From the NCBI GenBank assembly GCA_963796635.1, contig CAWCMH010000001.1:198296-262295 (forward strand): a stretch of DNA of 64,000 nt, read 5' to 3'. Below the pieces are notes generated by a model. That model saw only the letters and a list, made by a program, of their open reading frames with translations. It ran no database searches and was not told the DNA's origin. This DNA comes from an uncultured Gemmatimonadales bacterium. Its GTDB lineage: Bacteria; Gemmatimonadota; Gemmatimonadetes; Gemmatimonadales; GWC2-71-9. Below are positions 1 through 64,000 of this stretch, one piece after another (position 1 is the first letter of the stretch; each line of letters starts with the position of its first letter). The translations under genes were made by a program, and so were the position numbers.

Positions 1-203
1 TCGCCGAGTACTCCTTCCGAGCTCGCGATCAGCCAGCTGCCGGCGTGCAGGTACTTTCGCCGCAGCGCGAGGCTCTCCCGATCCCCACGGCGACCGACGG
101 GCGGTGCCAGCGGGGCCGCCGGCAATCCGGTGAGACAATACAAAAAGGGCCCGCCCTCTTCAGGCGGACCCTTCCTGGTCACCTCTCACCACATCGGGGC
201 GAG

Positions 204-959
204 TTACATCCGGCGACGGCGGCGGCGTGCGAAACCGGCCATGCCGACCAGTCCGGTCGCCAACAGCGCATAGGTGCTCGGCTCGGGCACCACCGAGGGC
301 AATGTCGCTTCGTTCAGGATCAGGCCGTCCGTCTGGCCGTCACCGCGCAGATAGATGTTCAACTGCTCGCCTGTGGTACCCAGCCCAATGTCGAACGGTC
401 GGGTGCAGTTGGGGTAGTCGCTTGAGGGAAACTCCCCGTCAGCGTCGCGGCAGAAACCGTACTGGTCGAAGTTGGCGGCGGGAGTGAAGAAGCTCATGCC
501 CGTGCCACTGGCGATATCAGCGTCGCTGAGTATCGCGCCGAAGTTGTAGCCAACGAGCTGATTATCCCAGCCGAGAGCGCCGGTAATCTCGCCGTTGCCG
601 AGAACCGTCGTGCTGAAGATATAGTTGAAGCGCATGATCCCGTCGCCATCGGGCGTGCCCGAAGCAATCGGGAGGGTACCGTTCGAACTCGCGCCGATCC
701 AGCGAAACTGCGGACCTTCGTTCGGATTCCACGGCGGCGACGGGATGGTGGTGATGACCGGCGCCTGCGCAAAAAAGCCGCTGGTAGGACTGTACGTGCC
801 ACCGGTCGTGGGCGGGCCGAACTGGTCGTACGTCAGGCTCCAGAACGGATCCGTGGCAGCGACGCCGCCTCCGGTATTGAATACCTGCGCCTGGGCCGCT
901 GTGCTACAGATGGCGCCGAGCGCCGCGACAAGGCCGAGCCTCTTGATTGCTGAAAACAT
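204..959 (-). CDS. PEP-CTERM sorting-domain secreted protein
   Basis: Signal peptide MFSAIKRLGLVAALGAICSTAAQAQ. The C-terminus VPEPSTYALLATGLVGMAGFARRRRRR has a PEP motif, a TM helix and an Arg cluster. GGAG lies upstream of the ATG. Confidence 0.8.
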   Translation of the reverse strand: MFSAIKRLGLVAALGAICSTAAQAQVFNTGGGVAATDPFWSLTYDQFGPPTTGGTYSPTSGFFAQAPVITTIPSPPWNPNEGPQFRWIGASSNGTLPIASGTPDGDGIMRFNYIFSTTVLGNGEITGALGWDNQLVGYNFGAILSDADIASGTGMSFFTPAANFDQYGFCRDADGEFPSSDYPNCTRPFDIGLGTTGEQLNIYLRGDGQTDGLILNEATLPSVVPEPSTYALLATGLVGMAGFARRRRRRM

Positions 960-1330
960 GAGTAACTCCTCTATAGCACGTTACGGCGGCGGCAGCGCTC
1001 CAAAGCGCACCAATCCTGTGTCGCCACGGAGTGAGCGATGCATTTCGCATACCCTGCCGGCAGCCGGTGCAGGCTTTCAAGTGCGGTGACGAGCGTGCTC
1101 TGTAATCTTCCTCCAAAGCATTGTGATACAGTGCCTTATGGACCAATGTCGCATGCTGGGCTGAGCAGGCTCAGGCGCGTAGAGCGCTTGCGCGGTACCG
1201 GATATGATGCATGGACTCTGAAGCATGTTGCGTCGCCGCCACAGCGTAACCTGATGAGGAGTTTTCGTTACAGTGACACGCGTTGCACTTCGGTCGGCGT
1301 CGTCAACTGTGTGGCAGCGCGAAAGCGTCG

Positions 1331-4108
1331 TCAGTTCGTCCCGCTCACCCGTGCCTCGCGCTGAATCGCCCCGTCGGTGCACAGTGTCGTCAACGCAGAA
1401 GAGCTGGTCATCGAGAAATTGCCGCTCGCCTGGGACGGCGCCCAGCTGCCGAAATTGTAGCCGGGCAGCGTACTCAGGTCGGGCGTCGCCATCGTTACGG
1501 TGGAACTGCCGGAGTATCCGGTCGATCCGAGCAACGTGAGTCCGTTGCCCGTGGCACCCCAGGTGTAATAGGCGAACTGGTAGTCGGACGGCAGGGTTGT
1601 TGTGACCTGGGGCCGCTTGAACGTTCCCGGCAGAGCCGTGATCGTCGGCGCCGGCAACGCAGCGCCCAGCGCCAGCGTCGGACTGGCGAAAGTGTGTATG
1701 GCCAGCTCCACTTCGCGGGTCGACGTGTAGGCACTGAACTCGTGCAGGTCACCGGGTTGCTGCACCGACGCGGGGAATCCGAAGACGGCAGTTCTCGGCA
1801 CCAGCTGCGGTTCCATGAAGGCGTCGCCTGCCGGACACGACTGCGGCTGCGTGACGTAGTACTCCGACCAGTAGGTTTGCTCGCCGCCGGTGTTCTGCAC
1901 CGTCATCGTTCCCTGCAGCGGGGCGAACGACTGCGGGCCGTTCAGGTCGAGTGTGCCGAGATCGCCGCCGTTGGGGAGATTGATGCCGCGCTGAATGAAC
2001 CCGCGGACATCCATGGTGGGATCGCCGCTGTTGTAGCGCAGCACCGTCACGTCGACGGTACCGGTGGACGATCCGGTGAGCGTGCCGTTCGGGATCGCCG
2101 TTTGCGCTTCCACCGTCGACCTTGGTGTCGACACGTTGGCAAAGTCATTGTTGAGCATTCCGGCCAGCGTGAAAGTCAGCGAGGGACCGCCGGACGAAGG
2201 CACGAAGTTGCAGCTTACCATCGAGGGCAGTTCCGACGTGACACCGAAGTAGACCGTTGTCTCGTAGCCGGAGCCGCCATAGAACGGGGTCACCAGTGCC
2301 ACGGTACCCTTCCCCTGGGAAAGATTGAAGGTAAAGACGCCTGACGTGCCGGTGACGGCGGTGAACGCGCCGCTGCCGTCCTGATAGGCGAGCCAGATCG
2401 GCCTGACCGCGGGATCGCAACGCGAGTAGTCGAGATGCACCGTGACGCTGTTCGCTGCGGCCACCGTCGCGGTGATCACGGTCTGGGTGCTCTTGCCATT
2501 GGACATGCCGGTGATGGTGACCGGATAATTGCCGCCCGCAAGGCCGGGCGCCGCCGTGAACGTGACCGACAAGCTGTCGGTCACCGACGTTGGCGTGATC
2601 GTGGCGGTGAGTCCAGTCGGCAGTCCCGATACCGCGTAGGTGATGGTCCCGGTGAAGCCCGGAGCGCGGGTCACCTGCACTCCGGTGCTGGCGCTCCCGT
2701 TCTGCGGCACGTTGGCGAACGTGGGTGTGCCGCTCAACGCGAAACCACTCAACGGGAAGACCGTGAGTGCGATCGGCGTGGTCACGTCGGCGAGCCCGTT
2801 CGCCTTGCCGCGGACGGTGATGGCGTATGCTCCGGGCGTGGCTGTCGATGAAGCCGCCAGCGTCAACGTGGACGCGTTGCCTGTCGTCGACGAAGGACTG
2901 AATGTGGCCGTCACTCCGCTGGGAAGATTCTCTGCGCTCAGCGCGATCGACGCGGGAAACGCCGTTCGGGCCAGCGTCAGCGTCGAGCCGCCGCTGGCGC
3001 CCTGGACGACGGACACCGATGCGGGCGCAGGCGTGATGGTGTAACCCGGGTTGACGATCGCCAGGATCACCGGCGCCGCCGTGGTGAGTGCGGAGGGACT
3101 GCCGGTCGCGCGCACGACGAACGTGTATCTGCCGAGGGCCGCGGTGTGCGAGACACTCACGGTTACCGAGAAGGTCTCGTAATAGCCGCCCAGGCTGTCG
3201 TTGGTGCGCTGTGGAGTCGAGACCGACGCCGTGACGCCATCCGGCAATTCCGAAACGTCGAGCGTGATCGGGCCGAGATAGGCGATCACGCCGGCTTCGC
3301 TGGTATAGGCATAGCTGCCGCCGGGCGCGACGGCCGCGGAATCGAATGCATTGAGATAGATCGATGGCGTCCCGCCCAGGCACGTTGTCACGCACGCGAC
3401 GTAGCCGCTGAAATGCGTGGTGGTGCCAGTGACGACGTGGGCCGCGGTATCGACCGAACTGCCCGGCACGACGCTCCAGGTATTGCCGCTGCGCAGGAAG
3501 AGTTGCAATTGCGAAGCATCAACGCCCGAGGGCAACTGGTCTGGTTCGTAGTGCAGCTTGACCGTGACCGGCTGAGCGAACTGCGTTCCGGTCGGACCGA
3601 AATCGGTGGCGGTGGCGCTGACCAGGCCGGTCGCGGGTGGTGGCATCGACATCGGCTGGACGGAGATCGGCATCGTAGTAGCGAGTGCCCCGGCAGGTAT
3701 CACCAGCGTCGCAATCCCGCCTGGGCCGACGACCGTGGCGCCAGCCGGTCCGACCATGCCGCCGTGGAGCACGGTGATCGTTGCCGTGGCACTCTTCCCG
3801 CCGCTCAGTGCGGTGACCGTGGCGGTGCCCGGAGCCGTGCCCGTGAGTACGCCAGACATGTTCACCGTGGCGACGCTCGCTGGTGTCACACTCCAGGAAA
3901 TCGTCGCCCCCGATACGGCGTTGCCGTCGGCGTCCTTGGCCGTGGCCGATAGTGCCAGCGTCTGCTGCGGCACGACGCTGTCGGTCGCGGGGGTCAGGGC
4001 AATTGAGGTTACGGTCGTCCCGGTCGATGGTCCGGTGGCGGAACTGCCGCAGCCGGCGAGGACGAACGCGCCACCGAGGAAGATGCGGACCGGGAATCGG
4101 GCTACCAT
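1331..4108 (-). CDS. Large surface lipoprotein with Big_2/Ig-like repeats
   Basis: 925-aa ORF with a lipoprotein-type signal (FVLAGCGSS) and an N-terminal Big_2-like segment (SATAKDADGNAVSGATISWSV). It has repeated ~95-aa Ig-like modules. Its C-terminal half is homologous to the product of 61117..63042 (VHLDYSRCDP..WLAYQDGSGAF vs VAIDFSACFP..WVAYQDGTGPW). Confidence 0.8.
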   Translation of the reverse strand: MVARFPVRIFLGGAFVLAGCGSSATGPSTGTTVTSIALTPATDSVVPQQTLALSATAKDADGNAVSGATISWSVTPASVATVNMSGVLTGTAPGTATVTALSGGKSATATITVLHGGMVGPAGATVVGPGGIATLVIPAGALATTMPISVQPMSMPPPATGLVSATATDFGPTGTQFAQPVTVKLHYEPDQLPSGVDASQLQLFLRSGNTWSVVPGSSVDTAAHVVTGTTTHFSGYVACVTTCLGGTPSIYLNAFDSAAVAPGGSYAYTSEAGVIAYLGPITLDVSELPDGVTASVSTPQRTNDSLGGYYETFSVTVSVSHTAALGRYTFVVRATGSPSALTTAAPVILAIVNPGYTITPAPASVSVVQGASGGSTLTLARTAFPASIALSAENLPSGVTATFSPSSTTGNASTLTLAASSTATPGAYAITVRGKANGLADVTTPIALTVFPLSGFALSGTPTFANVPQNGSASTGVQVTRAPGFTGTITYAVSGLPTGLTATITPTSVTDSLSVTFTAAPGLAGGNYPVTITGMSNGKSTQTVITATVAAANSVTVHLDYSRCDPAVRPIWLAYQDGSGAFTAVTGTSGVFTFNLSQGKGTVALVTPFYGGSGYETTVYFGVTSELPSMVSCNFVPSSGGPSLTFTLAGMLNNDFANVSTPRSTVEAQTAIPNGTLTGSSTGTVDVTVLRYNSGDPTMDVRGFIQRGINLPNGGDLGTLDLNGPQSFAPLQGTMTVQNTGGEQTYWSEYYVTQPQSCPAGDAFMEPQLVPRTAVFGFPASVQQPGDLHEFSAYTSTREVELAIHTFASPTLALGAALPAPTITALPGTFKRPQVTTTLPSDYQFAYYTWGATGNGLTLLGSTGYSGSSTVTMATPDLSTLPGYNFGSWAPSQASGNFSMTSSSALTTLCTDGAIQREARVSGTN

Positions 4109-4446
4109 GCTGCCACCCCGCTGCGAGAGAAGACGGACCTGTCTTCAGCTAAAGCGGAAAACGGCGGCAATCGGTATCACCCGGCGATCGGGGGCCTTCG
4201 CCAGCCACCCCCTCGCACGACGCGGTTCGCGCGCCCAGACGTCGGGTTCGCGCGGCCAGGACACTTGAGCCGTGGCCGGAGGTCACCGACCCGCGAACGC
4301 TAGCTTATTCCGTGTCCCGGAGTCTCCGGAACAACCACTGGGAGGTGCGCCATGCAACGTGAGCTGGGCCGGCGGGGTTGTTGTCGGCGAAATCCCGTCA
4401 TGGGCGCCGTCGACGGGCTGCAGCGCATCGTGAGATTTCACCTTCG

Positions 4447-5013
4447 ATGAAACGCTCCATTCCCGCGGCACTCACGACGTTGCGCCTGCTGCTCGGCCCC
4501 CTCGCGCTGGCATGCGCCTGGTTCGGTTGGCCGCGCTGGCTGTTCGCGCCGATCCTCGTCGTCGCGACGCTGTCGGATATCTACGACGGGGTGCTTGCCC
4601 GGCGATGGGGGGTCGCCACGCCAGCGCTGCGGCGCTACGACAGCATGACCGACCTCGTCTACTACCTCTTCATTCTTGCGGCGACTTGGCTGCTCTGTCG
4701 CCCGGCGATTGTCGCGCACTGGCTCGCCGTCAGCGCTCTCGTCGCCTCGGAACTGGCCACCGTCGCGATCAGTCTGGCGCGGTTTGGTGCATTTCCCGCG
4801 ACGCACTCGTGGCTCGCGAAGGTCTTCGGCCTCTTCCTCTTCTTCTGTGTGTTCGCACTTCTCGTATTCGACGCGACGGGCAGGATCATCGTGTGGCTGG
4901 CTGCGATCGGCCTCGTGGCCAACGCGGAAATCATCGCGATCCTCTGCGTATCGAAGGTGCCGCCGGTCGATGTCCCGTCGATGTTGCGGATGCGGGACAC
5001 GGGTCGCGAGTAG
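4447..5013 (+). CDS. CDP-alcohol phosphatidyltransferase-family membrane protein
   Basis: Motif D-IY-DG-VL-AR-x..-G-x..-DSMTD fits D(x)2DG(x)2AR...G(x)3D(x)3D. Multiple hydrophobic helices. Start set at the MKRSIPAAL ATG (4447) inside ORF 4378..5013. Confidence 0.65.
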   Translation: MKRSIPAALTTLRLLLGPLALACAWFGWPRWLFAPILVVATLSDIYDGVLARRWGVATPALRRYDSMTDLVYYLFILAATWLLCRPAIVAHWLAVSALVASELATVAISLARFGAFPATHSWLAKVFGLFLFFCVFALLVFDATGRIIVWLAAIGLVANAEIIAILCVSKVPPVDVPSMLRMRDTGRE

Positions 5014-6042
5014 CCATCCTCGTATCCGGGGGGAGAGCAGGGCGCCATCGTCGGCAGGCTCACGGCGCACATGAAGAATGCCACGCCCGTGTCGTTCGGT
5101 GCGGACCGGGTGCTGGTGCGGCTCGTCGATGACGATGGCGTGGTGCGGTTCGGGGTGTATCGGCTGTCGCCGGCGCCGGAAACGGCGACAGCGCTCGCGG
5201 TCGCCCGGTTCGCGAGGCGCTTCGCGGACGCAACGACCCTCTTTGCGCTTGCAGCAACTTCCTTCCCGTGCGCAACGACCTCCCTCGCCTTTGTCAGCTC
5301 GATCCACGGTCGAAGAGCGAGTCGACCGCCCCACGATGCAGGCACCGCAATTCTTTCGCGGGGACACTTGCATGATTGACGACCAGACTCATTCTCGCGC
5401 CGACCAGCCTCGGCCGCGCACGATCGAACCGGCCTCGCGCACCGGCGACCCCGCAGCCCTCTGCGACGATCCCGGGTCACGGGACGACAACACCGCCTTG
5501 TAATACGATGAGGCGCGCTTCCGCGATGAGGCCACTGCCTCGCATCACGCAGATACCCGGTCGCGCCACGAGCAGGCCGGAGATTTTCACGCCCTCCTTT
5601 TCGTTGTTGCGACGTGACGGTTTCGCGCAGAGCCCGGAGCGGGGCGCGTCACGACGATCGTCGCCGTCGCCCAGCATCACGGTGGATGTTTCGCGTCGAT
5701 CCCGAAATTGACAGGGCCGAGAATTTTCTGGTGGCGACGAACCGGTTTCCTGCGGCGCTCCACCCGGGTGCGAGAGGGGCGCAGTTGCCGATGTTCCGGC
5801 GGTCTGCACCGGTTCCGGACCGTGATTTTTTGGACACTCGTGTCCACCGGTTGGACACTCGGAACCGCCGAGTTTTTGCAAGTCGTCTAATCGCAACCAC
5901 TTCCGCGTGGCACGTTCCATGTAATGAACACCGCCGACTTGGTGGCCGTCGGCACCGCGTCTTCCCAAACAATTCAGCTCATGCACGTCAACCTGGTTGC
6001 GCCGTTCCCGGCAACGGTGCCGCCATTGCACGGAGGTGCCAT

Positions 6043-6798
6043 ATGCAGTCCAATACCCGCAGGACGATTTCGATGGCGCGCCGAGCCCTCGACTTCGCGA
6101 CGACCCACGCCTTGACCGACGCCGGTTACACCACTGTGGTGGCGCGGCTCAAGGACGAGGTGACCAAGGCCGACGATCTCGGCCGATTGCAGGCCGAGGG
6201 AATCCGGCGCGAACATGTGGCGCACGGTACGCGCTACGAGATGCGCCGCACAATCCGCTCGCAGCAGTTGCGGCGACTCAGCAAGCTCGCCAGCCTGGCC
6301 GGGGTCGATCACCCCGAACTGGTGGGGAAGTACGATCTTCCTCCGCGAGAGGGACCGTATCGCTCCTTCCTGTTGCGCGCGCAGTCCATGCTCAGCAGCG
6401 CGACCGAGCAGAAGGACCTGCTCGGCCAGCTGGGCCTGGGTGATTCGTTCATCGCCGATCTCACCAATTCCCTCGCGACGTATGAGGGGTTGACAGCGAA
6501 CGCCCACGCTGCGCGCGTCGACCATGTCGGTGCCAGCGGCGCGTTGCGGGCGCTGGCGCGTCGCTGCGAGCAGGAGGTCGACGTGATCGGGACGTACATC
6601 GCGTCGACGTACGCCAACGATGCGCAGACGCTGACGGCGTGGCAGAGCGCGCGCAACGTGGCGGGACCGTTCACGCACGCGAAGAATGCGGCGCCGGAAC
6701 CGGCGCCAATCGCCGGAACCGGTGCCGGATCCGGTGCCAGCGCCGAGTCCCGAGCCGATCGTCTCGCCGGAAGGAGGGGGGAACGTGTCGTGAGATGA
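6043..6798 (+). CDS. Hypothetical helical protein
   Basis: In-frame ATG at 6043 preceded by GGAGG (6032-6036). The upstream part of ORF 5614..6798 is Arg/Pro-rich and unlikely to be coding. No recognisable domain. Confidence 0.55.
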   Translation: MQSNTRRTISMARRALDFATTHALTDAGYTTVVARLKDEVTKADDLGRLQAEGIRREHVAHGTRYEMRRTIRSQQLRRLSKLASLAGVDHPELVGKYDLPPREGPYRSFLLRAQSMLSSATEQKDLLGQLGLGDSFIADLTNSLATYEGLTANAHAARVDHVGASGALRALARRCEQEVDVIGTYIASTYANDAQTLTAWQSARNVAGPFTHAKNAAPEPAPIAGTGAGSGASAESRADRLAGRRGERVVR

Positions 6799-6824
6799 TC
6801 GCGACGATGATGATGTGCAGGAAA

Positions 6825-6862
6825 CCCGGCGCGCGGATCAGGGGATCGGTCCGCGCGCCGGG
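6825..6862 (+). terminator. Strong GC hairpin downstream of 6043..6798
   Basis: Perfect 13-bp stem CCCGGCGCGCGGA / TCCGCGCGCCGGG with a 12-nt loop, followed by TGTGTGTGTGG. There is no clean U-tract. Confidence 0.4.
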
Positions 6863-6994
6863 TGTGTGTGGGGACAAGCGGCCCAGGCCGGTCGACGGAC
6901 CGACCGTCATGGCGATCTTTGCGACGCTGCAGACCTGGTGGCATTTCAGGGATATATGAGCGCGTCCAGGCCTCCCCGAGGGGGTTGTGCTGGT

Positions 6995-7022
6995 CTGTAT
7001 ACTATAATATCGTTCTGTATAC
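6995..7022 (+). promoter_or_regulatory. AT-rich promoter/operator candidate for the MNT-HEPN operon
   Basis: Two CTGTATAC boxes (6995-7002 and 7015-7022; GTATAC is palindromic) flank a perfect TATAAT (7003-7008), 32 nt upstream of the ATG at 7040. This is a conspicuous AT-rich island in GC-rich DNA. Confidence 0.4.
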
Positions 7023-7039
7023 AATAAACAGCAGATGAT

Positions 7040-7681
7040 ATGCGCCAACCGGTCCAGCCCAGCAGCCACTTCTATCACCCGCTCGACGCCGTCCTCGGCA
7101 CGCCTGCGGCCGTCCGGATCCTGCGCGTGTTGTCCCTGCATCAGGGCGCTCTCACCACGACGAGCGTTGCGCGGCGTAGCGGCCTGGGCCGTGCGGGCGC
7201 CCATCGCGCGCTCGAACGGCTGGTCCGCGCCCGCATTATCGCCCCCGTGGGCGATCCGGCCCGGCCGCTGTTCGAGCTTTCACGCGACCGTCAACTAGCT
7301 GGGGAACTCGCCAGGCTGTTTCGCGCGGAGGCTGCCCGCACCGACGATTTCTTCAGCGACCTGCGCGATGCTGCGGCTGCAACCGATCCGCCGCCTGTCG
7401 CGGTCTGGCTGATCGGCAGTGCGGCGCGGGGTGAGGATTCGGTGGGCAGCGACATCGATATCGCCGTCGTGTTCCGGCAAGGGCGAGCTCCCGGACTCAA
7501 GCTGTTCAGCCAGAAAGTGTACGAATCGGGCGCGCGCGCGGGCGTGCGTGCGTCGCTGCTGGGACTGTCGCTCAGGGAGCTGTCGCGACACGCTCGACGT
7601 AATGACGACTGGTGGCGGAATCTCGTGCGCGACGCAGTGCCGATTGTGGGTCGTGAGCCGGCGGGGCTGATCGATGACTAG
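7040..7681 (+). CDS. wHTH + nucleotidyltransferase (MNT-type antitoxin-like) protein
   Basis: N-terminal winged-HTH-like segment (LRILRVLSLHQGALTTTSVARRSGL). NTase motif LIGSAARGEDSVGSDIDIAVVF (GS-x9-12-DxD). Overlaps the downstream HEPN gene by 8 nt. Confidence 0.75.
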   Translation: MRQPVQPSSHFYHPLDAVLGTPAAVRILRVLSLHQGALTTTSVARRSGLGRAGAHRALERLVRARIIAPVGDPARPLFELSRDRQLAGELARLFRAEAARTDDFFSDLRDAAAATDPPPVAVWLIGSAARGEDSVGSDIDIAVVFRQGRAPGLKLFSQKVYESGARAGVRASLLGLSLRELSRHARRNDDWWRNLVRDAVPIVGREPAGLIDD

Positions 7682-8096
7682 ACGAGGCACAGCGCGCAGC
7701 GTTCCGCGCGGTGATTGGCAAGGGCGTCGCGACAATGGCCGGGCGTTTCTTCAGGCGGCCGAGGATCTCATGGAACTGGCTCAGGCCGGGCGCAGCTGCA
7801 ACCCGATCATCACGCAATGTGTCGACGCTGCCATCGCCTACGGCGATGCCGTGTCGATCAAGTTTGGTGGTGTCCATAACACGGCCGATCACCACGCCCT
7901 GGGCCACACGATCCACCGGGTGATCGGTGCGCGATTTCCCGATCGTGCGGCGAAGCACCTCGCCGACATTCTCGCCGAAAAAGATGAAGCGGCGTACGGC
8001 GCTCACGCGGCGACGCAGGCCGAGGCGCGCGACATCGTCAAAGCAGCGAAGCGATTCGCCGAATGGGCCGAGCAGGAGTTGGCAAGGCCGGGGTGA
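7674..8096 (+). CDS. HEPN domain protein (toxin-like partner of the NTase)
   Basis: 140 aa, all-helical HEPN-like pattern (GRAFLQAAEDLMELA...AIAYGDAV...HHALGHTIHRV...EARDIVKAAKRFAEWAEQEL). Translationally coupled to the upstream NTase gene. Confidence 0.7.
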   Translation: MTRRGTARSVPRGDWQGRRDNGRAFLQAAEDLMELAQAGRSCNPIITQCVDAAIAYGDAVSIKFGGVHNTADHHALGHTIHRVIGARFPDRAAKHLADILAEKDEAAYGAHAATQAEARDIVKAAKRFAEWAEQELARPG

Positions 8097-8119
8097 ACGA
8101 GGGCGAATCGGTCGCGAGC

Positions 8120-9526
8120 CTAGCGCCTGACCGGCGCCGAGATCAGCTGAAAGTGCAGTTCGTAGGTGCTGTCGGTCGGTGCGGCCAGCCAGATCTCGCC
8201 GTGCGCGCCGCTGGTCGATTGGAAGCCCGCGCTGGGGAGGTCGCCACCGAACGGGTTGGCGCCTTCGGGACTCCAATCCTGGGGGAGTGACGCGGCCACG
8301 TCCTGCACCAGCGCGTCGTAATACGCGCGTTCGCGATCTGCGTCGATGGGGATAGCGCAGGACATAGTCGTGGTCGAGTCGCCCTGCACCACCCAGCATC
8401 CGCGTGCGATCTGCGGTTTCACGCCCGACGTCCACATCCGAAAGCCCTGCTGCAAGATCACGTTGCCGCTCTTGTACGCGTCGAAGCCGGTCTTCGATGC
8501 GGCGAGGTAGGTGGCGACGTCCTGGTGCACCCAATTGAACAGCACTCCCCGGCCGTTGGGCGTGAGCGTTTCGGCATCGCCTTCAGTCACCGGCACAAAG
8601 ACGGTATCGGACGTGGCGTCGGCGGGCGTGTATTGCCAGGCGGTCTCGACGACGTGCTTGTTGGCGGCGGCGAGGGCCGTTGTCAGGCTCTGCTTCTTGG
8701 CCGCCATGTCGGCGGCTGAGGTGGCCGTGGTCGGGGAGTAGACGCAGGCCACCAGGCCGTCGGCGCCCGAGTATTCGTAGTGGGTGACCAGGAACATCTG
8801 GAAGTGGAGCTGAGCGTGCTCGAACGTCATGAAATTGTCGGTTTTCGACCCGGCATCGGGGAGGTCGAAGAAGTCGCTGACATACACGACCGGCTGCTTG
8901 TCGGTCGACGAGCAGAAATAGGTGATCGACGCACCGCTGGTCGGCGATGTAGTCGTGGTGGCGGCGACGTCGGTTGACGTGGAAGCGGTGCCGATCGCGA
9001 CGGAGGATGTTGCGCCGTCCCAGTGAAGATCGTAGGTGTATTGCCCGGGACCGGCCGGCATGAAATCGTAGGTGACCGGGAGCCTCATGCTCGCGTGGCA
9101 GTTGACGGCGGGATCGCCGGCGGATTCCGGATACTTGAAGCCAGTGTTCGCGTTGACGTCGGCGCAGATCTGCCCGGTACCCGATTGCATCCACCCCTGC
9201 TTGTCCGCGTTGGCGTCCTGGTATGCGCGCCAGCTGCCGTTGTTCTTGGCCATCAACACGATGCGCGCGCCCGATTGTGGCGTAATCGGGCCGGCGGCGT
9301 CGTAGGACTCGTCGTACACGACCTCGCACGCTCCAGCTTTCACCTGATACCAGCCGCTGGTTTCCCAGCGGTAGCCGGTGAAAAAGAGCTGGATGCGGGC
9401 GGCGTAGGCGACGTCGATGGTGACGGGGCCCTTGTTGCAGATGGTGAGGGTCGCGTTCTGGGCGTGGATCGTGGCAGGGAAGGTGAGCAGGGCGCAGGCG
9501 GGGAGAAGCGCGGCGAATCGGGTCAT
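8120..9526 (-). CDS. Secreted protein with DUF1036-like N-terminal domain
   Basis: Signal peptide MTRFAALLPACALLTFPATIHAQ. N-terminal pattern LTICNKGPVTIDVAYA...GYRWETSGWYQVKAGACEVV resembles DUF1036. GGAGAA lies upstream of the ATG. Confidence 0.6.
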   Translation of the reverse strand: MTRFAALLPACALLTFPATIHAQNATLTICNKGPVTIDVAYAARIQLFFTGYRWETSGWYQVKAGACEVVYDESYDAAGPITPQSGARIVLMAKNNGSWRAYQDANADKQGWMQSGTGQICADVNANTGFKYPESAGDPAVNCHASMRLPVTYDFMPAGPGQYTYDLHWDGATSSVAIGTASTSTDVAATTTTSPTSGASITYFCSSTDKQPVVYVSDFFDLPDAGSKTDNFMTFEHAQLHFQMFLVTHYEYSGADGLVACVYSPTTATSAADMAAKKQSLTTALAAANKHVVETAWQYTPADATSDTVFVPVTEGDAETLTPNGRGVLFNWVHQDVATYLAASKTGFDAYKSGNVILQQGFRMWTSGVKPQIARGCWVVQGDSTTTMSCAIPIDADRERAYYDALVQDVAASLPQDWSPEGANPFGGDLPSAGFQSTSGAHGEIWLAAPTDSTYELHFQLISAPVRR

Positions 9527-9773
9527 GCGAATTCTCCGTGGCGGAGACTGCGCGGTGCGGGCGTGCTGGTTCGATTGAGGTGGTAAGTATCGCGCGGGGT
9601 GGGGAGGGGCGCCAGCGGGGGCGGCAAGACACGATGGTTTGAAGGCGGGCTGACTGAGGGGCGGCTCGCATGTCCGTCGAATTAGCTAGACTTGTTGGTG
9701 TGCTGCCGGATTTATGCTGCGGGTGAGGCAGGTCCAATACACGTTAGCCAGACGGATTGAGGTGCCGAGCCAA

Positions 9774-10277
9774 ATGCGCGCGCGAGTGTTCATGCTCGTC
9801 AGTACCGTTCTCGCCGGCAGCGTTTCGGCCGGCGAGGGACAAGTCACCGGAAGCGGCGTTGCCGACACGGTCGCCGTTCATCATTTGCTCGGGTGCTACC
9901 GGCTGCAGATGCAGCCCGATGACTCCACGGAATCACAGACACATGCGTTCGACCAGTGGCCCGCACGCTTTCACCTGACGAGCGTGGCCCAAGGGACCCG
10001 AGGCCCAGGTTCGGGCCACTGCGCGCTGAACCGGATCCATGGGTCATGGCAGATGGGCGGTCAAGGTTCCTCGGCTCGTGGCGTCTGCTGGGGGCCGACA
10101 CGCTCCTGGTCGGTTGGACCGACGGTTACAGCACGTTCGGCCTCCACCTCGGCATGCACAGCGACACGCTGCGCGGAACCGGCGAACTGGGAAGCGACCT
10201 GGTCATCTACTCGGAATCCCCGCCCCGTATGCGATTCGTCGCCGCGAGAATTCCTTGCGACAGCGCCACGAATGGTC
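9774..10277 (+). pseudogene. First cassette ORF, apparently frameshifted and 3'-disrupted by IS481 copy A
   Basis: A signal-peptide-like N-terminus (MRARVFMLVSTVLAGSVSA) lies in frame 0. A protein-like C-terminal part (RFLGSWRLLGADTLLVGWTDGYSTFGLHLG...) lies in frame 2 (ORF 9956..10300). Removing the IS restores ...SATNGHAG + TAA inside the attC R'' box. Confidence 0.4.
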
Positions 10278-11593
10278 GGAGCAGTCGGGGACATCGGTAA
10301 CAGATAGACCGAGGACATAGGTAACACTTCTCAAGTTGGTTTCATGCACCGAGGAGGTGCGTGATGCCGTGGAGAGTGGAGACCCCTATGTCGCAGCGGC
10401 AGGATTTTGTCGAGGCGTTTGCGCGCGAGCACTGGCAGATGACGGAGCTCTGTGCGCGGTTCGGCATCAGTCGAAAGACCGGTCACAAATGGTGGCGGCG
10501 ATTCCAGGTCGAGGGCGCGGCGGGATTCGTAGAGCACTCGCGACGGCCGGTGACGAGCCCGACACTCTTGGATGGGGAGCTCGCGGCGCTGGTTGTGCGC
10601 ACGCGGCAGGCGCATCCGACGTGGGGTCCGCGCAAGCTGCTGGCCTATCTCGCACGGCGGCATCCGCGACGCGACCCATGGCCGGTCGCGAGTACGGTGG
10701 GCGCGCTGCTCAAGCGAGAAGGGCTGGTGCGCGCCCGCCGGCGGCGTCCTGCGCCCGGCCATCCCGGGCGACCGACCACCCCGATGGACGCGCCGAACGC
10801 GCTGTGGACCGTCGATTTCAAGGGACAGTTTCGCTTGGGCACCGGCGCGTACTGCTATCCACTCACCATCGTCGATGGCTACTCGCGCTATTTGCTGGCG
10901 TGTCACGGCTTGCCGTCGACGGCGAGTGTCGGTGCGCGGAGCGTCTTCGAGCGGATCTTCCGGACGTATGGTTTGCCGGATCGCATTCGCAGCGACAACG
11001 GCACCCCCTTTGCGACGTGCGCGCTGGGTCGACTCTCGGCGCTCAGTGTGTGGTGGCTGAAGCTGGGCATCACGCCGGAGCTCATTCAGCCTGCGCACCC
11101 CGAACAGAATGGGCGGCATGAACGGATGCATCGCACGCTGAAGGCGGAAGCGACGCGACCCGCGGCCCAGACGCCCCGTGGTCAGCAACGTCGCTTCGAT
11201 GCCTTTCAGCAGGACTACAACACGGAGCGGCCCCACGAGGCCCTCGGCCAGGAACCGCCGGCGCAGCACTACGTCGCCTCGCCACGCGCGTACCCACGGA
11301 CGATCCGGAGCCCAGAGTACCCGCGCCACTACGAGACCCGGTATGTCTCGACCAACGGCGGCATCCGTTGGCAGCATCGGTGGGTGAACGTGAGCCATGT
11401 CCTGGCGGAGGAGTACGTCGGACTCGATGAGGTCGCCGATGGCATCTGGTCGGTGTATTTCGGCGACCTCTTGCTGGGGCGGCTGGATGAGCGAGATTAT
11501 CGGATGCACGGCGCGCACAATCGGAACCGGATCTAACGCAGGTGTAACCGATGTCCTCGGTCCAACGTGTAACCCATGTCCTCAGTCTGTACC
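10278..11593 (+). mobile_element. IS481-family insertion sequence, copy A (1316 bp)
   Basis: The 1316-bp unit is present three times in the window. Imperfect terminal IRs are GGAGCAGTCGGGGACATCGG... and (reverse complement) GGTACAGACTGAGGACATGG..., each with two GAGGACAT-N-GGTWACAC-like boxes. 3-bp direct repeat GTC at 10275-10277 and 11594-11596. Confidence 0.9.
10361..11536 (+). CDS. IS481-family DDE transposase
   Basis: 391 aa. N-terminal HTH (ELCARFGISRKTGHKWWRRF). rve-type core (WTVDFKG...IVDGYSRY...IRSDNGTPF...HPEQNGRHERMHRTLK). The protein is identical in all three copies. Confidence 0.9.
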   Translation: MMPWRVETPMSQRQDFVEAFAREHWQMTELCARFGISRKTGHKWWRRFQVEGAAGFVEHSRRPVTSPTLLDGELAALVVRTRQAHPTWGPRKLLAYLARRHPRRDPWPVASTVGALLKREGLVRARRRRPAPGHPGRPTTPMDAPNALWTVDFKGQFRLGTGAYCYPLTIVDGYSRYLLACHGLPSTASVGARSVFERIFRTYGLPDRIRSDNGTPFATCALGRLSALSVWWLKLGITPELIQPAHPEQNGRHERMHRTLKAEATRPAAQTPRGQQRRFDAFQQDYNTERPHEALGQEPPAQHYVASPRAYPRTIRSPEYPRHYETRYVSTNGGIRWQHRWVNVSHVLAEEYVGLDEVADGIWSVYFGDLLLGRLDERDYRMHGAHNRNRI

Positions 11594-11601
11594 GTCACGC
11601 T

Positions 11602-11720
11602 GGCTAACCCGCGCTTGCTGCTGGCCGGGTGTAAGCGTGTCGGCGCAGCGCGAGGTAGATTTATCTAAGGACTGCGGCGGCCTCACCTGCCCTCGCAGCA
11701 GAAGCGCAGAGTCGTTAGGT
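11602..11720 (+). repeat. attC-like site 1 (119 bp)
   Basis: R'' GGCTAAC ... R' GTTAGGT. Arms GCGCTT-G-CTGCTG pair with CAGCAG-AAGCGC. IS481 copy A ends 8 nt upstream. Confidence 0.75.
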
Positions 11721-11742
11721 GCACGGACGAACCGAGGACCCG

Positions 11743-12144
11743 ATGACGCGCATCATCACGTTGCCGGCCCTGAAGTCGACGCTCCTGTTCATCATTCTCG
11801 ACCTTGTCGGTGTCGGGATCATCGGCGATGCAGTGGCCAAATGGCTTGGCTTCGACACATCCTTCTTGATGCCGGTCTCGGCGGGGATCTGCATTGGCGC
11901 CGGCTATGCAGCAACGCGGCGTGGTATGTGGGGGGCGACAGCCGGAAGCATGGTGACGAGTGTAGAGATGATCGCGTATCTTGTGACTGGCAATCGTACG
12001 TCGGATATCGTTCCGCAAGATCAAGCGGCGACTATCGCCGTGATGATTGTCTTTGCGGTGTCGCTCGCTGGCGCGACACTTGGCGCGATAGGCGGGTGGG
12101 TCGCGCACCATCGTGTCCGCGTCTCCGCGGCGACCGGCACCTAA
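11743..12144 (+). CDS. Cassette ORF: small multi-pass membrane protein
   Basis: ATG at 11743 lies 23 nt after the R' box. Four hydrophobic segments. The stop TAA (12142-12144) lies inside the next R'' box ACCTAAC. Confidence 0.6.
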   Translation: MTRIITLPALKSTLLFIILDLVGVGIIGDAVAKWLGFDTSFLMPVSAGICIGAGYAATRRGMWGATAGSMVTSVEMIAYLVTGNRTSDIVPQDQAATIAVMIVFAVSLAGATLGAIGGWVAHHRVRVSAATGT

Positions 12145-12228
12145 CTGGCGCTTGCTGCGGACGGCCGCGCAGCAATCGAGTAGCTTCGCTACGGTGCGCG
12201 GCCGCCGCAGAAGCGCCGAGCGTTATAT
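12139..12228 (+). repeat. attC-like site 2 (90 bp)
   Basis: R'' ACCTAAC ... R' GTTATAT. Arms GCGCTT-G-CTGCGG-A-CGGCCGCGC pair with GCGCGGCCG-CCGCAG-AAGCGC. Confidence 0.7.
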
Positions 12229-12248
12229 CGACTAGAACTCGGAGCCAG

Positions 12249-12905
12249 ATGCGAACCACGTTCCTCCTCGGCACTGCACTATTGGGCCTCTCCGGCCGCG
12301 CTGCCGGTCAGCAGTGCAAGCGCACCGCCACCTACGTGACGGCCTTTGTCCTCGATACGATCAGCATCGATCGCCAGTCGTACCAGGCAGACACCATCTC
12401 CGGCGCCCTGCTCGGCAAGGGCGGGCCGCAGCAGTGGAGCCTCATTCGCTATCGTGCGGTGATGGCCCCTGACGGTTTGGTGCGGACGCTGGCGTTATCG
12501 GTGTGGCCTCTCGCCGCCGATAGTGCACTCCCGCCGAGGCAGACGAGCGAGCTGACGTTCGGCCCTCAGACCGTCGTGGCGGTGGTCACCGATGCGCGGC
12601 GAGGCAGTCAGACCCAGGTGGACTCTGTCGCCCCTGGCACCATGCCGTACATGGACAATGCACCCTTCTTTACCGCTTCCATCGTCCGCCGCGGCATCGG
12701 CTTCAAAGCCGACTCGGTCGATATCCCCATGCTTTGGCTCTTCACCCGAGGCACCAAGGAAATCGTCACGATTGTGCGGAAAGGAGGCGACTCGCTCCTC
12801 CTGCGTACGCCGCGCATGCAACTCACTGCGAGAACCTCTGGTGGGCAGCTACTCAGCTCGTGGCGCAACGACAGCGTGGCGATCACACGGTCGGCCTGCA
12901 ACTGA
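12249..12905 (+). CDS. Cassette ORF: secreted hypothetical protein
   Basis: Internal ATG at 12249 of the artefactually long ORF 11397..12905. Signal peptide MRTTFLLGTALLGLSGRAAGQ. Ends 8 nt before the attC. Confidence 0.6.
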   Translation: MRTTFLLGTALLGLSGRAAGQQCKRTATYVTAFVLDTISIDRQSYQADTISGALLGKGGPQQWSLIRYRAVMAPDGLVRTLALSVWPLAADSALPPRQTSELTFGPQTVVAVVTDARRGSQTQVDSVAPGTMPYMDNAPFFTASIVRRGIGFKADSVDIPMLWLFTRGTKEIVTIVRKGGDSLLLRTPRMQLTARTSGGQLLSSWRNDSVAITRSACN

Positions 12906-12913
12906 GTGGGGCG

Positions 12914-13036
12914 GTATAACAAGCGCTTGCTGCTGGCCGGGTGTGCGCGTGGCAGCGCGGCGCGAGGTATGATTTGTTGCTAGGGACTGCGCCGCGCCGC
13001 CACACACCCGGCAGCAGAAGCGCAGGGTCGTTAGAG
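12914..13036 (+). repeat. attC-like site 3 (123 bp)
   Basis: R'' GTATAAC ... R' GTTAGAG. Arms GCGCTT-G-CTGCTG-G-CCGGGTGTG pair with CACACACCCGG-CAGCAG-AAGCGC. Close relative of site 1. Confidence 0.75.
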
Positions 13037-13113
13037 CGACTCCGCCCAACGTGGCGCCCGACCTGCAAGCGAGCATTTCTGCTCCGTAGGACGCCCTGCT
13101 GGGTCGAGGTAAA

Positions 13114-13410
13114 TTGCACGCCATGAGCCCGTCCATCGAGGAAATCCGGGGGAAAGTGGCGGCGCCGATGCGTCGGCACGGCGTCGTACACGCGAGTGTA
13201 TTCGGCTCCGTCGCCCGTGGCGACGCTGGCGCCGGGAGTGACGTGGATTTTCTTGTGGAATTTGAGCGCGGGCGAAGCCTCCTCGATCTCGCCGGTCTCC
13301 GGTCCGACTTGATCGCAGCGCTCGGCCGGGGCGTCGATATCGCCACATCCAATTCGTTGCATCCTCGGCTCCGCGATCGCATCCTGGCGGAGCTCGTGCC
13401 GCTGCTATGA
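13114..13410 (+). CDS. Cassette ORF: nucleotidyltransferase (MNT-type antitoxin)
   Basis: 98 aa. Motif VFGSVARGDAGAGSDVDFLVEF (GS...DxD minimal NTase). ATGA overlap with the downstream DUF86 gene. Confidence 0.8.
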   Translation: MHAMSPSIEEIRGKVAAPMRRHGVVHASVFGSVARGDAGAGSDVDFLVEFERGRSLLDLAGLRSDLIAALGRGVDIATSNSLHPRLRDRILAELVPLL

Positions 13411-13769
13411 GCCGCGGCGTGGCCCTCCTGCTCGGTGAAGTGCTCGAGGCGATTCGCCTCGTGGAGCAATACACGGACGGCCTGTCGTTCGCGGCGTTCT
13501 CGACGAGCATCGAAAAACAGGACGCGGTTGTTCGGCGGCTTGCCGTGATCGGCGAGGCGGTGAAGGGAGTGCCGGAGGAGTTTCGCGCTCGTTATCCCGA
13601 GATTCCGTGGCGTGATATTGCCGGCGCGCGGGACATTCTGATTCACGAATACTTCCGTATCGATCTTGAGCTCGCTTGGGAAATGGCGCGCAGCGACTTG
13701 CCGGCGCTCGCCGCGCGCATCCGCGCCGTAATGCAGGCGGAAGCGTTCGATGAACACGGGGCGCTCTAA
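13407..13769 (+). CDS. Cassette ORF: HEPN/DUF86 (HepT-type toxin)
   Basis: 120 aa. RDILIHEY fits the Rx4HxY HEPN RNase motif. The stop TAA (13767-13769) lies inside R'' CTCTAAC. Confidence 0.8.
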   Translation: MSRGVALLLGEVLEAIRLVEQYTDGLSFAAFSTSIEKQDAVVRRLAVIGEAVKGVPEEFRARYPEIPWRDIAGARDILIHEYFRIDLELAWEMARSDLPALAARIRAVMQAEAFDEHGAL

Positions 13770-13854
13770 CAAGCGCTTGCTGCGGGCGGCCGCGCTGATG
13801 ATGTTGCGCCTTCGGCGCGGACGCGGCCGCCGCAGAAGCGCAGAGTCGTTAGGT
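13764..13854 (+). repeat. attC-like site 4 (91 bp)
   Basis: R'' CTCTAAC ... R' GTTAGGT. Arms GCGCTT-G-CTGCGG-G-CGGCCGCG pair with CGCGGCCG-CCGCAG-AAGCGC, leaving two single-G bulges on the R''/L'' arm. Confidence 0.8.
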
Positions 13855-13903
13855 GGCAAGGGTCGGGATTCCGCGACCGTCCATCAACTGAGAGATCACT
13901 TCT

Positions 13904-14189
13904 ATGGTGCCTGAATCCATACAGCCGATCTATGTCACGGTAATGGGATGGCTGGCGCTTACCTGCGGTATCATCTTGGTCGTTCGGGCGGGAACTCGCT
14001 GGCAGGCCCTGATCGATAAGCCGGCGTTGCGGGTCCAGGAAGCGATCAATGGGGCCAATAGCACGATTATCGGCATCACAGTTGTTGTGCCTGGGTTGCC
14101 ATCGCCCCTACGGATGTTCCTCTTCCTCCTGGTCATCGGAATGAGCGCGACCAGTCTGCTCGTTCGTCGTGCCGCGAACCGTGCGGCCC
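13904..14189 (+). pseudogene. Cassette ORF (small membrane protein) 3'-disrupted by IS481 copy B
   Basis: Two hydrophobic helices. The present tail SSRGHR* is encoded by the IS end. Removing the IS restores ...AANRAARAA + TAA inside R'' GCCTAAC. Confidence 0.6.
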
Positions 14190-15505
14190 GGAGCAGTCGG
14201 GGACATCGGTAACAGATAGACCGAGGACATAGGTAACACTTCTCAAGTTGGTTTCATGCACCGAGGAGGTGCGTGATGCCGTGGAGAGTGGAGACCCCTA
14301 TGTCGCAGCGGCAGGATTTTGTCGAGGCGTTTGCGCGCGAGCACTGGCAGATGACGGAGCTCTGTGCGCGGTTCGGCATCAGTCGAAAGACCGGTCACAA
14401 ATGGTGGCGGCGATTCCAGGTCGAGGGCGCGGCGGGATTCGTAGAGCACTCGCGACGGCCGGTGACGAGCCCGACACTCTTGGATGGGGAGCTCGCGGCG
14501 CTGGTTGTGCGCACGCGGCAGGCGCATCCGACGTGGGGTCCGCGCAAGCTGCTGGCCTATCTCGCACGGCGGCATCCGCGACGCGACCCATGGCCGGTCG
14601 CGAGTACGGTGGGCGCGCTGCTCAAGCGAGAAGGGCTGGTGCGCGCCCGCCGGCGGCGTCCTGCGCCCGGCCATCCCGGGCGACCGACCACCCCGATGGA
14701 CGCGCCGAACGCGCTGTGGACCGTCGATTTCAAGGGACAGTTTCGCTTGGGCACCGGCGCGTACTGCTATCCACTCACCATCGTCGATGGCTACTCGCGC
14801 TATTTGCTGGCGTGTCACGGCTTGCCGTCGACGGCGAGTGTCGGTGCGCGGAGCGTCTTCGAGCGGATCTTCCGGACGTATGGTTTGCCGGATCGCATTC
14901 GCAGCGACAACGGCACCCCCTTTGCGACGTGCGCGCTGGGTCGACTCTCGGCGCTCAGTGTGTGGTGGCTGAAGCTGGGCATCACGCCGGAGCTCATTCA
15001 GCCTGCGCACCCCGAACAGAATGGGCGGCATGAACGGATGCATCGCACGCTGAAGGCGGAAGCGACGCGACCCGCGGCCCAGACGCCCCGTGGTCAGCAA
15101 CGTCGCTTCGATGCCTTTCAGCAGGACTACAACACGGAGCGGCCCCACGAGGCCCTCGGCCAGGAACCGCCGGCGCAGCACTACGTCGCCTCGCCACGCG
15201 CGTACCCACGGACGATCCGGAGCCCAGAGTACCCGCGCCACTACGAGACCCGGTATGTCTCGACCAACGGCGGCATCCGTTGGCAGCATCGGTGGGTGAA
15301 CGTGAGCCATGTCCTGGCGGAGGAGTACGTCGGACTCGATGAGGTCGCCGATGGCATCTGGTCGGTGTATTTCGGCGACCTCTTGCTGGGGCGGCTGGAT
15401 GAGCGAGATTATCGGATGCACGGCGCGCACAATCGGAACCGGATCTAACGCAGGTGTAACCGATGTCCTCGGTCCAACGTGTAACCCATGTCCTCAGTCT
15501 GTACC
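14190..15505 (+). mobile_element. IS481-family insertion sequence, copy B (1316 bp)
   Basis: Identical to copy A throughout the compared ends and transposase. 3-bp direct repeat CCC at 14187-14189 and 15506-15508. Ends 8 nt upstream of R'' GCCTAAC. Confidence 0.9.
14273..15448 (+). CDS. IS481-family DDE transposase
   Basis: 391-aa product identical to that of 10361..11536. Confidence 0.9.
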   Translation: MMPWRVETPMSQRQDFVEAFAREHWQMTELCARFGISRKTGHKWWRRFQVEGAAGFVEHSRRPVTSPTLLDGELAALVVRTRQAHPTWGPRKLLAYLARRHPRRDPWPVASTVGALLKREGLVRARRRRPAPGHPGRPTTPMDAPNALWTVDFKGQFRLGTGAYCYPLTIVDGYSRYLLACHGLPSTASVGARSVFERIFRTYGLPDRIRSDNGTPFATCALGRLSALSVWWLKLGITPELIQPAHPEQNGRHERMHRTLKAEATRPAAQTPRGQQRRFDAFQQDYNTERPHEALGQEPPAQHYVASPRAYPRTIRSPEYPRHYETRYVSTNGGIRWQHRWVNVSHVLAEEYVGLDEVADGIWSVYFGDLLLGRLDERDYRMHGAHNRNRI

Positions 15506-15513
15506 CCCGGGCT

Positions 15514-15630
15514 GCCTAACACGCGCTTGCTGCGGTCGAGGTCAAGCGGTTCGGCCGCCGCGATGTAGTCTTTATGTAAGGACTGCGGCGGCCTCACCTG
15601 GCCTCGCGGCAGAAGCGCACGCCGTTAGGC
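15514..15630 (+). repeat. attC-like site 5 (117 bp)
   Basis: R'' GCCTAAC ... R' GTTAGGC. The left arm GCGCTTGCTGCGG and right arm GCGGCAGAAGCGC match the family consensus. The central part is similar to site 1. Confidence 0.75.
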
Positions 15631-15679
15631 GGCGATGAACAACCGGTCAGGCCGGAACAGTCATCAGGAGTCCGACGGC

Positions 15680-16678
15680 ATGCATACCCTGTCTTTCGCA
15701 CTAACGGTCTTGCTCACCCCGCTGGGATCTCCTGCTCCGACCTGCGTCGGCGCGCCTCACGGACGCGAAGTGCCTGCGGACTTCGTCGCTGATATTCTGT
15801 TCGCTCGCTGGCATCTGAATAACGGTCAGACGCTTCGATTCTATCTCGACACCGGTGGTCCGGTCATTCTGTTTCCGGAGGCGGTGCCTCGGCTCGGCGT
15901 TGACCCTCGGTTGATTGTCAGCGCCCGAGACACAGTGCGTGGTGTGTACGTTCCCGGCACGATCGGTGATACGACCTTTCCGCTGCCGCTCATGATGCTC
16001 CACCCGAATCCAACGTCCTCCGACACCAGCCCCGTCCGCGTCATACCGTCGCGGCGTCAGGACGACCCCCGGTTGCGGGTCGATGGTGGGCTCGGCGCCT
16101 ACTGGTTCGCCGGCCGAGTGTGGACGATCGACTACCCGCACCGCCGCCTGTATTTCGACGGTTCCGATCCGGCCGAGCCTTCGACAATGCGATGCTGGGT
16201 ACCACTGGGGTTTCAGGTTGACTCGGCTGGGCAGCGGATGACGCAGTTTCCGCGGATCACGGCGAGCGTCGCCGGCGAATCCCTCGATTTTCTTGTCGAC
16301 ACCGGGGCATGGGTGACGCTCACCGATAGCGCGTGGCGCGTTATCGGCACAGGCGAGCCGCGCCATCGAGCTGCGAGCTTTATCGACAAGTCGGTCTTCG
16401 ATCGGTGGCACGCTCAGCATCCGAATTGGCAGGTAGTTCGCAATGCCGCCGCGTTCAATGGCTTCATGGACATGATTGAGGTGCCCAGGGTGGAGGTGGG
16501 AGGCCAGCACGTCGGGCCGGTATGGTTTGCCGCGCAGCCCACGTTTCACCAGTTCATGGCGCAGTATATGGACAAGCCTGTCGACGGCGCGCTTGGCGGA
16601 TCAGCGTGGAAGTACGTCACACTTGTGCTCGATTATCCGCGCGCCCGAGCAGCCGTGCTGACTGGAACGTCGCACTGA
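15680..16678 (+). CDS. Cassette ORF: secreted retropepsin/pepsin-like aspartic protease (two DTG motifs)
   Basis: AGGAG lies 10 nt upstream of the ATG at 15680. Signal-like N-terminus. Two Asp-Thr-Gly motifs (FYLDTGGPV and FLVDTGAWV). An alternative start at 15635 lies 4 nt after R'. Confidence 0.6.
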   Translation: MHTLSFALTVLLTPLGSPAPTCVGAPHGREVPADFVADILFARWHLNNGQTLRFYLDTGGPVILFPEAVPRLGVDPRLIVSARDTVRGVYVPGTIGDTTFPLPLMMLHPNPTSSDTSPVRVIPSRRQDDPRLRVDGGLGAYWFAGRVWTIDYPHRRLYFDGSDPAEPSTMRCWVPLGFQVDSAGQRMTQFPRITASVAGESLDFLVDTGAWVTLTDSAWRVIGTGEPRHRAASFIDKSVFDRWHAQHPNWQVVRNAAAFNGFMDMIEVPRVEVGGQHVGPVWFAAQPTFHQFMAQYMDKPVDGALGGSAWKYVTLVLDYPRARAAVLTGTSH

Positions 16679-16682
16679 GCCT

Positions 16683-16774
16683 GCCTAACCCCGCGCTTGC
16701 TGCGGCCGGCTGCGCAGGTGATGTTGCGCCTTCGGCGCTGACGCGGCCGCCGCAGAAGTGCAGAGTCGTTAGCC
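16683..16774 (+). repeat. attC-like site 6 (92 bp)
   Basis: R'' GCCTAAC ... R' GTTAGCC. The central GGTGATGTTGCGCCTTCGG loop is shared with site 4 and the half-site at 20352. Confidence 0.75.
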
Positions 16775-16824
16775 AGACAGCACGCCCTTCTTCGTGATCG
16801 CCTCTCCAAACCCTAGATTAATGA

Positions 16825-17060
16825 ATGCCGACGGTCCTGCGCTCCGGTCCCTACCGGTTCTTCTTCTACTCCGGAGACCGCGACGAACCGGCGCATGTAC
16901 ATTCGCGCGGGATGACTGCTACGCGAAGTTCTGGCTGGCGCCAGTGCGACTTGACGACGGCGGTGGGTTCAGCCGCAAAGAACTGGGCGCCGTCGAAGCT
17001 CTGATCAGCGAGCACGCCGCTGCGCTCCGGGAGGCCTGGAATGACTACTTCCCCGATTGA
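16825..17060 (+). pseudogene. Cassette ORF: DUF4160-family gene with apparent frameshift
   Basis: From ATG 16825 the frame reads MPTVLRSGPYRFFFYSGDRDEPAHVH, then loses frame. The rest (RDDCYAKFWLAPVRL...REAWNDYF) continues in the frame of ORF 16794..17060. Confidence 0.55.
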
Positions 17061-17358
17061 TCTCAAATTGGCCCTGGCGCAGAGCGTCACGGTCACGGAC
17101 GACGCGCTGATCGTCGAACTCGTCGATGGCCGCACACTGTCGGTGCCCGTGGCGTGGTATCCTCGGCTGGCGCACGGTGCGCCGGCGGAACGGGCGAAAT
17201 GGGAGTTCATCGGCCGCGGCCATGGGATCCATTGGCCGGCGCTCGATGAGGATATCAGCGTCGAGGATCTGCTTGCCGGACGACGCTCCGGCGAGAGCCA
17301 CGCGTCGCTGCAGCGATGGCTGGTCGCCCGGAAGCTGAGCAACCGGGGAAATGGTTGA
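17041..17358 (+). CDS. Cassette ORF: DUF2442-family protein (C-terminal tail replaced by IS-derived codons)
   Basis: 105 aa. Pattern DDALIVELVDGRTLSVPVAWYPRLAHG...WEFIGRGHGIHWPALDEDISVEDLL. The last ~7 codons derive from the mini-IS. Removing the IS restores ...ARKLRAT + TAA in R'' ACCTAAC. Confidence 0.7.
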   Translation: MTTSPIDLKLALAQSVTVTDDALIVELVDGRTLSVPVAWYPRLAHGAPAERAKWEFIGRGHGIHWPALDEDISVEDLLAGRRSGESHASLQRWLVARKLSNRGNG

Positions 17359-17749
17359 CACCGTAACCCGGGTACATGGTTGCCTGGAGCAGTTTCTTCG
17401 GCCCCCACAGGGGATGCTGGCGCCGCGTCGTGCAGAGCAACGCGGCGATTGCATCGGGAATGCGATGCGGACAGTGATGCGGGGCGCGGCTCCGATCGGC
17501 GAGCGCCGCCCGTCCGCCTTCCGCCGCCCGATCGAGCCACTTGTAGCCGGACTTTCGGCTGATGCCGTACCGCGCACACAGCTCAGTCATCGAGTAGCGT
17601 CCAGCGCGGACGTCGGCGATGAAGCGTTCTCGTTGTTCCACGGGTGCAGTCTCCAACCACGGCATGGCGAACCTCCGGAAGGTCCGCCAGGGTAGCCGTG
17701 TCAACCATGTTGCCGGTATACTCTGTCAACTATCTACCCGGTTTGTACC
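17336..17749 (-). mobile_element. Internally deleted derivative (~414 bp) of a second, related IS481-family element
   Basis: Retains both IR-like ends: window-left TGAGCAACCGGGGAAATGGTTGACAC...ACATGGTTGCC and right (reverse complement) GGTACAAACCGGGTAGATAGTTGACAG...ACATGGTTGACAC. Retains about 110 N-terminal transposase codons (MPWLETAPVEQRERFIADV...ELCARYGISRKSGYKWL...HPLWGPKKLLQ), homologous but not identical to the full-length copies. Ends 8 nt before R'' ACCTAAC. End positions are accurate to about 2 nt. Confidence 0.7.
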
Positions 17750-17757
17750 TGCGCGCC

Positions 17758-17841
17758 ACCTAACAGGTATCTGCTCCTGGCCGCGCGCGCCATGTCGCGG
17801 CTCCGCCGCACGCGCGGCAGCAGAAACACAATGCGTTCGGC
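17758..17841 (+). repeat. attC-like site 7 (84 bp)
   Basis: R'' ACCTAAC ... R' GTTCGGC. The left arm CTGCTCCTGGCCGCGCG pairs with CGCGCGGCAGCAG. Confidence 0.6.
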
Positions 17842-17876
17842 GTCCCCGAACATTCCCGCTTCGCGAGGTGTCTGCA

Positions 17877-18275
17877 ATGCGACTCACGCGCATCCTCTTG
17901 CTTGGCGGCCTCGGCGTCGTGGCCTATGATGTCGTCGCGTCGATGCTTGCCCGCGGCTTTGCGCTCACCTACGGGCGCTTTGCCATCGGCTCCTACGCGA
18001 TTTATCTCCTGACGGGTTATCTCGCCGCCCGCCGCGCACCGTTCTGGCATGGACCGCTGGCCGGCGCCGCAGTGGCCGCCGTCGAGGCCGGGCTGGGCTG
18101 GCCGCTCTCGGCCCAACTCGGGCCCGCGGACTCCGCGGCGGTGTATGCCTCGGCGCCCGCGGCTGCCCGCATAGGAATGGTCGTCCTTCTAGCGGCCGTC
18201 GGGGCCGCCTTGGGCCTCGTCGGCGCGGGCCTCGCTCAGATTGGCCGGGCGAGGCTCAGCCCAACGGACGCCTAA
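17877..18275 (+). CDS. Cassette ORF: small multi-pass membrane protein
   Basis: Internal ATG at 17877 of ORF 17619..18275 (MRLTRILLLGGLGVVAYDVV...). Four hydrophobic segments. The stop TAA lies inside GCCTAAT. Confidence 0.6.
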   Translation: MRLTRILLLGGLGVVAYDVVASMLARGFALTYGRFAIGSYAIYLLTGYLAARRAPFWHGPLAGAAVAAVEAGLGWPLSAQLGPADSAAVYASAPAAARIGMVVLLAAVGAALGLVGAGLAQIGRARLSPTDA

Positions 18276-18365
18276 TCACTGCATGCAGTAGAAAGGACAG
18301 CCCGGCTACTCCGCATTTCCTGAGATATGATCAGCTGCCCTGCAGCTGATGCGACCGCATTAGGC
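18270..18365 (+). repeat. attC-like site 8 (96 bp), variant boxes GCCTAAT ... ATTAGGC
   Basis: The terminal boxes are perfectly complementary, but both carry the paired change C>T / G>A at the conserved AAC/GTT position. The arm sequence differs from the main family. Confidence 0.5.
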
Positions 18366-18395
18366 AGCAATACCTGTCTCACGATGGCGGTGTGA

Positions 18396-18812
18396 ATGGT
18401 ACACGGCTCGCGATGGATCGCTCTTGTTGTGCTCGGGCTGCCCTGGGCACCACGCGCGGCAGCGCAGACCTCCCCTGACACGAGCCAGCGCGTTCGGGTC
18501 GAGTGCGGGGGCGCGGGCGTGACGGGAACAGACCGGGTTCAACCGCCCCAACGAACCGCCGCGAGCTTCCGCCGGGTAACGATGCCACCGGTTCCACGGG
18601 CGCTTCAGGACTCATTCTTTGTTGCTCAGTTCCATGTGACACCTCGCGGTACCGTTGATACCGTGATACTGAACGGTCTCGCTGATTCGTCGTTCGCGCG
18701 CCGGATGCGGCGCGACCTCATGGATGCGAGCTTCAAACCGGCAACCGTCGGTGGATGTCCGGTGGCCGCGTGGCTGAGCCTCGACGTGACCTTGAGGCGT
18801 GGCCGGCCGTGA
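18396..18812 (+). CDS. Cassette ORF: secreted TonB C-terminal-domain-like protein
   Basis: Signal peptide (IALVVLGLPWAPRAAAQ). The C-terminal ~80 aa pattern FFVAQFHVTPRGTVDTVILNGLADSSFARRMRRDLMDASFKPATVGGCPV resembles TonB_C. Confidence 0.55.
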   Translation: MVHGSRWIALVVLGLPWAPRAAAQTSPDTSQRVRVECGGAGVTGTDRVQPPQRTAASFRRVTMPPVPRALQDSFFVAQFHVTPRGTVDTVILNGLADSSFARRMRRDLMDASFKPATVGGCPVAAWLSLDVTLRRGRP

Positions 18813-18832
18813 ATCGAACGATCTGGATTGCT

Positions 18833-18895
18833 GCCTGACACGCGCGTGGTGCCGGCGAGGCCAGGGCGGTTCGGCAGAAGCGCCGGCCGTGAGGC
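18833..18895 (+). repeat. attC-like site 9 (63 bp)
   Basis: R'' GCCTGAC ... R' GTGAGGC. Arms GCGCGTGGTGCCG / CGGCAGAAGCGC match the family consensus. Confidence 0.55.
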
Positions 18896-18946
18896 GCCAG
18901 CTCGCAACTTCCTACCGAGGGGGCCTTCATTTCGCGGCGGTCCGGC

Positions 18947-19453
18947 ATGTGGAAGTTCACGGTTCTGACGGGAGTGTGGACGTTCGCGGTCGCGTACGCC
19001 GTGTGGTTTGGCATTCGCGTGTGGACGGACGCCGGGGTGATGATGTACGCCGGGCACTCGCTATCGTTGATCATGTGGGGTGTTCCGCTCCTCCCGGTGC
19101 TGCTGATGACGTGGTGGTTGCTATGGCGATGGACCGGTGCGCGCCAACGGGTTCCACCCATCTTTTTCTGCGGCTGGGTGGCGTTGATCGTGATTCCGGG
19201 ACCGCCGTTGCCGATGACGCACAGCATTCCCGCACATGGTGAAACGATCACCACCGTTGCTCCGATCTTCTGGGTCATGATGGGGTTGGTGAGCGTTGGG
19301 CCAGTCGCTTTGACAATCGCGATGTGGTATTCGACAATTCAGGCCCGACGCTTCGCAGGCCGCCACACCCCCGGCCGCAGAAGCGCAGCGTCGTTGGGCA
19401 GACGGCGAGGCGGCTCCTGGGCAAGGTGGCTTGATGCTCTACATGGTCGTTGA
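18947..19453 (+). CDS. Cassette ORF: multi-pass membrane protein reading through its attC
   Basis: 168 aa with Trp-rich hydrophobic helices. There is no stop before or in the attC: the R'' box is GCCCGAC, so the in-frame codon is CGA where other cassettes have TAA. The ORF runs on to 19453. Confidence 0.55.
   Translation: MWKFTVLTGVWTFAVAYAVWFGIRVWTDAGVMMYAGHSLSLIMWGVPLLPVLLMTWWLLWRWTGARQRVPPIFFCGWVALIVIPGPPLPMTHSIPAHGETITTVAPIFWVMMGLVSVGPVALTIAMWYSTIQARRFAGRHTPGRRSAASLGRRRGGSWARWLDALHGR
19343..19399 (+). repeat. attC-like site 10 (57 bp)
   Basis: R'' GCCCGAC ... R' GTTGGGC. The right arm GGCCGCAGAAGCGCAGCGTC matches the family consensus. Confidence 0.6.
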
Positions 19454-19703
19454 GAATTTTCGAGGGGACCCCAAGGCCGTGTACCGTCGCTTCCGGGACC
19501 GAGGTCGGCTGGCGCCGGAAGGCCTCCGTTATGTGAACAGCTGGGTGACCGAGGACCTGCAGCGCTGCTACCAGATAATGGAGTGCGCGGACCTCGCCCT
19601 TCTTGAGGAATGGATGGGTCGCTGGAAGGACCTCGTTGAATTCGAGGTCCTTCCCGTCATGACCTCGCCGGAGGCCGCTGACCTCATCGGTCCTCGGCTA
19701 TGA
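19434..19703 (+). CDS. Cassette ORF: DUF3303-family protein
   Basis: MLYMVVENFRGDPKAVYRRFRDRGRLAPEGLRYVNSWV...CYQIMECADLALLEEWMGRWKDLVEFEVLPVMTS matches the DUF3303 pattern as I remember it. Confidence 0.65.
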   Translation: MLYMVVENFRGDPKAVYRRFRDRGRLAPEGLRYVNSWVTEDLQRCYQIMECADLALLEEWMGRWKDLVEFEVLPVMTSPEAADLIGPRL

Positions 19704-19791
19704 TGCTGCCCAGCATCGCATTGCCGCGGATGATCGCCGTTCCTCGCTTCGCCCGGTCGGGCGCTCACCGCTGAACGCCACGACGTTAGGC
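19696..19791 (+). repeat. attC-like site 11 (degenerate left box)
   Basis: Good R' GTTAGGC (19785-19791). The left box is GGCTATG with weak arm pairing. A tight hairpin GATGCTG-CC-CAGCATC lies at 19700-19715. Confidence 0.35.
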
Positions 19792-20046
19792 GGCCGGATC
19801 CGGTGGCCGATCCTGAAGGAAAGCACTGGCCGCCACGCTGGTGCTGATCGCGTACCGCGTGAACGACGGTCCACCATGTGCGCTGCCATTCCAGCGCGCT
19901 ACACTCCACGCGGAGCACGATGACCTCATCCCAGACCAACCGCAGCGAGCGCGGCCCCCGCGTGGCAATCGCGGTCCTGCCTCGGTCCGCAGAGTCAAGG
20001 GCGCGCCCGCGCAGTGACGCGATGACGACCCAAGCTGGGGACGCGG

Positions 20047-20333
20047 GTGAATCGCTCACGTCACCTTGGTAGCCAACCCACGATATTGTCCGTCGGTGAT
20101 GAGCTCGATATCACCCTCGTGACAATTGGGTCGGGTTCGTATGACTCGCTGGCCAGGATCTCGGCATCAGCCGCCAGCTTCCTTGATGCTGCCGAAGTGC
20201 CGCCCTATTCTCCGGGCGGGCCGCGACAGAAGTTTCGATTCCTGGCGCAGGTTCAGGCACGGCAGTCGTCACGTTCAAGTTCCGGTACGATGGGGCCAAT
20301 TCAACGGGTACAAGGACGATGCAGGTTCGGTGA
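20047..20333 (+). pseudogene. Cassette ORF with apparent frameshift (beta-sandwich-like small protein)
   Basis: The N-terminal part ILSVGDELDITLVTIGSGSYDSL...GGPRQKFRFLAQVQ is in the frame of ORF 20047..20364. A protein-like continuation GTAVVTFKFRYDGANSTGTRTMQVR* lies in another frame and ends at 20333. Confidence 0.35.
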
Positions 20334-20351
20334 GCCGCGCGTGACCGAGAG

Positions 20352-20416
20352 GCTGAGCAGGTGATGTTGCGCCTTCGGTACGAGCGCGGCCGCCGCAGAT
20401 GCGCAGGACGTTAGAG
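20352..20416 (+). repeat. attC half-site (centre + right arm only)
   Basis: GGCTGAGCAGGTGATGTTGCGCCTTCGG...GCGGCCGCCGCAGATGCGCAGGAC-GTTAGAG matches the centre and right arm of sites 4 and 6. There is no matching left arm or R''. Confidence 0.55.
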
Positions 20417-20446
20417 CGACTCACGACAACTCCTGTCGAGGACTGC

Positions 20447-20680
20447 ATGGCTCGATCGAAGCGTCGCACGCCGATTTTTGGCATGACCGCGCAGGAGAGC
20501 GAAAAGGACGACAAGCGTCGTGCGAATCGCCGACTGCGTCGCCGGGTGCGCGAGGTCGTCTCCGGATTCGTACTGCCCGACGTGCTGCGGGCCCTCCGGG
20601 AAGTCAGCAATCCGTGGTCCATGGCGAAGGACGGCCGGTCGTACTGGAAGGACGCTCGGGCCGTTGACCTCCGCAAGTAA
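20447..20680 (+). CDS. Cassette ORF: small basic protein
   Basis: Internal ATG at 20447 (MARSKRRTPIFGMTAQESEKDDKRRANRRLRRRVRE...). 77 aa. Function unknown. Confidence 0.5.
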   Translation: MARSKRRTPIFGMTAQESEKDDKRRANRRLRRRVREVVSGFVLPDVLRALREVSNPWSMAKDGRSYWKDARAVDLRK

Positions 20681-20708
20681 CATGCGGCCGGCTCGAGCGG
20701 GCAGGGCG

Positions 20709-20740
20709 CTCTAACCCGCGCTTGCTGCGGGCGGCCGTGC
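20709..20740 (+). repeat. attC half-site (R'' + left arm only)
   Basis: CTCTAAC-CC-GCGCTTGCTGCGGGCGGCCG matches the family left arm. No convincing right arm follows; a lone GTTGGGC at 20833 has poor pairing. Confidence 0.5.
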
Positions 20741-20877
20741 ACGGACCAAGAAAAGATGGTTCTCAAGATCAACGGGTGGAGATCCGACGACCGTCCGCTT
20801 TCCGGCGGTGCGTTTGCATCCGACGATCCTCCGTTGGGCGATAGACCTACGCTTCCCCAAGTGTAAAGGAGATCACC

Positions 20878-21384
20878 ATGCCTGTTCGCAAGACAGACAA
20901 AGTCCCGAAGCCGGCACTCCGGAAAACGGCCAAGCGCACCGCGGCACGACGTAACGCCGACACGACGCTACCGGACACCATGATTACCGGCAAGGCAAGT
21001 CCCCGGAAGGCGGCGGACGGCGACAAGCCGGTCTTCGCCTACATCGCCAGCTTGCCGCAGCCGCAGCGCGGCATCGCCGACAGAATCGATGCCCTGGCGG
21101 CAGCGACGCTGCCAAACCTGCAGCGATCCGTGAAGTGGGGCATGTCGTACTATGGCGTCGGCGACGGCTGGTGCTTCTGCTGCGGCGGCTTTGCGAAACA
21201 CGTCAAGCTCATGTTCATCAACGGCGTGACGCTCACGCCGGTACCGCCAGTGACGCCCGTGGCGATGGGCAAGTCTACGCGCGGCGTGGAACTCGAATCC
21301 GTGGACGACCTTGACGAACGCCAGATCGCGGCGTGGATGAAACAAGTCGCGGCCGTGCCAGGCGTCGGGAAGAAAAAGCGATAG
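20878..21384 (+). CDS. DUF1801 (YdhG-like) domain protein
   Basis: Strong RBS AAAGGAGA upstream of the ATG. The C-terminal ~110 aa (FAYIASLPQPQRGIADRIDAL...VKWGMSYYGVGDGWCFCCGGFAKHVKLMF) fit DUF1801. Confidence 0.65.
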   Translation: MPVRKTDKVPKPALRKTAKRTAARRNADTTLPDTMITGKASPRKAADGDKPVFAYIASLPQPQRGIADRIDALAAATLPNLQRSVKWGMSYYGVGDGWCFCCGGFAKHVKLMFINGVTLTPVPPVTPVAMGKSTRGVELESVDDLDERQIAAWMKQVAAVPGVGKKKR

Positions 21385-21914
21385 GCCGGACGTCGCCCGC
21401 GAATGCCACGGCGACGGGGAAGTGCGCGTCCCGACCTCGGCGCCGTCACTCGCCGGCCCTCGCTCAAGAGCCATCCCTCGAACGCCTCACCGGCACCGGC
21501 GAGCTGGACTGTCGCCGAGCTCTTCGCGTAGATGATACAGAGTATTCAGGAGCGCCCGACGGGCCGCGACTGATCGAAATGGGCGTGCAGCCCGAGTAAT
21601 CGAAGCTCGATCGTGCGATTCGAGTGCAGGGGTCGGGTAGTCGCCCAGCAACAAACGGCAACGCGACGGCTGGCAAACAGACGCCTGATATGTTGGCGCG
21701 ACATCGAGCTCGCAGCCATCGATTCTTTGAACGCGCACCGACAACGCCGAGGGAACCACAATGCGCCGCGCCTGCAACGGGCAACACCTGCAAGCCGAGG
21801 CCGACTTGTGGAGCTTCATTCTCTGGCAGACTGGCGATCCAGACTTCCAGCCAAAGCATTGAAAAGCCAGCGACAATTCCGAACCACGGACATCTTCCAG
21901 AAAGCGGTGCTCTT

Positions 21915-22460
21915 ATGAAACACGTTATTCGCAGCAGCGACCTGGTTCGCGCCTCCCTGCTGGCATTCGCCTGCGCTGTCATCACCGGTTGCGGCGTGCA
22001 CCGTGCCGGCGCAACCACGACCGGCGATCAGTCGCCGTGTGTCATCACGGTGACCGGGGCCAAGACCGGGACCTTCCCCTGCTCCACCCTGATGGCGGTC
22101 TATGGGGTCAAGGACGGCAAGTCGCAGCTGGGAATCAATTCGAACGACAGCGAGCACTATGTCACGATCGGGATCAAGTTCCCCGGGATGCCCACCACGA
22201 AGACGTACAAGAGCTCCGACGCCGGGGCGGCAGAGGGAATCTGGGTCGGCAACGGCAGCGCGATGTGGGTCGCGCAGGGAAACACCGAACCCCACGCCGT
22301 CGGGAGCTACGTCGTGACGCTGACCAGCGTGAAGGAAATCCCCTACGCCACCGACGTGAAGGGCTACGAGATCCACGGAACGGCGACCGCCACGCTGCTC
22401 CCCGACCCCGATACCGACACCGCCGCCAAGGGCAGCATCACGTTGACCGCGCGATTCTAA
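21915..22460 (+). CDS. Lipoprotein, hypothetical
   Basis: Internal ATG at 21915 of ORF 21624..22460. Lipobox LAFACAVITGCG. The stop TAA (22458-22460) lies inside TTCTAAC. Confidence 0.6.
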   Translation: MKHVIRSSDLVRASLLAFACAVITGCGVHRAGATTTGDQSPCVITVTGAKTGTFPCSTLMAVYGVKDGKSQLGINSNDSEHYVTIGIKFPGMPTTKTYKSSDAGAAEGIWVGNGSAMWVAQGNTEPHAVGSYVVTLTSVKEIPYATDVKGYEIHGTATATLLPDPDTDTAAKGSITLTARF

Positions 22461-22569
22461 CGGGAGGACCATGATGCGTTTCGCGCGATCGCCCGGCGCC
22501 TGGGTCGTGGCCGCAGCCATCGCAGGTCGCTCTCTGACCCAGCCGCCGCAGATGCGCAGAGCGGTAGAC
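22455..22569 (+). repeat. attC-like site (degenerate), R' GGTAGAC
   Basis: R''-like TTCTAAC. The right arm AGCCGCCGCAGATGCGCAGAGC matches the family consensus. R' has T>G (GGTAGAC). The left arm is degenerate. Confidence 0.45.
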
Positions 22570-22605
22570 CTCCACGTCGCGTACCCGCTCCGATGCAGGA
22601 TATGC

Positions 22606-22640
22606 TTGCAGAGATCGGTGGTATGATGTATTATCATACC
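22606..22640 (+). promoter_or_regulatory. Sigma70-like promoter with overlapping operator palindrome for the RHH-MazF cassette
   Basis: -35 TTGCAG (22606-22611), 17-nt spacer, -10 TATTAT (22629-22634). Perfect 8-bp inverted repeat GGTATGAT...ATCATACC (22620-22640) overlaps the -10. Confidence 0.55.
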
Positions 22641-22652
22641 CCGGAGGGCGCC

Positions 22653-22895
22653 ATGCCGAAGACCAAGATTGCCGTCACGCTGGACGGTCCGATGTTGCAC
22701 CGTCTCGACCGCGTGATTGACGGCGGACTCTTTCCCAATCGTAGTCAGGCGATCGAAGCCGCCGTGATGGAGAAGCTGGAGCGGCTGGAGCATCGTCGTC
22801 TGGCCGTCGAGTGCGCCAAACTCGATCCGGCGGCGGAGCAGGCCCTGGCTGACGAAGGACTCCACGATGACATGGCGGCATGGCCCGCATACTGA
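22653..22895 (+). CDS. Ribbon-helix-helix (CopG/MazE-like) antitoxin
   Basis: MPKTKIAVTLDGPMLHRLDRVIDGGLFPNRSQAIEAAV is an RHH N-terminus. GGAGGG RBS. Overlaps the toxin gene by 16 nt. Confidence 0.75.
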   Translation: MPKTKIAVTLDGPMLHRLDRVIDGGLFPNRSQAIEAAVMEKLERLEHRRLAVECAKLDPAAEQALADEGLHDDMAAWPAY

Positions 22896-23218
22896 GAGGC
22901 GAAGTCCGCTGGGCCAATCTGGATCCGACCCGCGGTCGCGAACAGGCGGGTCTGCGGCCGGTGTTGATCGTCAGCCAGGATGTGTTCAACGATCGGTCGG
23001 GCACCGTGATTGCGATGGCGTTGACGAGTCAGCGACAACGCGCCGGCTTTCCCCTCACCCTTGAACTCAAGTCCGCGTCGCTCCCGAAGCTGTCGTGGGT
23101 GAAGATCAGTCAGATTCGCACGCTGTCGGTGGAACGCATCGGGAAGCGGTTGGCAAAGGTGTCCGCGGAGGAACTGGCCGTCGTGATCGAAGGTCTCAAC
23201 GAGATCATTGGGGTGTAG
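22880..23218 (+). CDS. mazF: PemK/MazF-family endoribonuclease toxin
   Basis: 112 aa. RGEVRWANLDPTRGREQAGLRPVLIVSQDVFNDRSGTVIAMALTS...LPKLSWVKISQIRTLSVERI is a typical MazF/PemK pattern. Confidence 0.85.
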   Translation: MARILRGEVRWANLDPTRGREQAGLRPVLIVSQDVFNDRSGTVIAMALTSQRQRAGFPLTLELKSASLPKLSWVKISQIRTLSVERIGKRLAKVSAEELAVVIEGLNEIIGV

Positions 23219-23255
23219 CCCGCGCTGGCTGCGGCAGGCGCGGCCACCGCATCCG
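23213..23255 (+). repeat. Degenerate attC remnant
   Basis: GTGTAGC-CC-GCGCTGGCTGCGGCAGGCGCGGCC resembles the family left arm (xxCTAAC-CC-GCGCTTGCTGCGGGCGGCC). The mazF stop TAG occupies the TAA position. No R' is present. Confidence 0.3.
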
Positions 23256-23273
23256 AATCCGGAAGGGATCGTC

Positions 23274-23657
23274 ATGGCGATGCGCACCACGGTACCAGAG
23301 AACATCGACGAATACATCGCGGCCTCTCCCCCGGCCGTGCGGCCGATCCTCACGCGGATCCGACAGACCATCCGCGCCGCCGCACCCGAGGCGCAAGAAC
23401 TCATCAGCTATCGTATGCCCGCATTCCGGCTGCAGGGGATCGTGGTGTACTTCGCCGCCTTCAAGGCGCACATCGGTGTCTACCCGCCGGTATCAGGAGA
23501 TGCCCGCCTGGCGAAGGCGCTCGCGCCCTATGCCGGGCCCAAAGGCAATCTCCGGTTCCCGCTCGATCAGCCGATCCCCTATGATCTGATCAAGCGAATC
23601 GTGGTCCTCAGGGTACGGCAGAACCGCGCTCGGGCCGCGGCGAGCGGAACGAACTGA
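23274..23657 (+). CDS. DUF1801 (YdhG-like) domain protein
   Basis: Internal ATG at 23274 (MAMRTTVPENIDEYIAASPPAVRPILTRIRQTIRAAAPEAQELISYRMPAF...YFAAFKAHIGVYP). Second DUF1801 paralogue in the array. Confidence 0.7.
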   Translation: MAMRTTVPENIDEYIAASPPAVRPILTRIRQTIRAAAPEAQELISYRMPAFRLQGIVVYFAAFKAHIGVYPPVSGDARLAKALAPYAGPKGNLRFPLDQPIPYDLIKRIVVLRVRQNRARAAASGTN

Positions 23658-23666
23658 TAGAGGGCC

Positions 23667-23690
23667 CGCCTACCACGCGCCTGCGGGCGG
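23667..23690 (+). repeat. Terminal attC half-site (left arm only) marking the right edge of the array
   Basis: GCCTACC-AC-GCGCCTGCGGGCGGCC compares with the consensus GCCTAAC-AC-GCGCTTGCTGCGGGCGGCC. No right arm follows. Confidence 0.35.
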
Positions 23691-23740
23691 CCTGGGCGAT
23701 CACCCTCGATTCGACGTCGCCAGTCTCGACGACTCCGTAA

Positions 23741-23783
23741 GCCATACTATTGAATCAACAACAGTATGGTTTAACTTGTAAAC
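23741..23783 (+). promoter_or_regulatory. Two overlapping AT-rich palindromes upstream of 23997..24728
   Basis: CCATACT-N14-AGTATGG (23741-23768) and GGTTTA-N5-TAAACC (23767-23783) lie in an AT-rich patch. Function unknown. Confidence 0.25.
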
Positions 23784-23996
23784 CATTCAGTCAATCGCTT
23801 GGGGTCTCGGTTGCCCGGCCAAACCGTTTCCAGAATCTGGGCGTCGAATCCGGCCATTCACGCTCGGACGCAGCCGCGGCGCCTCGCTTCGGTGAGGCAG
23901 CGCTCCTCGCCGTCCCCGCCAAGCGGGTCCGCCGACAAGCCCTTATCGTTGTCCCGTCATCGGCGCTCCCCCGACCGACATCCGAGGAACTCAACC

Positions 23997-24728
23997 ATGA
24001 ATTTCGCGCAACGTGAGATCGCTCATCGCCCGAGCCGGATGATGCCGGTTCCGGCCGTCCTGTTCGCCTCCTTGTGTATTGCCGCGCCGGTTGCCGTGGC
24101 GGCGCAAGGACCGTATCCCACCATGGCGCCGGTCGACCGTTACCTGATGCCGGGCCCGGCGCAGGAGATCGCGCTGGCGAAAAGCGCCGCGCCCGACACG
24201 ATCGCCGCTCATGCCGACGTGCTGGTCCTCGACAAACGGGGCTACCAGACCGCGGTCAAGGGTTCCAACGGCTTTGTCTGTGTGGTGGTGCGAGCCTGGG
24301 ACAACGATTTCGCCAGCCCTGAGTTCTGGAACCCGAAGGCGCGTTCGCCCATCTGCTTCAACGCTGCCGCGGCGCGCTCCGTGCTGCCCACGTACCTGAT
24401 GCGTACCGAGTGGGCGCTCGCCGGGGTCGACAAGGCTGGAATGCAACAGCGCGACAAGGCAGGGCTCGCCTCAGGCGCCATCAAGCCGCCGGCGGCCGGC
24501 GCGATGTCGTACATGATGTCGAAGGGCGGCTATCTCAACGATGATGCGCACGGCCCGTGGCATCCGCATGTGATGTTCTTCGAGCCGCGCACGAGTCCGG
24601 CGCAGTGGGGTGCCAACCTCCCCGGATCGCCGGTGATGGCCGACGCCGATGCCGACGACGCGACGTCGATCTTCTTCGTGGTGGTGCGGGCCTGGTCCGA
24701 CGGCACGCCGGACCAGGTGCACCCGTGA
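23997..24728 (+). CDS. Secreted hypothetical protein
   Basis: Internal ATG at 23997 of ORF 23799..24728. Signal-like PVPAVLFASLCIAAPVAVAAQ. No recognised domain. Confidence 0.6.
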   Translation: MNFAQREIAHRPSRMMPVPAVLFASLCIAAPVAVAAQGPYPTMAPVDRYLMPGPAQEIALAKSAAPDTIAAHADVLVLDKRGYQTAVKGSNGFVCVVVRAWDNDFASPEFWNPKARSPICFNAAAARSVLPTYLMRTEWALAGVDKAGMQQRDKAGLASGAIKPPAAGAMSYMMSKGGYLNDDAHGPWHPHVMFFEPRTSPAQWGANLPGSPVMADADADDATSIFFVVVRAWSDGTPDQVHP

Positions 24729-24820
24729 AGTAACAAGGCGTGCGGCGATAATCGTCGCCGCAGGAGTAGTTCACTCCCGCCAACGAGTCAGGAACCCGCG
24801 ACGCCGTGCTGACGTCGTTG

Positions 24821-25336
24821 CTACCGTGCTGACGGCGGCACGACGCCGTTGAGGCGCAGGTACATCGCCAGGATGGCGTAGTGATCGCCCCAGTCGAGGC
24901 TTGTCTCCACCACCATCGCGCCCTTCGGGACGGCCCGCCCAGCATAAAATGGAGCGCTGGTGGCGAGATCGGCGTCGCGCAGGCCAGCCAGCGCCGTCTT
25001 GCAGAAATCGAACGAGGACTTGAGCGCGGCCACGAGCACCGCCTTGCTGTCGGTCGGGGCGAGCTTCGCCGCCGCCGGCGCGGGCCTGCCACTGATCGCG
25101 GCACATTCAAAGCGATTGGTGTCCCAGGTGTGGATCACCGATTCGGCGAATGACATCTGCTGCGCCGTCGGCTTGAACGAATACTTGTCGGCCGGCATCG
25201 CGTCGGCCGCAGCGACGTCGAGTTGGGCGTTTTCGGCGGCAACCCGCCTGAACGCATTCGTGGTCGGATCGGACTGTGCACTGGCCAGCGCGGGAATCAC
25301 CAGCGCAAGGACAACCACCGTGCGCATGCTGAGCAT
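24821..25336 (-). CDS. DinB-family (DinB_2-like) protein with signal peptide
   Basis: 171 aa. The four-helix-bundle pattern (AENAQLDVAAADAMPADKYSFKPT...SFAESVIHTWDTN...DWGDHYAILAMYLRLNG) is typical of DinB-like proteins. Confidence 0.65.
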   Translation of the reverse strand: MLSMRTVVVLALVIPALASAQSDPTTNAFRRVAAENAQLDVAAADAMPADKYSFKPTAQQMSFAESVIHTWDTNRFECAAISGRPAPAAAKLAPTDSKAVLVAALKSSFDFCKTALAGLRDADLATSAPFYAGRAVPKGAMVVETSLDWGDHYAILAMYLRLNGVVPPSAR

Positions 25337-25456
25337 ACCGGTCTCCTGGGTCGGGGTTGGAGTACCACCGGGGTCAGCGTGACCTGACGGATCAGTTCCG
25401 GGAGAAGTTCCAAGGGTCTCTGGCGTCGTTCATCCGGTGGCGGGTGTGCGCTTCGC

Positions 25457-26605
25457 TCACCGCCCCCGATGCAGCCGGTACATCGCGAGGTGGGGCACAT
25501 CGTCCGCGTCGTCGTATGCGCCGAGCAGGTAGTCGTGACCGATTTCCCAGACGGTGACGTCGGGCGGCAACGATACCTCGCCAAGGGTACGACCGCTGGC
25601 ATCGACCGCGCGAAGTCGCGTCGAGAGGTCGCCTGGCACCGTGAGCTCGACCCAGAGCACGCCGTCCGAGTCACCGAACAGTCCCGAATACGGCGGCAGC
25701 GTCGCCGGCATCGGTGCGACTCGCAGCGAATCTTCCGCCAACGTCCGGAGTGAGGACGGAGCCATCGAGGCCATTGCCGTGGCTGCGCGCGAGCGTTGCG
25801 CCGCGGTGGTCGGGCGCGCCGGGATGTCGAGCTTGAGCGTCGTCGGAGTACCGTCGGGCGCGTAGGCGACAACGGTTGACGTCGAGTCCGCCGTGCCGAC
25901 GAAAATGCGATCTCCCGCGATGGCGACGTATGTGGTGGCAGCCAATGGCAGGGGAAAGCCGCCGCCGCCGATCACATACACGGCGCCGCCCGATCGCTCG
26001 CCGAGTCGACGCACGATTTGGCCGGTGGTAGTCGCCGCGAACACGTCAGCCATTGTGGGAATGACGCGCTCTTCACGGGTCGGATGCGCCGGATCCCGCA
26101 CGACGGGACGCGTCTTCGGCATCCCGGGCTGGGCCTGATACGCAATCACGCCGCGGGACGAGCAGGCGAGCGTCAGGAAAGGCGTTGCCCGGGACGTCGT
26201 GTCCGACGGAATGGCGTATTGCCGGGCGTATGCGCCGGTCGGTGCAAAGACGGACACGCGCTGCTGCATCATGTCCCAGACGTGCAGCGAATCTCCGCCG
26301 CAACGGCCCACCCAAGTCACGTGGCGAAATTCTCCCGGCCCGCCGCCGGCTCGGCCCACGTCCTTGAGCGGTGTTCCGGTGGCGCTGAAAAAGTGCAGCG
26401 TGTTATCGTCCGCGTCGCCGATGACAATGATGCCGTTGCTCAGACGTGTCGCCGCGCTCACGCGCGAGAACGTGATCGTGCCCGACTTCCCGTTGCTGGA
26501 GACATCGAGCACCGGCGCCGCATCGACGCGCCACGGCGCCTGGGCATGGGCGCGCACCACCGGGAGTGCCACGAACAGAGTAAGGATGACTCCGGGTACA
26601 CGCAT
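25457..26605 (-). CDS. Secreted beta-propeller-like protein (paralogue of 38400..39668)
   Basis: Start at MRVPGVILTLFVALPVVRAHAQ (26605). The C-terminal block GDSDGVLWVELTVP...LGEVSLPPDVTVWEIGHDYLLG...AMYRL parallels GDDEFVWVELWTAA...VGIVELPLDVRLEAAVKRYIWG...VRYRL in 38400..39668. Confidence 0.65.
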   Translation of the reverse strand: MRVPGVILTLFVALPVVRAHAQAPWRVDAAPVLDVSSNGKSGTITFSRVSAATRLSNGIIVIGDADDNTLHFFSATGTPLKDVGRAGGGPGEFRHVTWVGRCGGDSLHVWDMMQQRVSVFAPTGAYARQYAIPSDTTSRATPFLTLACSSRGVIAYQAQPGMPKTRPVVRDPAHPTREERVIPTMADVFAATTTGQIVRRLGERSGGAVYVIGGGGFPLPLAATTYVAIAGDRIFVGTADSTSTVVAYAPDGTPTTLKLDIPARPTTAAQRSRAATAMASMAPSSLRTLAEDSLRVAPMPATLPPYSGLFGDSDGVLWVELTVPGDLSTRLRAVDASGRTLGEVSLPPDVTVWEIGHDYLLGAYDDADDVPHLAMYRLHRGR

Positions 26606-26823
26606 GGTCGCTCCTTGTGGCGGGTCCAGCTGATTGGCCGGTTGTTCCGAGGCTGAAATCCTGCGCCGTTTTCCCGACTTCATTTGGGCCTGAATCATAC
26701 TCGCGCGTCGACACAGGTATGGCCTACGCCGCAAGCCATACAACTTGCCGATGCGAGGCCCTGCAATGCCGGGCGCAGCCTCGCCGCTTGCCTAATCGCG
26801 GTCGCCGCGAGATCTTGCGGTCG

Positions 26824-27201
26824 ATGATCGCCCTGCTGCGACGCCAGCGCTGGCTGGCTGCATTGCTCGTGCTGGCCTCGCCTGCCATCGGCGGACAGGC
26901 CATGCCGATGGTGTCGCCGTGCGCCGCGCAGGGCGGCGCGATGCCGATGGCCATGGCCGGCCCGATGCAGTCGATGCCGGGCCATCAGCAGACGCCCCCC
27001 GGCAACCAGCAGCAACATTGTTGCGACTGCTGCATGGCCTGCTGCCACAGCATGCCAGCCAGCATCAGCACCCGGCCCAGCGTTACCGTCCGCATCGCAG
27101 CCGTACCGCGATACGTCGACTGGCCGGTGATCGAGCACGCCGCCCACGCGGCGTCAACGCTCGATCGTCTTCCCGAATCCACCGCACCTCCTCTCGGCTG
27201 A
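26824..27201 (+). CDS. Small Cys/Met/His-rich protein (DUF2946-like) upstream of TonB-dependent receptor
   Basis: Internal ATG at 26824. Signal/TM WLAALLVLASPAIGG. Met-rich AMPMVSPCAAQGGAMPMAMAGPMQSMPGHQQ followed by HCCDCCMACCH. Confidence 0.5.
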   Translation: MIALLRRQRWLAALLVLASPAIGGQAMPMVSPCAAQGGAMPMAMAGPMQSMPGHQQTPPGNQQQHCCDCCMACCHSMPASISTRPSVTVRIAAVPRYVDWPVIEHAAHAASTLDRLPESTAPPLG

Positions 27202-27317
27202 CATCGGCGCTTCGGCGCCATACGGCGTTCCCTGCGTACGGCCTCCGCCGTGACGCAGCCGTGCGTTCGTGGGCGATATCGCCCAGCGAATGCGTCACCC
27301 GATATGGAGCATGCTAT

Positions 27318-29516
27318 ATGTACGCTGCATCGTTCTCCCGGGGCCTGGCCCTGGGTTTCGCAACGACGCTGCTGATCGCCGCCGCCGCGTCGGCGCAGAC
27401 CGGCACGTCGACATCGGACACCGTACCCGAACATGTCACCGATCTGGTCGTGTCGGCGTCCCGCTCGCAGAAGACGCAGGAGCAGATGGCGGTGCACACC
27501 ACCATCATCACCCGCGCCGAAGTGATGAGTGAACCCGCCCAGACGCTGGACCAGGCGCTGCGCGATGTCCCGGGCATGAACCTTCCCGGCGCACCGTATT
27601 ACACCACCGACCCGACCGGGCATCAGACCCGCATGCGCGGGATCACCAACAGCACGGTGCTGGTGCTGCTCGACGGCATTCCGATTCACGATCCGTTTTA
27701 CGTCACCACCCAGTGGTTCAAGGTCCCGATCTCCTCGGTCGACCGGGTCGAGGTGATGCGGGGTGGGGCATCGAGCGTGTGGGGCAACCTGGCCGCCGCC
27801 GGCGTCGTCAACATCGTCACACGCAAGCCGACCGACAACACCGGCGAACTCGACGTCAACTACGAGTCGTACCACACCGAGGTGGCGTCGCTGGCAAAGA
27901 ACTTCGTCGCCAAGGACGGCGTGGCCTTCCGGATTTCCGGCGACGTGCTGAACACGGACGGCTACCAGACCACGCCGGGGCAATATCTCGCGGCGCTGCC
28001 GGGGAAGGGTGCGTCGGGCGCCAACAACTACAACCTCCGCTTCGATGGGTATTACACGCCGTCGTCGAACGTCAGCGCGTTCTTCCGCGCCGGCTACCAC
28101 CGGCAGGACGAGGACATCGGCAACTACCAGTTCGGCGACAACCTCCAGGAGAGTCCCGACGCGGCTGCCGGTGTGACGGCCAGCCTCAGCCTGCTCACAA
28201 GGCTTGACGTCCGCGCCTGGGGACAGTGGGAAACCTTTCACAAGCAGAATGGCGCCGCCTGCTTCCTGGCGTCGGCCAGCAGTTGCAACACGACAGCGAC
28301 ATCGTCGCCGCTGGTGCAATACCGTAACTCGCAGGACTACAACCCATATCGCGAAGCCGGCGCGTCGGCGATGATTTCATCGGCGCTCACCGGCCTGTCG
28401 GCGACCATTCAGGGAGGACTCGATTTTCGTCGCGTCGCCGGTGAAGACACTGCGACCACCTTCAACAAGCCGACCGGCAGCGATCTGTCCAGTTCGACGA
28501 TCAACCGCGTGGCGTACGGGCAGGGCGCGCAGGTCTTTCTCGGCGGGTTCACGCAGTTCAGCTTCTTTCCGACCAGCAAGCTGCAGTCGACGGTGGCGCT
28601 GCGCTACGACTACTGGACCAACACCGACGGCATCGCCGAACTCACCCCGTACGCTCACGGGGTTCCCGACTCGACGGTGGGCGGCCCGATCGCCGACTCG
28701 CACAAGGGGCAGTTCGATCCCAGTCTCACCGCCCGCTATGCGTTCTCCGGTGCGGTGGCGGTGCGGGGTGCCGTGTACCGCGGCTTTCGCGCACCCGGGC
28801 TCAACAACCTGTACCGGTCATACTCGTCGACGACATCCATCACGATCGCCAATCCGAATCTCGAGCCGCAGACCCTCACCGGCGGCGAAGTCGGCGTCGA
28901 CCTGCAGGGGAAGCGCGTGACGTTCGGCGTCACCGGTTTCCAGTACAGTACCCAGGACCTGATCGCGTCGTACAAGATCCAGAACGCCGCGTCGGCGCCC
29001 GCTGACGTGATCCTGGTCTGCGGTCCGACCCTCGCCAACTGTCCTGCCAACGTGAACTACAACACCAATGCGCAGAATGCGTTTTCGCAGGGCATCGAGG
29101 CGTCGTTCGACTGGCGCGCCTCGCCCGCATTCGCCGTCGATCTTGGCTACGCCTACACCGACAGTCACTACACGTCGACGACCACCAGCGATCCGATCAA
29201 CGTGCAGCTCGGCGCGATTCCCAAGCACGTCGCGACGGCGGACCTGAGCTGGGCGCCGGCCGCGCGGCTGCTGCTGCGGGGCACCCTGCGGTACAGCAGC
29301 AGCATGTATCTCGACATCAACCAGACCATCCCGCAGGACGCGTTCGCGCTGCTCGGCGTCAACGCGTCGTATCAGGTCACGCCGCAAGTCCAGCTCTACG
29401 CGGCCGGAACGAACCTGACCAATGTCCTGTACTCCGATGCGGCCACCAGCAGCGCAAGTTCGACGACGCTGGGCATGGGCCGTGCGATCACCGGAGGGTT
29501 TCGATGGACATTCTGA
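27318..29516 (+). CDS. TonB-dependent outer-membrane receptor
   Basis: Internal ATG at 27318 with signal peptide. Plug-domain pattern (LVVSASRSQKTQEQMAVHTTIITRAEVMSEPAQTLDQALRDVPGMN). Beta-barrel with terminal ...GRAITGGFRWTF. Confidence 0.85.
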   Translation: MYAASFSRGLALGFATTLLIAAAASAQTGTSTSDTVPEHVTDLVVSASRSQKTQEQMAVHTTIITRAEVMSEPAQTLDQALRDVPGMNLPGAPYYTTDPTGHQTRMRGITNSTVLVLLDGIPIHDPFYVTTQWFKVPISSVDRVEVMRGGASSVWGNLAAAGVVNIVTRKPTDNTGELDVNYESYHTEVASLAKNFVAKDGVAFRISGDVLNTDGYQTTPGQYLAALPGKGASGANNYNLRFDGYYTPSSNVSAFFRAGYHRQDEDIGNYQFGDNLQESPDAAAGVTASLSLLTRLDVRAWGQWETFHKQNGAACFLASASSCNTTATSSPLVQYRNSQDYNPYREAGASAMISSALTGLSATIQGGLDFRRVAGEDTATTFNKPTGSDLSSSTINRVAYGQGAQVFLGGFTQFSFFPTSKLQSTVALRYDYWTNTDGIAELTPYAHGVPDSTVGGPIADSHKGQFDPSLTARYAFSGAVAVRGAVYRGFRAPGLNNLYRSYSSTTSITIANPNLEPQTLTGGEVGVDLQGKRVTFGVTGFQYSTQDLIASYKIQNAASAPADVILVCGPTLANCPANVNYNTNAQNAFSQGIEASFDWRASPAFAVDLGYAYTDSHYTSTTTSDPINVQLGAIPKHVATADLSWAPAARLLLRGTLRYSSSMYLDINQTIPQDAFALLGVNASYQVTPQVQLYAAGTNLTNVLYSDAATSSASSTTLGMGRAITGGFRWTF

Positions 29517-30793
29517 TCCGGCCGCGTGTCGCAGCGGCCGTGGTGTTGGCGTCGGGCATTGCGGCCTGTCACTCGGCCGCGCCGGTGCACCTTGGCACCA
29601 CCACCGTGCTGTCGACGCCGAGCGGAGTGGGGACGGCGCCGATGCTGGCGATCGCCGGCAACGGTGCCACCGCCGTGGCATGGGTATCCGCACCGGGCGG
29701 CGGCACGGATGGCCGGCTCTACGTCAAGGTTGATAGCGCTGCCCCGGTGGAACTGGGCGATTCGCTGGGACCGATCGAACCGCACGGTGAAGCGCCGCCC
29801 AAGCTGTCCTGGGGACCAGGTGGCGGACTGGATGCGATCTACGTGGTCGCACGCGACGACCCGAGCACGCGATTTCCGCGCACCGCGCTGCGTTTCATCC
29901 GGTCGACCGATCGCGGCGCCACCTGGACCGCCCCGGTGACGGCAACGAGCGACGCCGAGTTTGGCGCGCACAGTTTTCACGCGCTGCACGTTGCTGCGGA
30001 CGGCACGATCTACGTGGCGTGGCTGGGCGGGGACCCGGGCAAGTCGACGGCCTGGGTCACGCACTCGACGGACAATGGCGTCAGCTGGGCACCGCGCGTT
30101 CGCGTCGACACGGGCAACGCGTGTCCCTGTTGCCGCACCGCGCTGGCGACTGCGAGCGACGGCACGGTGTACATGGCGTGGCGGCACATCTACCCCGGCA
30201 ACATTCGTGACATTGTGGTGGCGCGATCGAGCGATCGCGGCAGCACGTGGAGCGATCCGGTGCGGGTGCACGCCGACGACTGGGCGATCGACGCCTGTCC
30301 GCACGCGGGACCGTCGCTGCTGGTCGACGCGGACAATCATCTGGATGTGGCGTGGTGGACCGGCAAGGAGAAGATCGCCGGCGTGTGGTACGCGCGTTCG
30401 ACCGACGGCGGCAAGTCGTTCAATCCGCCGGTGCCACTTGGTGTGGCGCAATATTCCCGGCCAGCGCACGTGCAACTGTCGCTGGGCCCACAAGGCACGC
30501 TGGCCGCGGCCTGGGATGATGGGACCGTGAAGGTGCCGCGAGTGGAGTTGCGGATTTCGCATAACGGCGGTCGCTCGTTCGAGCCGGCCCAGACCCTGAG
30601 TGCTGCCGGCACCGCGGCAACGTTTCCGGTGGTCGCGATCCACAACGACAGTGTAACCGTCGCCTGGTCCGAGCAGGCGGCCGACACCACGGCGTCGGCG
30701 GCGGCGCCCATGGACCATATGGCTCACAAGGGGCTTGAAGCGGTGGGGCACGGCGAAGTCGTGCTGCGGCGCGGCTCGCTGACCAGCAACTGA
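29504..30793 (+). CDS. BNR/Asp-box repeat (sialidase-fold) lipoprotein
   Basis: Lipobox LASGIAAC. Five Asp-box-like repeats (STDRGATW, STDNGVSW, SSDRGSTW, STDGGKSF, SHNGGRSF). Confidence 0.75.
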   Translation: MDILIRPRVAAAVVLASGIAACHSAAPVHLGTTTVLSTPSGVGTAPMLAIAGNGATAVAWVSAPGGGTDGRLYVKVDSAAPVELGDSLGPIEPHGEAPPKLSWGPGGGLDAIYVVARDDPSTRFPRTALRFIRSTDRGATWTAPVTATSDAEFGAHSFHALHVAADGTIYVAWLGGDPGKSTAWVTHSTDNGVSWAPRVRVDTGNACPCCRTALATASDGTVYMAWRHIYPGNIRDIVVARSSDRGSTWSDPVRVHADDWAIDACPHAGPSLLVDADNHLDVAWWTGKEKIAGVWYARSTDGGKSFNPPVPLGVAQYSRPAHVQLSLGPQGTLAAAWDDGTVKVPRVELRISHNGGRSFEPAQTLSAAGTAATFPVVAIHNDSVTVAWSEQAADTTASAAAPMDHMAHKGLEAVGHGEVVLRRGSLTSN

Positions 30794-30800
30794 GGTGGCG

Positions 30801-31322
30801 ATGCGCAGATCTCTGTTGATCATCGTGGCGAGCGGTCTTGCGCTGGGATGTCACAGAGCGCCCTCGGCTGGAAACGAAGCGTTTCGTCCGATGCAGGTCG
30901 GCGATACCGTTCCGGCCTACGCCATGCCGACGCTGCAAGGGGACACCGTGCGGATCGCGGCCAGCGGCCCGGTGACGCTGGTCAACGTGTGGGCGACGTG
31001 GTGCACCTCATGCGCGGAAGAGATGAAGGACCTCGCCCAGATGGACTCGAGCTACCGGTCGCGCGGGCTCCGCGTGGTCGGCATCAGCGTCGACCAGACC
31101 GGTGCTGCTTCGGTGCAGCGCTTCGTGAAGGATGCCGGCATCCGGTTCACCGTGCTGCACGACCCGACCGGCCTCATCGAGAGCCGCTACGGCGTGGTCA
31201 CGGTGCCGACGACCTACCTGATCGGCGCCAATGGCCGGGTGCGCTGGGAACACGCGGGCAACATTGCCCCGGTGATGACGGCCCTGCGGGCCGAGACGGA
31301 CAGCGCGCTGACGGCGCCGTAA
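30801..31322 (+). CDS. TlpA/ResA-like thiol:disulfide oxidoreductase (thioredoxin fold)
   Basis: WATWCTSCAEEMKDL contains the CxxC motif. Lipoprotein-like N-terminus (IIVASGLALGC). AhpC/TSA-type context (VVGISVDQ). Confidence 0.75.
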   Translation: MRRSLLIIVASGLALGCHRAPSAGNEAFRPMQVGDTVPAYAMPTLQGDTVRIAASGPVTLVNVWATWCTSCAEEMKDLAQMDSSYRSRGLRVVGISVDQTGAASVQRFVKDAGIRFTVLHDPTGLIESRYGVVTVPTTYLIGANGRVRWEHAGNIAPVMTALRAETDSALTAP

Positions 31323-31352
31323 TCGTCACCCGCGATGCCCCCTCGTCAAGCT

Positions 31353-31408
31353 ACTAGTCGGCTAGTTGACAAGCGGCCGCCGGTGCCGTAGACTACTAGT
31401 CACCTAGT
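31353..31408 (+). promoter_or_regulatory. Promoter flanked by two ACTAG-N4-CTAGT operator palindromes (BlaI-type autoregulation candidate)
   Basis: ACTAGTCGGCTAGT (31353-31366) and ACTAGTCACCTAGT (31395-31408) bracket -35 TTGACA (31366-31371), a 17-nt spacer and -10 TAGACT (31389-31394). The ATG of the repressor gene is at 31431. Confidence 0.55.
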
Positions 31409-31430
31409 ACTTCTCGGCGCCGAGGGCTGC

Positions 31431-31802
31431 ATGGACGTCACGCTGACTGGCCGCGAGCTCGAAATCATCACCATCCTCTGGCAACTCGGCTCCGGCACCG
31501 TGGCCGAAGTGCGGGACCGGCTTCCCGACGATCTCGCCTATACCACCGTGCTCTCGCTGATGCGCACCATGGAAGAGAAGCAACTGGTGCGGCGAGAGAC
31601 CGAGGGGCGCGCCCACCGGTACTTCCCGCTGGTGCAGGCGCGGGCCGTGCGCCGGAGCGCGCTCAAGCAGCTGGTGGAAACGGTGTTCGAAGGTGCCCCG
31701 GACCTGCTGCTCACCCAGCTGGTCAGCGATCGCCGGCTGAGCGAGGCCGACCTGCGCCGGATCCGCCGCCTGATCGACGAGCGGCTGCCGAAGGGGAAGT
31801 GA
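31431..31802 (+). CDS. BlaI/MecI/CopY-family transcriptional repressor
   Basis: 123 aa. Winged-helix pattern ELEIITILWQLGSGTVAEVRDRLPDDLAYTTVLSLMRTMEEKQLVRRETEGRAHRYFP. Confidence 0.85.
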   Translation: MDVTLTGRELEIITILWQLGSGTVAEVRDRLPDDLAYTTVLSLMRTMEEKQLVRRETEGRAHRYFPLVQARAVRRSALKQLVETVFEGAPDLLLTQLVSDRRLSEADLRRIRRLIDERLPKGK

Positions 31803-32986
31803 TGATCGCGCCGTGGATGCTATACGCTATCGTCATCAGCGCGCTGGTCGCTTGTGCGGCGCTTGGCGTCGAACAGATCGCCCGGATGAAGCGCTGGCCC
31901 GCGCGCACGCCGTGGCTGGTTGCGGTGGTCGCCTCGGTCGTGATACCAGTCGCCGCCGACCTGTTCGCACATCCTGCCGCGTCACAGATCGGCGCCAGCG
32001 GTGCATCGGCCGCGCCGATTTCCCGGCTCTCCCTCAACACGCTGCTGGTGGCGGTCTGGTGTCTCGGTTCCCTCGTGGTCCTGGCCCGTGTCATGGTCGG
32101 CGCGTGGGTCCTGCGCCATCGGCGGATGAGTTGGCGGGCAGACACGATCGATGGCGCGCCGGTGCTGTTGACTGACGGGACCGGCCCCGCACTCGTCGGC
32201 CTGGTGCGCCCGCGTCCGGTGATCCCGACGTGGGTGCTCGATCTCGACGTACGCGATCGCGCGTTGATCCTCCGGCACGAGGTCGAGCACGCGCGCGCGA
32301 GCGATCCGTGGCTGCGGATCATCGGCGTGGTGTGCACCGTCGCGACGCCGTGGAATCCGGTGCTCTGGTGGTCGGTGCGCCGATTGCACCTGGCGATCGA
32401 AATGGATTGCGACGCGCGTGTGCTGCGTTCCGGCGCCGATCCCCGCACCTACGCATCACTGCTCCTCGCCGTCGGCGAACGAGCCACTCACCTGCGATTC
32501 GCCTCGGCGACTGCCCTGGCCGAACCGGCATCACTTCTCGAACGGAGAATCCTCGCCATGACCTCCACATCTCCCGCCCGCCGTCCGCGTCTCCTGATCG
32601 CCGCGTTCGCGGGCGTCACCGCCGTTGCCACGGTGGTGGCGTGCGAAGCCCCGGTCCCGGACCAGGCGCTCCCCACTACGCCTTCCTCACAGGTGGCAGT
32701 GGCGCTGCACCGGAAGGCAGGCGATACGGTTGTCATCGTCAACCTGGCGCAGGCGAGGCACGACAGTGCGCTCGCCCGCGAGCACGCCGTCATGTCGCCA
32801 GAAACCATCAGGCTGATTACCAGTGACAGTGTCCGTCGGGTGCGGGGGCACGCGGCCGGTCAGTTCGTACGCGGCGAGTTGATTCCCACCGTGTCACCCA
32901 CCATGATCCGTTTGCGCGGCAACGACAGCATGCATCGCGTGCAAGGACACCCGGTCGGCGAGGTGCCGGTAAAGTCGCCGACCTGA
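31799..32986 (+). CDS. BlaR1-like M56-family membrane metalloprotease/sensor
   Basis: Overlaps the repressor stop (GTGATG). N-terminal TM helices. HExxH motif in LRHEVEHARASDPW. Gene order matches blaI-blaR1-type pairs. Confidence 0.8.
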   Translation: MMIAPWMLYAIVISALVACAALGVEQIARMKRWPARTPWLVAVVASVVIPVAADLFAHPAASQIGASGASAAPISRLSLNTLLVAVWCLGSLVVLARVMVGAWVLRHRRMSWRADTIDGAPVLLTDGTGPALVGLVRPRPVIPTWVLDLDVRDRALILRHEVEHARASDPWLRIIGVVCTVATPWNPVLWWSVRRLHLAIEMDCDARVLRSGADPRTYASLLLAVGERATHLRFASATALAEPASLLERRILAMTSTSPARRPRLLIAAFAGVTAVATVVACEAPVPDQALPTTPSSQVAVALHRKAGDTVVIVNLAQARHDSALAREHAVMSPETIRLITSDSVRRVRGHAAGQFVRGELIPTVSPTMIRLRGNDSMHRVQGHPVGEVPVKSPT

Positions 32987-33110
32987 TGATCCGCGAAGCG
33001 TGAATCCGGGGGTGCGACCGCGTCGGGGTCGCGGCTGAAGCCGCGGCTCGGCGGCCCACGCCCGGAACGACATCACAGAGGGATGACACGCCGCCCGCTA
33101 GTTTGCAGAA

Positions 33111-34142
33111 ATGCGCGCCCTGCTGCTCGAAACGATCGCCCCGATCGGCACGCAGACCGATCCGCTGCGCCTGACCGATGTCGCCGATCCGGTTCCGGGT
33201 CCGGGCGAGGTGTTGATCCGTGTCCAGGTCTGCGGCGTCTGCCACACCGAGCTTGACGAAATCGAAGGGCGCACGCCGCCGGCGATGTTGCCGATGATCC
33301 TCGGGCATCAGGCGGTGGGGACGGTGACTGCGGCGGGGAGCGGAGTCGACAGCGCGCTGATCGGCACCCGTGTTGGTGTGGCGTGGATCGCGTCGGCCTG
33401 TGGTCACTGCCGTTATTGTCTGCGAGGCGACGAGAATCTCTGCGCCGACTTCCGCGCCACCGGCCGTGACATCAACGGCGGTTACGCCGAACTGATGAGC
33501 GCGCGAGCCGACTTCACGTATCCCATTCCCGAGCGCTTCACAGACCGCCAGGCAGCTCCGCTGCTCTGCGCCGGCGCGATCGGGCATCGATCGCTGCGCC
33601 TGGCACAGATCGAGGACGGCGCGGCACTGGGCCTCACCGGCTTCGGGGGCTCAGGCCACCTGGTCCTTCAGGAGGTGCGCCACCGCTTTCCGCGAGCACG
33701 AGTCCACGTGTTTGCCCGCGCCCCGAAGGAGCGTCAGTTTGCGCTCGATTTGGGGGCTTCCTGGGCAGGGACCACGACGGATCGGCCCCCGGAGCCGCTC
33801 GATGCGATCATCGATACCACTCCCGCCTGGACGCCAGTTGTCTCGGCGATGCGCGTGCTGGCGCCGGGAGGCCGTCTCGTGATCAATGCCATTCGCAAGG
33901 AGGCGGGCGACGCGGCCGTCCTGCAGAGCATTGACTATGCGCGCGACCTGTGGATGGAAAAGGAGATCAAGAGCGTCGCGAATGTAACGCGTGCCGACGT
34001 GCGCGAATTTCTCGAGATCGCGGCCGAGGCGGGAATCGCGCCGGAGGTGCAGGAGTTCCCGATGGCCGACGCGAACCGCGCGCTGCGGGAGCTCAAGGCG
34101 CGGCACGTCAGGGGGACGAAGGTGCTCCGGATCGACGGCTAG
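33111..34142 (+). CDS. Zinc-dependent alcohol dehydrogenase family oxidoreductase
   Basis: Catalytic Zn motif VCGVCHTELDEIEG...GHQAVG. Structural Zn cysteines CGHCRYCLRGDENLC. Rossmann GLTGFGGSGHL. Confidence 0.85.
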   Translation: MRALLLETIAPIGTQTDPLRLTDVADPVPGPGEVLIRVQVCGVCHTELDEIEGRTPPAMLPMILGHQAVGTVTAAGSGVDSALIGTRVGVAWIASACGHCRYCLRGDENLCADFRATGRDINGGYAELMSARADFTYPIPERFTDRQAAPLLCAGAIGHRSLRLAQIEDGAALGLTGFGGSGHLVLQEVRHRFPRARVHVFARAPKERQFALDLGASWAGTTTDRPPEPLDAIIDTTPAWTPVVSAMRVLAPGGRLVINAIRKEAGDAAVLQSIDYARDLWMEKEIKSVANVTRADVREFLEIAAEAGIAPEVQEFPMADANRALRELKARHVRGTKVLRIDG

Positions 34143-34272
34143 GGCCCGCCCCTCAGACACCGATAGCCTCGCGAAGCGCTTCGGGTCGAGGTTTCAACCC
34201 ACCGGAAGATTCCCGTGTCTAATGTTGACGGTGAACGGGACCGCCCAGCGTATCGACCATGGTGAGAATCGC

Positions 34273-35817
34273 ATGCTTCGTGAACAGATGTCGCTCGGGT
34301 TGATGGGGAGCCTGCTTTTCGTGAACGCCCTGTTCGCGCAGGGCCAGCCGCAGCGGCTCACACCGGCCGCAGTCGTGCTGACCATCGACGTTGGACCGGC
34401 CGCACCGGCTCTCCATGTCACCCTGGCTCGAATGATGGGCATCTTTCGTGAGCCAGGACTTAGCGTCGCCGTGATCGAGCACGGCCAGCTGGCCTGGGCC
34501 AGCGGCTTCGGCGTCACCCAGGCCGGGGGCCACATCCCGGTCACGCCGCGCACGCTCTTTCAAGCCGCGTCAATCAGCAAACCAGTCACCGCCGCTGGTG
34601 CACTCTGGCTGGTTCAACAGGGCAAGCTCGCCCTCGACACCGACGTGAACCGTGAGCTCACCAGCTGGCGCGTGCCCGACAATGTTCTCACGTCCAACCA
34701 GAAAGTCACGCTTCGCCGCCTGCTGAGCCACAATGCCGGCATCAATGTGCCCGGCTTCGACGGCTACACTCATCGCCAGCCATTGCCGACGACGGAAGAG
34801 ACGCTCGACGGGCTGCCGCCTGCAAACAATCCACCGGTGCGTGTCACCACCCAGCCGGGGACCGCGTGCATCTATTCCGGGGGTGGATTCACCATCATCG
34901 GTCTCATGATCAAGGATGTCTCGGGCCAATCGTTCGAGGACTTCATGCGCGAGCGTGTTCTCCTGCCGGCGGGCATGGCAGAAAGCACCTTTCAACAGGA
35001 TCTGCCACCGGCGCTCGCCGCGCGTGCGGCGACGGGCACGGACGGCGACGGTAAGTCGCTTCCGGGGAATTGGCGGCTCTTTCCCGAGCTTGCGCCGGAC
35101 GGATTGTGGACGACGCCGAGCGATCTCGCGAGGTTCGCGCTCGAAATCGCCCGCTCTGCCCGGGACAGCGCGAATCACATCCTCTCCCGAGCGACGGTGC
35201 GGGAGATGCTCACCGTACAATGCCGAGATGATCCGAGCGGCGGCACAGGCTTCGGCTTTGCCCTGGGCTACCAGAATCATCCACACATCTTTTTTCACAA
35301 CGGAAGCAACGCCGGATTCCAGGCCGTATTGATGATGAACCCTGACGCGGGATGGGGCTATGTCGCAATGGGCAACTCGGACCACTTCGAGGCAGTCGAT
35401 CGCGCCGTCCTCCAAACCCTGTCCATCCGGAACGGCTGGGGGGTCGAGTCGCATTCGCGCGACCTCGGCGAGAACCTTGCAATCGTACGTGCTCTTCGGA
35501 ATACTCGCGCGGCGATGGCCTACTATCGGTGGGCCCAATCAACGGGATTTGTCGGCCTGCGTCACGACGTCAATACGCTGAACGATTTCGGGTACAGCCT
35601 CCTTGCCTCGAAGCAGCTGGCGGACGCGATCCGGGTGCTGCAATGGAATGCTGCCGCCTATCCGCAGGATGCGAATACCTACGACAGCCTGGGCGAGGCA
35701 TACATGGACGCCGGCGAGCGCGCCCTGGCCATCAGGAATTACGAAAAGTCCCTCGAACTCAACCCGAAGAACGACAACGCGGTGTCGCGATTGCAGCAGC
35801 TGCGCGGTCACGGATAG
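34273..35817 (+). CDS. Serine hydrolase (beta-lactamase/PBP family) with C-terminal TPR repeats
   Basis: Internal ATG at 34273 with signal peptide. SxxK motif ASISKPVTAAG. The C-terminal TPR-like segment is YDSLGEAYMDAGERALAIRNYEKSLELNPKNDNA. Confidence 0.8.
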   Translation: MLREQMSLGLMGSLLFVNALFAQGQPQRLTPAAVVLTIDVGPAAPALHVTLARMMGIFREPGLSVAVIEHGQLAWASGFGVTQAGGHIPVTPRTLFQAASISKPVTAAGALWLVQQGKLALDTDVNRELTSWRVPDNVLTSNQKVTLRRLLSHNAGINVPGFDGYTHRQPLPTTEETLDGLPPANNPPVRVTTQPGTACIYSGGGFTIIGLMIKDVSGQSFEDFMRERVLLPAGMAESTFQQDLPPALAARAATGTDGDGKSLPGNWRLFPELAPDGLWTTPSDLARFALEIARSARDSANHILSRATVREMLTVQCRDDPSGGTGFGFALGYQNHPHIFFHNGSNAGFQAVLMMNPDAGWGYVAMGNSDHFEAVDRAVLQTLSIRNGWGVESHSRDLGENLAIVRALRNTRAAMAYYRWAQSTGFVGLRHDVNTLNDFGYSLLASKQLADAIRVLQWNAAAYPQDANTYDSLGEAYMDAGERALAIRNYEKSLELNPKNDNAVSRLQQLRGHG

Positions 35818-35853
35818 CAGGTTTGTCGCTCAGGATGCGCAGTGTGCCGGCGC

Positions 35854-36006
35854 AATTTCGCCTCAGAGCTTCGTGGCGCTTCGCTGCGTGACTTGTGCGA
35901 TCTTCGCGGATGGAAGGACCCGACAACTGTGGTGAAGTGCTATCAGCGTCCGAGCGAAGATGCGATGCGCGCCGCCCAGGCAAATCGGAAGGCGTTGCAA
36001 GCATAG
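35854..36006 (+). pseudogene. 3'-terminal remnant of a tyrosine recombinase (integrase) gene
   Basis: No start codon. The translation NFASELRGASLRDLCDLRGWKDPTTVVKCYQRPSEDAMRAAQANRKALQA* resembles the last ~50 aa of phage-type integrases (..FAS..G.sl.dl..lLGw.d..t...Y). It lies 150 nt from the 3' end of the tRNA. Confidence 0.5.
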
Positions 36007-36057
36007 AAGGCTCCGCGCATCGTTGTGCTCGGGGGTTCGCGGTACCGGATAGCCGCG

Positions 36058-36081
36058 CAATTGGACACCCAATTGGACACC
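36058..36081. repeat. Perfect tandem duplication of CAATTGGACACC (2 x 12 bp)
   Basis: Read directly from the sequence. Located between the integrase remnant and the tRNA-Arg 3' end. The TTGGACAC motif also occurs twice at 5830-5858. Confidence 0.9.
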
Positions 36082-36155
36082 CCAGCGAAAAAATCACCAC
36101 AAAAAAGAATCCCACCTGCATTGCAATCGCAGATGGGACAACCACTTGGAGCTAG

Positions 36156-36229
36156 TGGGCCCGACAGGAGTCGAACCTGCGACCTCTTGCGCCGGAGGCA
36201 AGCGCTCTATCCAGCTGAGCTACGGACCC
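36156..36229 (-). tRNA. tRNA-Arg (anticodon CCG)
   Basis: Manual cloverleaf: acceptor GGGTCCG/CGGGCCC, D arm GCTC-AGCTGGATA-GAGC, anticodon arm CTTGC-CTCCGGC-GCAAG (U33, CCG at 34-36), T arm GCAGG-TTCGACT-CCTGT, discriminator A. 74 nt, no encoded CCA. Confidence 0.9.
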
Positions 36230-36764
36230 GTGCTGCGGCGGGAACTTTACCGGATCGCGCGCGGCGGAGCAACCCGCCGCCGCTCCGGCGTCCCACCCCC
36301 GAAACACTGAAACCCGCGCCGCCCCGCTGCGTACCGCTTTCCATTCCTCTCCCGAGACGCCGATGCTCGACGCGCTGACGCAGGACGCGCGCTTGGCCGC
36401 CCCACCGCACAGGGTGACAATCTCCCCACTGTCGTCCCGAGCGCAGTCGCCGCAGTCGAGGGATCTCGGAGATACGCGTTGATGCCGGCGTCGCTGAAGC
36501 GACGGCTCGGCACTGCGAAGGCGCTTCCGCGCCTGCGCGTTCGGACAGCGATCCCTGACTGATCTCGGGGTGGCAGCAGGACGGCCAGGCGCGACCGCGG
36601 CTCGGCTGCCCACGCCGTCATCGGAGACGGCTACCGTGGGCGGACCAGCGCTGCGGTGCGGAGCAGTTTCTCGTCACTCGCCCGCCACAGTGTGTCGGTT
36701 TCAGGCTACACCATTTCGGCGCACGTAGTCATCCCCGTCAAGGACACAGTGCGAAGCTAGACGT

Positions 36765-37600
36765 TCACGCCGCGATGGGCCTCGGCAAATAGGTGCGGGG
36801 CGGCGCGCCACCGAGGCTGCTGTGCGGCCGCTCCGTGTTGTACATCTCCCGCCACTGCTCCGTCACCTGGCGCACCTCGGCCAGCGAGGTGAAGACCCAA
36901 GCGTCCAACACTTCGGTGCGATACGTCCGGTTGAAGCGTTCGATGAAGGCGTTCTGATTCGGCTTCCCGGGCTGGATGTGGATCAACTCGACCCCGTGCG
37001 CGTCGCACCACGCGGCGAGCGCCGCCGCGATGAATTCCGGTCCATTGTCGCAGCGCAGGCGGTCGGGCGTGCCATGGATCGCCACCAGCTGGTCCAACAG
37101 TGCCACGACCCGGACACTCGGCAGCGACATATCGATCTCGTTCGCGAGCGCTTCGCGGTTGCCTTCATCGAGCACATTCAGGATGCGGTACTGCCGGCCG
37201 TCGTACAGGGTGTTCCCCATGAAATCGAGCGCCCACGTCCGGTTCAGGACCGCCGGGGCCTCCAGCGCCAGGCGCGGCCGCGTCAGCATGCGCTTCTTGC
37301 CGCGGCGCTTCAGATTCAGCCGCAGCGCACAGTACACCCGGTACACCCGCTTCGCGTTCCACGCGTGCCCCATCGCGCGCAACCGCTCGTAGCAGAGCCC
37401 GAAGCCCCACCGACTGTTCCGATCAACGAGCGCCAGGAGTGCCGTGACCACCGGCTGATCCCTGGCCGATCGATCGGCGGCGGGGCGATACCACGCTGTC
37501 CGCGAGAGTCCGGTGAGCTGGCAGGCCCGCACGATCGACCGCGCGTGCTCCTGCACCCGCATCGCCACGACGGCCCGACGCGCGGACAGCGCTACAGTTT
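36765..37600 (-). CDS. IS3-family transposase OrfB (rve/DDE), expressed via -1 frameshift from orfA
   Basis: DDE core WALDFMG...NVLDEGNRE...LRCDNGPEF...QPGKPNQNAFIERFNRTYRTE. It is in the -1 frame relative to orfA. An A4 run (complement of TTTT at 37598-37601) lies at the overlap. Confidence 0.8.
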
Positions 37601-37858
37601 TCGGCTGAGCACGTCCTTGATCGCCGCGTTCTCGAGCGCCAGCTCGGCGTACATCCGTTTGAGCTTGGCGTTCTCCTGCTCCAACTCCTTCAGCCGCCGC
37701 AGCTCCGGCACCGACGTGCCCCCGTATTTCGCCTTCCAGTTGAAATAGGTCGGGCGGCTGATGCCGTGCTTGCGGAGAATCTCCGCCACGGGCACTCCCG
37801 CCGCGCCTTCCTGCAGCACTGCCACGATCTGGGACTCGCTGAACTTCGACTTCCGCAT
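37592..37858 (-). CDS. IS3-family transposase OrfA (HTH + leucine zipper)
   Basis: MRKSKFSESQIVAVLQEGAAGVPVAEILRKHGISRPTYFNWKAKYGG...ELRRLKELEQENAKLKRMYAEL. Confidence 0.85.
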   Translation of the reverse strand: MRKSKFSESQIVAVLQEGAAGVPVAEILRKHGISRPTYFNWKAKYGGTSVPELRRLKELEQENAKLKRMYAELALENAAIKDVLSRKL

Positions 37859-38399
37859 TGCTCCTCCTGAGCAACGAAAAGTCTAACCTACGGTGTGTCC
37901 TGCGAGGGGAAGACTACGGAGCTATCACGGTTGATCTTCGTTCCCGCACCTATCAGTATCAGCCAGTGAAGAACTCGCGGGCGCGGAGGACCCCGTCACG
38001 TGCCAAGCGGCGTAGGTAGTGGGTTCGCCTGCGCGTTCGATACGAAGGCAATACGAACGGCCTAAGAATGGTCCCGCTGTAGGTATTGTGCGACACGCAG
38101 CACGAAACCATGTCGCACAACCGAAACCAGCGCTGTGGTTGGCGAAAACGGTTGCGAAGCGCACGCGCCGAAAACGGCTCAGTGCAGAGGTTTGCTAGGC
38201 CACTAGGAAAGACCATAGGAGTCGGGGATGGGACTTTCCCCAGTTCCTCGCGGGCATCGCGTACGGTAAGTTGCAAGTCGTTCTGATTAGCCAATGCGTG
38301 CTCAATGACCCATTTCGCGATCACTCCGTGCGGTGCGACGCACAAACCGTTTCTGCGAAGCTGACGTGCATCTGCTTTGGGCGAAGGAGGGGGGACGCA

Positions 38400-39668
38400 A
38401 TGTGGCTCAGGGTGCTCGACACCGACTGTCGGGGCACAATTGTCCGGCGATGCGCCCGGGCCTTTGTCGTGGGTCTCTTCTGTTGCTCGTCAATTGGCGC
38501 GCAAGAGTTCAGTAAAGTTGTACCTGTCTCACGGGAACGAGTGATTCGCGGCGGTGACAATCACGTGTCCGGCGTCTCTGCTCTGTCGGTGGGAGCAAAC
38601 GGCTTGCTTGCTGTTTTTCAACCGCTTACTCGATCAGTGAAGTTCTTTGACACAACGGGTCACCTCCGTCGCGAAATTGGCGGCAGGGTCCCGATTGGCT
38701 TGGCGTCGCTCGGTCGCCATGGTTGGATCGCCGACACAATGTGGCTGACGGACCTGGAAGGGCGCAGGGTGGTATTCGCGGCCACGTCTGACCCACGAAT
38801 CATTCGTTCTGTTGTGTGGTATCAGCGGGCGAATACCTCGCCGCATCTTGCTCTGCCCGGGCCATTGTCATTCTATGACTCGCCTGTCGCGTTGTATTTA
38901 AACGGAGATGCACTTGTGAGTCGAAGGCGGGTAAGCACGTCGGGGGTCCGCGCCGCGGGGCCGGTTGTTGTTCCACCGCGCGAAACTCTTATCCGTGTCG
39001 GCCCAAAGGTTGGGGTCGATCGCGTGATTGCTGCGTTGGCCGATGATGCGGGACATTGTGAATGGACACCGTCCGGCCCTGATCGCGGTACGTTCGGTAT
39101 ACCCTTCTGCGCTCAAGCGCTCCATACAGTATCCAGCGATGGCGCGGTTGTATCGGAAGTGATTCAGTCAAATAGTCGTGGACCATCGGGGTCTTTTCGC
39201 GTAGTCACCATTGCTTCCTCGGGCGACACACTATGGTCGCACTTGTATCGATATGTTGCAATGGCGATCCCGGCCAGAGTGCGAGACAGTCTAGAAACGG
39301 CGCTTGTCGCTCGCGCGGCGAACACGCGAAGTGTCACGCACTCATATTCGTCGACCCCCGATGCCGTGGGTATACCGCACTTTTATCCACCTGTGAGGCG
39401 TCTCCTGGCTGGTGACGACGAATTCGTGTGGGTCGAACTGTGGACCGCGGCACCTGTACATCGTTGGTTGAGACTCGAACCACACGGTCGAAATGTTGGC
39501 ATTGTGGAATTGCCGCTTGACGTGCGGCTCGAAGCCGCGGTGAAGAGATATATTTGGGGTGTGCAGCCAGATCCTATGGACCGCAAGCAGGATGTCGTTC
39601 GCTATCGTTTAGGAATCCACACTGATCCGCCAGCGCGCTCGGATCAGCGGTCGGATCGCGCGCACTAA
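38400..39668 (+). CDS. Secreted beta-propeller-like protein (paralogue of 25457..26605)
   Basis: GAAGGAGGGGGG RBS upstream of the ATG at 38400. Hydrophobic N-terminus. The C-terminal block is homologous to 25457..26605. Lower-GC codon usage. Confidence 0.6.
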   Translation: MWLRVLDTDCRGTIVRRCARAFVVGLFCCSSIGAQEFSKVVPVSRERVIRGGDNHVSGVSALSVGANGLLAVFQPLTRSVKFFDTTGHLRREIGGRVPIGLASLGRHGWIADTMWLTDLEGRRVVFAATSDPRIIRSVVWYQRANTSPHLALPGPLSFYDSPVALYLNGDALVSRRRVSTSGVRAAGPVVVPPRETLIRVGPKVGVDRVIAALADDAGHCEWTPSGPDRGTFGIPFCAQALHTVSSDGAVVSEVIQSNSRGPSGSFRVVTIASSGDTLWSHLYRYVAMAIPARVRDSLETALVARAANTRSVTHSYSSTPDAVGIPHFYPPVRRLLAGDDEFVWVELWTAAPVHRWLRLEPHGRNVGIVELPLDVRLEAAVKRYIWGVQPDPMDRKQDVVRYRLGIHTDPPARSDQRSDRAH

Positions 39669-39687
39669 CCCGCTTCAAGGAGTTATT

Positions 39688-40152
39688 ATGACGTTCCGAA
39701 TACTCGCGGTTATGGCCGTGGTCGCCCTCCGAGCGCCAAGTGTGCGGCATGGCGCAGAACAGACCCCCACGACGAAGGCGACCGAGGCCCTTTCGTGCGT
39801 GGACGCCAGTGAAGACGAAATGATGCTCACCGGGACATTTGAGGGCGTGTTCTATAATATTAGTGGATACGGACAAACGTTCGACTTCAGTTGCGGCAGT
39901 GCGTATCGGTCTGAGTCGTGCTCGGTGGACGGCTCCGCAAGTCAGTATGTGGCGCCCGACGATTACGCGTACCGCACCGTGACCTGGACCGTAAACACCA
40001 GCTATGACAACGGCTGGACCGAGTACGAGGCGGGAATTTATCACATGAATGTTTACACTTATGCCGCCGACCGACCTGAGATCACGACAAGCTCAACGAC
40101 GTATGGTCCCCGGAATGAGGATGGCTCATACCCGTGTGGTACTGACTATTGA
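39688..40152 (+). CDS. Small secreted hypothetical protein
   Basis: Signal peptide MTFRILAVMAVVALRAPSV. Cys-containing, Tyr/Thr-rich. Lower GC. Confidence 0.5.
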   Translation: MTFRILAVMAVVALRAPSVRHGAEQTPTTKATEALSCVDASEDEMMLTGTFEGVFYNISGYGQTFDFSCGSAYRSESCSVDGSASQYVAPDDYAYRTVTWTVNTSYDNGWTEYEAGIYHMNVYTYAADRPEITTSSTTYGPRNEDGSYPCGTDY

Positions 40153-40220
40153 TTCCCCCTGACCGCAAGCGTTGAGGATTCGGGGGCTACCCGTTAGATG
40201 TTGGCGTCCAGAAGACTGGA

Positions 40221-41372
40221 GTGTGTTTCTTGAGTTGCGCGCAACAGCGATCGGCGATCGTTCTTGCGGCAACCTTGGTTGCCGCTTGCACCCATAGCGA
40301 CAGCTTCACGTACAGTGCGCCGGTGGTCGGACCGCGCTCCACCGGCGCGAGCGTCCAGCTCACCTTCAATGCCGATCAGGACTACTGGCCCTCGTGGACT
40401 CAGGACGGCAAGGGGATTCTCTACGCCTTTGTGCAGCCTGGCCCGTCGGTGATCCACCGGTGTCTCGGTCTCCTTCCCGCGTCGGGTGGCACGCGAGTCT
40501 GGGAGTTGTGCGACAACCGGGCTATTCGGTCCGATAGCGTGAGCAGCTACACCGGATACGCCCTCGACAGTACCGGCCATCTGCTGATCGCCGAAGCAGT
40601 CAGTTCCCGGTCGTTCAACTTCTCGCTTCACCCGCAGCTCTTTCTGACGGACACGGCGACGCCCTACGTTCGGTCCACTCTGTTGACACTGCCAGTGACT
40701 GAAGGGGATGTCGTGGTCAGCTGGTTGAGTGATATCGCCTGGACCGCTCCCAATAGTTTTGTTGCATTGGGTCAGCAGTTCGGCAGTGGCTCTCACTGCG
40801 AGCATTGTGGCTGCAGCCCATGCCCGACCGATTCCAACTATTACGGAAACGGCGTTGTCCTTGCAGGAATCATCGTCAACGGCCACGCGACCGTTCGGCC
40901 GGTGGCGGGGACCGACGGTGCCACGGGCTACGCACTCTCCGATGATCGCTTGTCCGTCGTCTTCACGCGTCTGAACGATGTGCGCTTGTTTCAGGTGCCG
41001 CTGGCCGGCGGCAATCCCATTACCCTCGCCACGGTCGTGCCCGATGCAGGGCGGGAGCTAATGGGAGTAGCCTGTCGGCACGGGACATGTCTAGTCGCAT
41101 ATACAAGGGTCAGCTTCGGCGGCGGCTTTACTCTACTTGAAGACAGCGCCTCGACCTTAGCTCGCGTCTCGCTCACCACTGGCGTTGTACAAGACATTGA
41201 ACCCTTCATTGGAATTGTCGCCACGCCGCAGGTGTCCGCAATATCTGGAGATGTTGTTGTGGAGGCGGGACCGGTGACGGCCGGGATGAACATCGCTCCT
41301 GTGCTCGGTCACTTGGCGACGTATGCCGGCGGAAACTCTGACTTATACCTCTATAAAACGGCGATCCCGTGA
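40221..41372 (+). CDS. TolB/PD40-like beta-propeller lipoprotein
   Basis: Lipobox LVAAC. PD40-like motif DYWPSWTQDGKGILYAF. The start is uncertain: GTG 40221, or TTG 40230 with GGAG upstream. Confidence 0.55.
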   Translation: MCFLSCAQQRSAIVLAATLVAACTHSDSFTYSAPVVGPRSTGASVQLTFNADQDYWPSWTQDGKGILYAFVQPGPSVIHRCLGLLPASGGTRVWELCDNRAIRSDSVSSYTGYALDSTGHLLIAEAVSSRSFNFSLHPQLFLTDTATPYVRSTLLTLPVTEGDVVVSWLSDIAWTAPNSFVALGQQFGSGSHCEHCGCSPCPTDSNYYGNGVVLAGIIVNGHATVRPVAGTDGATGYALSDDRLSVVFTRLNDVRLFQVPLAGGNPITLATVVPDAGRELMGVACRHGTCLVAYTRVSFGGGFTLLEDSASTLARVSLTTGVVQDIEPFIGIVATPQVSAISGDVVVEAGPVTAGMNIAPVLGHLATYAGGNSDLYLYKTAIP

Positions 41373-41579
41373 GTGTTGCTTTGCCAGTGGCCGTCGGTGA
41401 CGTCTCCCCCGAAAACTTGGGCAGTTCAGAAGTAGAGTAAACTAGGCTTCGGTGGTCCCTGCGACACGAAAGGGAGGGACCGATGAAACGCTCGAAATTT
41501 TCCGAGGATCAGATCGCCTACGCGCTGCGCCAAGCCGAGGGCGGCACGCCGGCCGCCGACGTCTGTCGGCAGCTCGGCA

Positions 41580-42701
41580 TCAGCGAGGCGACGTTTTACC
41601 TCTGAACGCTTCTATGTCAATCCCCGATCGTCCCGCTGCTTGTAGCATGGTCGTGATCGCATCACGCTGGAGCGCACGAAAGACGACGTTGGCCAGCTGA
41701 CGCTTGAGCGCTCGGAGGGCCTCCTTTGAGGATTTGCCTTCGCGGGTCTTTTTTGCCAGGTACGCTTGTGCCGGAGCGAAGCCCCGACGCTGAACCACGG
41801 CGACAACGTGCAGGACGTGGTTGAGTTGCCGATTGCCGCGTCGGCTTAGACGGTGCCGGCGTCGGTCGCCGCTTGAGGCCTCGAGCGGCGCCACACCCGC
41901 ATACGCGGCGAAGCGGGCCGCCGTCGGAAAGCGGTCGATATGATGGATGATCCCGACGAGTTTGGCCGCGCACAGCGGACCGACGCCATGGATGCTCAGA
42001 AGCGCCGGCGCGAGTTGGTCGGCGAGTACGCGGAGTTCCTGATCCAGCGCACGGATCATTTCGTCGTACATGAGGACCATGGCCGCGAGCTGGCCGACAA
42101 TCATCGTGCGGGCCTGCGTGAGCGAGGTCGACGCGGATGGCTTGGCTGCGGCGAGTTCGCGGAGCCAGGGCCGGTTCCGCCGCGCCTGAAACGCATACCG
42201 GGGCGCAGCGGGATGGGTGTGCGTCACGTGCGCGTACAACTGATTGAGGGCCGCCGTTCGGGCGAGGATCAGATTGTCGCGGTGCTCTGAGAGCACGTGA
42301 CAACGGGCGGGGGCGCCGTCGACCGCGATCGCCGGCAAGCGGTCGCCGTCCCGCAAGGTGACCCGCGCGATCGCCAAGGCGTCGGTGACATCCGATTTCT
42401 CGGCCTCGCGTCCCCGGCTGCGTCGGCGCTCGGCGGCTGTGGCGCTACCCGGCACTTCGACGACGACGGCTCCATGACGAATCAGGTGCTGCGCGAGCGC
42501 TCGTCCGTAGTGCATGGCCCCTTCAATGCCCCAGCGCCTGACGCCGCCAGCCACATCGAGGGCACTCGCCCACTCCTGACATTGCTGCGCTCCGATCGGC
42601 GTTGCCTCCGTCACGCACGCGTCGACCCGTCGACCCGTTTCATCCACCGCGACCGCCACCCAGCCATACTTGTGGGCGTCTACACCAATGACTACCGGCA
42701 T
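41580..42701 (-). CDS. IS110-family transposase
   Basis: The N-terminus MPVVIGVDAHK is DEDD_Tnp_IS110-like. The C-terminal Transposase_20 pattern is LLSIHGVGPLCAAKLVGIIHHIDRFPTAARFAAYAGVAPLEASSG. The last few codons run across the junction into IS3 sequence. Confidence 0.85.
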   Translation of the reverse strand: MPVVIGVDAHKYGWVAVAVDETGRRVDACVTEATPIGAQQCQEWASALDVAGGVRRWGIEGAMHYGRALAQHLIRHGAVVVEVPGSATAAERRRSRGREAEKSDVTDALAIARVTLRDGDRLPAIAVDGAPARCHVLSEHRDNLILARTAALNQLYAHVTHTHPAAPRYAFQARRNRPWLRELAAAKPSASTSLTQARTMIVGQLAAMVLMYDEMIRALDQELRVLADQLAPALLSIHGVGPLCAAKLVGIIHHIDRFPTAARFAAYAGVAPLEASSGDRRRHRLSRRGNRQLNHVLHVVAVVQRRGFAPAQAYLAKKTREGKSSKEALRALKRQLANVVFRALQRDAITTMLQAAGRSGIDIEAFRGKTSPR

Positions 42702-42908
42702 CGCAACCTCGGCGAAGGAGTGAAGCGGCTGCTGCGACATTTCTGTGTGAGGTCCGCATTCCCGGCGGAGTGCGTCACGCTTCTATCAAGTCAGCAGGAA
42801 CCGCGTCTCGATGCCGTTGGCGGCACGTCCAAATGAAGTGACCGAGCACAGAAAAAGAGTGAGCCAGCCAACGGCACCGAGATACTAACGCTTCCCAGGG
42901 TAACTCAC
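41603..42908 (-). mobile_element. IS110-family insertion sequence nested in IS3 orfA (ends approximate)
   Basis: The insert is delimited by the break in orfA homology (after ..ATFY at 41599, before KKKY at 42911). It carries a DEDD-type IS110 transposase. Exact termini cannot be fixed by eye. Confidence 0.7.
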
Positions 42909-43038
42909 AGAAGAAGAAGTACGCCCATCTGGGCGTGAGTGAGCTGCGCCGCTTGCGCCAAGTCGAGGACGAAAACCGGCGACTGAAACAGCTGGTCGCC
43001 GATCTCACCCTCGACAAGCACATGCTCAGCGAGGCGCT

Positions 43039-43908
43039 GCGAAAAAAAGTCTGAAGCCGACCCGCCGCCGGGAGCTGGCTACGTGGTTCCGCGACACGTA
43101 CCAGGTCAGCACCGTGCGGGCGTGTCGGCTCGCCCAGCTGAGTCGGACGGCGTGGTACCGCCGTCCGCAGGCGGAGGATCAGGCGGTGCTGCGGGCGCGC
43201 ATTCGGGAGCTGGCGCACGCGCGGCCGCGGTTCGGGTTTCTGCGCATCTGGGTCCTCCTGCGACGCGAGGGGTGGCTCGTGAACAAGAAGCGGGTGCGCC
43301 GGCTGTACCGCCTGGAAGGCTTGCAGGTGCGGATGCGCGTGCGGCGGCGCAAACACATCGCCTTGCACCGCGGCCCGGCGCCGCTGCCGGTCGCGGCGGA
43401 CGAGCGGTGGAGCATGGATTTTGTGCACGATCAGTTGGCCGACGCGCGCCCGTTTCGCGTGCTCACGGTGGTCGATCAGTGGAGTCGCTCCAGTCCGATC
43501 CTGGAGCCGGCGTTTTCGATCCGCGGACTGGACGTGGCGGACGCGCTCGATCACGCGATCGAGGACGGTCCGTCGCCGCGGTCCATCACGGTGGATCATG
43601 GCACCGAATTCATGTCGCGCGCGCTCGAAGACTGGGCGTACCGTCGCGGCGTGCAGCTCGACTTCACGCGACCCGGCAAGCCCACCGATAACGGGCACAT
43701 CGAGTCGTTCAATGGCCGGTTGCGGAATGAATGTTTGAACGTGCAGCAGTTCGTGTCGCTGGCCGATGCCCGGGAGAAGATCGAAGCGTGGCGACGCGAT
43801 TACAATCAAGTGCGACCCCACAGCTCGCTCGGGCACCTGACCCCGCAGCGAATTCATCACCGAAACCGTCAGGGACAACGGACCGCTGAAACCGCGTTAC
43901 TCTCATGA
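43039..43908 (+). CDS. IS3-family transposase OrfB (rve/DDE), -1 frame relative to orfA
   Basis: WSMDFVHD...TVVDQWSR...ITVDHGTEF...[21 protein letters not shown]...[11 protein letters not shown]. The -1 frame from the A7 run joins ..LRKK to [14 protein letters not shown]... Confidence 0.8.
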
Positions 43909-43936
43909 TGGGCTGTATCCAAACGGGACCAACGTC

Positions 43937-44905
43937 ATGCACCCCGAAAGTCTAGCTATAATCTGTCTACCGATTGGGGAGGGCTACGCCATGATTGCCG
44001 GCGATATCAACGGCGACGGCTTGGCGAATGACCGCGCCTTCATTCCAGCTAGTGGTGAAGGCGACAGCGGGATCCGCGATCAGCTGTCCGCGCTGTTGTC
44101 GTCTGCTCCACAGCTCGTTCGCAATTGCTTGACGGAGCAGCGTGGGCAAATAGCCGCCGCAAATTCTTGCCGCGGTCCATGGCAAACGCGGTTGGACATC
44201 AACATTGACTTTGTTCCCCCACGTGGTGTCGGTCTTGGTAACCGCCTGCACATCACGACTAAGCTGATCAACGTTGGCGCCGCACTGGAGCGCGGTCTCG
44301 GGCTTGGGGCTGGTACCACGATGGGTGCCTTTCCCGATCAAAGACTCCTCTACATAACAGGATTTGATCCTGCTACTGAATCCTTTCGATATCGGGTCAA
44401 TCAGCTGTTCGGCCAGCCTATAGGCACCAGCATGACGAACCATTTCCCTCCCTTTCAGCTTCAGTTGGGCGCGGAGTATCGGTTCAGCGAGGCACCCCAG
44501 AATCCGGTAGTAAAGGAGATGGGCCTGACCCAAACCGGCGACTCCGCAACGATGGCCCGTCACGTCCTCGATGCATTTCACCGGATCTCGAAAAATCCCA
44601 TCGATACCATCCTAGCCTTTAGGGACTCGCTTGAGCTGGACAAAACGCAGGTTGCTCTCCTGCGCGGCGATCGAGAGGAGTATGAGAGTCAGGTTGCAGC
44701 ACTATCCGCTCCATTAGTACCGCTGATCCTTCAACAAGGCAAGAGGCTAACCGATGATAACTTGACGTACGTTCTGATTCGCCTTCTCTCGTCGATTGAG
44801 CCAGCTCGGACGGCGACTCGCAACCGAGCGATCGCAAGGCTCAATCCGGCTCAGCTGCTGAAGCTTGACGCATTGCTCGCCTCGGACCGTTCCGGACATA
44901 ATTAG
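43937..44905 (+). CDS. Hypothetical protein, probably 5'-truncated by the adjacent IS
   Basis: The ORF's ATG overlaps the last base of the IS3 right end. The sequence begins mid-domain-like (..GDINGDGLANDRAFIP..). Lower GC. No signal peptide. Confidence 0.4.
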   Translation: MHPESLAIICLPIGEGYAMIAGDINGDGLANDRAFIPASGEGDSGIRDQLSALLSSAPQLVRNCLTEQRGQIAAANSCRGPWQTRLDINIDFVPPRGVGLGNRLHITTKLINVGAALERGLGLGAGTTMGAFPDQRLLYITGFDPATESFRYRVNQLFGQPIGTSMTNHFPPFQLQLGAEYRFSEAPQNPVVKEMGLTQTGDSATMARHVLDAFHRISKNPIDTILAFRDSLELDKTQVALLRGDREEYESQVAALSAPLVPLILQQGKRLTDDNLTYVLIRLLSSIEPARTATRNRAIARLNPAQLLKLDALLASDRSGHN

Positions 44906-44959
44906 CATGTCGACGCTTGCTCGTCATGCCATGTACCGCCGGCACTCAAGGTTGACGCC

Positions 44960-44982
44960 GTTGAAAAGCGTTTACGCTCAAC
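44960..44982. terminator. Hairpin between convergent genes
   Basis: GTTGA-AAA-GCG-TTTA-CGC-TCAAC lies between the stops at 44905 (+) and 45002 (-). Confidence 0.3.
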
Positions 44983-45001
44983 GTCAGGTGGCCGATGACA
45001 C

Positions 45002-48000
45002 CTATTTTCTTCCCGGCCCGAGCATTCGCGTAGGAGCGTCTGGTAGCAGCGGGACAAAAGGAATATTTAGCTGCGAACAGATGCTTTGTCGGACCTCCCG
45101 GCGCACGTCAAACAAGTGAAGATGCGTAACAACCAAACTGCGGAGCACTCGTTGTCCGAGGCCGTTGCGATCCAACCTGTCATATAAGGATCGGACCTCG
45201 GGCTCTGATAGCCCAGCCGCGCGCTGAAGCCTAATCGCCATCGTTATCAACTCGACTGCCGGCAGAGGGCTAAGTTTCGCAATATCGCTGAATACGGGGT
45301 CAAGCAGGGGCGTACCGACATCAGAGGCCGTACGCTGAACCATACTGTATGCCGTGATGTAAATCTGCCAGTACGCGGCGTTCTGAGCGGCTAAGACTAG
45401 GTCGTTTCCCGAAAGCTCGGGATGGCGATGCCGCACAGCCGCAACGACTTCTTCTGCCAGCTCGTGTGGTGAGTCTTGCAGGAGCTTGTGTACATAGCCG
45501 AGAACCCGACGTCCAACCCCGTAAACGGCTCGGGTGATCCTGTCCTTTTGATCCCCGGTGAGCGTCCCCGGAAAGTTCTTTAACACCTGTCCAAGAATCT
45601 TCATTGTTCGGAACGCAACTGAGAGGCGGGTCATGACGTCCACGACGCTCTGTAACGCCGCGTCGCGTTCGATGCGGCGAGCATCCAAACGCTCGGTCGC
45701 CACATCTGAACCTCCGATGGAGTCAAGGTCTTCTCGATCTAGCGCCGTCAGATATTCGCGACGGCCGTCAGCGGACGACCTATCAACATACGCCACGCTT
45801 GCCAGCGCCTCCTCCAATTGGGGAAGACGGGTCGATCCCGTCGAAAGATCTGCCGGTAGTGATTCAGCGAAGAGCGTAGCAGCTTGCTCGAGCATCGGAT
45901 CGAGAACCGCCGGATCTTTAGTGTGGTGTGTAAGAAACAGCAACGTGTTCGCGCTTTCCTGTTCGTGCAAATGCCGAGTCAACTCGCGCACGCGCGCCCG
46001 GCCAACCTCCGATCCGATCCGTTCAGCGAGTGCCCTGCTAGCAAAGTAGTTATTCAAGTAATCATACCGGAAGGCGATCTCGCCATTGGCTTCCTGCAAT
46101 ATTCCGCGTTTGATGAATGCGTCGACGAGATTACGAAAGCCCATTGGTAAGCGGCGGTCGTCAACGAAACGTTGGTGGAATGCCATCATCCATGCTTCAG
46201 TCCACCGCACCATCCGTTCCTCTGCCGCTTCGAACGCAAGTTGGGTGAGATATGCAAGCTGCACATCGATCTGTTGGATGGTTGCGCCAAGACCCACTAA
46301 CTGTCGCCGAATCAACAGGTCATAGTAGTACCCGTAAGTGCTCTGCTGCAGGTTGAGTGACTCTTGGAAAGCACGACCTTGCAAGATTGCGATTACCGAG
46401 ACTGGCGTCGGAGGCGCGCCATACTGACCCACAGCAACGCCGAGAATGCGCCGCATATCAGCACGAAGTTCATCCGCAGCCGCGGCATCGACGACATCAG
46501 CCATGACGACGTACCGATCAATCAGTTCTTCGCGGCGAACAAACCCCATGGGAAGCAGCCGAAATTGAGCAAACGGCGTTCCGCCCCGAAGCGACGGCAC
46601 AATTCCAGCGATTTGATTGACTAGCTGGGCGAGATCATTGGAGAACAGGACGGTTGTGTCGGCCAACCGGGAGAGTCGATCGATGGCTGCTGACACACCG
46701 ATGGATGAGGCTGAGATGGAGGATGCGTCATCAACGAGCAAGATTCGTTTGTCCATGCTCACTTCCCATAACCCAGCTTCTTCGGCAACATATTGGTCCG
46801 CGAAGGCGCGGGCCACTTCGCGGCGATCATGATCGTCACCTTCCAAAGTGAGATGGCTGCCATCGAGAAAAATCGGCACCAAACCAGCGTCCAGTGCAGC
46901 CAGGAACATTCGCTTCGCTAGTACGGTCTTGCCGCTTTCGTCTGATCCGGTAATCAGGATCCGCTTGCGATCGATAGCCAGGTCCAGCAGATCCTCCCCA
47001 GGGTGAACCTTCGCTCGCGTCTCGACTGGAGCGGCGGTCACTTCACGCAGGTCAGGATAGACAAAGATGTCATCGAGGGCGAGTTGACCGCGCGTGGGAT
47101 GCAGTAGTGTGGTACCTGGGTCGACAAGGCGTTGTCGCATCGTCGGCGTAAGTGGGAAAGCGTGCCCGGCCCTCAACGGATTGACAGAGAACGCACTCCA
47201 AGACGCCGTCGCGCAATTTAGATCACCGACGTACGCGGTCCGATGCCACTGGAACGGAATGACTCGGTATTCCTGGCCCGCGCTGTTGATCTCGAGTATG
47301 TTGAACGCGCTGGGTCGCGGATGGCCATCACCTTGGAGCGCGACTCCCTCTATGTGAACAGCTTCACCGCCGAGTTCGTCCAGCAAGTGACTGACGCCGA
47401 ACTCGTGTTCGTGCCCGGTTAGAATGAAATCAGATGTCGATTGCAGTTGTCGGCGTACGACTCGCGTATTGCCAATGGCGAGCCAATTGTATGTGTGGTG
47501 CATCATTGAAATCACGACAGTGTCGCGTGGATCACTAGAAGCAGGGGCCGCCGGTTCAATGGACGATTCGGGAAACATCAAGCGTGTGGGTTGCTCGGGA
47601 ATCTGAGAAACCCACGCGGTGTTTAGGCACCGGATGCACAGCCGCCCTGAACTGCCTTCAACCAGATACTCGTAGTACAAGCGCGGCGTCGCATCAGAGA
47701 GTCCTTCGGCGGCGATGGCGTCCCTAAACCGAAAGAATGATTGTTGCGGCTGGACGCAAATCGCCGCCGTTGCTGGATCGTCTGCCAGATGCGGCTCTCG
47801 TAGCATGGCGTCTATAAGCACTGCGCGAGCAGGAGATACTTCGTGCAGGGCGCAATCGTGATTACCGGGCACGACGGCGACAAGAACTCGCGTGCTTGGT
47901 CGAAAGACAATGCTAAGCGACCCGCAAAGGGCGGATAGCCATGCACTCGCAAGCTCATACTGTTCGGCGAGACCGCTGTTTGCAATGTCGCCGCTCAGTG

Positions 48001-48130
48001 CCAGCAGGCACACGTCTGGATCAGATGCCAAATCTCGGACTGCCGAGACGATGTGTTCCACTCGACCGAGAACCGGATCGTTTTCCTCCCGAATGTGAAT
48101 GTCGCTAAGGTGTAGCACGAGGATCTGCAT
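45002..48130 (-). CDS. Metallophosphoesterase - P-loop NTPase - helical C-terminal region fusion protein (STAND-like architecture)
   Basis: Start set at MQILVLHLSDIHI (48130). All four calcineurin-like MPE motifs are present: SDIH (DxH), LSGDIAN (GD), VPGNHD (GNHD), LTGHEHE (GHxH). Walker A GSDESGKT lies at aa 395-402 (nt 46925-46948). Walker B ILLVDDAS lies at about aa 462-469. About 550 aa of helical C-terminus have no recognised domain. It is a single gene in a lower-GC patch. Confidence 0.75.
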   Translation of the reverse strand: MQILVLHLSDIHIREENDPVLGRVEHIVSAVRDLASDPDVCLLALSGDIANSGLAEQYELASAWLSALCGSLSIVFRPSTRVLVAVVPGNHDCALHEVSPARAVLIDAMLREPHLADDPATAAICVQPQQSFFRFRDAIAAEGLSDATPRLYYEYLVEGSSGRLCIRCLNTAWVSQIPEQPTRLMFPESSIEPAAPASSDPRDTVVISMMHHTYNWLAIGNTRVVRRQLQSTSDFILTGHEHEFGVSHLLDELGGEAVHIEGVALQGDGHPRPSAFNILEINSAGQEYRVIPFQWHRTAYVGDLNCATASWSAFSVNPLRAGHAFPLTPTMRQRLVDPGTTLLHPTRGQLALDDIFVYPDLREVTAAPVETRAKVHPGEDLLDLAIDRKRILITGSDESGKTVLAKRMFLAALDAGLVPIFLDGSHLTLEGDDHDRREVARAFADQYVAEEAGLWEVSMDKRILLVDDASSISASSIGVSAAIDRLSRLADTTVLFSNDLAQLVNQIAGIVPSLRGGTPFAQFRLLPMGFVRREELIDRYVVMADVVDAAAADELRADMRRILGVAVGQYGAPPTPVSVIAILQGRAFQESLNLQQSTYGYYYDLLIRRQLVGLGATIQQIDVQLAYLTQLAFEAAEERMVRWTEAWMMAFHQRFVDDRRLPMGFRNLVDAFIKRGILQEANGEIAFRYDYLNNYFASRALAERIGSEVGRARVRELTRHLHEQESANTLLFLTHHTKDPAVLDPMLEQAATLFAESLPADLSTGSTRLPQLEEALASVAYVDRSSADGRREYLTALDREDLDSIGGSDVATERLDARRIERDAALQSVVDVMTRLSVAFRTMKILGQVLKNFPGTLTGDQKDRITRAVYGVGRRVLGYVHKLLQDSPHELAEEVVAAVRHRHPELSGNDLVLAAQNAAYWQIYITAYSMVQRTASDVGTPLLDPVFSDIAKLSPLPAVELITMAIRLQRAAGLSEPEVRSLYDRLDRNGLGQRVLRSLVVTHLHLFDVRREVRQSICSQLNIPFVPLLPDAPTRMLGPGRK

Positions 48131-48388
48131 CTTCAGCCCCCCAATTGAAATTAGGACCATGACTAGTGTTCGTTGATCACTGATGCGCGGTGTGCGCCTA
48201 AAACTGATGGCTCCATGACCGCGACGACCCGCTTCATCGTCGCGAGCGTGCGGAAGAGCATGGTTCATCGAACCCGTGATAACCCTGACAGGCCGTGTGC
48301 TGCCGTGTGACCCGCCAAAGGTTGCTTCATCGTTGTCGATGTCGTTTGTAAGTCATAGAGGATACCGCAGGTGTTCGGTGCATCCTGG

Positions 48389-49024
48389 TTACTCTTGCTC
48401 ATCGCGAAATTGCCGCTCGGCCCAGCGGATCAGCTGGGCTTTGCCATGAATCCCCAGTCGCCGCGTGAGCGTGGCCACGTGATATTCGACCGTCTTGGTC
48501 GAAATGTCGAACTCGGCGGCGATGTTGGCATACGAGTGGCCGGAGCGGAGGCGCGCCAACACGCTGCGCTGGCGTTCCGACAGGTGGATGGGACTGGCCG
48601 CATCCGGAAACGCGCCACCACCCGCGCCCCGGCGTTGCATCATCGGCGTCACATAGGTTCGCCCGGCGAGAGCCTCGTCGATCGCGATCCGCAATTCGGC
48701 CGGCGCGGATTCTTTGACAATGTATGCCACGGCTCCGGCACGCAGCGCCGCGTCGGCGAGGACCGGGTCCGCGTGCGCCGTGAGAATGACGAACCGTGTT
48801 TCCGCATACCGAGCCACCAAACGGGGCAAAGCCTCGAGCGCGCTGACCTTGCCGAAGGCGAGATCAAGCAGAACGATTTGAGGGGACGTGCGGGAGATTC
48901 CGCTTTCAAGTCCATCGAGTCCAGTAACGATGCCCACCACTTGGTACCAGCGGCCGAGCGACGATGAAAGTGCCTCAGCGATGAGCGCATGGTCATCGGC
49001 CACAAGGACGGTGGGCCGGGTCAC
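48389..49024 (-). CDS. NarL/LuxR-family response regulator
   Basis: REC domain (VLVADDHALIAE...IVLLDLAFG...). C-terminal LuxR HTH (LSERQRSVLARLRSGHSYANIAAEFDISTKTVEYHVATLTRRLG). Confidence 0.85.
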   Translation of the reverse strand: MTRPTVLVADDHALIAEALSSSLGRWYQVVGIVTGLDGLESGISRTSPQIVLLDLAFGKVSALEALPRLVARYAETRFVILTAHADPVLADAALRAGAVAYIVKESAPAELRIAIDEALAGRTYVTPMMQRRGAGGGAFPDAASPIHLSERQRSVLARLRSGHSYANIAAEFDISTKTVEYHVATLTRRLGIHGKAQLIRWAERQFRDEQE

Positions 49025-49770
49025 GAGGCTTTCCCCGGCCGCGGTATCATGGCGACCACCCGGGTTCCCTTGTGCGGTGCGCTTTCGATCCGGAGGCTTC
49101 CGCCCAGAATGCCGAGACGCTCCCGCATTGAAGCGATGCCGATCCCAGGCCCAGCGATCCGGCGACTTGCGTCAAAGCCGCAACCGTGATCTTCGATGAT
49201 CAGAGTTATGGTTGTGGGATCCTGTCGCAGTTCCATGCGCACGCGATCGACGCCTGCGTGCCGTGCAACATTTCCAAGAGCCTCCTGGGCGACCCGGTAA
49301 AGGGCGAGCCGTTGGGGCGGGGCCGCGCCATCGAACAACGAGCCGGTGATGTAGTCGACGGTCATGTTTTCGCGGTCACCTAGGGTCACGGCCAAGTCGC
49401 GCATCGCGGCGTCCAAGCCAACGTGGTCGAGCAGGGTGGGGTGAATGCTGCGGGCGAAGCCGCGCAAATGGTCCGCCAGTTGATCGAGGCGCGCCGCCAT
49501 TGCCGTTACGGCTGGCAGGTCGCAGGCCTGCGCTTGCAGGGTCAGCGTGATCAGTGTCTGCACGATGTCATCATGCAGTTCTCGGGCGATTGCGGCGCGT
49601 TCCTCATCCTGGGCTGTCAGCAACCTCCCGCCGAGGAAGGCACGGGCTTTCAGCAGCCGGCGTCGTTGCACCACTGCGGACGCGATGAGCAACCACACCA
49701 GGAGCGTGGCCACCACCGAACCGGTGATTAGGATCGCGAGCAGGACGTTCTCGTGATGAACCGGCGTCAC
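49021..49770 (-). CDS. Histidine kinase core (HisKA_3 + HATPase_c) with one TM helix
   Basis: GTG start at 49770 overlaps the upstream stop (GTGA). H-box ARELHDDIVQTL. ATPase boxes EALGNVARHA, DHGCGF and GPGIGIASMRERL. 4-nt overlap with the response-regulator gene. Confidence 0.7.
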   Translation of the reverse strand: MTPVHHENVLLAILITGSVVATLLVWLLIASAVVQRRRLLKARAFLGGRLLTAQDEERAAIARELHDDIVQTLITLTLQAQACDLPAVTAMAARLDQLADHLRGFARSIHPTLLDHVGLDAAMRDLAVTLGDRENMTVDYITGSLFDGAAPPQRLALYRVAQEALGNVARHAGVDRVRMELRQDPTTITLIIEDHGCGFDASRRIAGPGIGIASMRERLGILGGSLRIESAPHKGTRVVAMIPRPGKAS

Positions 49771-50435
49771 GGCTGCGGCCCCGTCGAGTCGGCGGACGGC
49801 AGGAACAGTGCCCGGATGAGAATCACTTCGGCCAGTGAAGCCAGCAGATTGCACATTGCATAATATCGCTCCACATACCCTAACATGTCGCGGATCAGCA
49901 GCTGTACCATCAGTGTCTGCAGCGATGATGCGACGCCGTAGCCCGAGAGCCCGGCCGCGATCAGGAATCCGGGATCGACAAGCGTGTCTACCCGTCCAAA
50001 CCACGCGCGCTGCCGAAGAGTCGCGATGGCTGGCACCAGAATGACGAGTGAATGCAATGGGTTCAGGTAGGTCGAATACGACGTGACCGGCTCGACGGTG
50101 AGCAATAACGTGACCCAGGTCACGGCGTAGCCCAGCATGAGCGCGCGAATCAACGTTGCGCGGCGACGGGTGAGTTGGTAGGACGCCAGCGCTTCGAGCG
50201 CGAAGATCACGGCCATAAGGATCCAGACGTGGGCGATGGTCTGGCTGTTGTGTGCCACCCGGGCCGCGGCGAATGATGCCGCGTCCAACAAGGCGGCACA
50301 GCCAAACCACAGCGTGATCGCGCGTTGGCCGCGTCTACTCAGGCGCCACCGCACCGACCCGACGATGAAACCGGTCAGTTCGAGCGCGGACATTCCGTAC
50401 TCAATGACGAGGCTCCAGTCCACCGACCTGATCAT
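49767..50435 (-). CDS. Multi-pass membrane protein (possible detached sensor domain of the kinase)
   Basis: 222 aa with 6-7 hydrophobic helices. Ends in a GTGA overlap with the kinase-core ORF, in a different frame. Confidence 0.6.
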   Translation of the reverse strand: MIRSVDWSLVIEYGMSALELTGFIVGSVRWRLSRRGQRAITLWFGCAALLDAASFAAARVAHNSQTIAHVWILMAVIFALEALASYQLTRRRATLIRALMLGYAVTWVTLLLTVEPVTSYSTYLNPLHSLVILVPAIATLRQRAWFGRVDTLVDPGFLIAAGLSGYGVASSLQTLMVQLLIRDMLGYVERYYAMCNLLASLAEVILIRALFLPSADSTGPQP

Positions 50436-50440
50436 GCCGA

Positions 50441-50776
50441 TTATGTGCCGCCGTTAAGGCTGTTCGACTGACTACAAAATGGTGGACATGGAAGTGGCTG
50501 CTCTTCGGTGCCGCCGCCATTGGCAAGCATATCGTCGCCGTTCGCATCGGTGCCAACCAGCACGAACGTCCATCGACTCTCTCCGGTGTTGCCGTCATCG
50601 GGTTTGAGGCCCAAGTAGATGCGGATCCCGGCACAGCCGGGCTGGCCGAGAAGGGTATCGAAAGCGATGCGATCGAACTGGCCGGCGTTGAGCGCGCCTG
50701 CGGGCTGGCTGTCGCGCCACCGTGCAGTCAGCTGGGCGGCGTCGTGGGGAGTGATGAAGTGCGGGTCGTCGGGCAT
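50441..50776 (-). CDS. Small hypothetical protein
   Basis: 111 aa (..LLGQPGCAGIRIYLGLKPDDG...WTFVLVGTDANGDDML...CPPFC..). No recognised family. Confidence 0.45.
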   Translation of the reverse strand: MPDDPHFITPHDAAQLTARWRDSQPAGALNAGQFDRIAFDTLLGQPGCAGIRIYLGLKPDDGNTGESRWTFVLVGTDANGDDMLANGGGTEEQPLPCPPFCSQSNSLNGGT

Positions 50777-51274
50777 CGGGCTGTCCTGGAAGCAAGGTGG
50801 GTCGTTGGTGGCTCGCAGGACACAGCTTACTCCCTAACAACCCGTGAGGCCACTAGGGAAACACCTAGTGAGATGGGTCCTGGGTGCTTTACTAGTTCCC
50901 CTGACGCCGGAATTCTTCGTATCCTATGTGCCTGCGATGGCCAATGGTCAGCAGAGCGCTTTGCGGTCAAAGCCAGTCATTGCAGGCGAGGATTACCGTG
51001 CGAGCAATCAGGAATGTCGAATCCCAGAGCGCATGGTGTATGGCGCGGGCGTCAGGCTACACGCGTTCCGAGATCATGGAATGCCACCCAATGGCCCGCA
51101 GATGCCTTGTAACGATACGATCGTAACCACGAGACCAGTTCGCAAAGGACCCACTATGGCTCCCATGTTTAGCTCGACCACAAGATCATCAGGTACACGC
51201 TCCTTTGACGATGATCTCCGTGCCGGGGGACGGCTCGGCGCGATCGTGCTACTACTGCTTGTTAGCACGCATCT

Positions 51275-52590
51275 GGTACAGACTGAGGACATGGGTTACA
51301 CGTTGGACCGAGGACATCGGTTACACCTGCGTTAGATCCGGTTCCGATTGTGCGCGCCGTGCATCCGATAATCTCGCTCATCCAGCCGCCCCAGCAAGAG
51401 GTCGCCGAAATACACCGACCAGATGCCATCGGCGACCTCATCGAGTCCGACGTACTCCTCCGCCAGGACGTGGCTCACGTTCACCCACCGATGCTGCCAA
51501 CGGATGCCGCCGTTGGTCGAGACATACCGGGTCTCGTAGTGGCGCGGGTACTCTGGGCTCCGGATCGTCCGTGGGTACGCGCGTGGCGAGGCGACGTAGT
51601 GCTGCGCCGGCGGTTCCTGGCCGAGGGCCTCGTGGGGCCGCTCCGTGTTGTAGTCCTGCTGAAAGGCATCGAAGCGACGTTGCTGACCACGGGGCGTCTG
51701 GGCCGCGGGTCGCGTCGCTTCCGCCTTCAGCGTGCGATGCATCCGTTCATGCCGCCCATTCTGTTCGGGGTGCGCAGGCTGAATGAGCTCCGGCGTGATG
51801 CCCAGCTTCAGCCACCACACACTGAGCGCCGAGAGTCGACCCAGCGCGCACGTCGCAAAGGGGGTGCCGTTGTCGCTGCGAATGCGATCCGGCAAACCAT
51901 ACGTCCGGAAGATCCGCTCGAAGACGCTCCGCGCACCGACACTCGCCGTCGACGGCAAGCCGTGACACGCCAGCAAATAGCGCGAGTAGCCATCGACGAT
52001 GGTGAGTGGATAGCAGTACGCGCCGGTGCCCAAGCGAAACTGTCCCTTGAAATCGACGGTCCACAGCGCGTTCGGCGCGTCCATCGGGGTGGTCGGTCGC
52101 CCGGGATGGCCGGGCGCAGGACGCCGCCGGCGGGCGCGCACCAGCCCTTCTCGCTTGAGCAGCGCGCCCACCGTACTCGCGACCGGCCATGGGTCGCGTC
52201 GCGGATGCCGCCGTGCGAGATAGGCCAGCAGCTTGCGCGGACCCCACGTCGGATGCGCCTGCCGCGTGCGCACAACCAGCGCCGCGAGCTCCCCATCCAA
52301 GAGTGTCGGGCTCGTCACCGGCCGTCGCGAGTGCTCTACGAATCCCGCCGCGCCCTCGACCTGGAATCGCCGCCACCATTTGTGACCGGTCTTTCGACTG
52401 ATGCCGAACCGCGCACAGAGCTCCGTCATCTGCCAGTGCTCGCGCGCAAACGCCTCGACAAAATCCTGCCGCTGCGACATAGGGGTCTCCACTCTCCACG
52501 GCATCACGCACCTCCTCGGTGCATGAAACCAACTTGAGAAGTGTTACCTATGTCCTCGGTCTATCTGTTACCGATGTCCCCGACTGCTCC
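51275..52590 (-). mobile_element. IS481-family insertion sequence, copy C (1316 bp)
   Basis: Same ends as copies A and B. One synonymous difference in the transposase gene (His codon CAT vs CAC). 3-bp direct repeat TCT at 51272-51274 and 52591-52593. The right end lies 7 nt from a TGCTAAC motif (complement of GTTAGCA 51261-51267). Confidence 0.9.
51332..52507 (-). CDS. IS481-family DDE transposase
   Basis: 391-aa product identical to that of copies A and B. Confidence 0.9.
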   Translation of the reverse strand: MMPWRVETPMSQRQDFVEAFAREHWQMTELCARFGISRKTGHKWWRRFQVEGAAGFVEHSRRPVTSPTLLDGELAALVVRTRQAHPTWGPRKLLAYLARRHPRRDPWPVASTVGALLKREGLVRARRRRPAPGHPGRPTTPMDAPNALWTVDFKGQFRLGTGAYCYPLTIVDGYSRYLLACHGLPSTASVGARSVFERIFRTYGLPDRIRSDNGTPFATCALGRLSALSVWWLKLGITPELIQPAHPEQNGRHERMHRTLKAEATRPAAQTPRGQQRRFDAFQQDYNTERPHEALGQEPPAQHYVASPRAYPRTIRSPEYPRHYETRYVSTNGGIRWQHRWVNVSHVLAEEYVGLDEVADGIWSVYFGDLLLGRLDERDYRMHGAHNRNRI

Positions 52591-53945
52591 TCTCGATCTC
52601 GCATGGGGTCAAGTACGTCCGGGTGGGGGTGCCCCAAACGGCCAGCCACAGCAAGCTCAGCCTGCAGTGGCCTCGAGCGCTCCGACCGCGCCAGTGCAGA
52701 GTGGCATCACAGGGGGCAGCGCGGTGATTGAGGCGACACTCTTCTCGTATCAAGCCCTCGCGAGCGAGGCCAACGCAGTTGCGAAAGCAGTTCTTACTAA
52801 AGTGGGAGACCCTATGTGTTCGTCGAGGTGTCCGACCGTAGTCATCGCCACGCCATCGGACATTCAGGCAATCTTTGCGTGGCGGGCCACGATCGAGCAA
52901 TTGCGGTTCTTGGAGAAGCGCTCAGATGCGCTCGTCGACATGAAGGCCACATCTGACCTGTGTCCCGCGCCGGTTCATCCAGTGCCTCGCATGGCAGCGG
53001 TTTCCATTCCATCTCCCACGGACGTACAAACACTTGCACAGACACTTCAGACACTCGCGGGCCTAGCGGCAGTATCCGAGAATGTATCACCGGCCGCACA
53101 ATCCATGACGGATGCGCCATTGCAGGCGTTACTTGCAGGAGATCTCGCGGCACCAAGGCATGTCGCAGTTATACTTCCCAGCGCATATACTCCGGGAGCG
53201 TTGAGCAGTTCCGGGCTCGACAGCTCCTTCATAGAGATCGAACTTAATACGCTGGAGCAGGGGCGGAGTGATCTTACTCTTGCCATGAATGACTGCTCGT
53301 TTGCGGTGGCCCACGCCGTCGCAGATGCCCCAAAGCCTTCCGCTGTGGGGACCGGTGGAAAGGCAGGAGGGGGTGGAAACACCGATGATAACGCCGCAGT
53401 TGTGCTTCCAGACACGTTGCCGATCCACGCTCTCATGACATCGATGGTTACACAAATCACACTGATTGATGCGTTCGAGGCAGGACTGTTCGCCGCCCAG
53501 TCAGGCGGCGCTCCTGCGCTGACTCCATCAGCCACTGCAAACAACGCATCGCCGGTACCGGCAGTATCGCTGGTAAGTCCGCAACCCGGTGCTCCCATTC
53601 AGCAAGTCCTTGCAGGGGACCTCCTTGCCTACCGTCTTTGGCATGGGCAATCGTCCCCGAAGCCAGAGGATCTCAAAGCGCTTTATTTTCTCACCGCGCA
53701 CGCGCTGGAAGCCGGCGGCGAGATGTTCGCGAAGACGAACGTATTCACTGGGACACGCGTGGTCTACGGTGGCGGCGCAGTCATGACGTTCACTTTGTTC
53801 GCTGGCGACGGGACGGTCGAATGCTCGGGAATCGCGTATGGTTACCACGGTGATACGCGACCCTCCGGCGTCGAGAAGGCGTTAGAGAAGCCACTAACCA
53901 CAGTTCTGAGCGGAAGCTGTTCGATGTAGATCTTCGATAGATGCT

Positions 53946-54458
53946 GTGAAACGAGTATTATGCTATCGTTGGTGTGTGCTCGCACACGGTATGAAGCCCT
54001 ATCGTCAAACCCTCTACGAAACATGCTTAGCTGTGTGCTTGTTGCTTATCGGGGGTGTCGCACCAACCCAGGCACGAGAGTTGGCGATATGGGAGGCAGG
54101 ATGGCAATTCAATTTCCTGAGCGGCCAGCTGGAATATTTCACTGCACAATTTGGCAAACAGCTCGCCGTTCTTGTCGAAGACCCGGGGTACTATGTGCGT
54201 CTCGGTCGCCGTCCCCTAGCTGGCGTTAAGTTCTTCAAGGGGCACGTCGATGTCGGCAAGATTGTTCGACAACTTCGATGGGGACCCGTGATCGTCTACT
54301 TGGACAACTACCGCTTAGCGGGAGTTGTGCACTATCCGCACTTCGTCATCGTTCGATCTGCAACGACGCGGCAATTCATCGTCTTAGACTCCATGGACGG
54401 GCGAGTGAAACGGCTAACCAAGGTTCGAATTCAGCACCCTCTCTGCCAACATGAGTGA
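53946..54458 (+). CDS. Papain-fold cysteine peptidase, C39-like
   Basis: The Gln/Cys block YRQTLYETCLAVCLL, the His block HYPHFVIV and the Asp block IVLDSMDG are in the order typical of C39-type peptidases. The start is uncertain (GTG 53946 or ATG 53991). Lower GC. Confidence 0.5.
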   Translation: MKRVLCYRWCVLAHGMKPYRQTLYETCLAVCLLLIGGVAPTQARELAIWEAGWQFNFLSGQLEYFTAQFGKQLAVLVEDPGYYVRLGRRPLAGVKFFKGHVDVGKIVRQLRWGPVIVYLDNYRLAGVVHYPHFVIVRSATTRQFIVLDSMDGRVKRLTKVRIQHPLCQHE

Positions 54459-54509
54459 GACACCGCTCCTGCTGTAGTTTAGTGTACGAGGGCGATCGAG
54501 GTTGTTCCG

Positions 54510-54929
54510 ATGGTGTCGTCTCTTGCTCAAAGTCCCGTCCTGGTGCACGATGTGGGGGTGTCCACCCACCGCAGTCGGCGCCGTTTCACCGCCGCGTATA
54601 AGCAGCAGATCCTGGAGGAAGCCGCCCGCTGTACCGCGCCCGGTGCGCTCGGCGCGTTGTTGCGGCGCGAGGGATTGTATTCGTCGCACCTCGCCGCGTG
54701 GCGGGCCGCCGCCGCACGCGGGGAGCTCACCGGTCCCGCTCGCCGTCGTGGTCCCAAGCCGGTGCCGCCCGATCCGCAGGCCAAGCAGGTCGTCGCCCTC
54801 CAGCGCGCCTTGGCCCAGGCGTTGGCCCGCGCCGAGCACGCCGAGGCCTTGGTGGATCTCCAAAAAAAAGTCGCGGCGCTGCTCGGTCGACCACTCCCGC
54901 CGGCCGACGGGCCGAGCGCGGCACGCTGA
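54510..54929 (+). CDS. IS3-family transposase OrfA
   Basis: RRRFTAAYKQQILEEAARCTAPGALGALLRREGLYSSHLAAWR is HTH-like. Coiled-coil tail. Contains an A8 frameshift-type run. Confidence 0.75.
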   Translation: MVSSLAQSPVLVHDVGVSTHRSRRRFTAAYKQQILEEAARCTAPGALGALLRREGLYSSHLAAWRAAAARGELTGPARRRGPKPVPPDPQAKQVVALQRALAQALARAEHAEALVDLQKKVAALLGRPLPPADGPSAAR

Positions 54930-55648
54930 TGGACGCCATCGCAACGCGTGTCGGAGAGCGTCCGCGGCTCCGCGTCCGCCCGATGTGCGCGGCACTGCAG
55001 GTCGCGCCCGCGACCTACTATCGCACCCGGCACCCCGCGGTGCAGGGACCGCGCGTGCGACGCGCGGTCGCGCGGGCCCTCACGCCCACCGAGCAGGACA
55101 CGGTGCTGGCGGTCTTGCACGCGCCGCGCTTCGTCGATCTCGCGCCCGCGCAAGTGTACGCCACGCTCCTCGACGAGCAGACGTACCACTGTTCGGAGCG
55201 CACGATGTACCGCGTCCTCGCCGCGCACGGCGAAACCGTGGAGCGGCGGACCCAGCGGCACGGGCCAGTCTACGCCGCGCCGGAGTTGCTCGCGACAGCG
55301 CCGAATCAGTTGTGGAGTTGGGACATCACGCGGCTCAAAGGCCCGACGACGTGGACCTACTGGTATCTCTACGTGCTGCTCGATGTGTTCAGTCGCTACG
55401 TCGTCGGCTGGATGGTCGCCCCGCGCGAAACCGCGACGCTCGCCAAGCTCTTGATCGGGACGAGCTGCGCGCGACAAGGTATCGTCCGCGACCAACTCAC
55501 CGTGCATGCCGATCGCGGCTCGTCGATGATCTCGAAGCCCGTCGCGCTGCTGCTGGCCGATCTCGGCGTGACCAAGACGCATTCGCGGCCCTCGGTGTCG
55601 AACGACAATCCGTATTCGGAGGCGCAGTTCAAGACGCTCAAGTACCGT
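54929..55648 (+). pseudogene. IS3-family transposase OrfB, truncated at its 3' end by a nested IS
   Basis: WSWDITRLKG...YVLLDVFSRYVVGW...VHADRGSSM...SRPSVSNDNPYSEAQFKTLKYR, then IS-derived sequence. About 80-100 C-terminal codons are missing. Confidence 0.75.
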
Positions 55649-55689
55649 CGTAGTCTCCCCCGTCAAGGACACAGTGCGTCGCTAGACTT

Positions 55690-56525
55690 TCACGCCGCGA
55701 TGGGCCTCGGCAAATAGCTGCGGGGCGGCACGCCACCGAGGCTGCTGTGCGGCCGCTCCGTGTTGTACATCTCCCGCCACTGCTCCGTCACCTGGCGCAC
55801 CTCGGCCAGCGAGGTGAAGACCCAAGCGTCCAACACTTCGGTGCGATACGTCCGGTTGAAGCGTTCGATGAAGGCGTTCTGATTCGGCTTCCCGGGCTGG
55901 ATGTGGATCAACTCGACCCCGTGCGCGTCGCACCACGCGGCGAGCGCCACTGCGATGAATTCCGGTCCATTGTCGCAGCGCAGGCGGTCGGGCGTGCCAT
56001 GGATCGCCACCAGCTGGTCCAGCAGTGCCACCACCCGGACACTCGGCAGCGACATATCGATCTCGTTCGCGAGCGCTTCGCGGTTGCCTTCATCGAGCAC
56101 ATTCAGGATGCGGTACTGCCGGCCGTCGTACAGGGTGTCCCCCATGAAATCGAGCGCCCACGTCCGGTTCAGGACCGCCGGGGCCTCCAGCGCCAGACGC
56201 GGCCGCGTCAGCACACGCTTCTTGCCACGGCGCTTCAGATTCAGCCGCAGCGCACAGTACACCCGGTACACACGCTTCGCATTCCACGCGTGCCCCAACG
56301 TGCGCAACCGCTCGTAGCAGAGCCCGAAGCCCCACCGACTGTTCCGATCAACGAGCGCCAGGAGTGCCGTGACCACCGGCTGATCCCTGGCCGATCGATC
56401 GGCGGCGGGGCGATACCACGCTGTCCGCGAGAGTCCGGTGAGCTGGCAGGCCCGCACGATCGACAGCGCGTGCTCCTGCACCAGCATCGCCACGACGGCC
56501 CGACGCGCGGACAGCGCTACAGTTT
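55690..56525 (-). CDS. IS3-family transposase OrfB (rve/DDE)
   Basis: Homologue of 36765..37600. A4 run at the overlap (complement of TTTT at 56523-56526). Confidence 0.8.
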
Positions 56526-56783
56526 TCGGCTGAGCACGTCCTTGATCGCCGCGTTCTCGAGGGCCAGCTCGGCGTACATCCGCTTCAGCTTGGCGTTCTC
56601 CTGCTCCAACTCCTTCAGCCGCCGCAGCTCCGGCACCGACGTGCCCCCGTATTTCGCCTTCCAGTTGAAATAGGTCGGGCGGCTGATCCCATGCTTGCGG
56701 AGAATCTCCGCGACCGGCACCCCCGCTTGACCTTCCTGCAACACCGCCACGATCTGGGACTCGGTGAACTTCGATTTCCGCAT
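56517..56783 (-). CDS. IS3-family transposase OrfA
   Basis: 88 aa, 86/88 identical to the product of 37592..37858. Confidence 0.85.
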   Translation of the reverse strand: MRKSKFTESQIVAVLQEGQAGVPVAEILRKHGISRPTYFNWKAKYGGTSVPELRRLKELEQENAKLKRMYAELALENAAIKDVLSRKL

Positions 56784-56960
56784 TGCTCCTCCTGAGCAAC
56801 GGAAAGTCTAACTCACGCTGTATCCGATCAGGGGAAGACTACGCGCACACCCCCCGCAATTGTACTGTTTCGTGGTGCGACACGCGGGCATGGGAAATGC
56901 TCAGGCCACTCCGGAATGAGGTACAGGTATCGTGGCTGACCCCTCAACGGAGTTCAATCC

Positions 56961-57644
56961 ATGAACGCAAAGTCAGTGCTGGTGCGGTGTGTTCTCACCG
57001 GGTCCGCCCTATGTGTCGCGGCAGTCATGCTGCTGGCCAAGTCCGCCTCGGCACAGACGACGATCTACAGCACCTTTGGTGCTGGCGACAGCTATGATGG
57101 CACCAACGGGTACTTCATCGGCGATTGGGCCGACCCCACCACCCAATGGATCGCTTCAGGATTCCAATACGGCGGCCCCGGCTCTTCCGAGGTAGATGCG
57201 CTGCGGTTTGCCGTCGGATACTATGCCGAACCTGGTGGGACGTTCGATGCGTCGCTGTGGGACGGTACCACGATGGGCTCTGCCGTCGAGCTCGAGTCAT
57301 GGACGGGGCTCACGAGTGCCGTGTCTTACCAACCCGGTGAGATCCAGACGGTCTACTCGGCGGGCGGAGATTTCCTCACGCCTGGCCACACGTACTGGTT
57401 TGTGCTTTCGGGAACCGGGAACCCCTTTGTCTGGGATTGGGCCGGTAACGACGCGACAACGAACTCGCTCGAGTACACATCGGATTCCGGGGCGAGTTGG
57501 GCCGATGATCCGGGCGGTGTCGATGCAGCGTGGGACATCAGCACGGTTCCCGTTACGACCACGCCGGAGCCCGCCACGCTGACGCTGCTCGCGACGGGGC
57601 TGGTTGGATTGACTGCCGCGGGACGCCGGCGCAAGCGGGCATAG
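56961..57644 (+). CDS. PEP-CTERM sorting-domain secreted protein
   Basis: Signal peptide. C-terminus VTTTPEPATLTLLATGLVGLTAAGRRRKRA. Confidence 0.8.
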   Translation: MNAKSVLVRCVLTGSALCVAAVMLLAKSASAQTTIYSTFGAGDSYDGTNGYFIGDWADPTTQWIASGFQYGGPGSSEVDALRFAVGYYAEPGGTFDASLWDGTTMGSAVELESWTGLTSAVSYQPGEIQTVYSAGGDFLTPGHTYWFVLSGTGNPFVWDWAGNDATTNSLEYTSDSGASWADDPGGVDAAWDISTVPVTTTPEPATLTLLATGLVGLTAAGRRRKRA

Positions 57645-57729
57645 TTCTAGCCGCTGCGCGAAGCAGGAACACCTTGGGCCAGCGATCGTAGCTGGCCCTT
57701 CGTGCGTGTGGGCAACGCCGTTGTGCCTC

Positions 57730-58335
57730 TCAGAACGTGATTGCGATCACCGCCGAGACTGTCTGCGTCTTGATGTTGAGGCTTCCGACGTCCTGCTTGA
57801 ACGCGTTAGTGATGCCGAGATCGGCGCGGCCGCCGATCGAGACGTGGCCGAAGCGGAGCCCGGCTTCGGCGATCCCGCTCACTTCGGTCGAGCTCGCATC
57901 GAATCCGCCAAACGATGCGCAGTCGCCTACGCCGCCAGAATCGGTCACCTTGCAGTTCAGGTTGATGCTGACCGCCGGTCCGGCACCGACGTACAGCGGG
58001 CCGAGGGAGATCCGGAGCACCAGGGGAATCTCGAGATCCGTGAGCTTCGTCGTGGGGTTGACCGCCTGGGTGCCAGCGTCTGTCTGCGCGCCCTTTTCGG
58101 TGTAGTAGACGCCCGGCTGGATGGCGAAGCCGGCCAGGCCAATCCGGATATACGCGCCACCGATGAACGTCGCGTAACGCTTCACGTCCGACACGGTATT
58201 GCCCGTGAACGTCGACAGCGACCCGCCGGCCATCACGCCGAGCGACACCAGCTGTGCTGGCGCGCGCGACGGAAGCGCGGCGAGCATCGTGACAAAAAGC
58301 ACCGAAAGGCCGACCACGTCTGCAACGCGCCGCAT
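57730..58335 (-). CDS. Outer-membrane beta-barrel protein (OmpA_membrane/OMP_b-brl-like)
   Basis: Start at MRRVADVVGLSVLFVTMLAALPSRAPAQ (58335). Alternating beta-strand pattern. Terminal ..VSAVIAITF. Confidence 0.7.
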   Translation of the reverse strand: MRRVADVVGLSVLFVTMLAALPSRAPAQLVSLGVMAGGSLSTFTGNTVSDVKRYATFIGGAYIRIGLAGFAIQPGVYYTEKGAQTDAGTQAVNPTTKLTDLEIPLVLRISLGPLYVGAGPAVSINLNCKVTDSGGVGDCASFGGFDASSTEVSGIAEAGLRFGHVSIGGRADLGITNAFKQDVGSLNIKTQTVSAVIAITF

Positions 58336-58382
58336 GACGTCTCCAGGGTGAGGGTGATGTCCTTCGGTCACACGCTCCCCAA

Positions 58383-58420
58383 TGTCACCCTGAGCGCAGC
58401 GACCGCTTCGCTCAGGGTGA
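58383..58420. repeat. REP-like perfect hairpin
   Basis: GTCACCCTGAGCG-N12-CGCTCAGGGTGAC (13-bp stem) between two minus-strand genes. A related sequence CAGGGTGACA...GTCGTCCCGAGCG lies at about 36409-36445. Confidence 0.6.
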
Positions 58421-58434
58421 CACTCTCACCGCCG

Positions 58435-58995
58435 TCACACGGCGGGCCACAGCCACATGAAGATCAGCCCGGTCGCGATCGCGTAGAGCAGCCCGTCGAT
58501 CGTCGCCCGCACCGTCGTCCCCCACGGCTTGTGAAACCAGATCGACGCCGGCCAGAGCGCGCCCGCATAGGTGAGGAATGCCGTGAATGCCGTCACGTGA
58601 AAGACGTGATGCGATCCCGCGCCGCGCGGCACCGTCACGCCGGCGAGGCACGCCACCGCCGCCGAGACGACCACCGCGTAGATGAACCACAACGTCATCG
58701 CCTTGCCCATCGCCATCATCCCGTTGGGCCACACCGACATCACCAGCACCGGGCCCTCGGCAATCTTCGCCTGGAACTCCGGCGAGCGCATCGCGGCGGT
58801 CGAGCCCGCTCGCGGCACCATGTATTCGCCGGGGGGAATCCCGAATGGTCGCAACGCGCGCATCACGCCGTCTTCATCGGGCACGCGTCGGTAGTCGCCC
58901 GCATGCCACTTGGTGAACATGTGGATCAATGAGCTGAGCACGAACACTGCGACCGCGGACAGCAACACCGGTAGCCATAGTGCATGGACCATCAT
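58435..58995 (-). CDS. Multi-pass membrane protein, hypothetical
   Basis: Start at MMVHALWLPVLLSAVAVFVL (58995), with GAGGGA upstream. Four or five hydrophobic helices. Confidence 0.6.
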   Translation of the reverse strand: MMVHALWLPVLLSAVAVFVLSSLIHMFTKWHAGDYRRVPDEDGVMRALRPFGIPPGEYMVPRAGSTAAMRSPEFQAKIAEGPVLVMSVWPNGMMAMGKAMTLWFIYAVVVSAAVACLAGVTVPRGAGSHHVFHVTAFTAFLTYAGALWPASIWFHKPWGTTVRATIDGLLYAIATGLIFMWLWPAV

Positions 58996-59129
58996 GGATC
59001 CCTCGGGCTGAGGTGGAAGGCGGCAGAATGTACGGCAAAATCGCCATTCCGCAGCCCCCGGCCGACCGGCCGCTTGCCTGCCGGGCCGACCGGTGCGACG
59101 ATTGCCGTACCCCGACCCGCGAGCCACCC

Positions 59130-60776
59130 ATGCCCGACATGCCTCGCCGCCACTTTGTCCGCGTCGCTGCGGCCGGCGCCGCGACCATCCTGTTGCCCGA
59201 CGTGGCCCGCGCCAGGGCCCGCACGCCGCGGTCGCGCCTGGCGGATTCGCACATCGAGATCCTGCTCGACGAACCGATCGCCACCATCGCGCCCGAGCTC
59301 TACGGCCATTTCACCGAGCACCTGGGCGGCGTGATCTACGACGGCGTGTGGGTCGGCGAGCATTCACCGGTGCCCAACATCGGCGGCGTGCGCAAGGCGC
59401 TGGTCGACGCGATGCAGGCGATCAAGCCGAGTGTGGTGCGCTGGCCCGGCGGCTGCTTTGCGGATTCGTACGACTGGCGTGACGGCGTCGGGCCGCGCGA
59501 CAAGCGTCCCGTGCGTACCAACTTCTGGGCCGGCGATCCCGGACTGCAGCAGGTGACCGGCGGCCCGGCGAAATACGACCCCAATGCCTTCGGTACGACC
59601 GAATTCGCCCGCTTCTGCCGGCTGATCCGCGCGCAACCGTATCTCGCGGCCAACGTGCGCACGCTGCCCGCGATGGCGTTCGACCAGTGGCTGGAGTACT
59701 GCAACGCCCCCGCCGGTGACACGACGTGGTCGACGGTGCGCGCCGACGCGGGAGACCGCGACCCCTACGGCGTGCGCTACTGGGGCGTCGGCAACGAGGC
59801 CTGGGGCTGCGGCGGCGACTTCACCCCCGAGGAATACGCCGAAGAATTTCGCCGCTTCACCGGCTCGGTGCCAACGCTCGGCGTCGACCTGGCGTTCATT
59901 GCGTCGGGACCGAATGGCGGCGATGTCGAATGGACGCGGCGGCTCCTCACCGCGCTAGCCGACCGCGGTGCAGTCGGCAGTGCCTGGGGTCTGTCGATGC
60001 ACCACTACTGCAGCGCGCCCGGCGCCGGCGACGATGCGATCGCGTTCGACGACCGGGGCTGGTACGACCTGCTCGCCAGCGCCGACCGGATGGAATCGAT
60101 CGTGACCTCGATCTGGGAGGTGGTGCAGCACCTCGACCGACAGCACCGCATGCGGCTGGTGGTCGACGAGTGGGGCGCCTGGCACAAGAACGCGCCGATC
60201 GTCGACCCGAGTCACCTGTTCGAGTCCCAGTCGACCATCCGCGATGCGCTCGTGACCGGACTCACGCTCGACATCTTTCACCGACACGCCGACAAGATCG
60301 CCATGGCCAACGTGGCGCAACTGATCAACTGCATCCACTCGTTGTTCTTTGCGCACGAGGACAAGTTCGTCACCACGCCGACGTATCATGTGTTCGCGAT
60401 GTACGCCGCCCATCAGGGCGCGCAATCGGTGCGGACGCTGGTGTCGGCGCCAGAGGTAACGTGGACCGCCGGCACCGCGCCACAGAAGCTGTGGGGGTTG
60501 AACGGCTCGGCATCACGTCGTGGCAACCAGCTCACGCTCACGGTGACCAATGCATCGCTGACCGCACCGCGCGACACCGAGATCGCGGTGCGCGGTGCGA
60601 CGATCACCGGCAGCCGGGCCACCACGCTCACGGCGCGCAGCGTGCACGACGTGAACACGTTCGACCAGCCGGATACCGTCGTGCCTGCCACCGTCGACGT
60701 GCCCGCTCGAGATGTGGGCGGGGTATATCGCTTTCCGCCGGCATCGGTGACAAGGTTGGCAATGAGTCTTGCGTGA
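59130..60776 (+). CDS. GH51-like alpha-L-arabinofuranosidase with Tat signal
   Basis: Tat motif RRHFVRVAAAGAA. Conserved blocks VVRWPGGCFADSYDWRDGVGP and YWGVGNEAWGCGG (GNE acid/base). C-terminal beta-sandwich region. Confidence 0.8.
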   Translation: MPDMPRRHFVRVAAAGAATILLPDVARARARTPRSRLADSHIEILLDEPIATIAPELYGHFTEHLGGVIYDGVWVGEHSPVPNIGGVRKALVDAMQAIKPSVVRWPGGCFADSYDWRDGVGPRDKRPVRTNFWAGDPGLQQVTGGPAKYDPNAFGTTEFARFCRLIRAQPYLAANVRTLPAMAFDQWLEYCNAPAGDTTWSTVRADAGDRDPYGVRYWGVGNEAWGCGGDFTPEEYAEEFRRFTGSVPTLGVDLAFIASGPNGGDVEWTRRLLTALADRGAVGSAWGLSMHHYCSAPGAGDDAIAFDDRGWYDLLASADRMESIVTSIWEVVQHLDRQHRMRLVVDEWGAWHKNAPIVDPSHLFESQSTIRDALVTGLTLDIFHRHADKIAMANVAQLINCIHSLFFAHEDKFVTTPTYHVFAMYAAHQGAQSVRTLVSAPEVTWTAGTAPQKLWGLNGSASRRGNQLTLTVTNASLTAPRDTEIAVRGATITGSRATTLTARSVHDVNTFDQPDTVVPATVDVPARDVGGVYRFPPASVTRLAMSLA

Positions 60777-60900
60777 CACCGTGGCCGGCGTCGCTACAGC
60801 GACGGCTCGGCGACCGCCGGCCGGCGCACGGCCCCCCGCGTCGGGGCCACTCATTTGCCCCTGAACAGTACGCCAATCGCAAATTGGAGTTAACGTCTGT

Positions 60901-61035
60901 TTCGCAGGCTTCGGCCGCGCGGTGGCGAGCGCGGCGCAATCGTTGACGGTTGGCCCGAACCTGATCGACATTGCGGTGACGGCGGAAGACGGCTCGTTGA
61001 TGATTTACGATGTGACCGTTACCCGCGGATCATGA
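60901..61035 (+). pseudogene. C-terminal remnant of a cadherin-like beta-sandwich domain protein
   Basis: There is no start, and the frame opens only at 60865. The translation ..QSLTVGPNLIDIAVTAEDGSLMIYDVTVTRGS* resembles the end of cadherin-like (PF12733-type) domains. Confidence 0.35.
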
Positions 61036-61116
61036 CGGCCCCGATTACGGCAATGCGTTCGATCGGTTCGTGAAGAGTTGGCCGGAAGGCCTGCCTCGCT
61101 TCCGGCCATCGCAACG

Positions 61117-63042
61117 ATGGAGTGTGTCATGCGAGCTGCCACCCGGTACCTCGTTCGCGGTGCCGTCATACTGGCGATCGCGGCGTCCGCCGTGCCATCG
61201 GCCTGCAAGCCCTCCGGCTCGGCGACCGGCACCGAATCGATTGCGCTGGCGCTGACGCCGACCAGCGCCACCGTTCAGCAGGGCGGTTCCACGACCGTCA
61301 CCGCAACGATCACCAGCAGCGGCGGATTCGGTGGAGCGGTGTCGGTCGATGTGCAGGCGCCGCCGAGCGGTATTTCCGCATCGGTGGGATCGAGTAGCAC
61401 GCTCGGCGCGGCCACCACGGTGCCGGTGGGGATCACAGTTGCGGCGACCGTGGCCGCCGGGACGTACCCATTGACCCTGCGAGCCACCGGCAACGGCGTT
61501 GCGGCGGTGACCATGACGTTCACGCTCATGGTCACCACGGCTCAGTCCGGGGGGGCGTTCTCCATCACGCCACAGTCGGCGTCGTTGACGTTCGAGCAGG
61601 GATCGCACGATTCCGTCGTGGTGGCGATCGCCCGCACCGGGGGATTTGTCGGCGCAGTGAGTTTCGCGTTGACCGGCGCACCGTCCGGCCTGGCGTCCCA
61701 GTTCTCGCCGACCAGCACCACCGCGTCAAGCGACACGCTCTCGCTCGTGGCCGATGCGAACCTTCCGGCCCAGGTCTATCCACTGACGATCCATGCCACC
61801 GCCGCAGGGCTGGCCGAGCAAACGGCGCCGCTGGCCGTGACGATCTCCGCCGCTCCGCAGCCCAACGTGGCCATCGACTTCTCCGCGTGTTTTCCCACCA
61901 AGGTGGAGTGGGTGGCATATCAGGACGGCACCGGACCGTGGACGCACGTGCCGCAGCCCGGTCCGATCTATCGCGTCAACATCAGCAGTTCGAAGGGCGG
62001 CGTGGCCTGGGTGTTGAGCAACGCGGGATCGTTCCCGATCGACACTGTCGAGCGCGTCATGCTGATGACCAAGGCCGAGCTGACGGCGGGACCAATTGTG
62101 GCATGCACGTCCGCCACGCCATCGGGTGGGTCATTGACGGGTAGCGCGGGGGGCATCCACGCCGGTCAGGCGGCGTCGGTCACGTATGGCGGCGCCGGGG
62201 CTTTCTTTGACTACCATTTTCCCAGCGATTCCACATTCCTGATGCAGAACGTGCCCTCGGGCCCGCAACTGCTGGTGGCTTTTCGCGCCGACTCGGTCAC
62301 GCCCGCCAATGATCGTGGAGTCATCCGTCGCAATCAGGACATCCCGAACGGCGGGACACTGCGAGTCAACTTCGACAGCACCGAGGGCTTTCCAGCCGAC
62401 ACCGGGAGTGTCGCGATCAGCGGCTTCGTGTCCGGTGAGACGTTCAGCTTCGGCGTCAGCTACCTCAGCGGCCCGGGCTGCACGCCCTCCCCGCTGTTCG
62501 GATCAGGATTCGATTTGTCGGCGACATCCTCGCCGCAGCCGTTCCCCGAGATCCCGGATTCCGAGCAGGCGGCTGGTGAATTCAATGCCGTCTCGGTCAC
62601 GACGTTCAAGCCGGGTGGGCAGGCGCGCACGGTGCAGTTGTCCAGGCACTCGCTGGGATCGGCGGCTGTCGCGCTCGGCGCGATCCCGGTGGTGACTGCC
62701 GTGTCGATCGCCGAGCCCGACACCTTCCGACTGGTGCAGGCGAGCTTCACCCTGCCGTCCGACTATCACACGTCGGCGCAGCTCGGCTATGCCGGAGGTG
62801 CGTTCGGAATCGGCGAGGGGATCGACATGTCGGTAACGGCATCGTTTGGCTGGCTCGGTCAATCCGATGTGGTGCTTGCTCCACCGGATTTCAGCCATGT
62901 CGACGGCTGGTCCGCGAACTTCAACATGCCGACGGGAGCGCTCAACTGGGGCGTGACACTGACCGGTACATCCGGAGGCCCATCGCTTTGCAGCGAGGGT
63001 GCGTCGATCCGGACGTTCGGCACCTCGGGCAGCGTCAACTGA
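61117..63042 (+). CDS. Surface lipoprotein with Ig-like repeats (paralogue of 1331..4108)
   Basis: Lipobox AVPSAC. Two ~95-aa Ig-like modules. The C-terminal ~400 aa are colinear with the C-terminal half of the 925-aa protein. The start is ATG 61117 or 61129. Confidence 0.8.
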   Translation: MECVMRAATRYLVRGAVILAIAASAVPSACKPSGSATGTESIALALTPTSATVQQGGSTTVTATITSSGGFGGAVSVDVQAPPSGISASVGSSSTLGAATTVPVGITVAATVAAGTYPLTLRATGNGVAAVTMTFTLMVTTAQSGGAFSITPQSASLTFEQGSHDSVVVAIARTGGFVGAVSFALTGAPSGLASQFSPTSTTASSDTLSLVADANLPAQVYPLTIHATAAGLAEQTAPLAVTISAAPQPNVAIDFSACFPTKVEWVAYQDGTGPWTHVPQPGPIYRVNISSSKGGVAWVLSNAGSFPIDTVERVMLMTKAELTAGPIVACTSATPSGGSLTGSAGGIHAGQAASVTYGGAGAFFDYHFPSDSTFLMQNVPSGPQLLVAFRADSVTPANDRGVIRRNQDIPNGGTLRVNFDSTEGFPADTGSVAISGFVSGETFSFGVSYLSGPGCTPSPLFGSGFDLSATSSPQPFPEIPDSEQAAGEFNAVSVTTFKPGGQARTVQLSRHSLGSAAVALGAIPVVTAVSIAEPDTFRLVQASFTLPSDYHTSAQLGYAGGAFGIGEGIDMSVTASFGWLGQSDVVLAPPDFSHVDGWSANFNMPTGALNWGVTLTGTSGGPSLCSEGASIRTFGTSGSVN

Positions 63043-63088
63043 ACGATGCGGGGCACGCCGTACAGCGTATCACGCATGACCTGCCGGA

Positions 63089-63238
63089 TCAGCCCGGGCC
63101 GGCACCGGCGACCAGCGTTACGGCATCTGGCCGGGGCTGCCATGAATCCATGTCGGCGCCGGTCTGGTCGGGCCACAGCGCCGAGCGCATGCGCTGCCAC
63201 TCGGCGTGATCGGCGGGGAGACAGGGGCGGATATTCAT
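63089..63238 (-). pseudogene. 5' remnant of a GNAT (AAC(6')-like) acetyltransferase gene
   Basis: MNIRPCLPADHAEWQRMRSALWPDQTGADMDSWQP... is a typical N-terminus of this family. The ORF stops after 50 codons, 47 nt from the neighbouring gene's stop. Confidence 0.45.
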
Positions 63239-63489
63239 GGTGCGCGGTCTCGCGTTGCGGTCGTGCACGTGGCGCTGGTGGTTGAGGTGACCGAGATGCT
63301 TCGCGTCGACTCCGACTGATTCGACCCGGTGTTGACTCCGGGTCTCGCGTGCTCGGCGGCCGTGAAGGTACTGCTGCAGGGCATCGAGCATGAGTCGTCT
63401 CCTTGTCGTTCTTGACGGCGCGTGCTGTCGCGCCAATATTCGATCGGTCGCGAAATTGCGGCATCCGAACCCAGTCCCAGGGAGGTCGC

Positions 63490-63960
63490 ATGCGCCCGAT
63501 CCGGACAGCGCTTGGCGCGGTTCTCGTCGCGACGTTCGCGGCATTACCGTTGCCTGGACAAACTCCACCGACGAACCAGGCGTGTCCCCTGCTTACCGCC
63601 GCCGAGGTGAGCGCCACGCTGGACATCACATCACGGCCCGGCAAACCGTACCTGGGCAGCAATGCCGTCTGTTACTTCTCGGCCGATACCGGCTATGACG
63701 GGAGCGTGCCGTCCGTCACTCTCATGGTAATGAACACAGTCGCGTTTCAGAACCAAAAGAACATGGGCCCGCATGCGGTCACCGGACTGGGTGACGAGGC
63801 GTACTACGTCGGCGGCGGAAGTTACGCGAAGGTCGTCGTGCGCAAGGGCAGCCGCGCCTTGAGCGTGACCGTGGTGCTCGGCGAGCATCGCACGGCGACG
63901 CTTGACCAGCTCGTGGCGATGGAAGAGACCTTGGCGCGGAAAGCTCTCGCACGATTCTGA
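63490..63960 (+). CDS. Secreted hypothetical protein
   Basis: GGAGG RBS upstream of the ATG at 63490. Signal peptide MRPIRTALGAVLVATFAALPLPGQ. No recognised domain. Confidence 0.6.
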   Translation: MRPIRTALGAVLVATFAALPLPGQTPPTNQACPLLTAAEVSATLDITSRPGKPYLGSNAVCYFSADTGYDGSVPSVTLMVMNTVAFQNQKNMGPHAVTGLGDEAYYVGGGSYAKVVVRKGSRALSVTVVLGEHRTATLDQLVAMEETLARKALARF

Positions 63961-64000
63961 CCCGCGGGACGGCAGGCTGGTAATCGCCACCGGGTAGTTC

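What the first reader, a model, noticed from the sequence alone, without database searches (positions are those of the whole stretch)
45002..48130. Orphan 1042-aa metallophosphoesterase + P-loop NTPase + helical C-terminus protein: candidate single-gene STAND/Avs-like defence system
Seen in sequence:
- An N-terminal ~250-aa calcineurin-like phosphoesterase has all four metal-binding motifs intact: LSDIH, SGDIAN, PGNHD and TGHEHE.
- Next comes a linker, then a P-loop NTPase with Walker A GSDESGKT (nt 46925-46948) and Walker B ILLVDDAS.
- About 550 residues of helical sequence follow, with no motif I recognise.

Context:
- The gene stands alone and converges with its neighbour.
- It lies in the lowest-GC patch of the window (30/60 G+C in line 46321-46380, versus 37-41/60 in the core lines I counted).
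- It is inside an IS-bounded mobile block next to a tRNA.

Inference: the order effector, NTPase, then sensor-like repeats is that of antiviral STAND (Avs/bNACHT-type) proteins. A calcineurin-type phosphoesterase as effector is not one of the named types I can recall.
Basis: partly seen in the sequence, partly recalled or inferred. Interest (0 to 1): 0.8.

Follow-up and report, generated by a model that had tools for sequence, protein, structure and literature searches.

The report
Divergent DS-8 anti-phage STAND protein

Summary
An intact 1042-aa gene lies on the minus strand at 48130..45002. It encodes an N-terminal metallophosphatase with every metal-binding motif, a STAND P-loop NTPase, and a helical C-terminus. 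It sits in the lowest-GC kilobase of the window, inside a block bounded by two IS3-family copies next to tRNA-Arg.

The system is not unnamed. The protein matches NCBIfam NF053861.1 "DS8_antiphage" end to end (766 bits; cut-off 790) and PADLOC candidate PDC-S60. DS-8 (E. coli WP_032203427.1) was shown to protect against phage, and D52A, N84A and K375A abolished defence. These residues align to identical D48, N90 and K401 here.

About 1,470 50%-identity clusters carry the C-terminal domain. Members are scattered over at least ten phyla and some plasmids, with no conserved neighbour. The same NTPase plus C-terminal chassis also occurs with caspase, TIR or glycosyltransferase N-termini.

Open points:
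- The phosphodiesterase substrate is unknown.
- The C-terminal domain is non-repetitive, as conserved as the enzyme domain, and has no structural relative in the PDB.
- A class II ribonucleotide reductase lies directly upstream in three independent lineages.

Verdict: a new member of a known kind, of modest interest.

The parts
45002..48130 (-). DS-8-like gene, 1042 aa plus stop. It is intact and collinear with homologues of 1,015-1,065 aa.
47231..48130 (-). Effector module, aa 1-300: a calcineurin-like metallophosphatase core (Pfam aa 5-243) plus a beta-rich cap. Metal ligands are D10, H12, D48, N90, H91, H211, H240 and H242.
   Evidence: Pfam. Ligands invariant in 65 sequences. Fold matches SMPDL3B, GpdQ, Rv0805, Lmo2642 and YydB. 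Variants with other effectors match the DS-8 HMM only from model position 301.
47000..47230 (-). Conserved pre-NBD segment, aa 301-377. It contains the family motif DPG..HP....L.L.DIFVYPDL and belongs to the chassis, not to the effector.
   Evidence: PADLOC PDLC05050 match starts at aa 330
46541..46999 (-). STAND nucleotide-binding domain, aa 378-530. Walker A GSDESGKT is at nt 46925-46948 (K401). Walker B ILLVDDAS is at nt 46721-46744 (D467 invariant).
   Evidence: fold matches the NACHT modules of NLRC4, NLRP3, NOD2 and NLRP9
45875..46540 (-). Helical and winged-helix arms of the STAND module, aa 531-752. Includes R533 (64/65) and P573/P576 (64/65 and 65/65). The Pfam nSTAND_NTPase4 hit is at aa 650-697.
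45062..45775 (-). C-terminal all-alpha domain, aa 786-1023, presumed sensor or regulatory domain. It contains the most conserved 20-residue stretch of the protein (TMKILGQVLKNFPGTL, nt 45560-45607), with D798, G847 and R875 invariant.
36724..37918 (-). Context: left copy of the IS3-family element (369-aa rve transposase) bounding the low-GC block.
55649..56843 (-). Context: right copy of the same IS3-family element, a direct repeat 96% identical to the left copy.
36155..36229 (-). Context: tRNA-Arg(CCG), about 500 nt outside the left IS3 copy.
48389..50310 (-). Context only: a LuxR-type response regulator (48389-49024) and a HisKA_3 histidine kinase (49021-50310), upstream on the same strand. 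Such a pair is not among the recurrent neighbour families at homologues' loci.

Best explanation
The gene encodes a divergent member of the DS-8 family, a one-protein anti-phage immune receptor of the STAND NTPase class.

Shown for the E. coli prototype by others: it protects against phages, and it needs both the metallophosphatase metal ligands and the Walker A lysine.

Shown here: the window protein has the same three-part architecture from end to end. It keeps those exact residues and every other metal ligand. It lies in a foreign-looking, IS-bounded, low-GC block. It belongs to a patchily distributed, non-syntenic family whose NTPase plus C-terminal chassis is also found fused to caspase, TIR and glycosyltransferase domains.

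Inferred mechanism, by analogy with Avs, bNACHT and NLR proteins:
1. The protein rests in an autoinhibited, nucleotide-bound state.
2. An infection cue is read by the C-terminal helical domain.
3. NTP-dependent oligomerisation of the STAND module brings the N-terminal metallophosphatase domains together and switches them on.
4. Hydrolysis of a phosphodiester or phosphoanhydride substrate stops phage replication, possibly at the cost of the cell.

The substrate is more likely a nucleotide-type small molecule than DNA. The fold is closest to the Rv0805, GpdQ and SMPDL3 phosphodiesterases.
For: Family assignment:
- NCBIfam NF053861.1 DS8_antiphage matches aa 7-1023 to model 1-994/994 (E 4.9e-230, 766 bits).
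- The window's first 399 aa score 324 bits on that model, against 342 bits for the same part of the validated E. coli protein.
- PADLOC PDC-S60 matches at E 2.4e-59.
- BLASTP against the published E. coli DS-8 N-terminus gives E 1e-38, aligning D52/N84/K375 with D48/N90/K401. These are the three residues whose mutation abolished defence.

Structure:
- The AlphaFold2 model has pLDDT 86.
- Its N-terminus matches SMPDL3B, GpdQ, Rv0805 and Lmo2642, and its centre matches NLRC4, NLRP3 and NOD2.
- All metal ligands and the Walker B aspartate are invariant in 65 members.

Distribution and context:
- There are 72 genome loci across at least ten phyla.
- No neighbour family is shared by more than 4 of 47 loci.
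- Neighbours include type I restriction-modification genes, methyltransferases, PD-(D/E)XK, Fic, integrases and transposases.
- Full-length copies occur on plasmids.
- The N-terminal effector is swapped for caspase, GT4-conflict or TIR in other chassis members.
- The gene is low in GC and GC3 and lies between IS copies.
Against: - No experiment exists for this protein or for any member of its clade.
- It is only 26% identical to the validated protein over the N-terminal 430 aa, and it falls 24 bits below NCBI's equivalog cut-off.
- The trigger, the oligomeric state and the substrate are unknown even for E. coli DS-8.
- The C-terminal domain is as conserved as the catalytic domain. That is unusual for a domain thought to track fast-evolving phage proteins.
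- Many homologues sit among housekeeping genes rather than in defence islands.
- Expression in this host was not assessed. The promoter and terminator scan was at chance level.
Confidence: 0.78

Rival explanations
1. Same defence receptor, but the metallophosphatase acts as a nuclease on phage or host DNA/RNA (Mre11/SbcD-like chemistry), as the nuclease effectors of many Avs proteins do, rather than on a small nucleotide.
For: The family profile gives weak sequence hits to SbcD and Mre11 over aa 3-92 (E 0.014-0.08). PADLOC's generic 'Effector / Endonuclease' model PDLC00736 matches aa 4-248 at E 8e-8. GpdQ-like enzymes are promiscuous phosphodiesterases (general knowledge).
Against: No Mre11 or SbcD structure is among the 50 best Foldseek matches. 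Small-molecule phosphodiesterases (SMPDL3B, Lmo2642, GpdQ, Rv0805, acid sphingomyelinase, purple acid phosphatase) fill the list. The SbcD/Mre11 sequence hits cover only the universal motifs I-III. No DNA-binding capping domain was recognised.
Confidence: 0.15
2. Same receptor, but the effector degrades a cyclic (oligo)nucleotide signal, as the DS-8 authors proposed from the resemblance to human SMPDL3A, which cleaves cGAMP. It could remove a phage-made or host signalling nucleotide.
For: The authors' proposal. The fold resembles SMPDL3B and the cyclic-nucleotide phosphodiesterases Rv0805 and Lmo2642. Several homologues carry the JGI name 'CpdA 3',5'-cyclic AMP phosphodiesterase'.
Against: No cyclase or other signal-generating partner is conserved next to the gene. 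Destroying a signal is usually a counter-defence or damping activity, not an obvious way to stop a phage. No substrate has been identified.
Confidence: 0.25
3. Not immunity: a regulated housekeeping or signalling phosphodiesterase, for example one under the adjacent two-component system, that happens to carry a STAND ATPase.
For: A LuxR-type response regulator and a histidine kinase lie 258 nt upstream on the same strand. Some homologues neighbour housekeeping genes, including ribonucleotide reductase.
Against: A two-component pair is not a recurrent neighbour family among 147 neighbours of homologues. The distribution is patchy across phyla and includes plasmids. The composition is foreign and the gene is flanked by IS elements. 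A direct relative is experimentally anti-phage. The chassis is shared with caspase and TIR effectors typical of conflict systems.
Confidence: 0.04
4. A silent passenger: an intact-looking but unexpressed or non-functional gene carried along in an IS-rich island.
For: The block holds at least four transposase genes and eight ORFs with no known relatives. No promoter-like site was found upstream.
Against: The reading frame is complete, full length and collinear with homologues. All 10 invariant catalytic and Walker positions are kept. The promoter scan covers only the sigma-70 consensus and is uninformative in a 65% GC genome.
Confidence: 0.08

Closest known systems
DS-8 (DefensePredictor discovered system 8; E. 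coli WP_032203427.1, 1014 aa; Science 2026, doi 10.1126/science.adv7924; NCBIfam NF053861.1)
   Same: A single polypeptide of about 1,000 aa. It has an N-terminal metallophosphatase, a NACHT-like STAND NTPase and the same C-terminal helical domain, with an end-to-end HMM match. The three residues shown to be essential (D52, N84, K375) are identical here (D48, N90, K401).
   Different: Only 26% identity over the N-terminal 430 aa. The score of 766 bits is below the 790-bit equivalog cut-off. The host is a high-GC environmental bacterium whose nearest relatives are in Gemmatimonadota MAGs. The protein is untested.
PADLOC candidate system PDC-S60 (models PDLC05050 and PDLC05051, PADLOC-DB v2.0.0)
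   Same: The NTPase plus C-terminal chassis matches PDLC05050 at E 2.4e-59 (aa 330-1023). The metallophosphatase plus early NTPase region matches PDLC05051 at E 2e-22 (aa 5-468).
   Different: Neither model matches end to end, so the PADLOC seeds carry other N- or C-terminal parts. It is a candidate system, and no paper mentioning it was found.
Bacterial NLR-related proteins (bNACHT) and eukaryotic NLRs (NLRC4, NLRP3, NOD2)
   Same: The domain order is effector, then NACHT-like NTPase, then C-terminal domain. Foldseek matches NLRC4 at E 3e-9 and also NLRP3, NLRP9 and NOD2. The DS-8 authors report an HHblits hit to bNACHT01 at probability 99.8.
   Different: No Pfam NACHT or PADLOC bNACHT model matched at E <= 1. 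Pfam instead assigns nSTAND_NTPase4. Walker B is hhhhDD rather than the NACHT D-[GAS]-x-D-E pattern (pattern recalled from memory). The C-terminus is not LRR, TPR or WD40.
Avs / AVAST antiviral STAND ATPases
   Same: The logic is the same: a single-gene STAND protein with an N-terminal effector that is exchangeable within the family.
   Different: No Avs model matched. The Avs sensors are TPR-like repeat domains that bind phage terminase or portal proteins. Here the C-terminal domain is non-repetitive, conserved and of unknown fold. The effector is a metallophosphatase.
DS-9A (anti-phage phosphoesterase, NCBIfam NF053862.1)
   Same: A metallophosphatase domain required for defence. There is a weak match to aa 5-96 (E 6e-7).
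   Different: It is the first gene of a two-gene system with a HAD phosphatase and has no STAND NTPase. The score of 29 bits is far below the 420-bit cut-off.
SMPDL3A/B, Rv0805, GpdQ and Lmo2642 phosphodiesterases; B. subtilis YydB (PDB 9a6c_B)
   Same: The fold of the binuclear metallophosphatase core and its metal-ligand motifs. YydB is the best structural match (E 3e-14), and it forms a complex with a separate protein, YydD.
   Different: These are stand-alone enzymes, or a two-protein complex in the case of YydB, with no fused STAND module. Sequence identity is only 12-16%. No function of YydB was found in the searched literature.

Membership tests
DS-8 anti-phage protein family (NCBIfam NF053861.1) | One polypeptide with an N-terminal metallophosphatase, a central STAND/NACHT-like NTPase and the family's C-terminal helical domain, collinear over the full length. 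| tested here: met
   The HMM match covers aa 7-1023 and model 1-994/994. Domain folds are confirmed. Coverage is 98-100% against homologues of 1,015-1,065 aa.
DS-8 anti-phage protein family (NCBIfam NF053861.1) | Score at or above NCBI's curated equivalog cut-off (790 bits). | tested here: inconclusive
   The score is 766 bits, 3% below the cut-off. Its two closest relatives that were scored reach 791 and 801 bits, and central members reach 958-1008 bits. On the N-terminal 399 aa the window scores 324 bits against 342 for the validated E. coli protein. The cut-off is an annotation threshold, not a biological property.
DS-8 anti-phage protein family (NCBIfam NF053861.1) | Conservation of the residues shown by mutation to be required for defence (D52, N84, K375 of E. 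coli DS-8). | tested here: met
   A direct BLASTP alignment gives D48, N90 and K401. The mutant list comes from Table S11 of the paper.
DS-8 anti-phage protein family (NCBIfam NF053861.1) | Acts alone, with no obligatory partner gene. | tested here: met
   Among 47 loci, no neighbour family is shared by more than 4. This shows the absence of a conserved partner, not sufficiency.
DS-8 anti-phage protein family (NCBIfam NF053861.1) | Protects cells against phage infection. | not testable with these tools
   This needs cloning and plaque assays. Only the E. coli prototype has been tested.
STAND NTPases, nSTAND4 group (Pfam PF24406) | P-loop NBD with Walker A and B, followed by helical and winged-helix arms. 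Pfam nSTAND_NTPase4 above its gathering score. | tested here: met
   PF24406 scores 33.6 bits against a gathering score of 27. G400, K401 and D467 are conserved. The NBD-HD-WHD fold aligns to NLR NACHT modules.
NACHT clade in the strict sense (Pfam PF05729; bNACHT of PADLOC) | A match to the NACHT sequence models, and the NACHT-type Walker B (a small residue after the catalytic Asp, with acidic residues two positions on; pattern recalled from memory). | tested here: not met
   No PF05729 hit and no PADLOC bNACHT hit at E <= 1. Walker B is VDDAS, with D468 acidic in 53 of 65 members (D 51, E 2). The resemblance to NACHT is structural and reported by HHblits in the paper.
Avs (AVAST) types 1-5 | A match to Avs models, and a C-terminal TPR-like repeat sensor. 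| tested here: not met
   There is no Avs hit in PADLOC at E <= 1 and no TPR or other repeat family in Pfam. A self-BLAST of the C-terminal domain found no repeat. Foldseek hits to TPR proteins have probability <= 0.2.
   The ATPase is STAND, not ABC or Rad50. SbcD and Mre11 appear only as weak hits to aa 3-92 (E 0.014-0.08) and are absent from the 50 best fold matches.
Calcineurin-like metallophosphoesterase superfamily (Pfam PF00149) | Motifs D-x-H, G-D, G-N-H-D/E, H and G-H-x-H that bind a binuclear metal centre. | tested here: met
   PF00149 scores 30.9 bits against a gathering score of 21.5. All ligands are present and invariant in the family.

The most novel reading that the evidence does not exclude
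DS-8-type proteins may not sense a variable phage protein at all. Their C-terminal domain is non-repetitive, has no relative among solved structures and contains the best-conserved stretch of the whole protein. It might bind a conserved ligand, such as a nucleotide-pool or replication-stress signal. The metallophosphatase might then attack (deoxy)nucleotides. The repeated, independent placement of these genes directly downstream of class II ribonucleotide reductase in three phyla would then be a functional link rather than an insertion hot spot.
Probability: 0.12. Interest if true: 0.6.

Novelty: new member of a known kind. Interest (0 to 1): 0.3.

Why it matters
The case mainly confirms that reading raw sequence can recover a real immune gene.

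For the field, the protein extends DS-8 from Enterobacteria to a divergent, high-GC clade whose nearest relatives are Gemmatimonadota. The analysis also adds four family-level points that could guide mechanism work on DS-8:
- The effector/chassis boundary lies at about residue 300.
- The same chassis carries caspase, TIR and glycosyltransferase effectors.
- The presumed sensor domain is unusually conserved and structurally unassigned.
- There is a recurrent ribonucleotide reductase adjacency.

The substrate of a metallophosphatase immune effector remains an open biochemical question.

Tried and rejected
- **Plus-strand reading of the coordinates:** rejected because it is full of stops.
- **The longer 1088-aa start at 48268:** rejected because homologues begin at the position of 48130.
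- **SbcCD or Mre11-like repair fusion:** rejected.
- **Avs or bNACHT membership by sequence models:** no hits.
- **TPR, LRR or WD40 repeat sensor:** not found.
- **A two-component system as functional partner:** not a recurrent neighbour family at other loci.
- **The two three-ORF sets in the block (465/154/383 aa and 462/170/383 aa) as duplicated cassettes:** no similarity by BLASTP.
- **Genome scans:** the single-protein scan found nothing, and the 65-sequence alignment was too diverse for pattern design. A 12-sequence alignment worked.
- **Full-length E. coli DS-8:** could not be retrieved. The paper's table truncates it at 399 aa, and the database search returned only fragments and a 635-aa Citrobacter relative.
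- **Source organism:** could not be named. Exact-protein look-ups returned nothing or only an unnamed Logan contig. The IS3 transposases are not close to those of Gemmatimonadota loci.
- **Literature:** searches for PDC-S60, YydB/YydD function and nSTAND4 gave nothing useful.
- **Promoter and terminator scan:** at chance level.
- **Phage genomes:** no homologue.


Full report
**1. The observation**

The finding's coordinates enclose a real, intact gene, but it is on the minus strand. The plus-strand translation is full of stops. The minus strand gives an open frame from 48268 or 48130 down to the stop at 45002-45004.

The 1042-aa start at 48130 (MQILVLHLSDIH) follows a G-rich stretch. It coincides with the N-termini of 64 aligned homologues, while the 46-residue extension has no counterpart.

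- LSDIH at aa 8-12
- SGDIAN at aa 46-51
- PGNHD at aa 88-92
- TGHEHE at aa 238-243
- Walker A GSDESGKT at aa 395-402, which is exactly nt 46925-46948
- Walker B ILLVDDAS at aa 463-470

Pfam reports Metallophos over aa 5-243, and above its gathering score the STAND marker nSTAND_NTPase4 at aa 650-697.

The composition claims hold. The 46-47 kb bin is the lowest-GC kilobase of the window (55.1%, against 62-70% outside the block). The gene's third-position GC is 0.59, against 0.74-0.79 for a flanking core ORF and the IS transposases.

**2. Context in the window**

A self-comparison shows two direct copies of an IS3-family element at 36724-37918 and 55649-56843 (96% identical). It also shows three 99.9%-identical copies of an IS481-family element, one of them inside the block at 51275-52590 (transposase domains). 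An IS110 transposase lies at 41580-42740. The window's only tRNA, tRNA-Arg(CCG), lies at 36155-36229, about 500 nt outside the left IS3 copy. 'IS-bounded block next to a tRNA' is therefore correct. No tyrosine integrase was found in the ORFs scanned.

Downstream, an ORF at 43937-44905 converges on the gene. It has no relative in Pfam, PADLOC, NCBIfam or PDB sequences.

Upstream on the same strand, 258 nt away, are a LuxR-type response regulator and a HisKA_3 histidine kinase. Such a pair is not among the recurrent neighbour families at other loci. I treat it as incidental, though co-transcription was not excluded.

**3. What the protein is**

NCBIfam gives an end-to-end match to NF053861.1, 'DS8_antiphage', an equivalog model. 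It covers aa 7-1023 and model positions 1-994 of 994, with E 4.9e-230 and 766 bits against a curated cut-off of 790. PADLOC matches its candidate system PDC-S60 (E 2.4e-59 for aa 330-1023, and E 2e-22 for aa 5-468) and no Avs or bNACHT model.

The name DS-8 comes from the DefensePredictor study (bioRxiv January 2025; Science 2026; PMC13092281). [quoted passage not shown] It reduced phage plating when cloned in E. coli MG1655. Mutation of two metallophosphatase residues or of a residue critical for the NACHT ATPase 'completely ablated defense'. Its substrate 'remains to be identified'. The mutants were D52A, N84A and K375A.

The paper's Table S8 gives the first 399 residues of DS-8. BLASTP against the window protein gives E 1e-38 and 26% identity over 431 columns. 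D52, N84 and K375 align to identical D48, N90 and K401.

As a control, that E. coli fragment scores 342 bits on positions 2-407 of NF053861.1. The window's first 399 residues score 324 bits on positions 1-381. The window protein therefore fits the model about as well as the validated protein does over that part. The two closest relatives that I scored reach 791 and 801 bits, and more central family members reach 958-1008 bits. This clade sits at the edge of the model, which explains the 24-bit shortfall.

E. coli DS-8 is 24-31% identical to every environmental member I hold, so the window protein is not unusually distant.

**4. Structure**

An AlphaFold2 model built on 65 family sequences is confident (mean pLDDT 86.1, pTM 0.71). 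Foldseek against the PDB returns two kinds of match:
- **N-terminus:** B. subtilis YydB (E 3e-14), SMPDL3B (E about 1e-7), Lmo2642, GpdQ, Rv0805, acid sphingomyelinase and purple acid phosphatases.
- **Centre:** the NACHT modules of NLRC4 (E 3e-9), NLRP9, NOD2 and NLRP3.

No Mre11 or SbcD structure is in the best 50. In a profile search of PDB sequences they appear only weakly, over motifs I-III (E 0.014-0.08).

By sequence models the NTPase is nSTAND4 rather than canonical NACHT. There is no PF05729 hit, and Walker B is hhhhDD. I therefore call it NACHT-like.

**5. The family**

The whole protein finds 181 clusters at 90% identity. Nearly all are 1,000-1,065 aa with the same two Pfam domains. 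The best non-self hit is 53% identical.

A genome scan found 72 loci in Gemmatimonadota (the nearest, at 41-45%), Verrucomicrobiota, Acidobacteriota, Chloroflexota, Bacteroidota, Planctomycetota, Myxococcota, Nitrospirota, Actinomycetota and several classes of Pseudomonadota.

I called ORFs in 46 loci with a full-length match plus the window block, and clustered all 723 proteins. The DS-8-like gene was the only family common to all loci, and the next family occurred in 4 loci. So there is no conserved partner and no synteny, which is the opposite of the 'housekeeping' refutation.

Among 147 immediate neighbours there are defence-type and mobile-element genes: type I restriction-modification subunits, other methyltransferases, ResIII and SNF2 helicases, PD-(D/E)XK, Fic, integrases and transposases. 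There are also plain housekeeping genes: gyrase/topoisomerase IV subunit A, DnaB, chaperonin and fatty-acid synthesis. I did not compute an enrichment statistic.

Full-length members lie on Clostridium botulinum and Paenisporosarcina plasmids. None was found in 50,697 phage records.

**6. Modularity**

Searching 1.84 billion representatives with the C-terminal 283 residues gave 1,467 hits at E <= 1e-3 and 799 at E <= 1e-10. Most are about 1,030 aa with the domain at the same place. Some carry other N-termini:
- a caspase domain (P0201)
- a 'GT4-conflict' glycosyltransferase (P0188)
- several unannotated N-termini
- a TIR domain, on Vibrio parahaemolyticus and Lactococcus plasmids

The caspase and glycosyltransferase proteins match the DS-8 HMM only from model position 301 onward, and PADLOC PDLC05050 matches from aa 330. 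The effector therefore ends at about residue 300. The segment aa 301-377, with its conserved DIFVYPDL motif, belongs to the chassis.

**7. The C-terminal domain**

- It has long helices, one of 44 residues.
- It shows no internal repeat and no repeat family in Pfam.
- Modelled alone with high confidence (pLDDT 89.5), it has no significant fold match in the PDB (best E 0.26, TM <= 0.24) or in viral proteins.
- It is as conserved as the enzyme domain (mean column conservation 0.444 against 0.457).
- It holds the most conserved 20-residue window of the protein, aa 841-860 (ILGQxLKNFPG). D798, G847 and R875 are invariant.

This does not fit a sensor that tracks variable phage proteins, and it remains unexplained.

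**8. Mechanism**

- **Shown by others for the prototype:** anti-phage activity that depends on the metallophosphatase and Walker A residues.
- **Shown here:** conservation of the architecture and of those residues, mobile and foreign context, a patchy non-syntenic distribution, and effector swapping.
- **Inferred:** the C-terminal domain detects a cue, NTP-dependent oligomerisation follows, the metallophosphatase is activated by proximity, and hydrolysis of a nucleotide-type substrate halts the phage.

The preference for a small-molecule substrate over a nuclease activity rests only on fold neighbours and is weak.

**9. Verdict**

The window protein is a new, divergent, untested member of a known kind. 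Interest is modest (0.3). It rests on the unsolved substrate, the odd C-terminal domain and the ribonucleotide reductase adjacency noted in passing.

Noticed in passing
L002:2037-4580, L010:7431-9887, L014:6990-9980, L017:6986-9982 (all + strand, directly upstream of the DS-8-like gene): A class II-type ribonucleotide reductase (Ribonuc_red_lgC + TSCPD, with or without Ribonuc_red_2_N) lies immediately upstream on the same strand. The gap is 18-125 nt in 4 of 46 loci. These come from three phyla, and their DS-8-like proteins are only 25-28% identical between lineages, so there are at least three independent associations. This could be an insertion hot spot or a link to the nucleotide pool. It is not seen in the window.
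   Followed up: partly
window 38271-41372 (+), 42775-43878 (-), 43937-44905 (+), 52541-55653 (+): Eight ORFs of 154-465 aa share the IS-bounded low-GC block. None has a match in Pfam, PADLOC or NCBIfam, and the four tested have no match in PDB sequences. Their GC3 (0.58-0.69) resembles that of the DS-8-like gene rather than the core. They may be uncharacterised accessory or defence genes, and some may be spurious ORFs.
   Followed up: partly
window 10277-11719, 14189-15629, 51275-52590 (inverted): Three copies of an IS481-family element are 99.9% identical over 1,316 nt, which points to recent transposition. The first two copies are 98.3% identical over 1,445 nt and lie only 2.5 kb apart.
   Followed up: partly
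window 13773-13852 / 16693-16772 / 20351-20414; 11605-11718 / 12917-13034: Short dispersed repeats of 65-120 nt, 81-92% identical, lie in the 11-20 kb region next to the IS481 copies. Their nature is unknown.
   Followed up: no
P0201 (981 aa), P0188 (1195 aa), L073:4795-7416 (873-aa TIR protein on a Vibrio parahaemolyticus plasmid): The DS-8 NTPase plus C-terminal chassis is fused to a caspase domain (NCBIfam 'caspase, EACC1-associated type'), a GT4-conflict glycosyltransferase, or a TIR domain in place of the metallophosphatase. I found no experimental work on these variants in the literature I searched.
   Followed up: partly
PDB 9a6c_B (B. subtilis YydB, in a YydD-YydB model): This is the best structural match of the whole protein (E 3e-14, 508 aligned columns). 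YydB is a stand-alone metallophosphatase that pairs with a separate protein, YydD. It is possibly a split analogue of the DS-8 arrangement. The literature search gave no function.
   Followed up: no
window 48389-50310 (-): A LuxR-type response regulator and a HisKA_3 histidine kinase sit inside the same IS-bounded block, directly upstream of the DS-8-like gene on the same strand.
   Followed up: partly
P0267 (Citrobacter amalonaticus, 635 aa): The closest database relative of the E. coli DS-8 N-terminus (81% identical) is only 635 aa long. It lacks the C-terminal third and may be a truncated or decayed copy.
   Followed up: no
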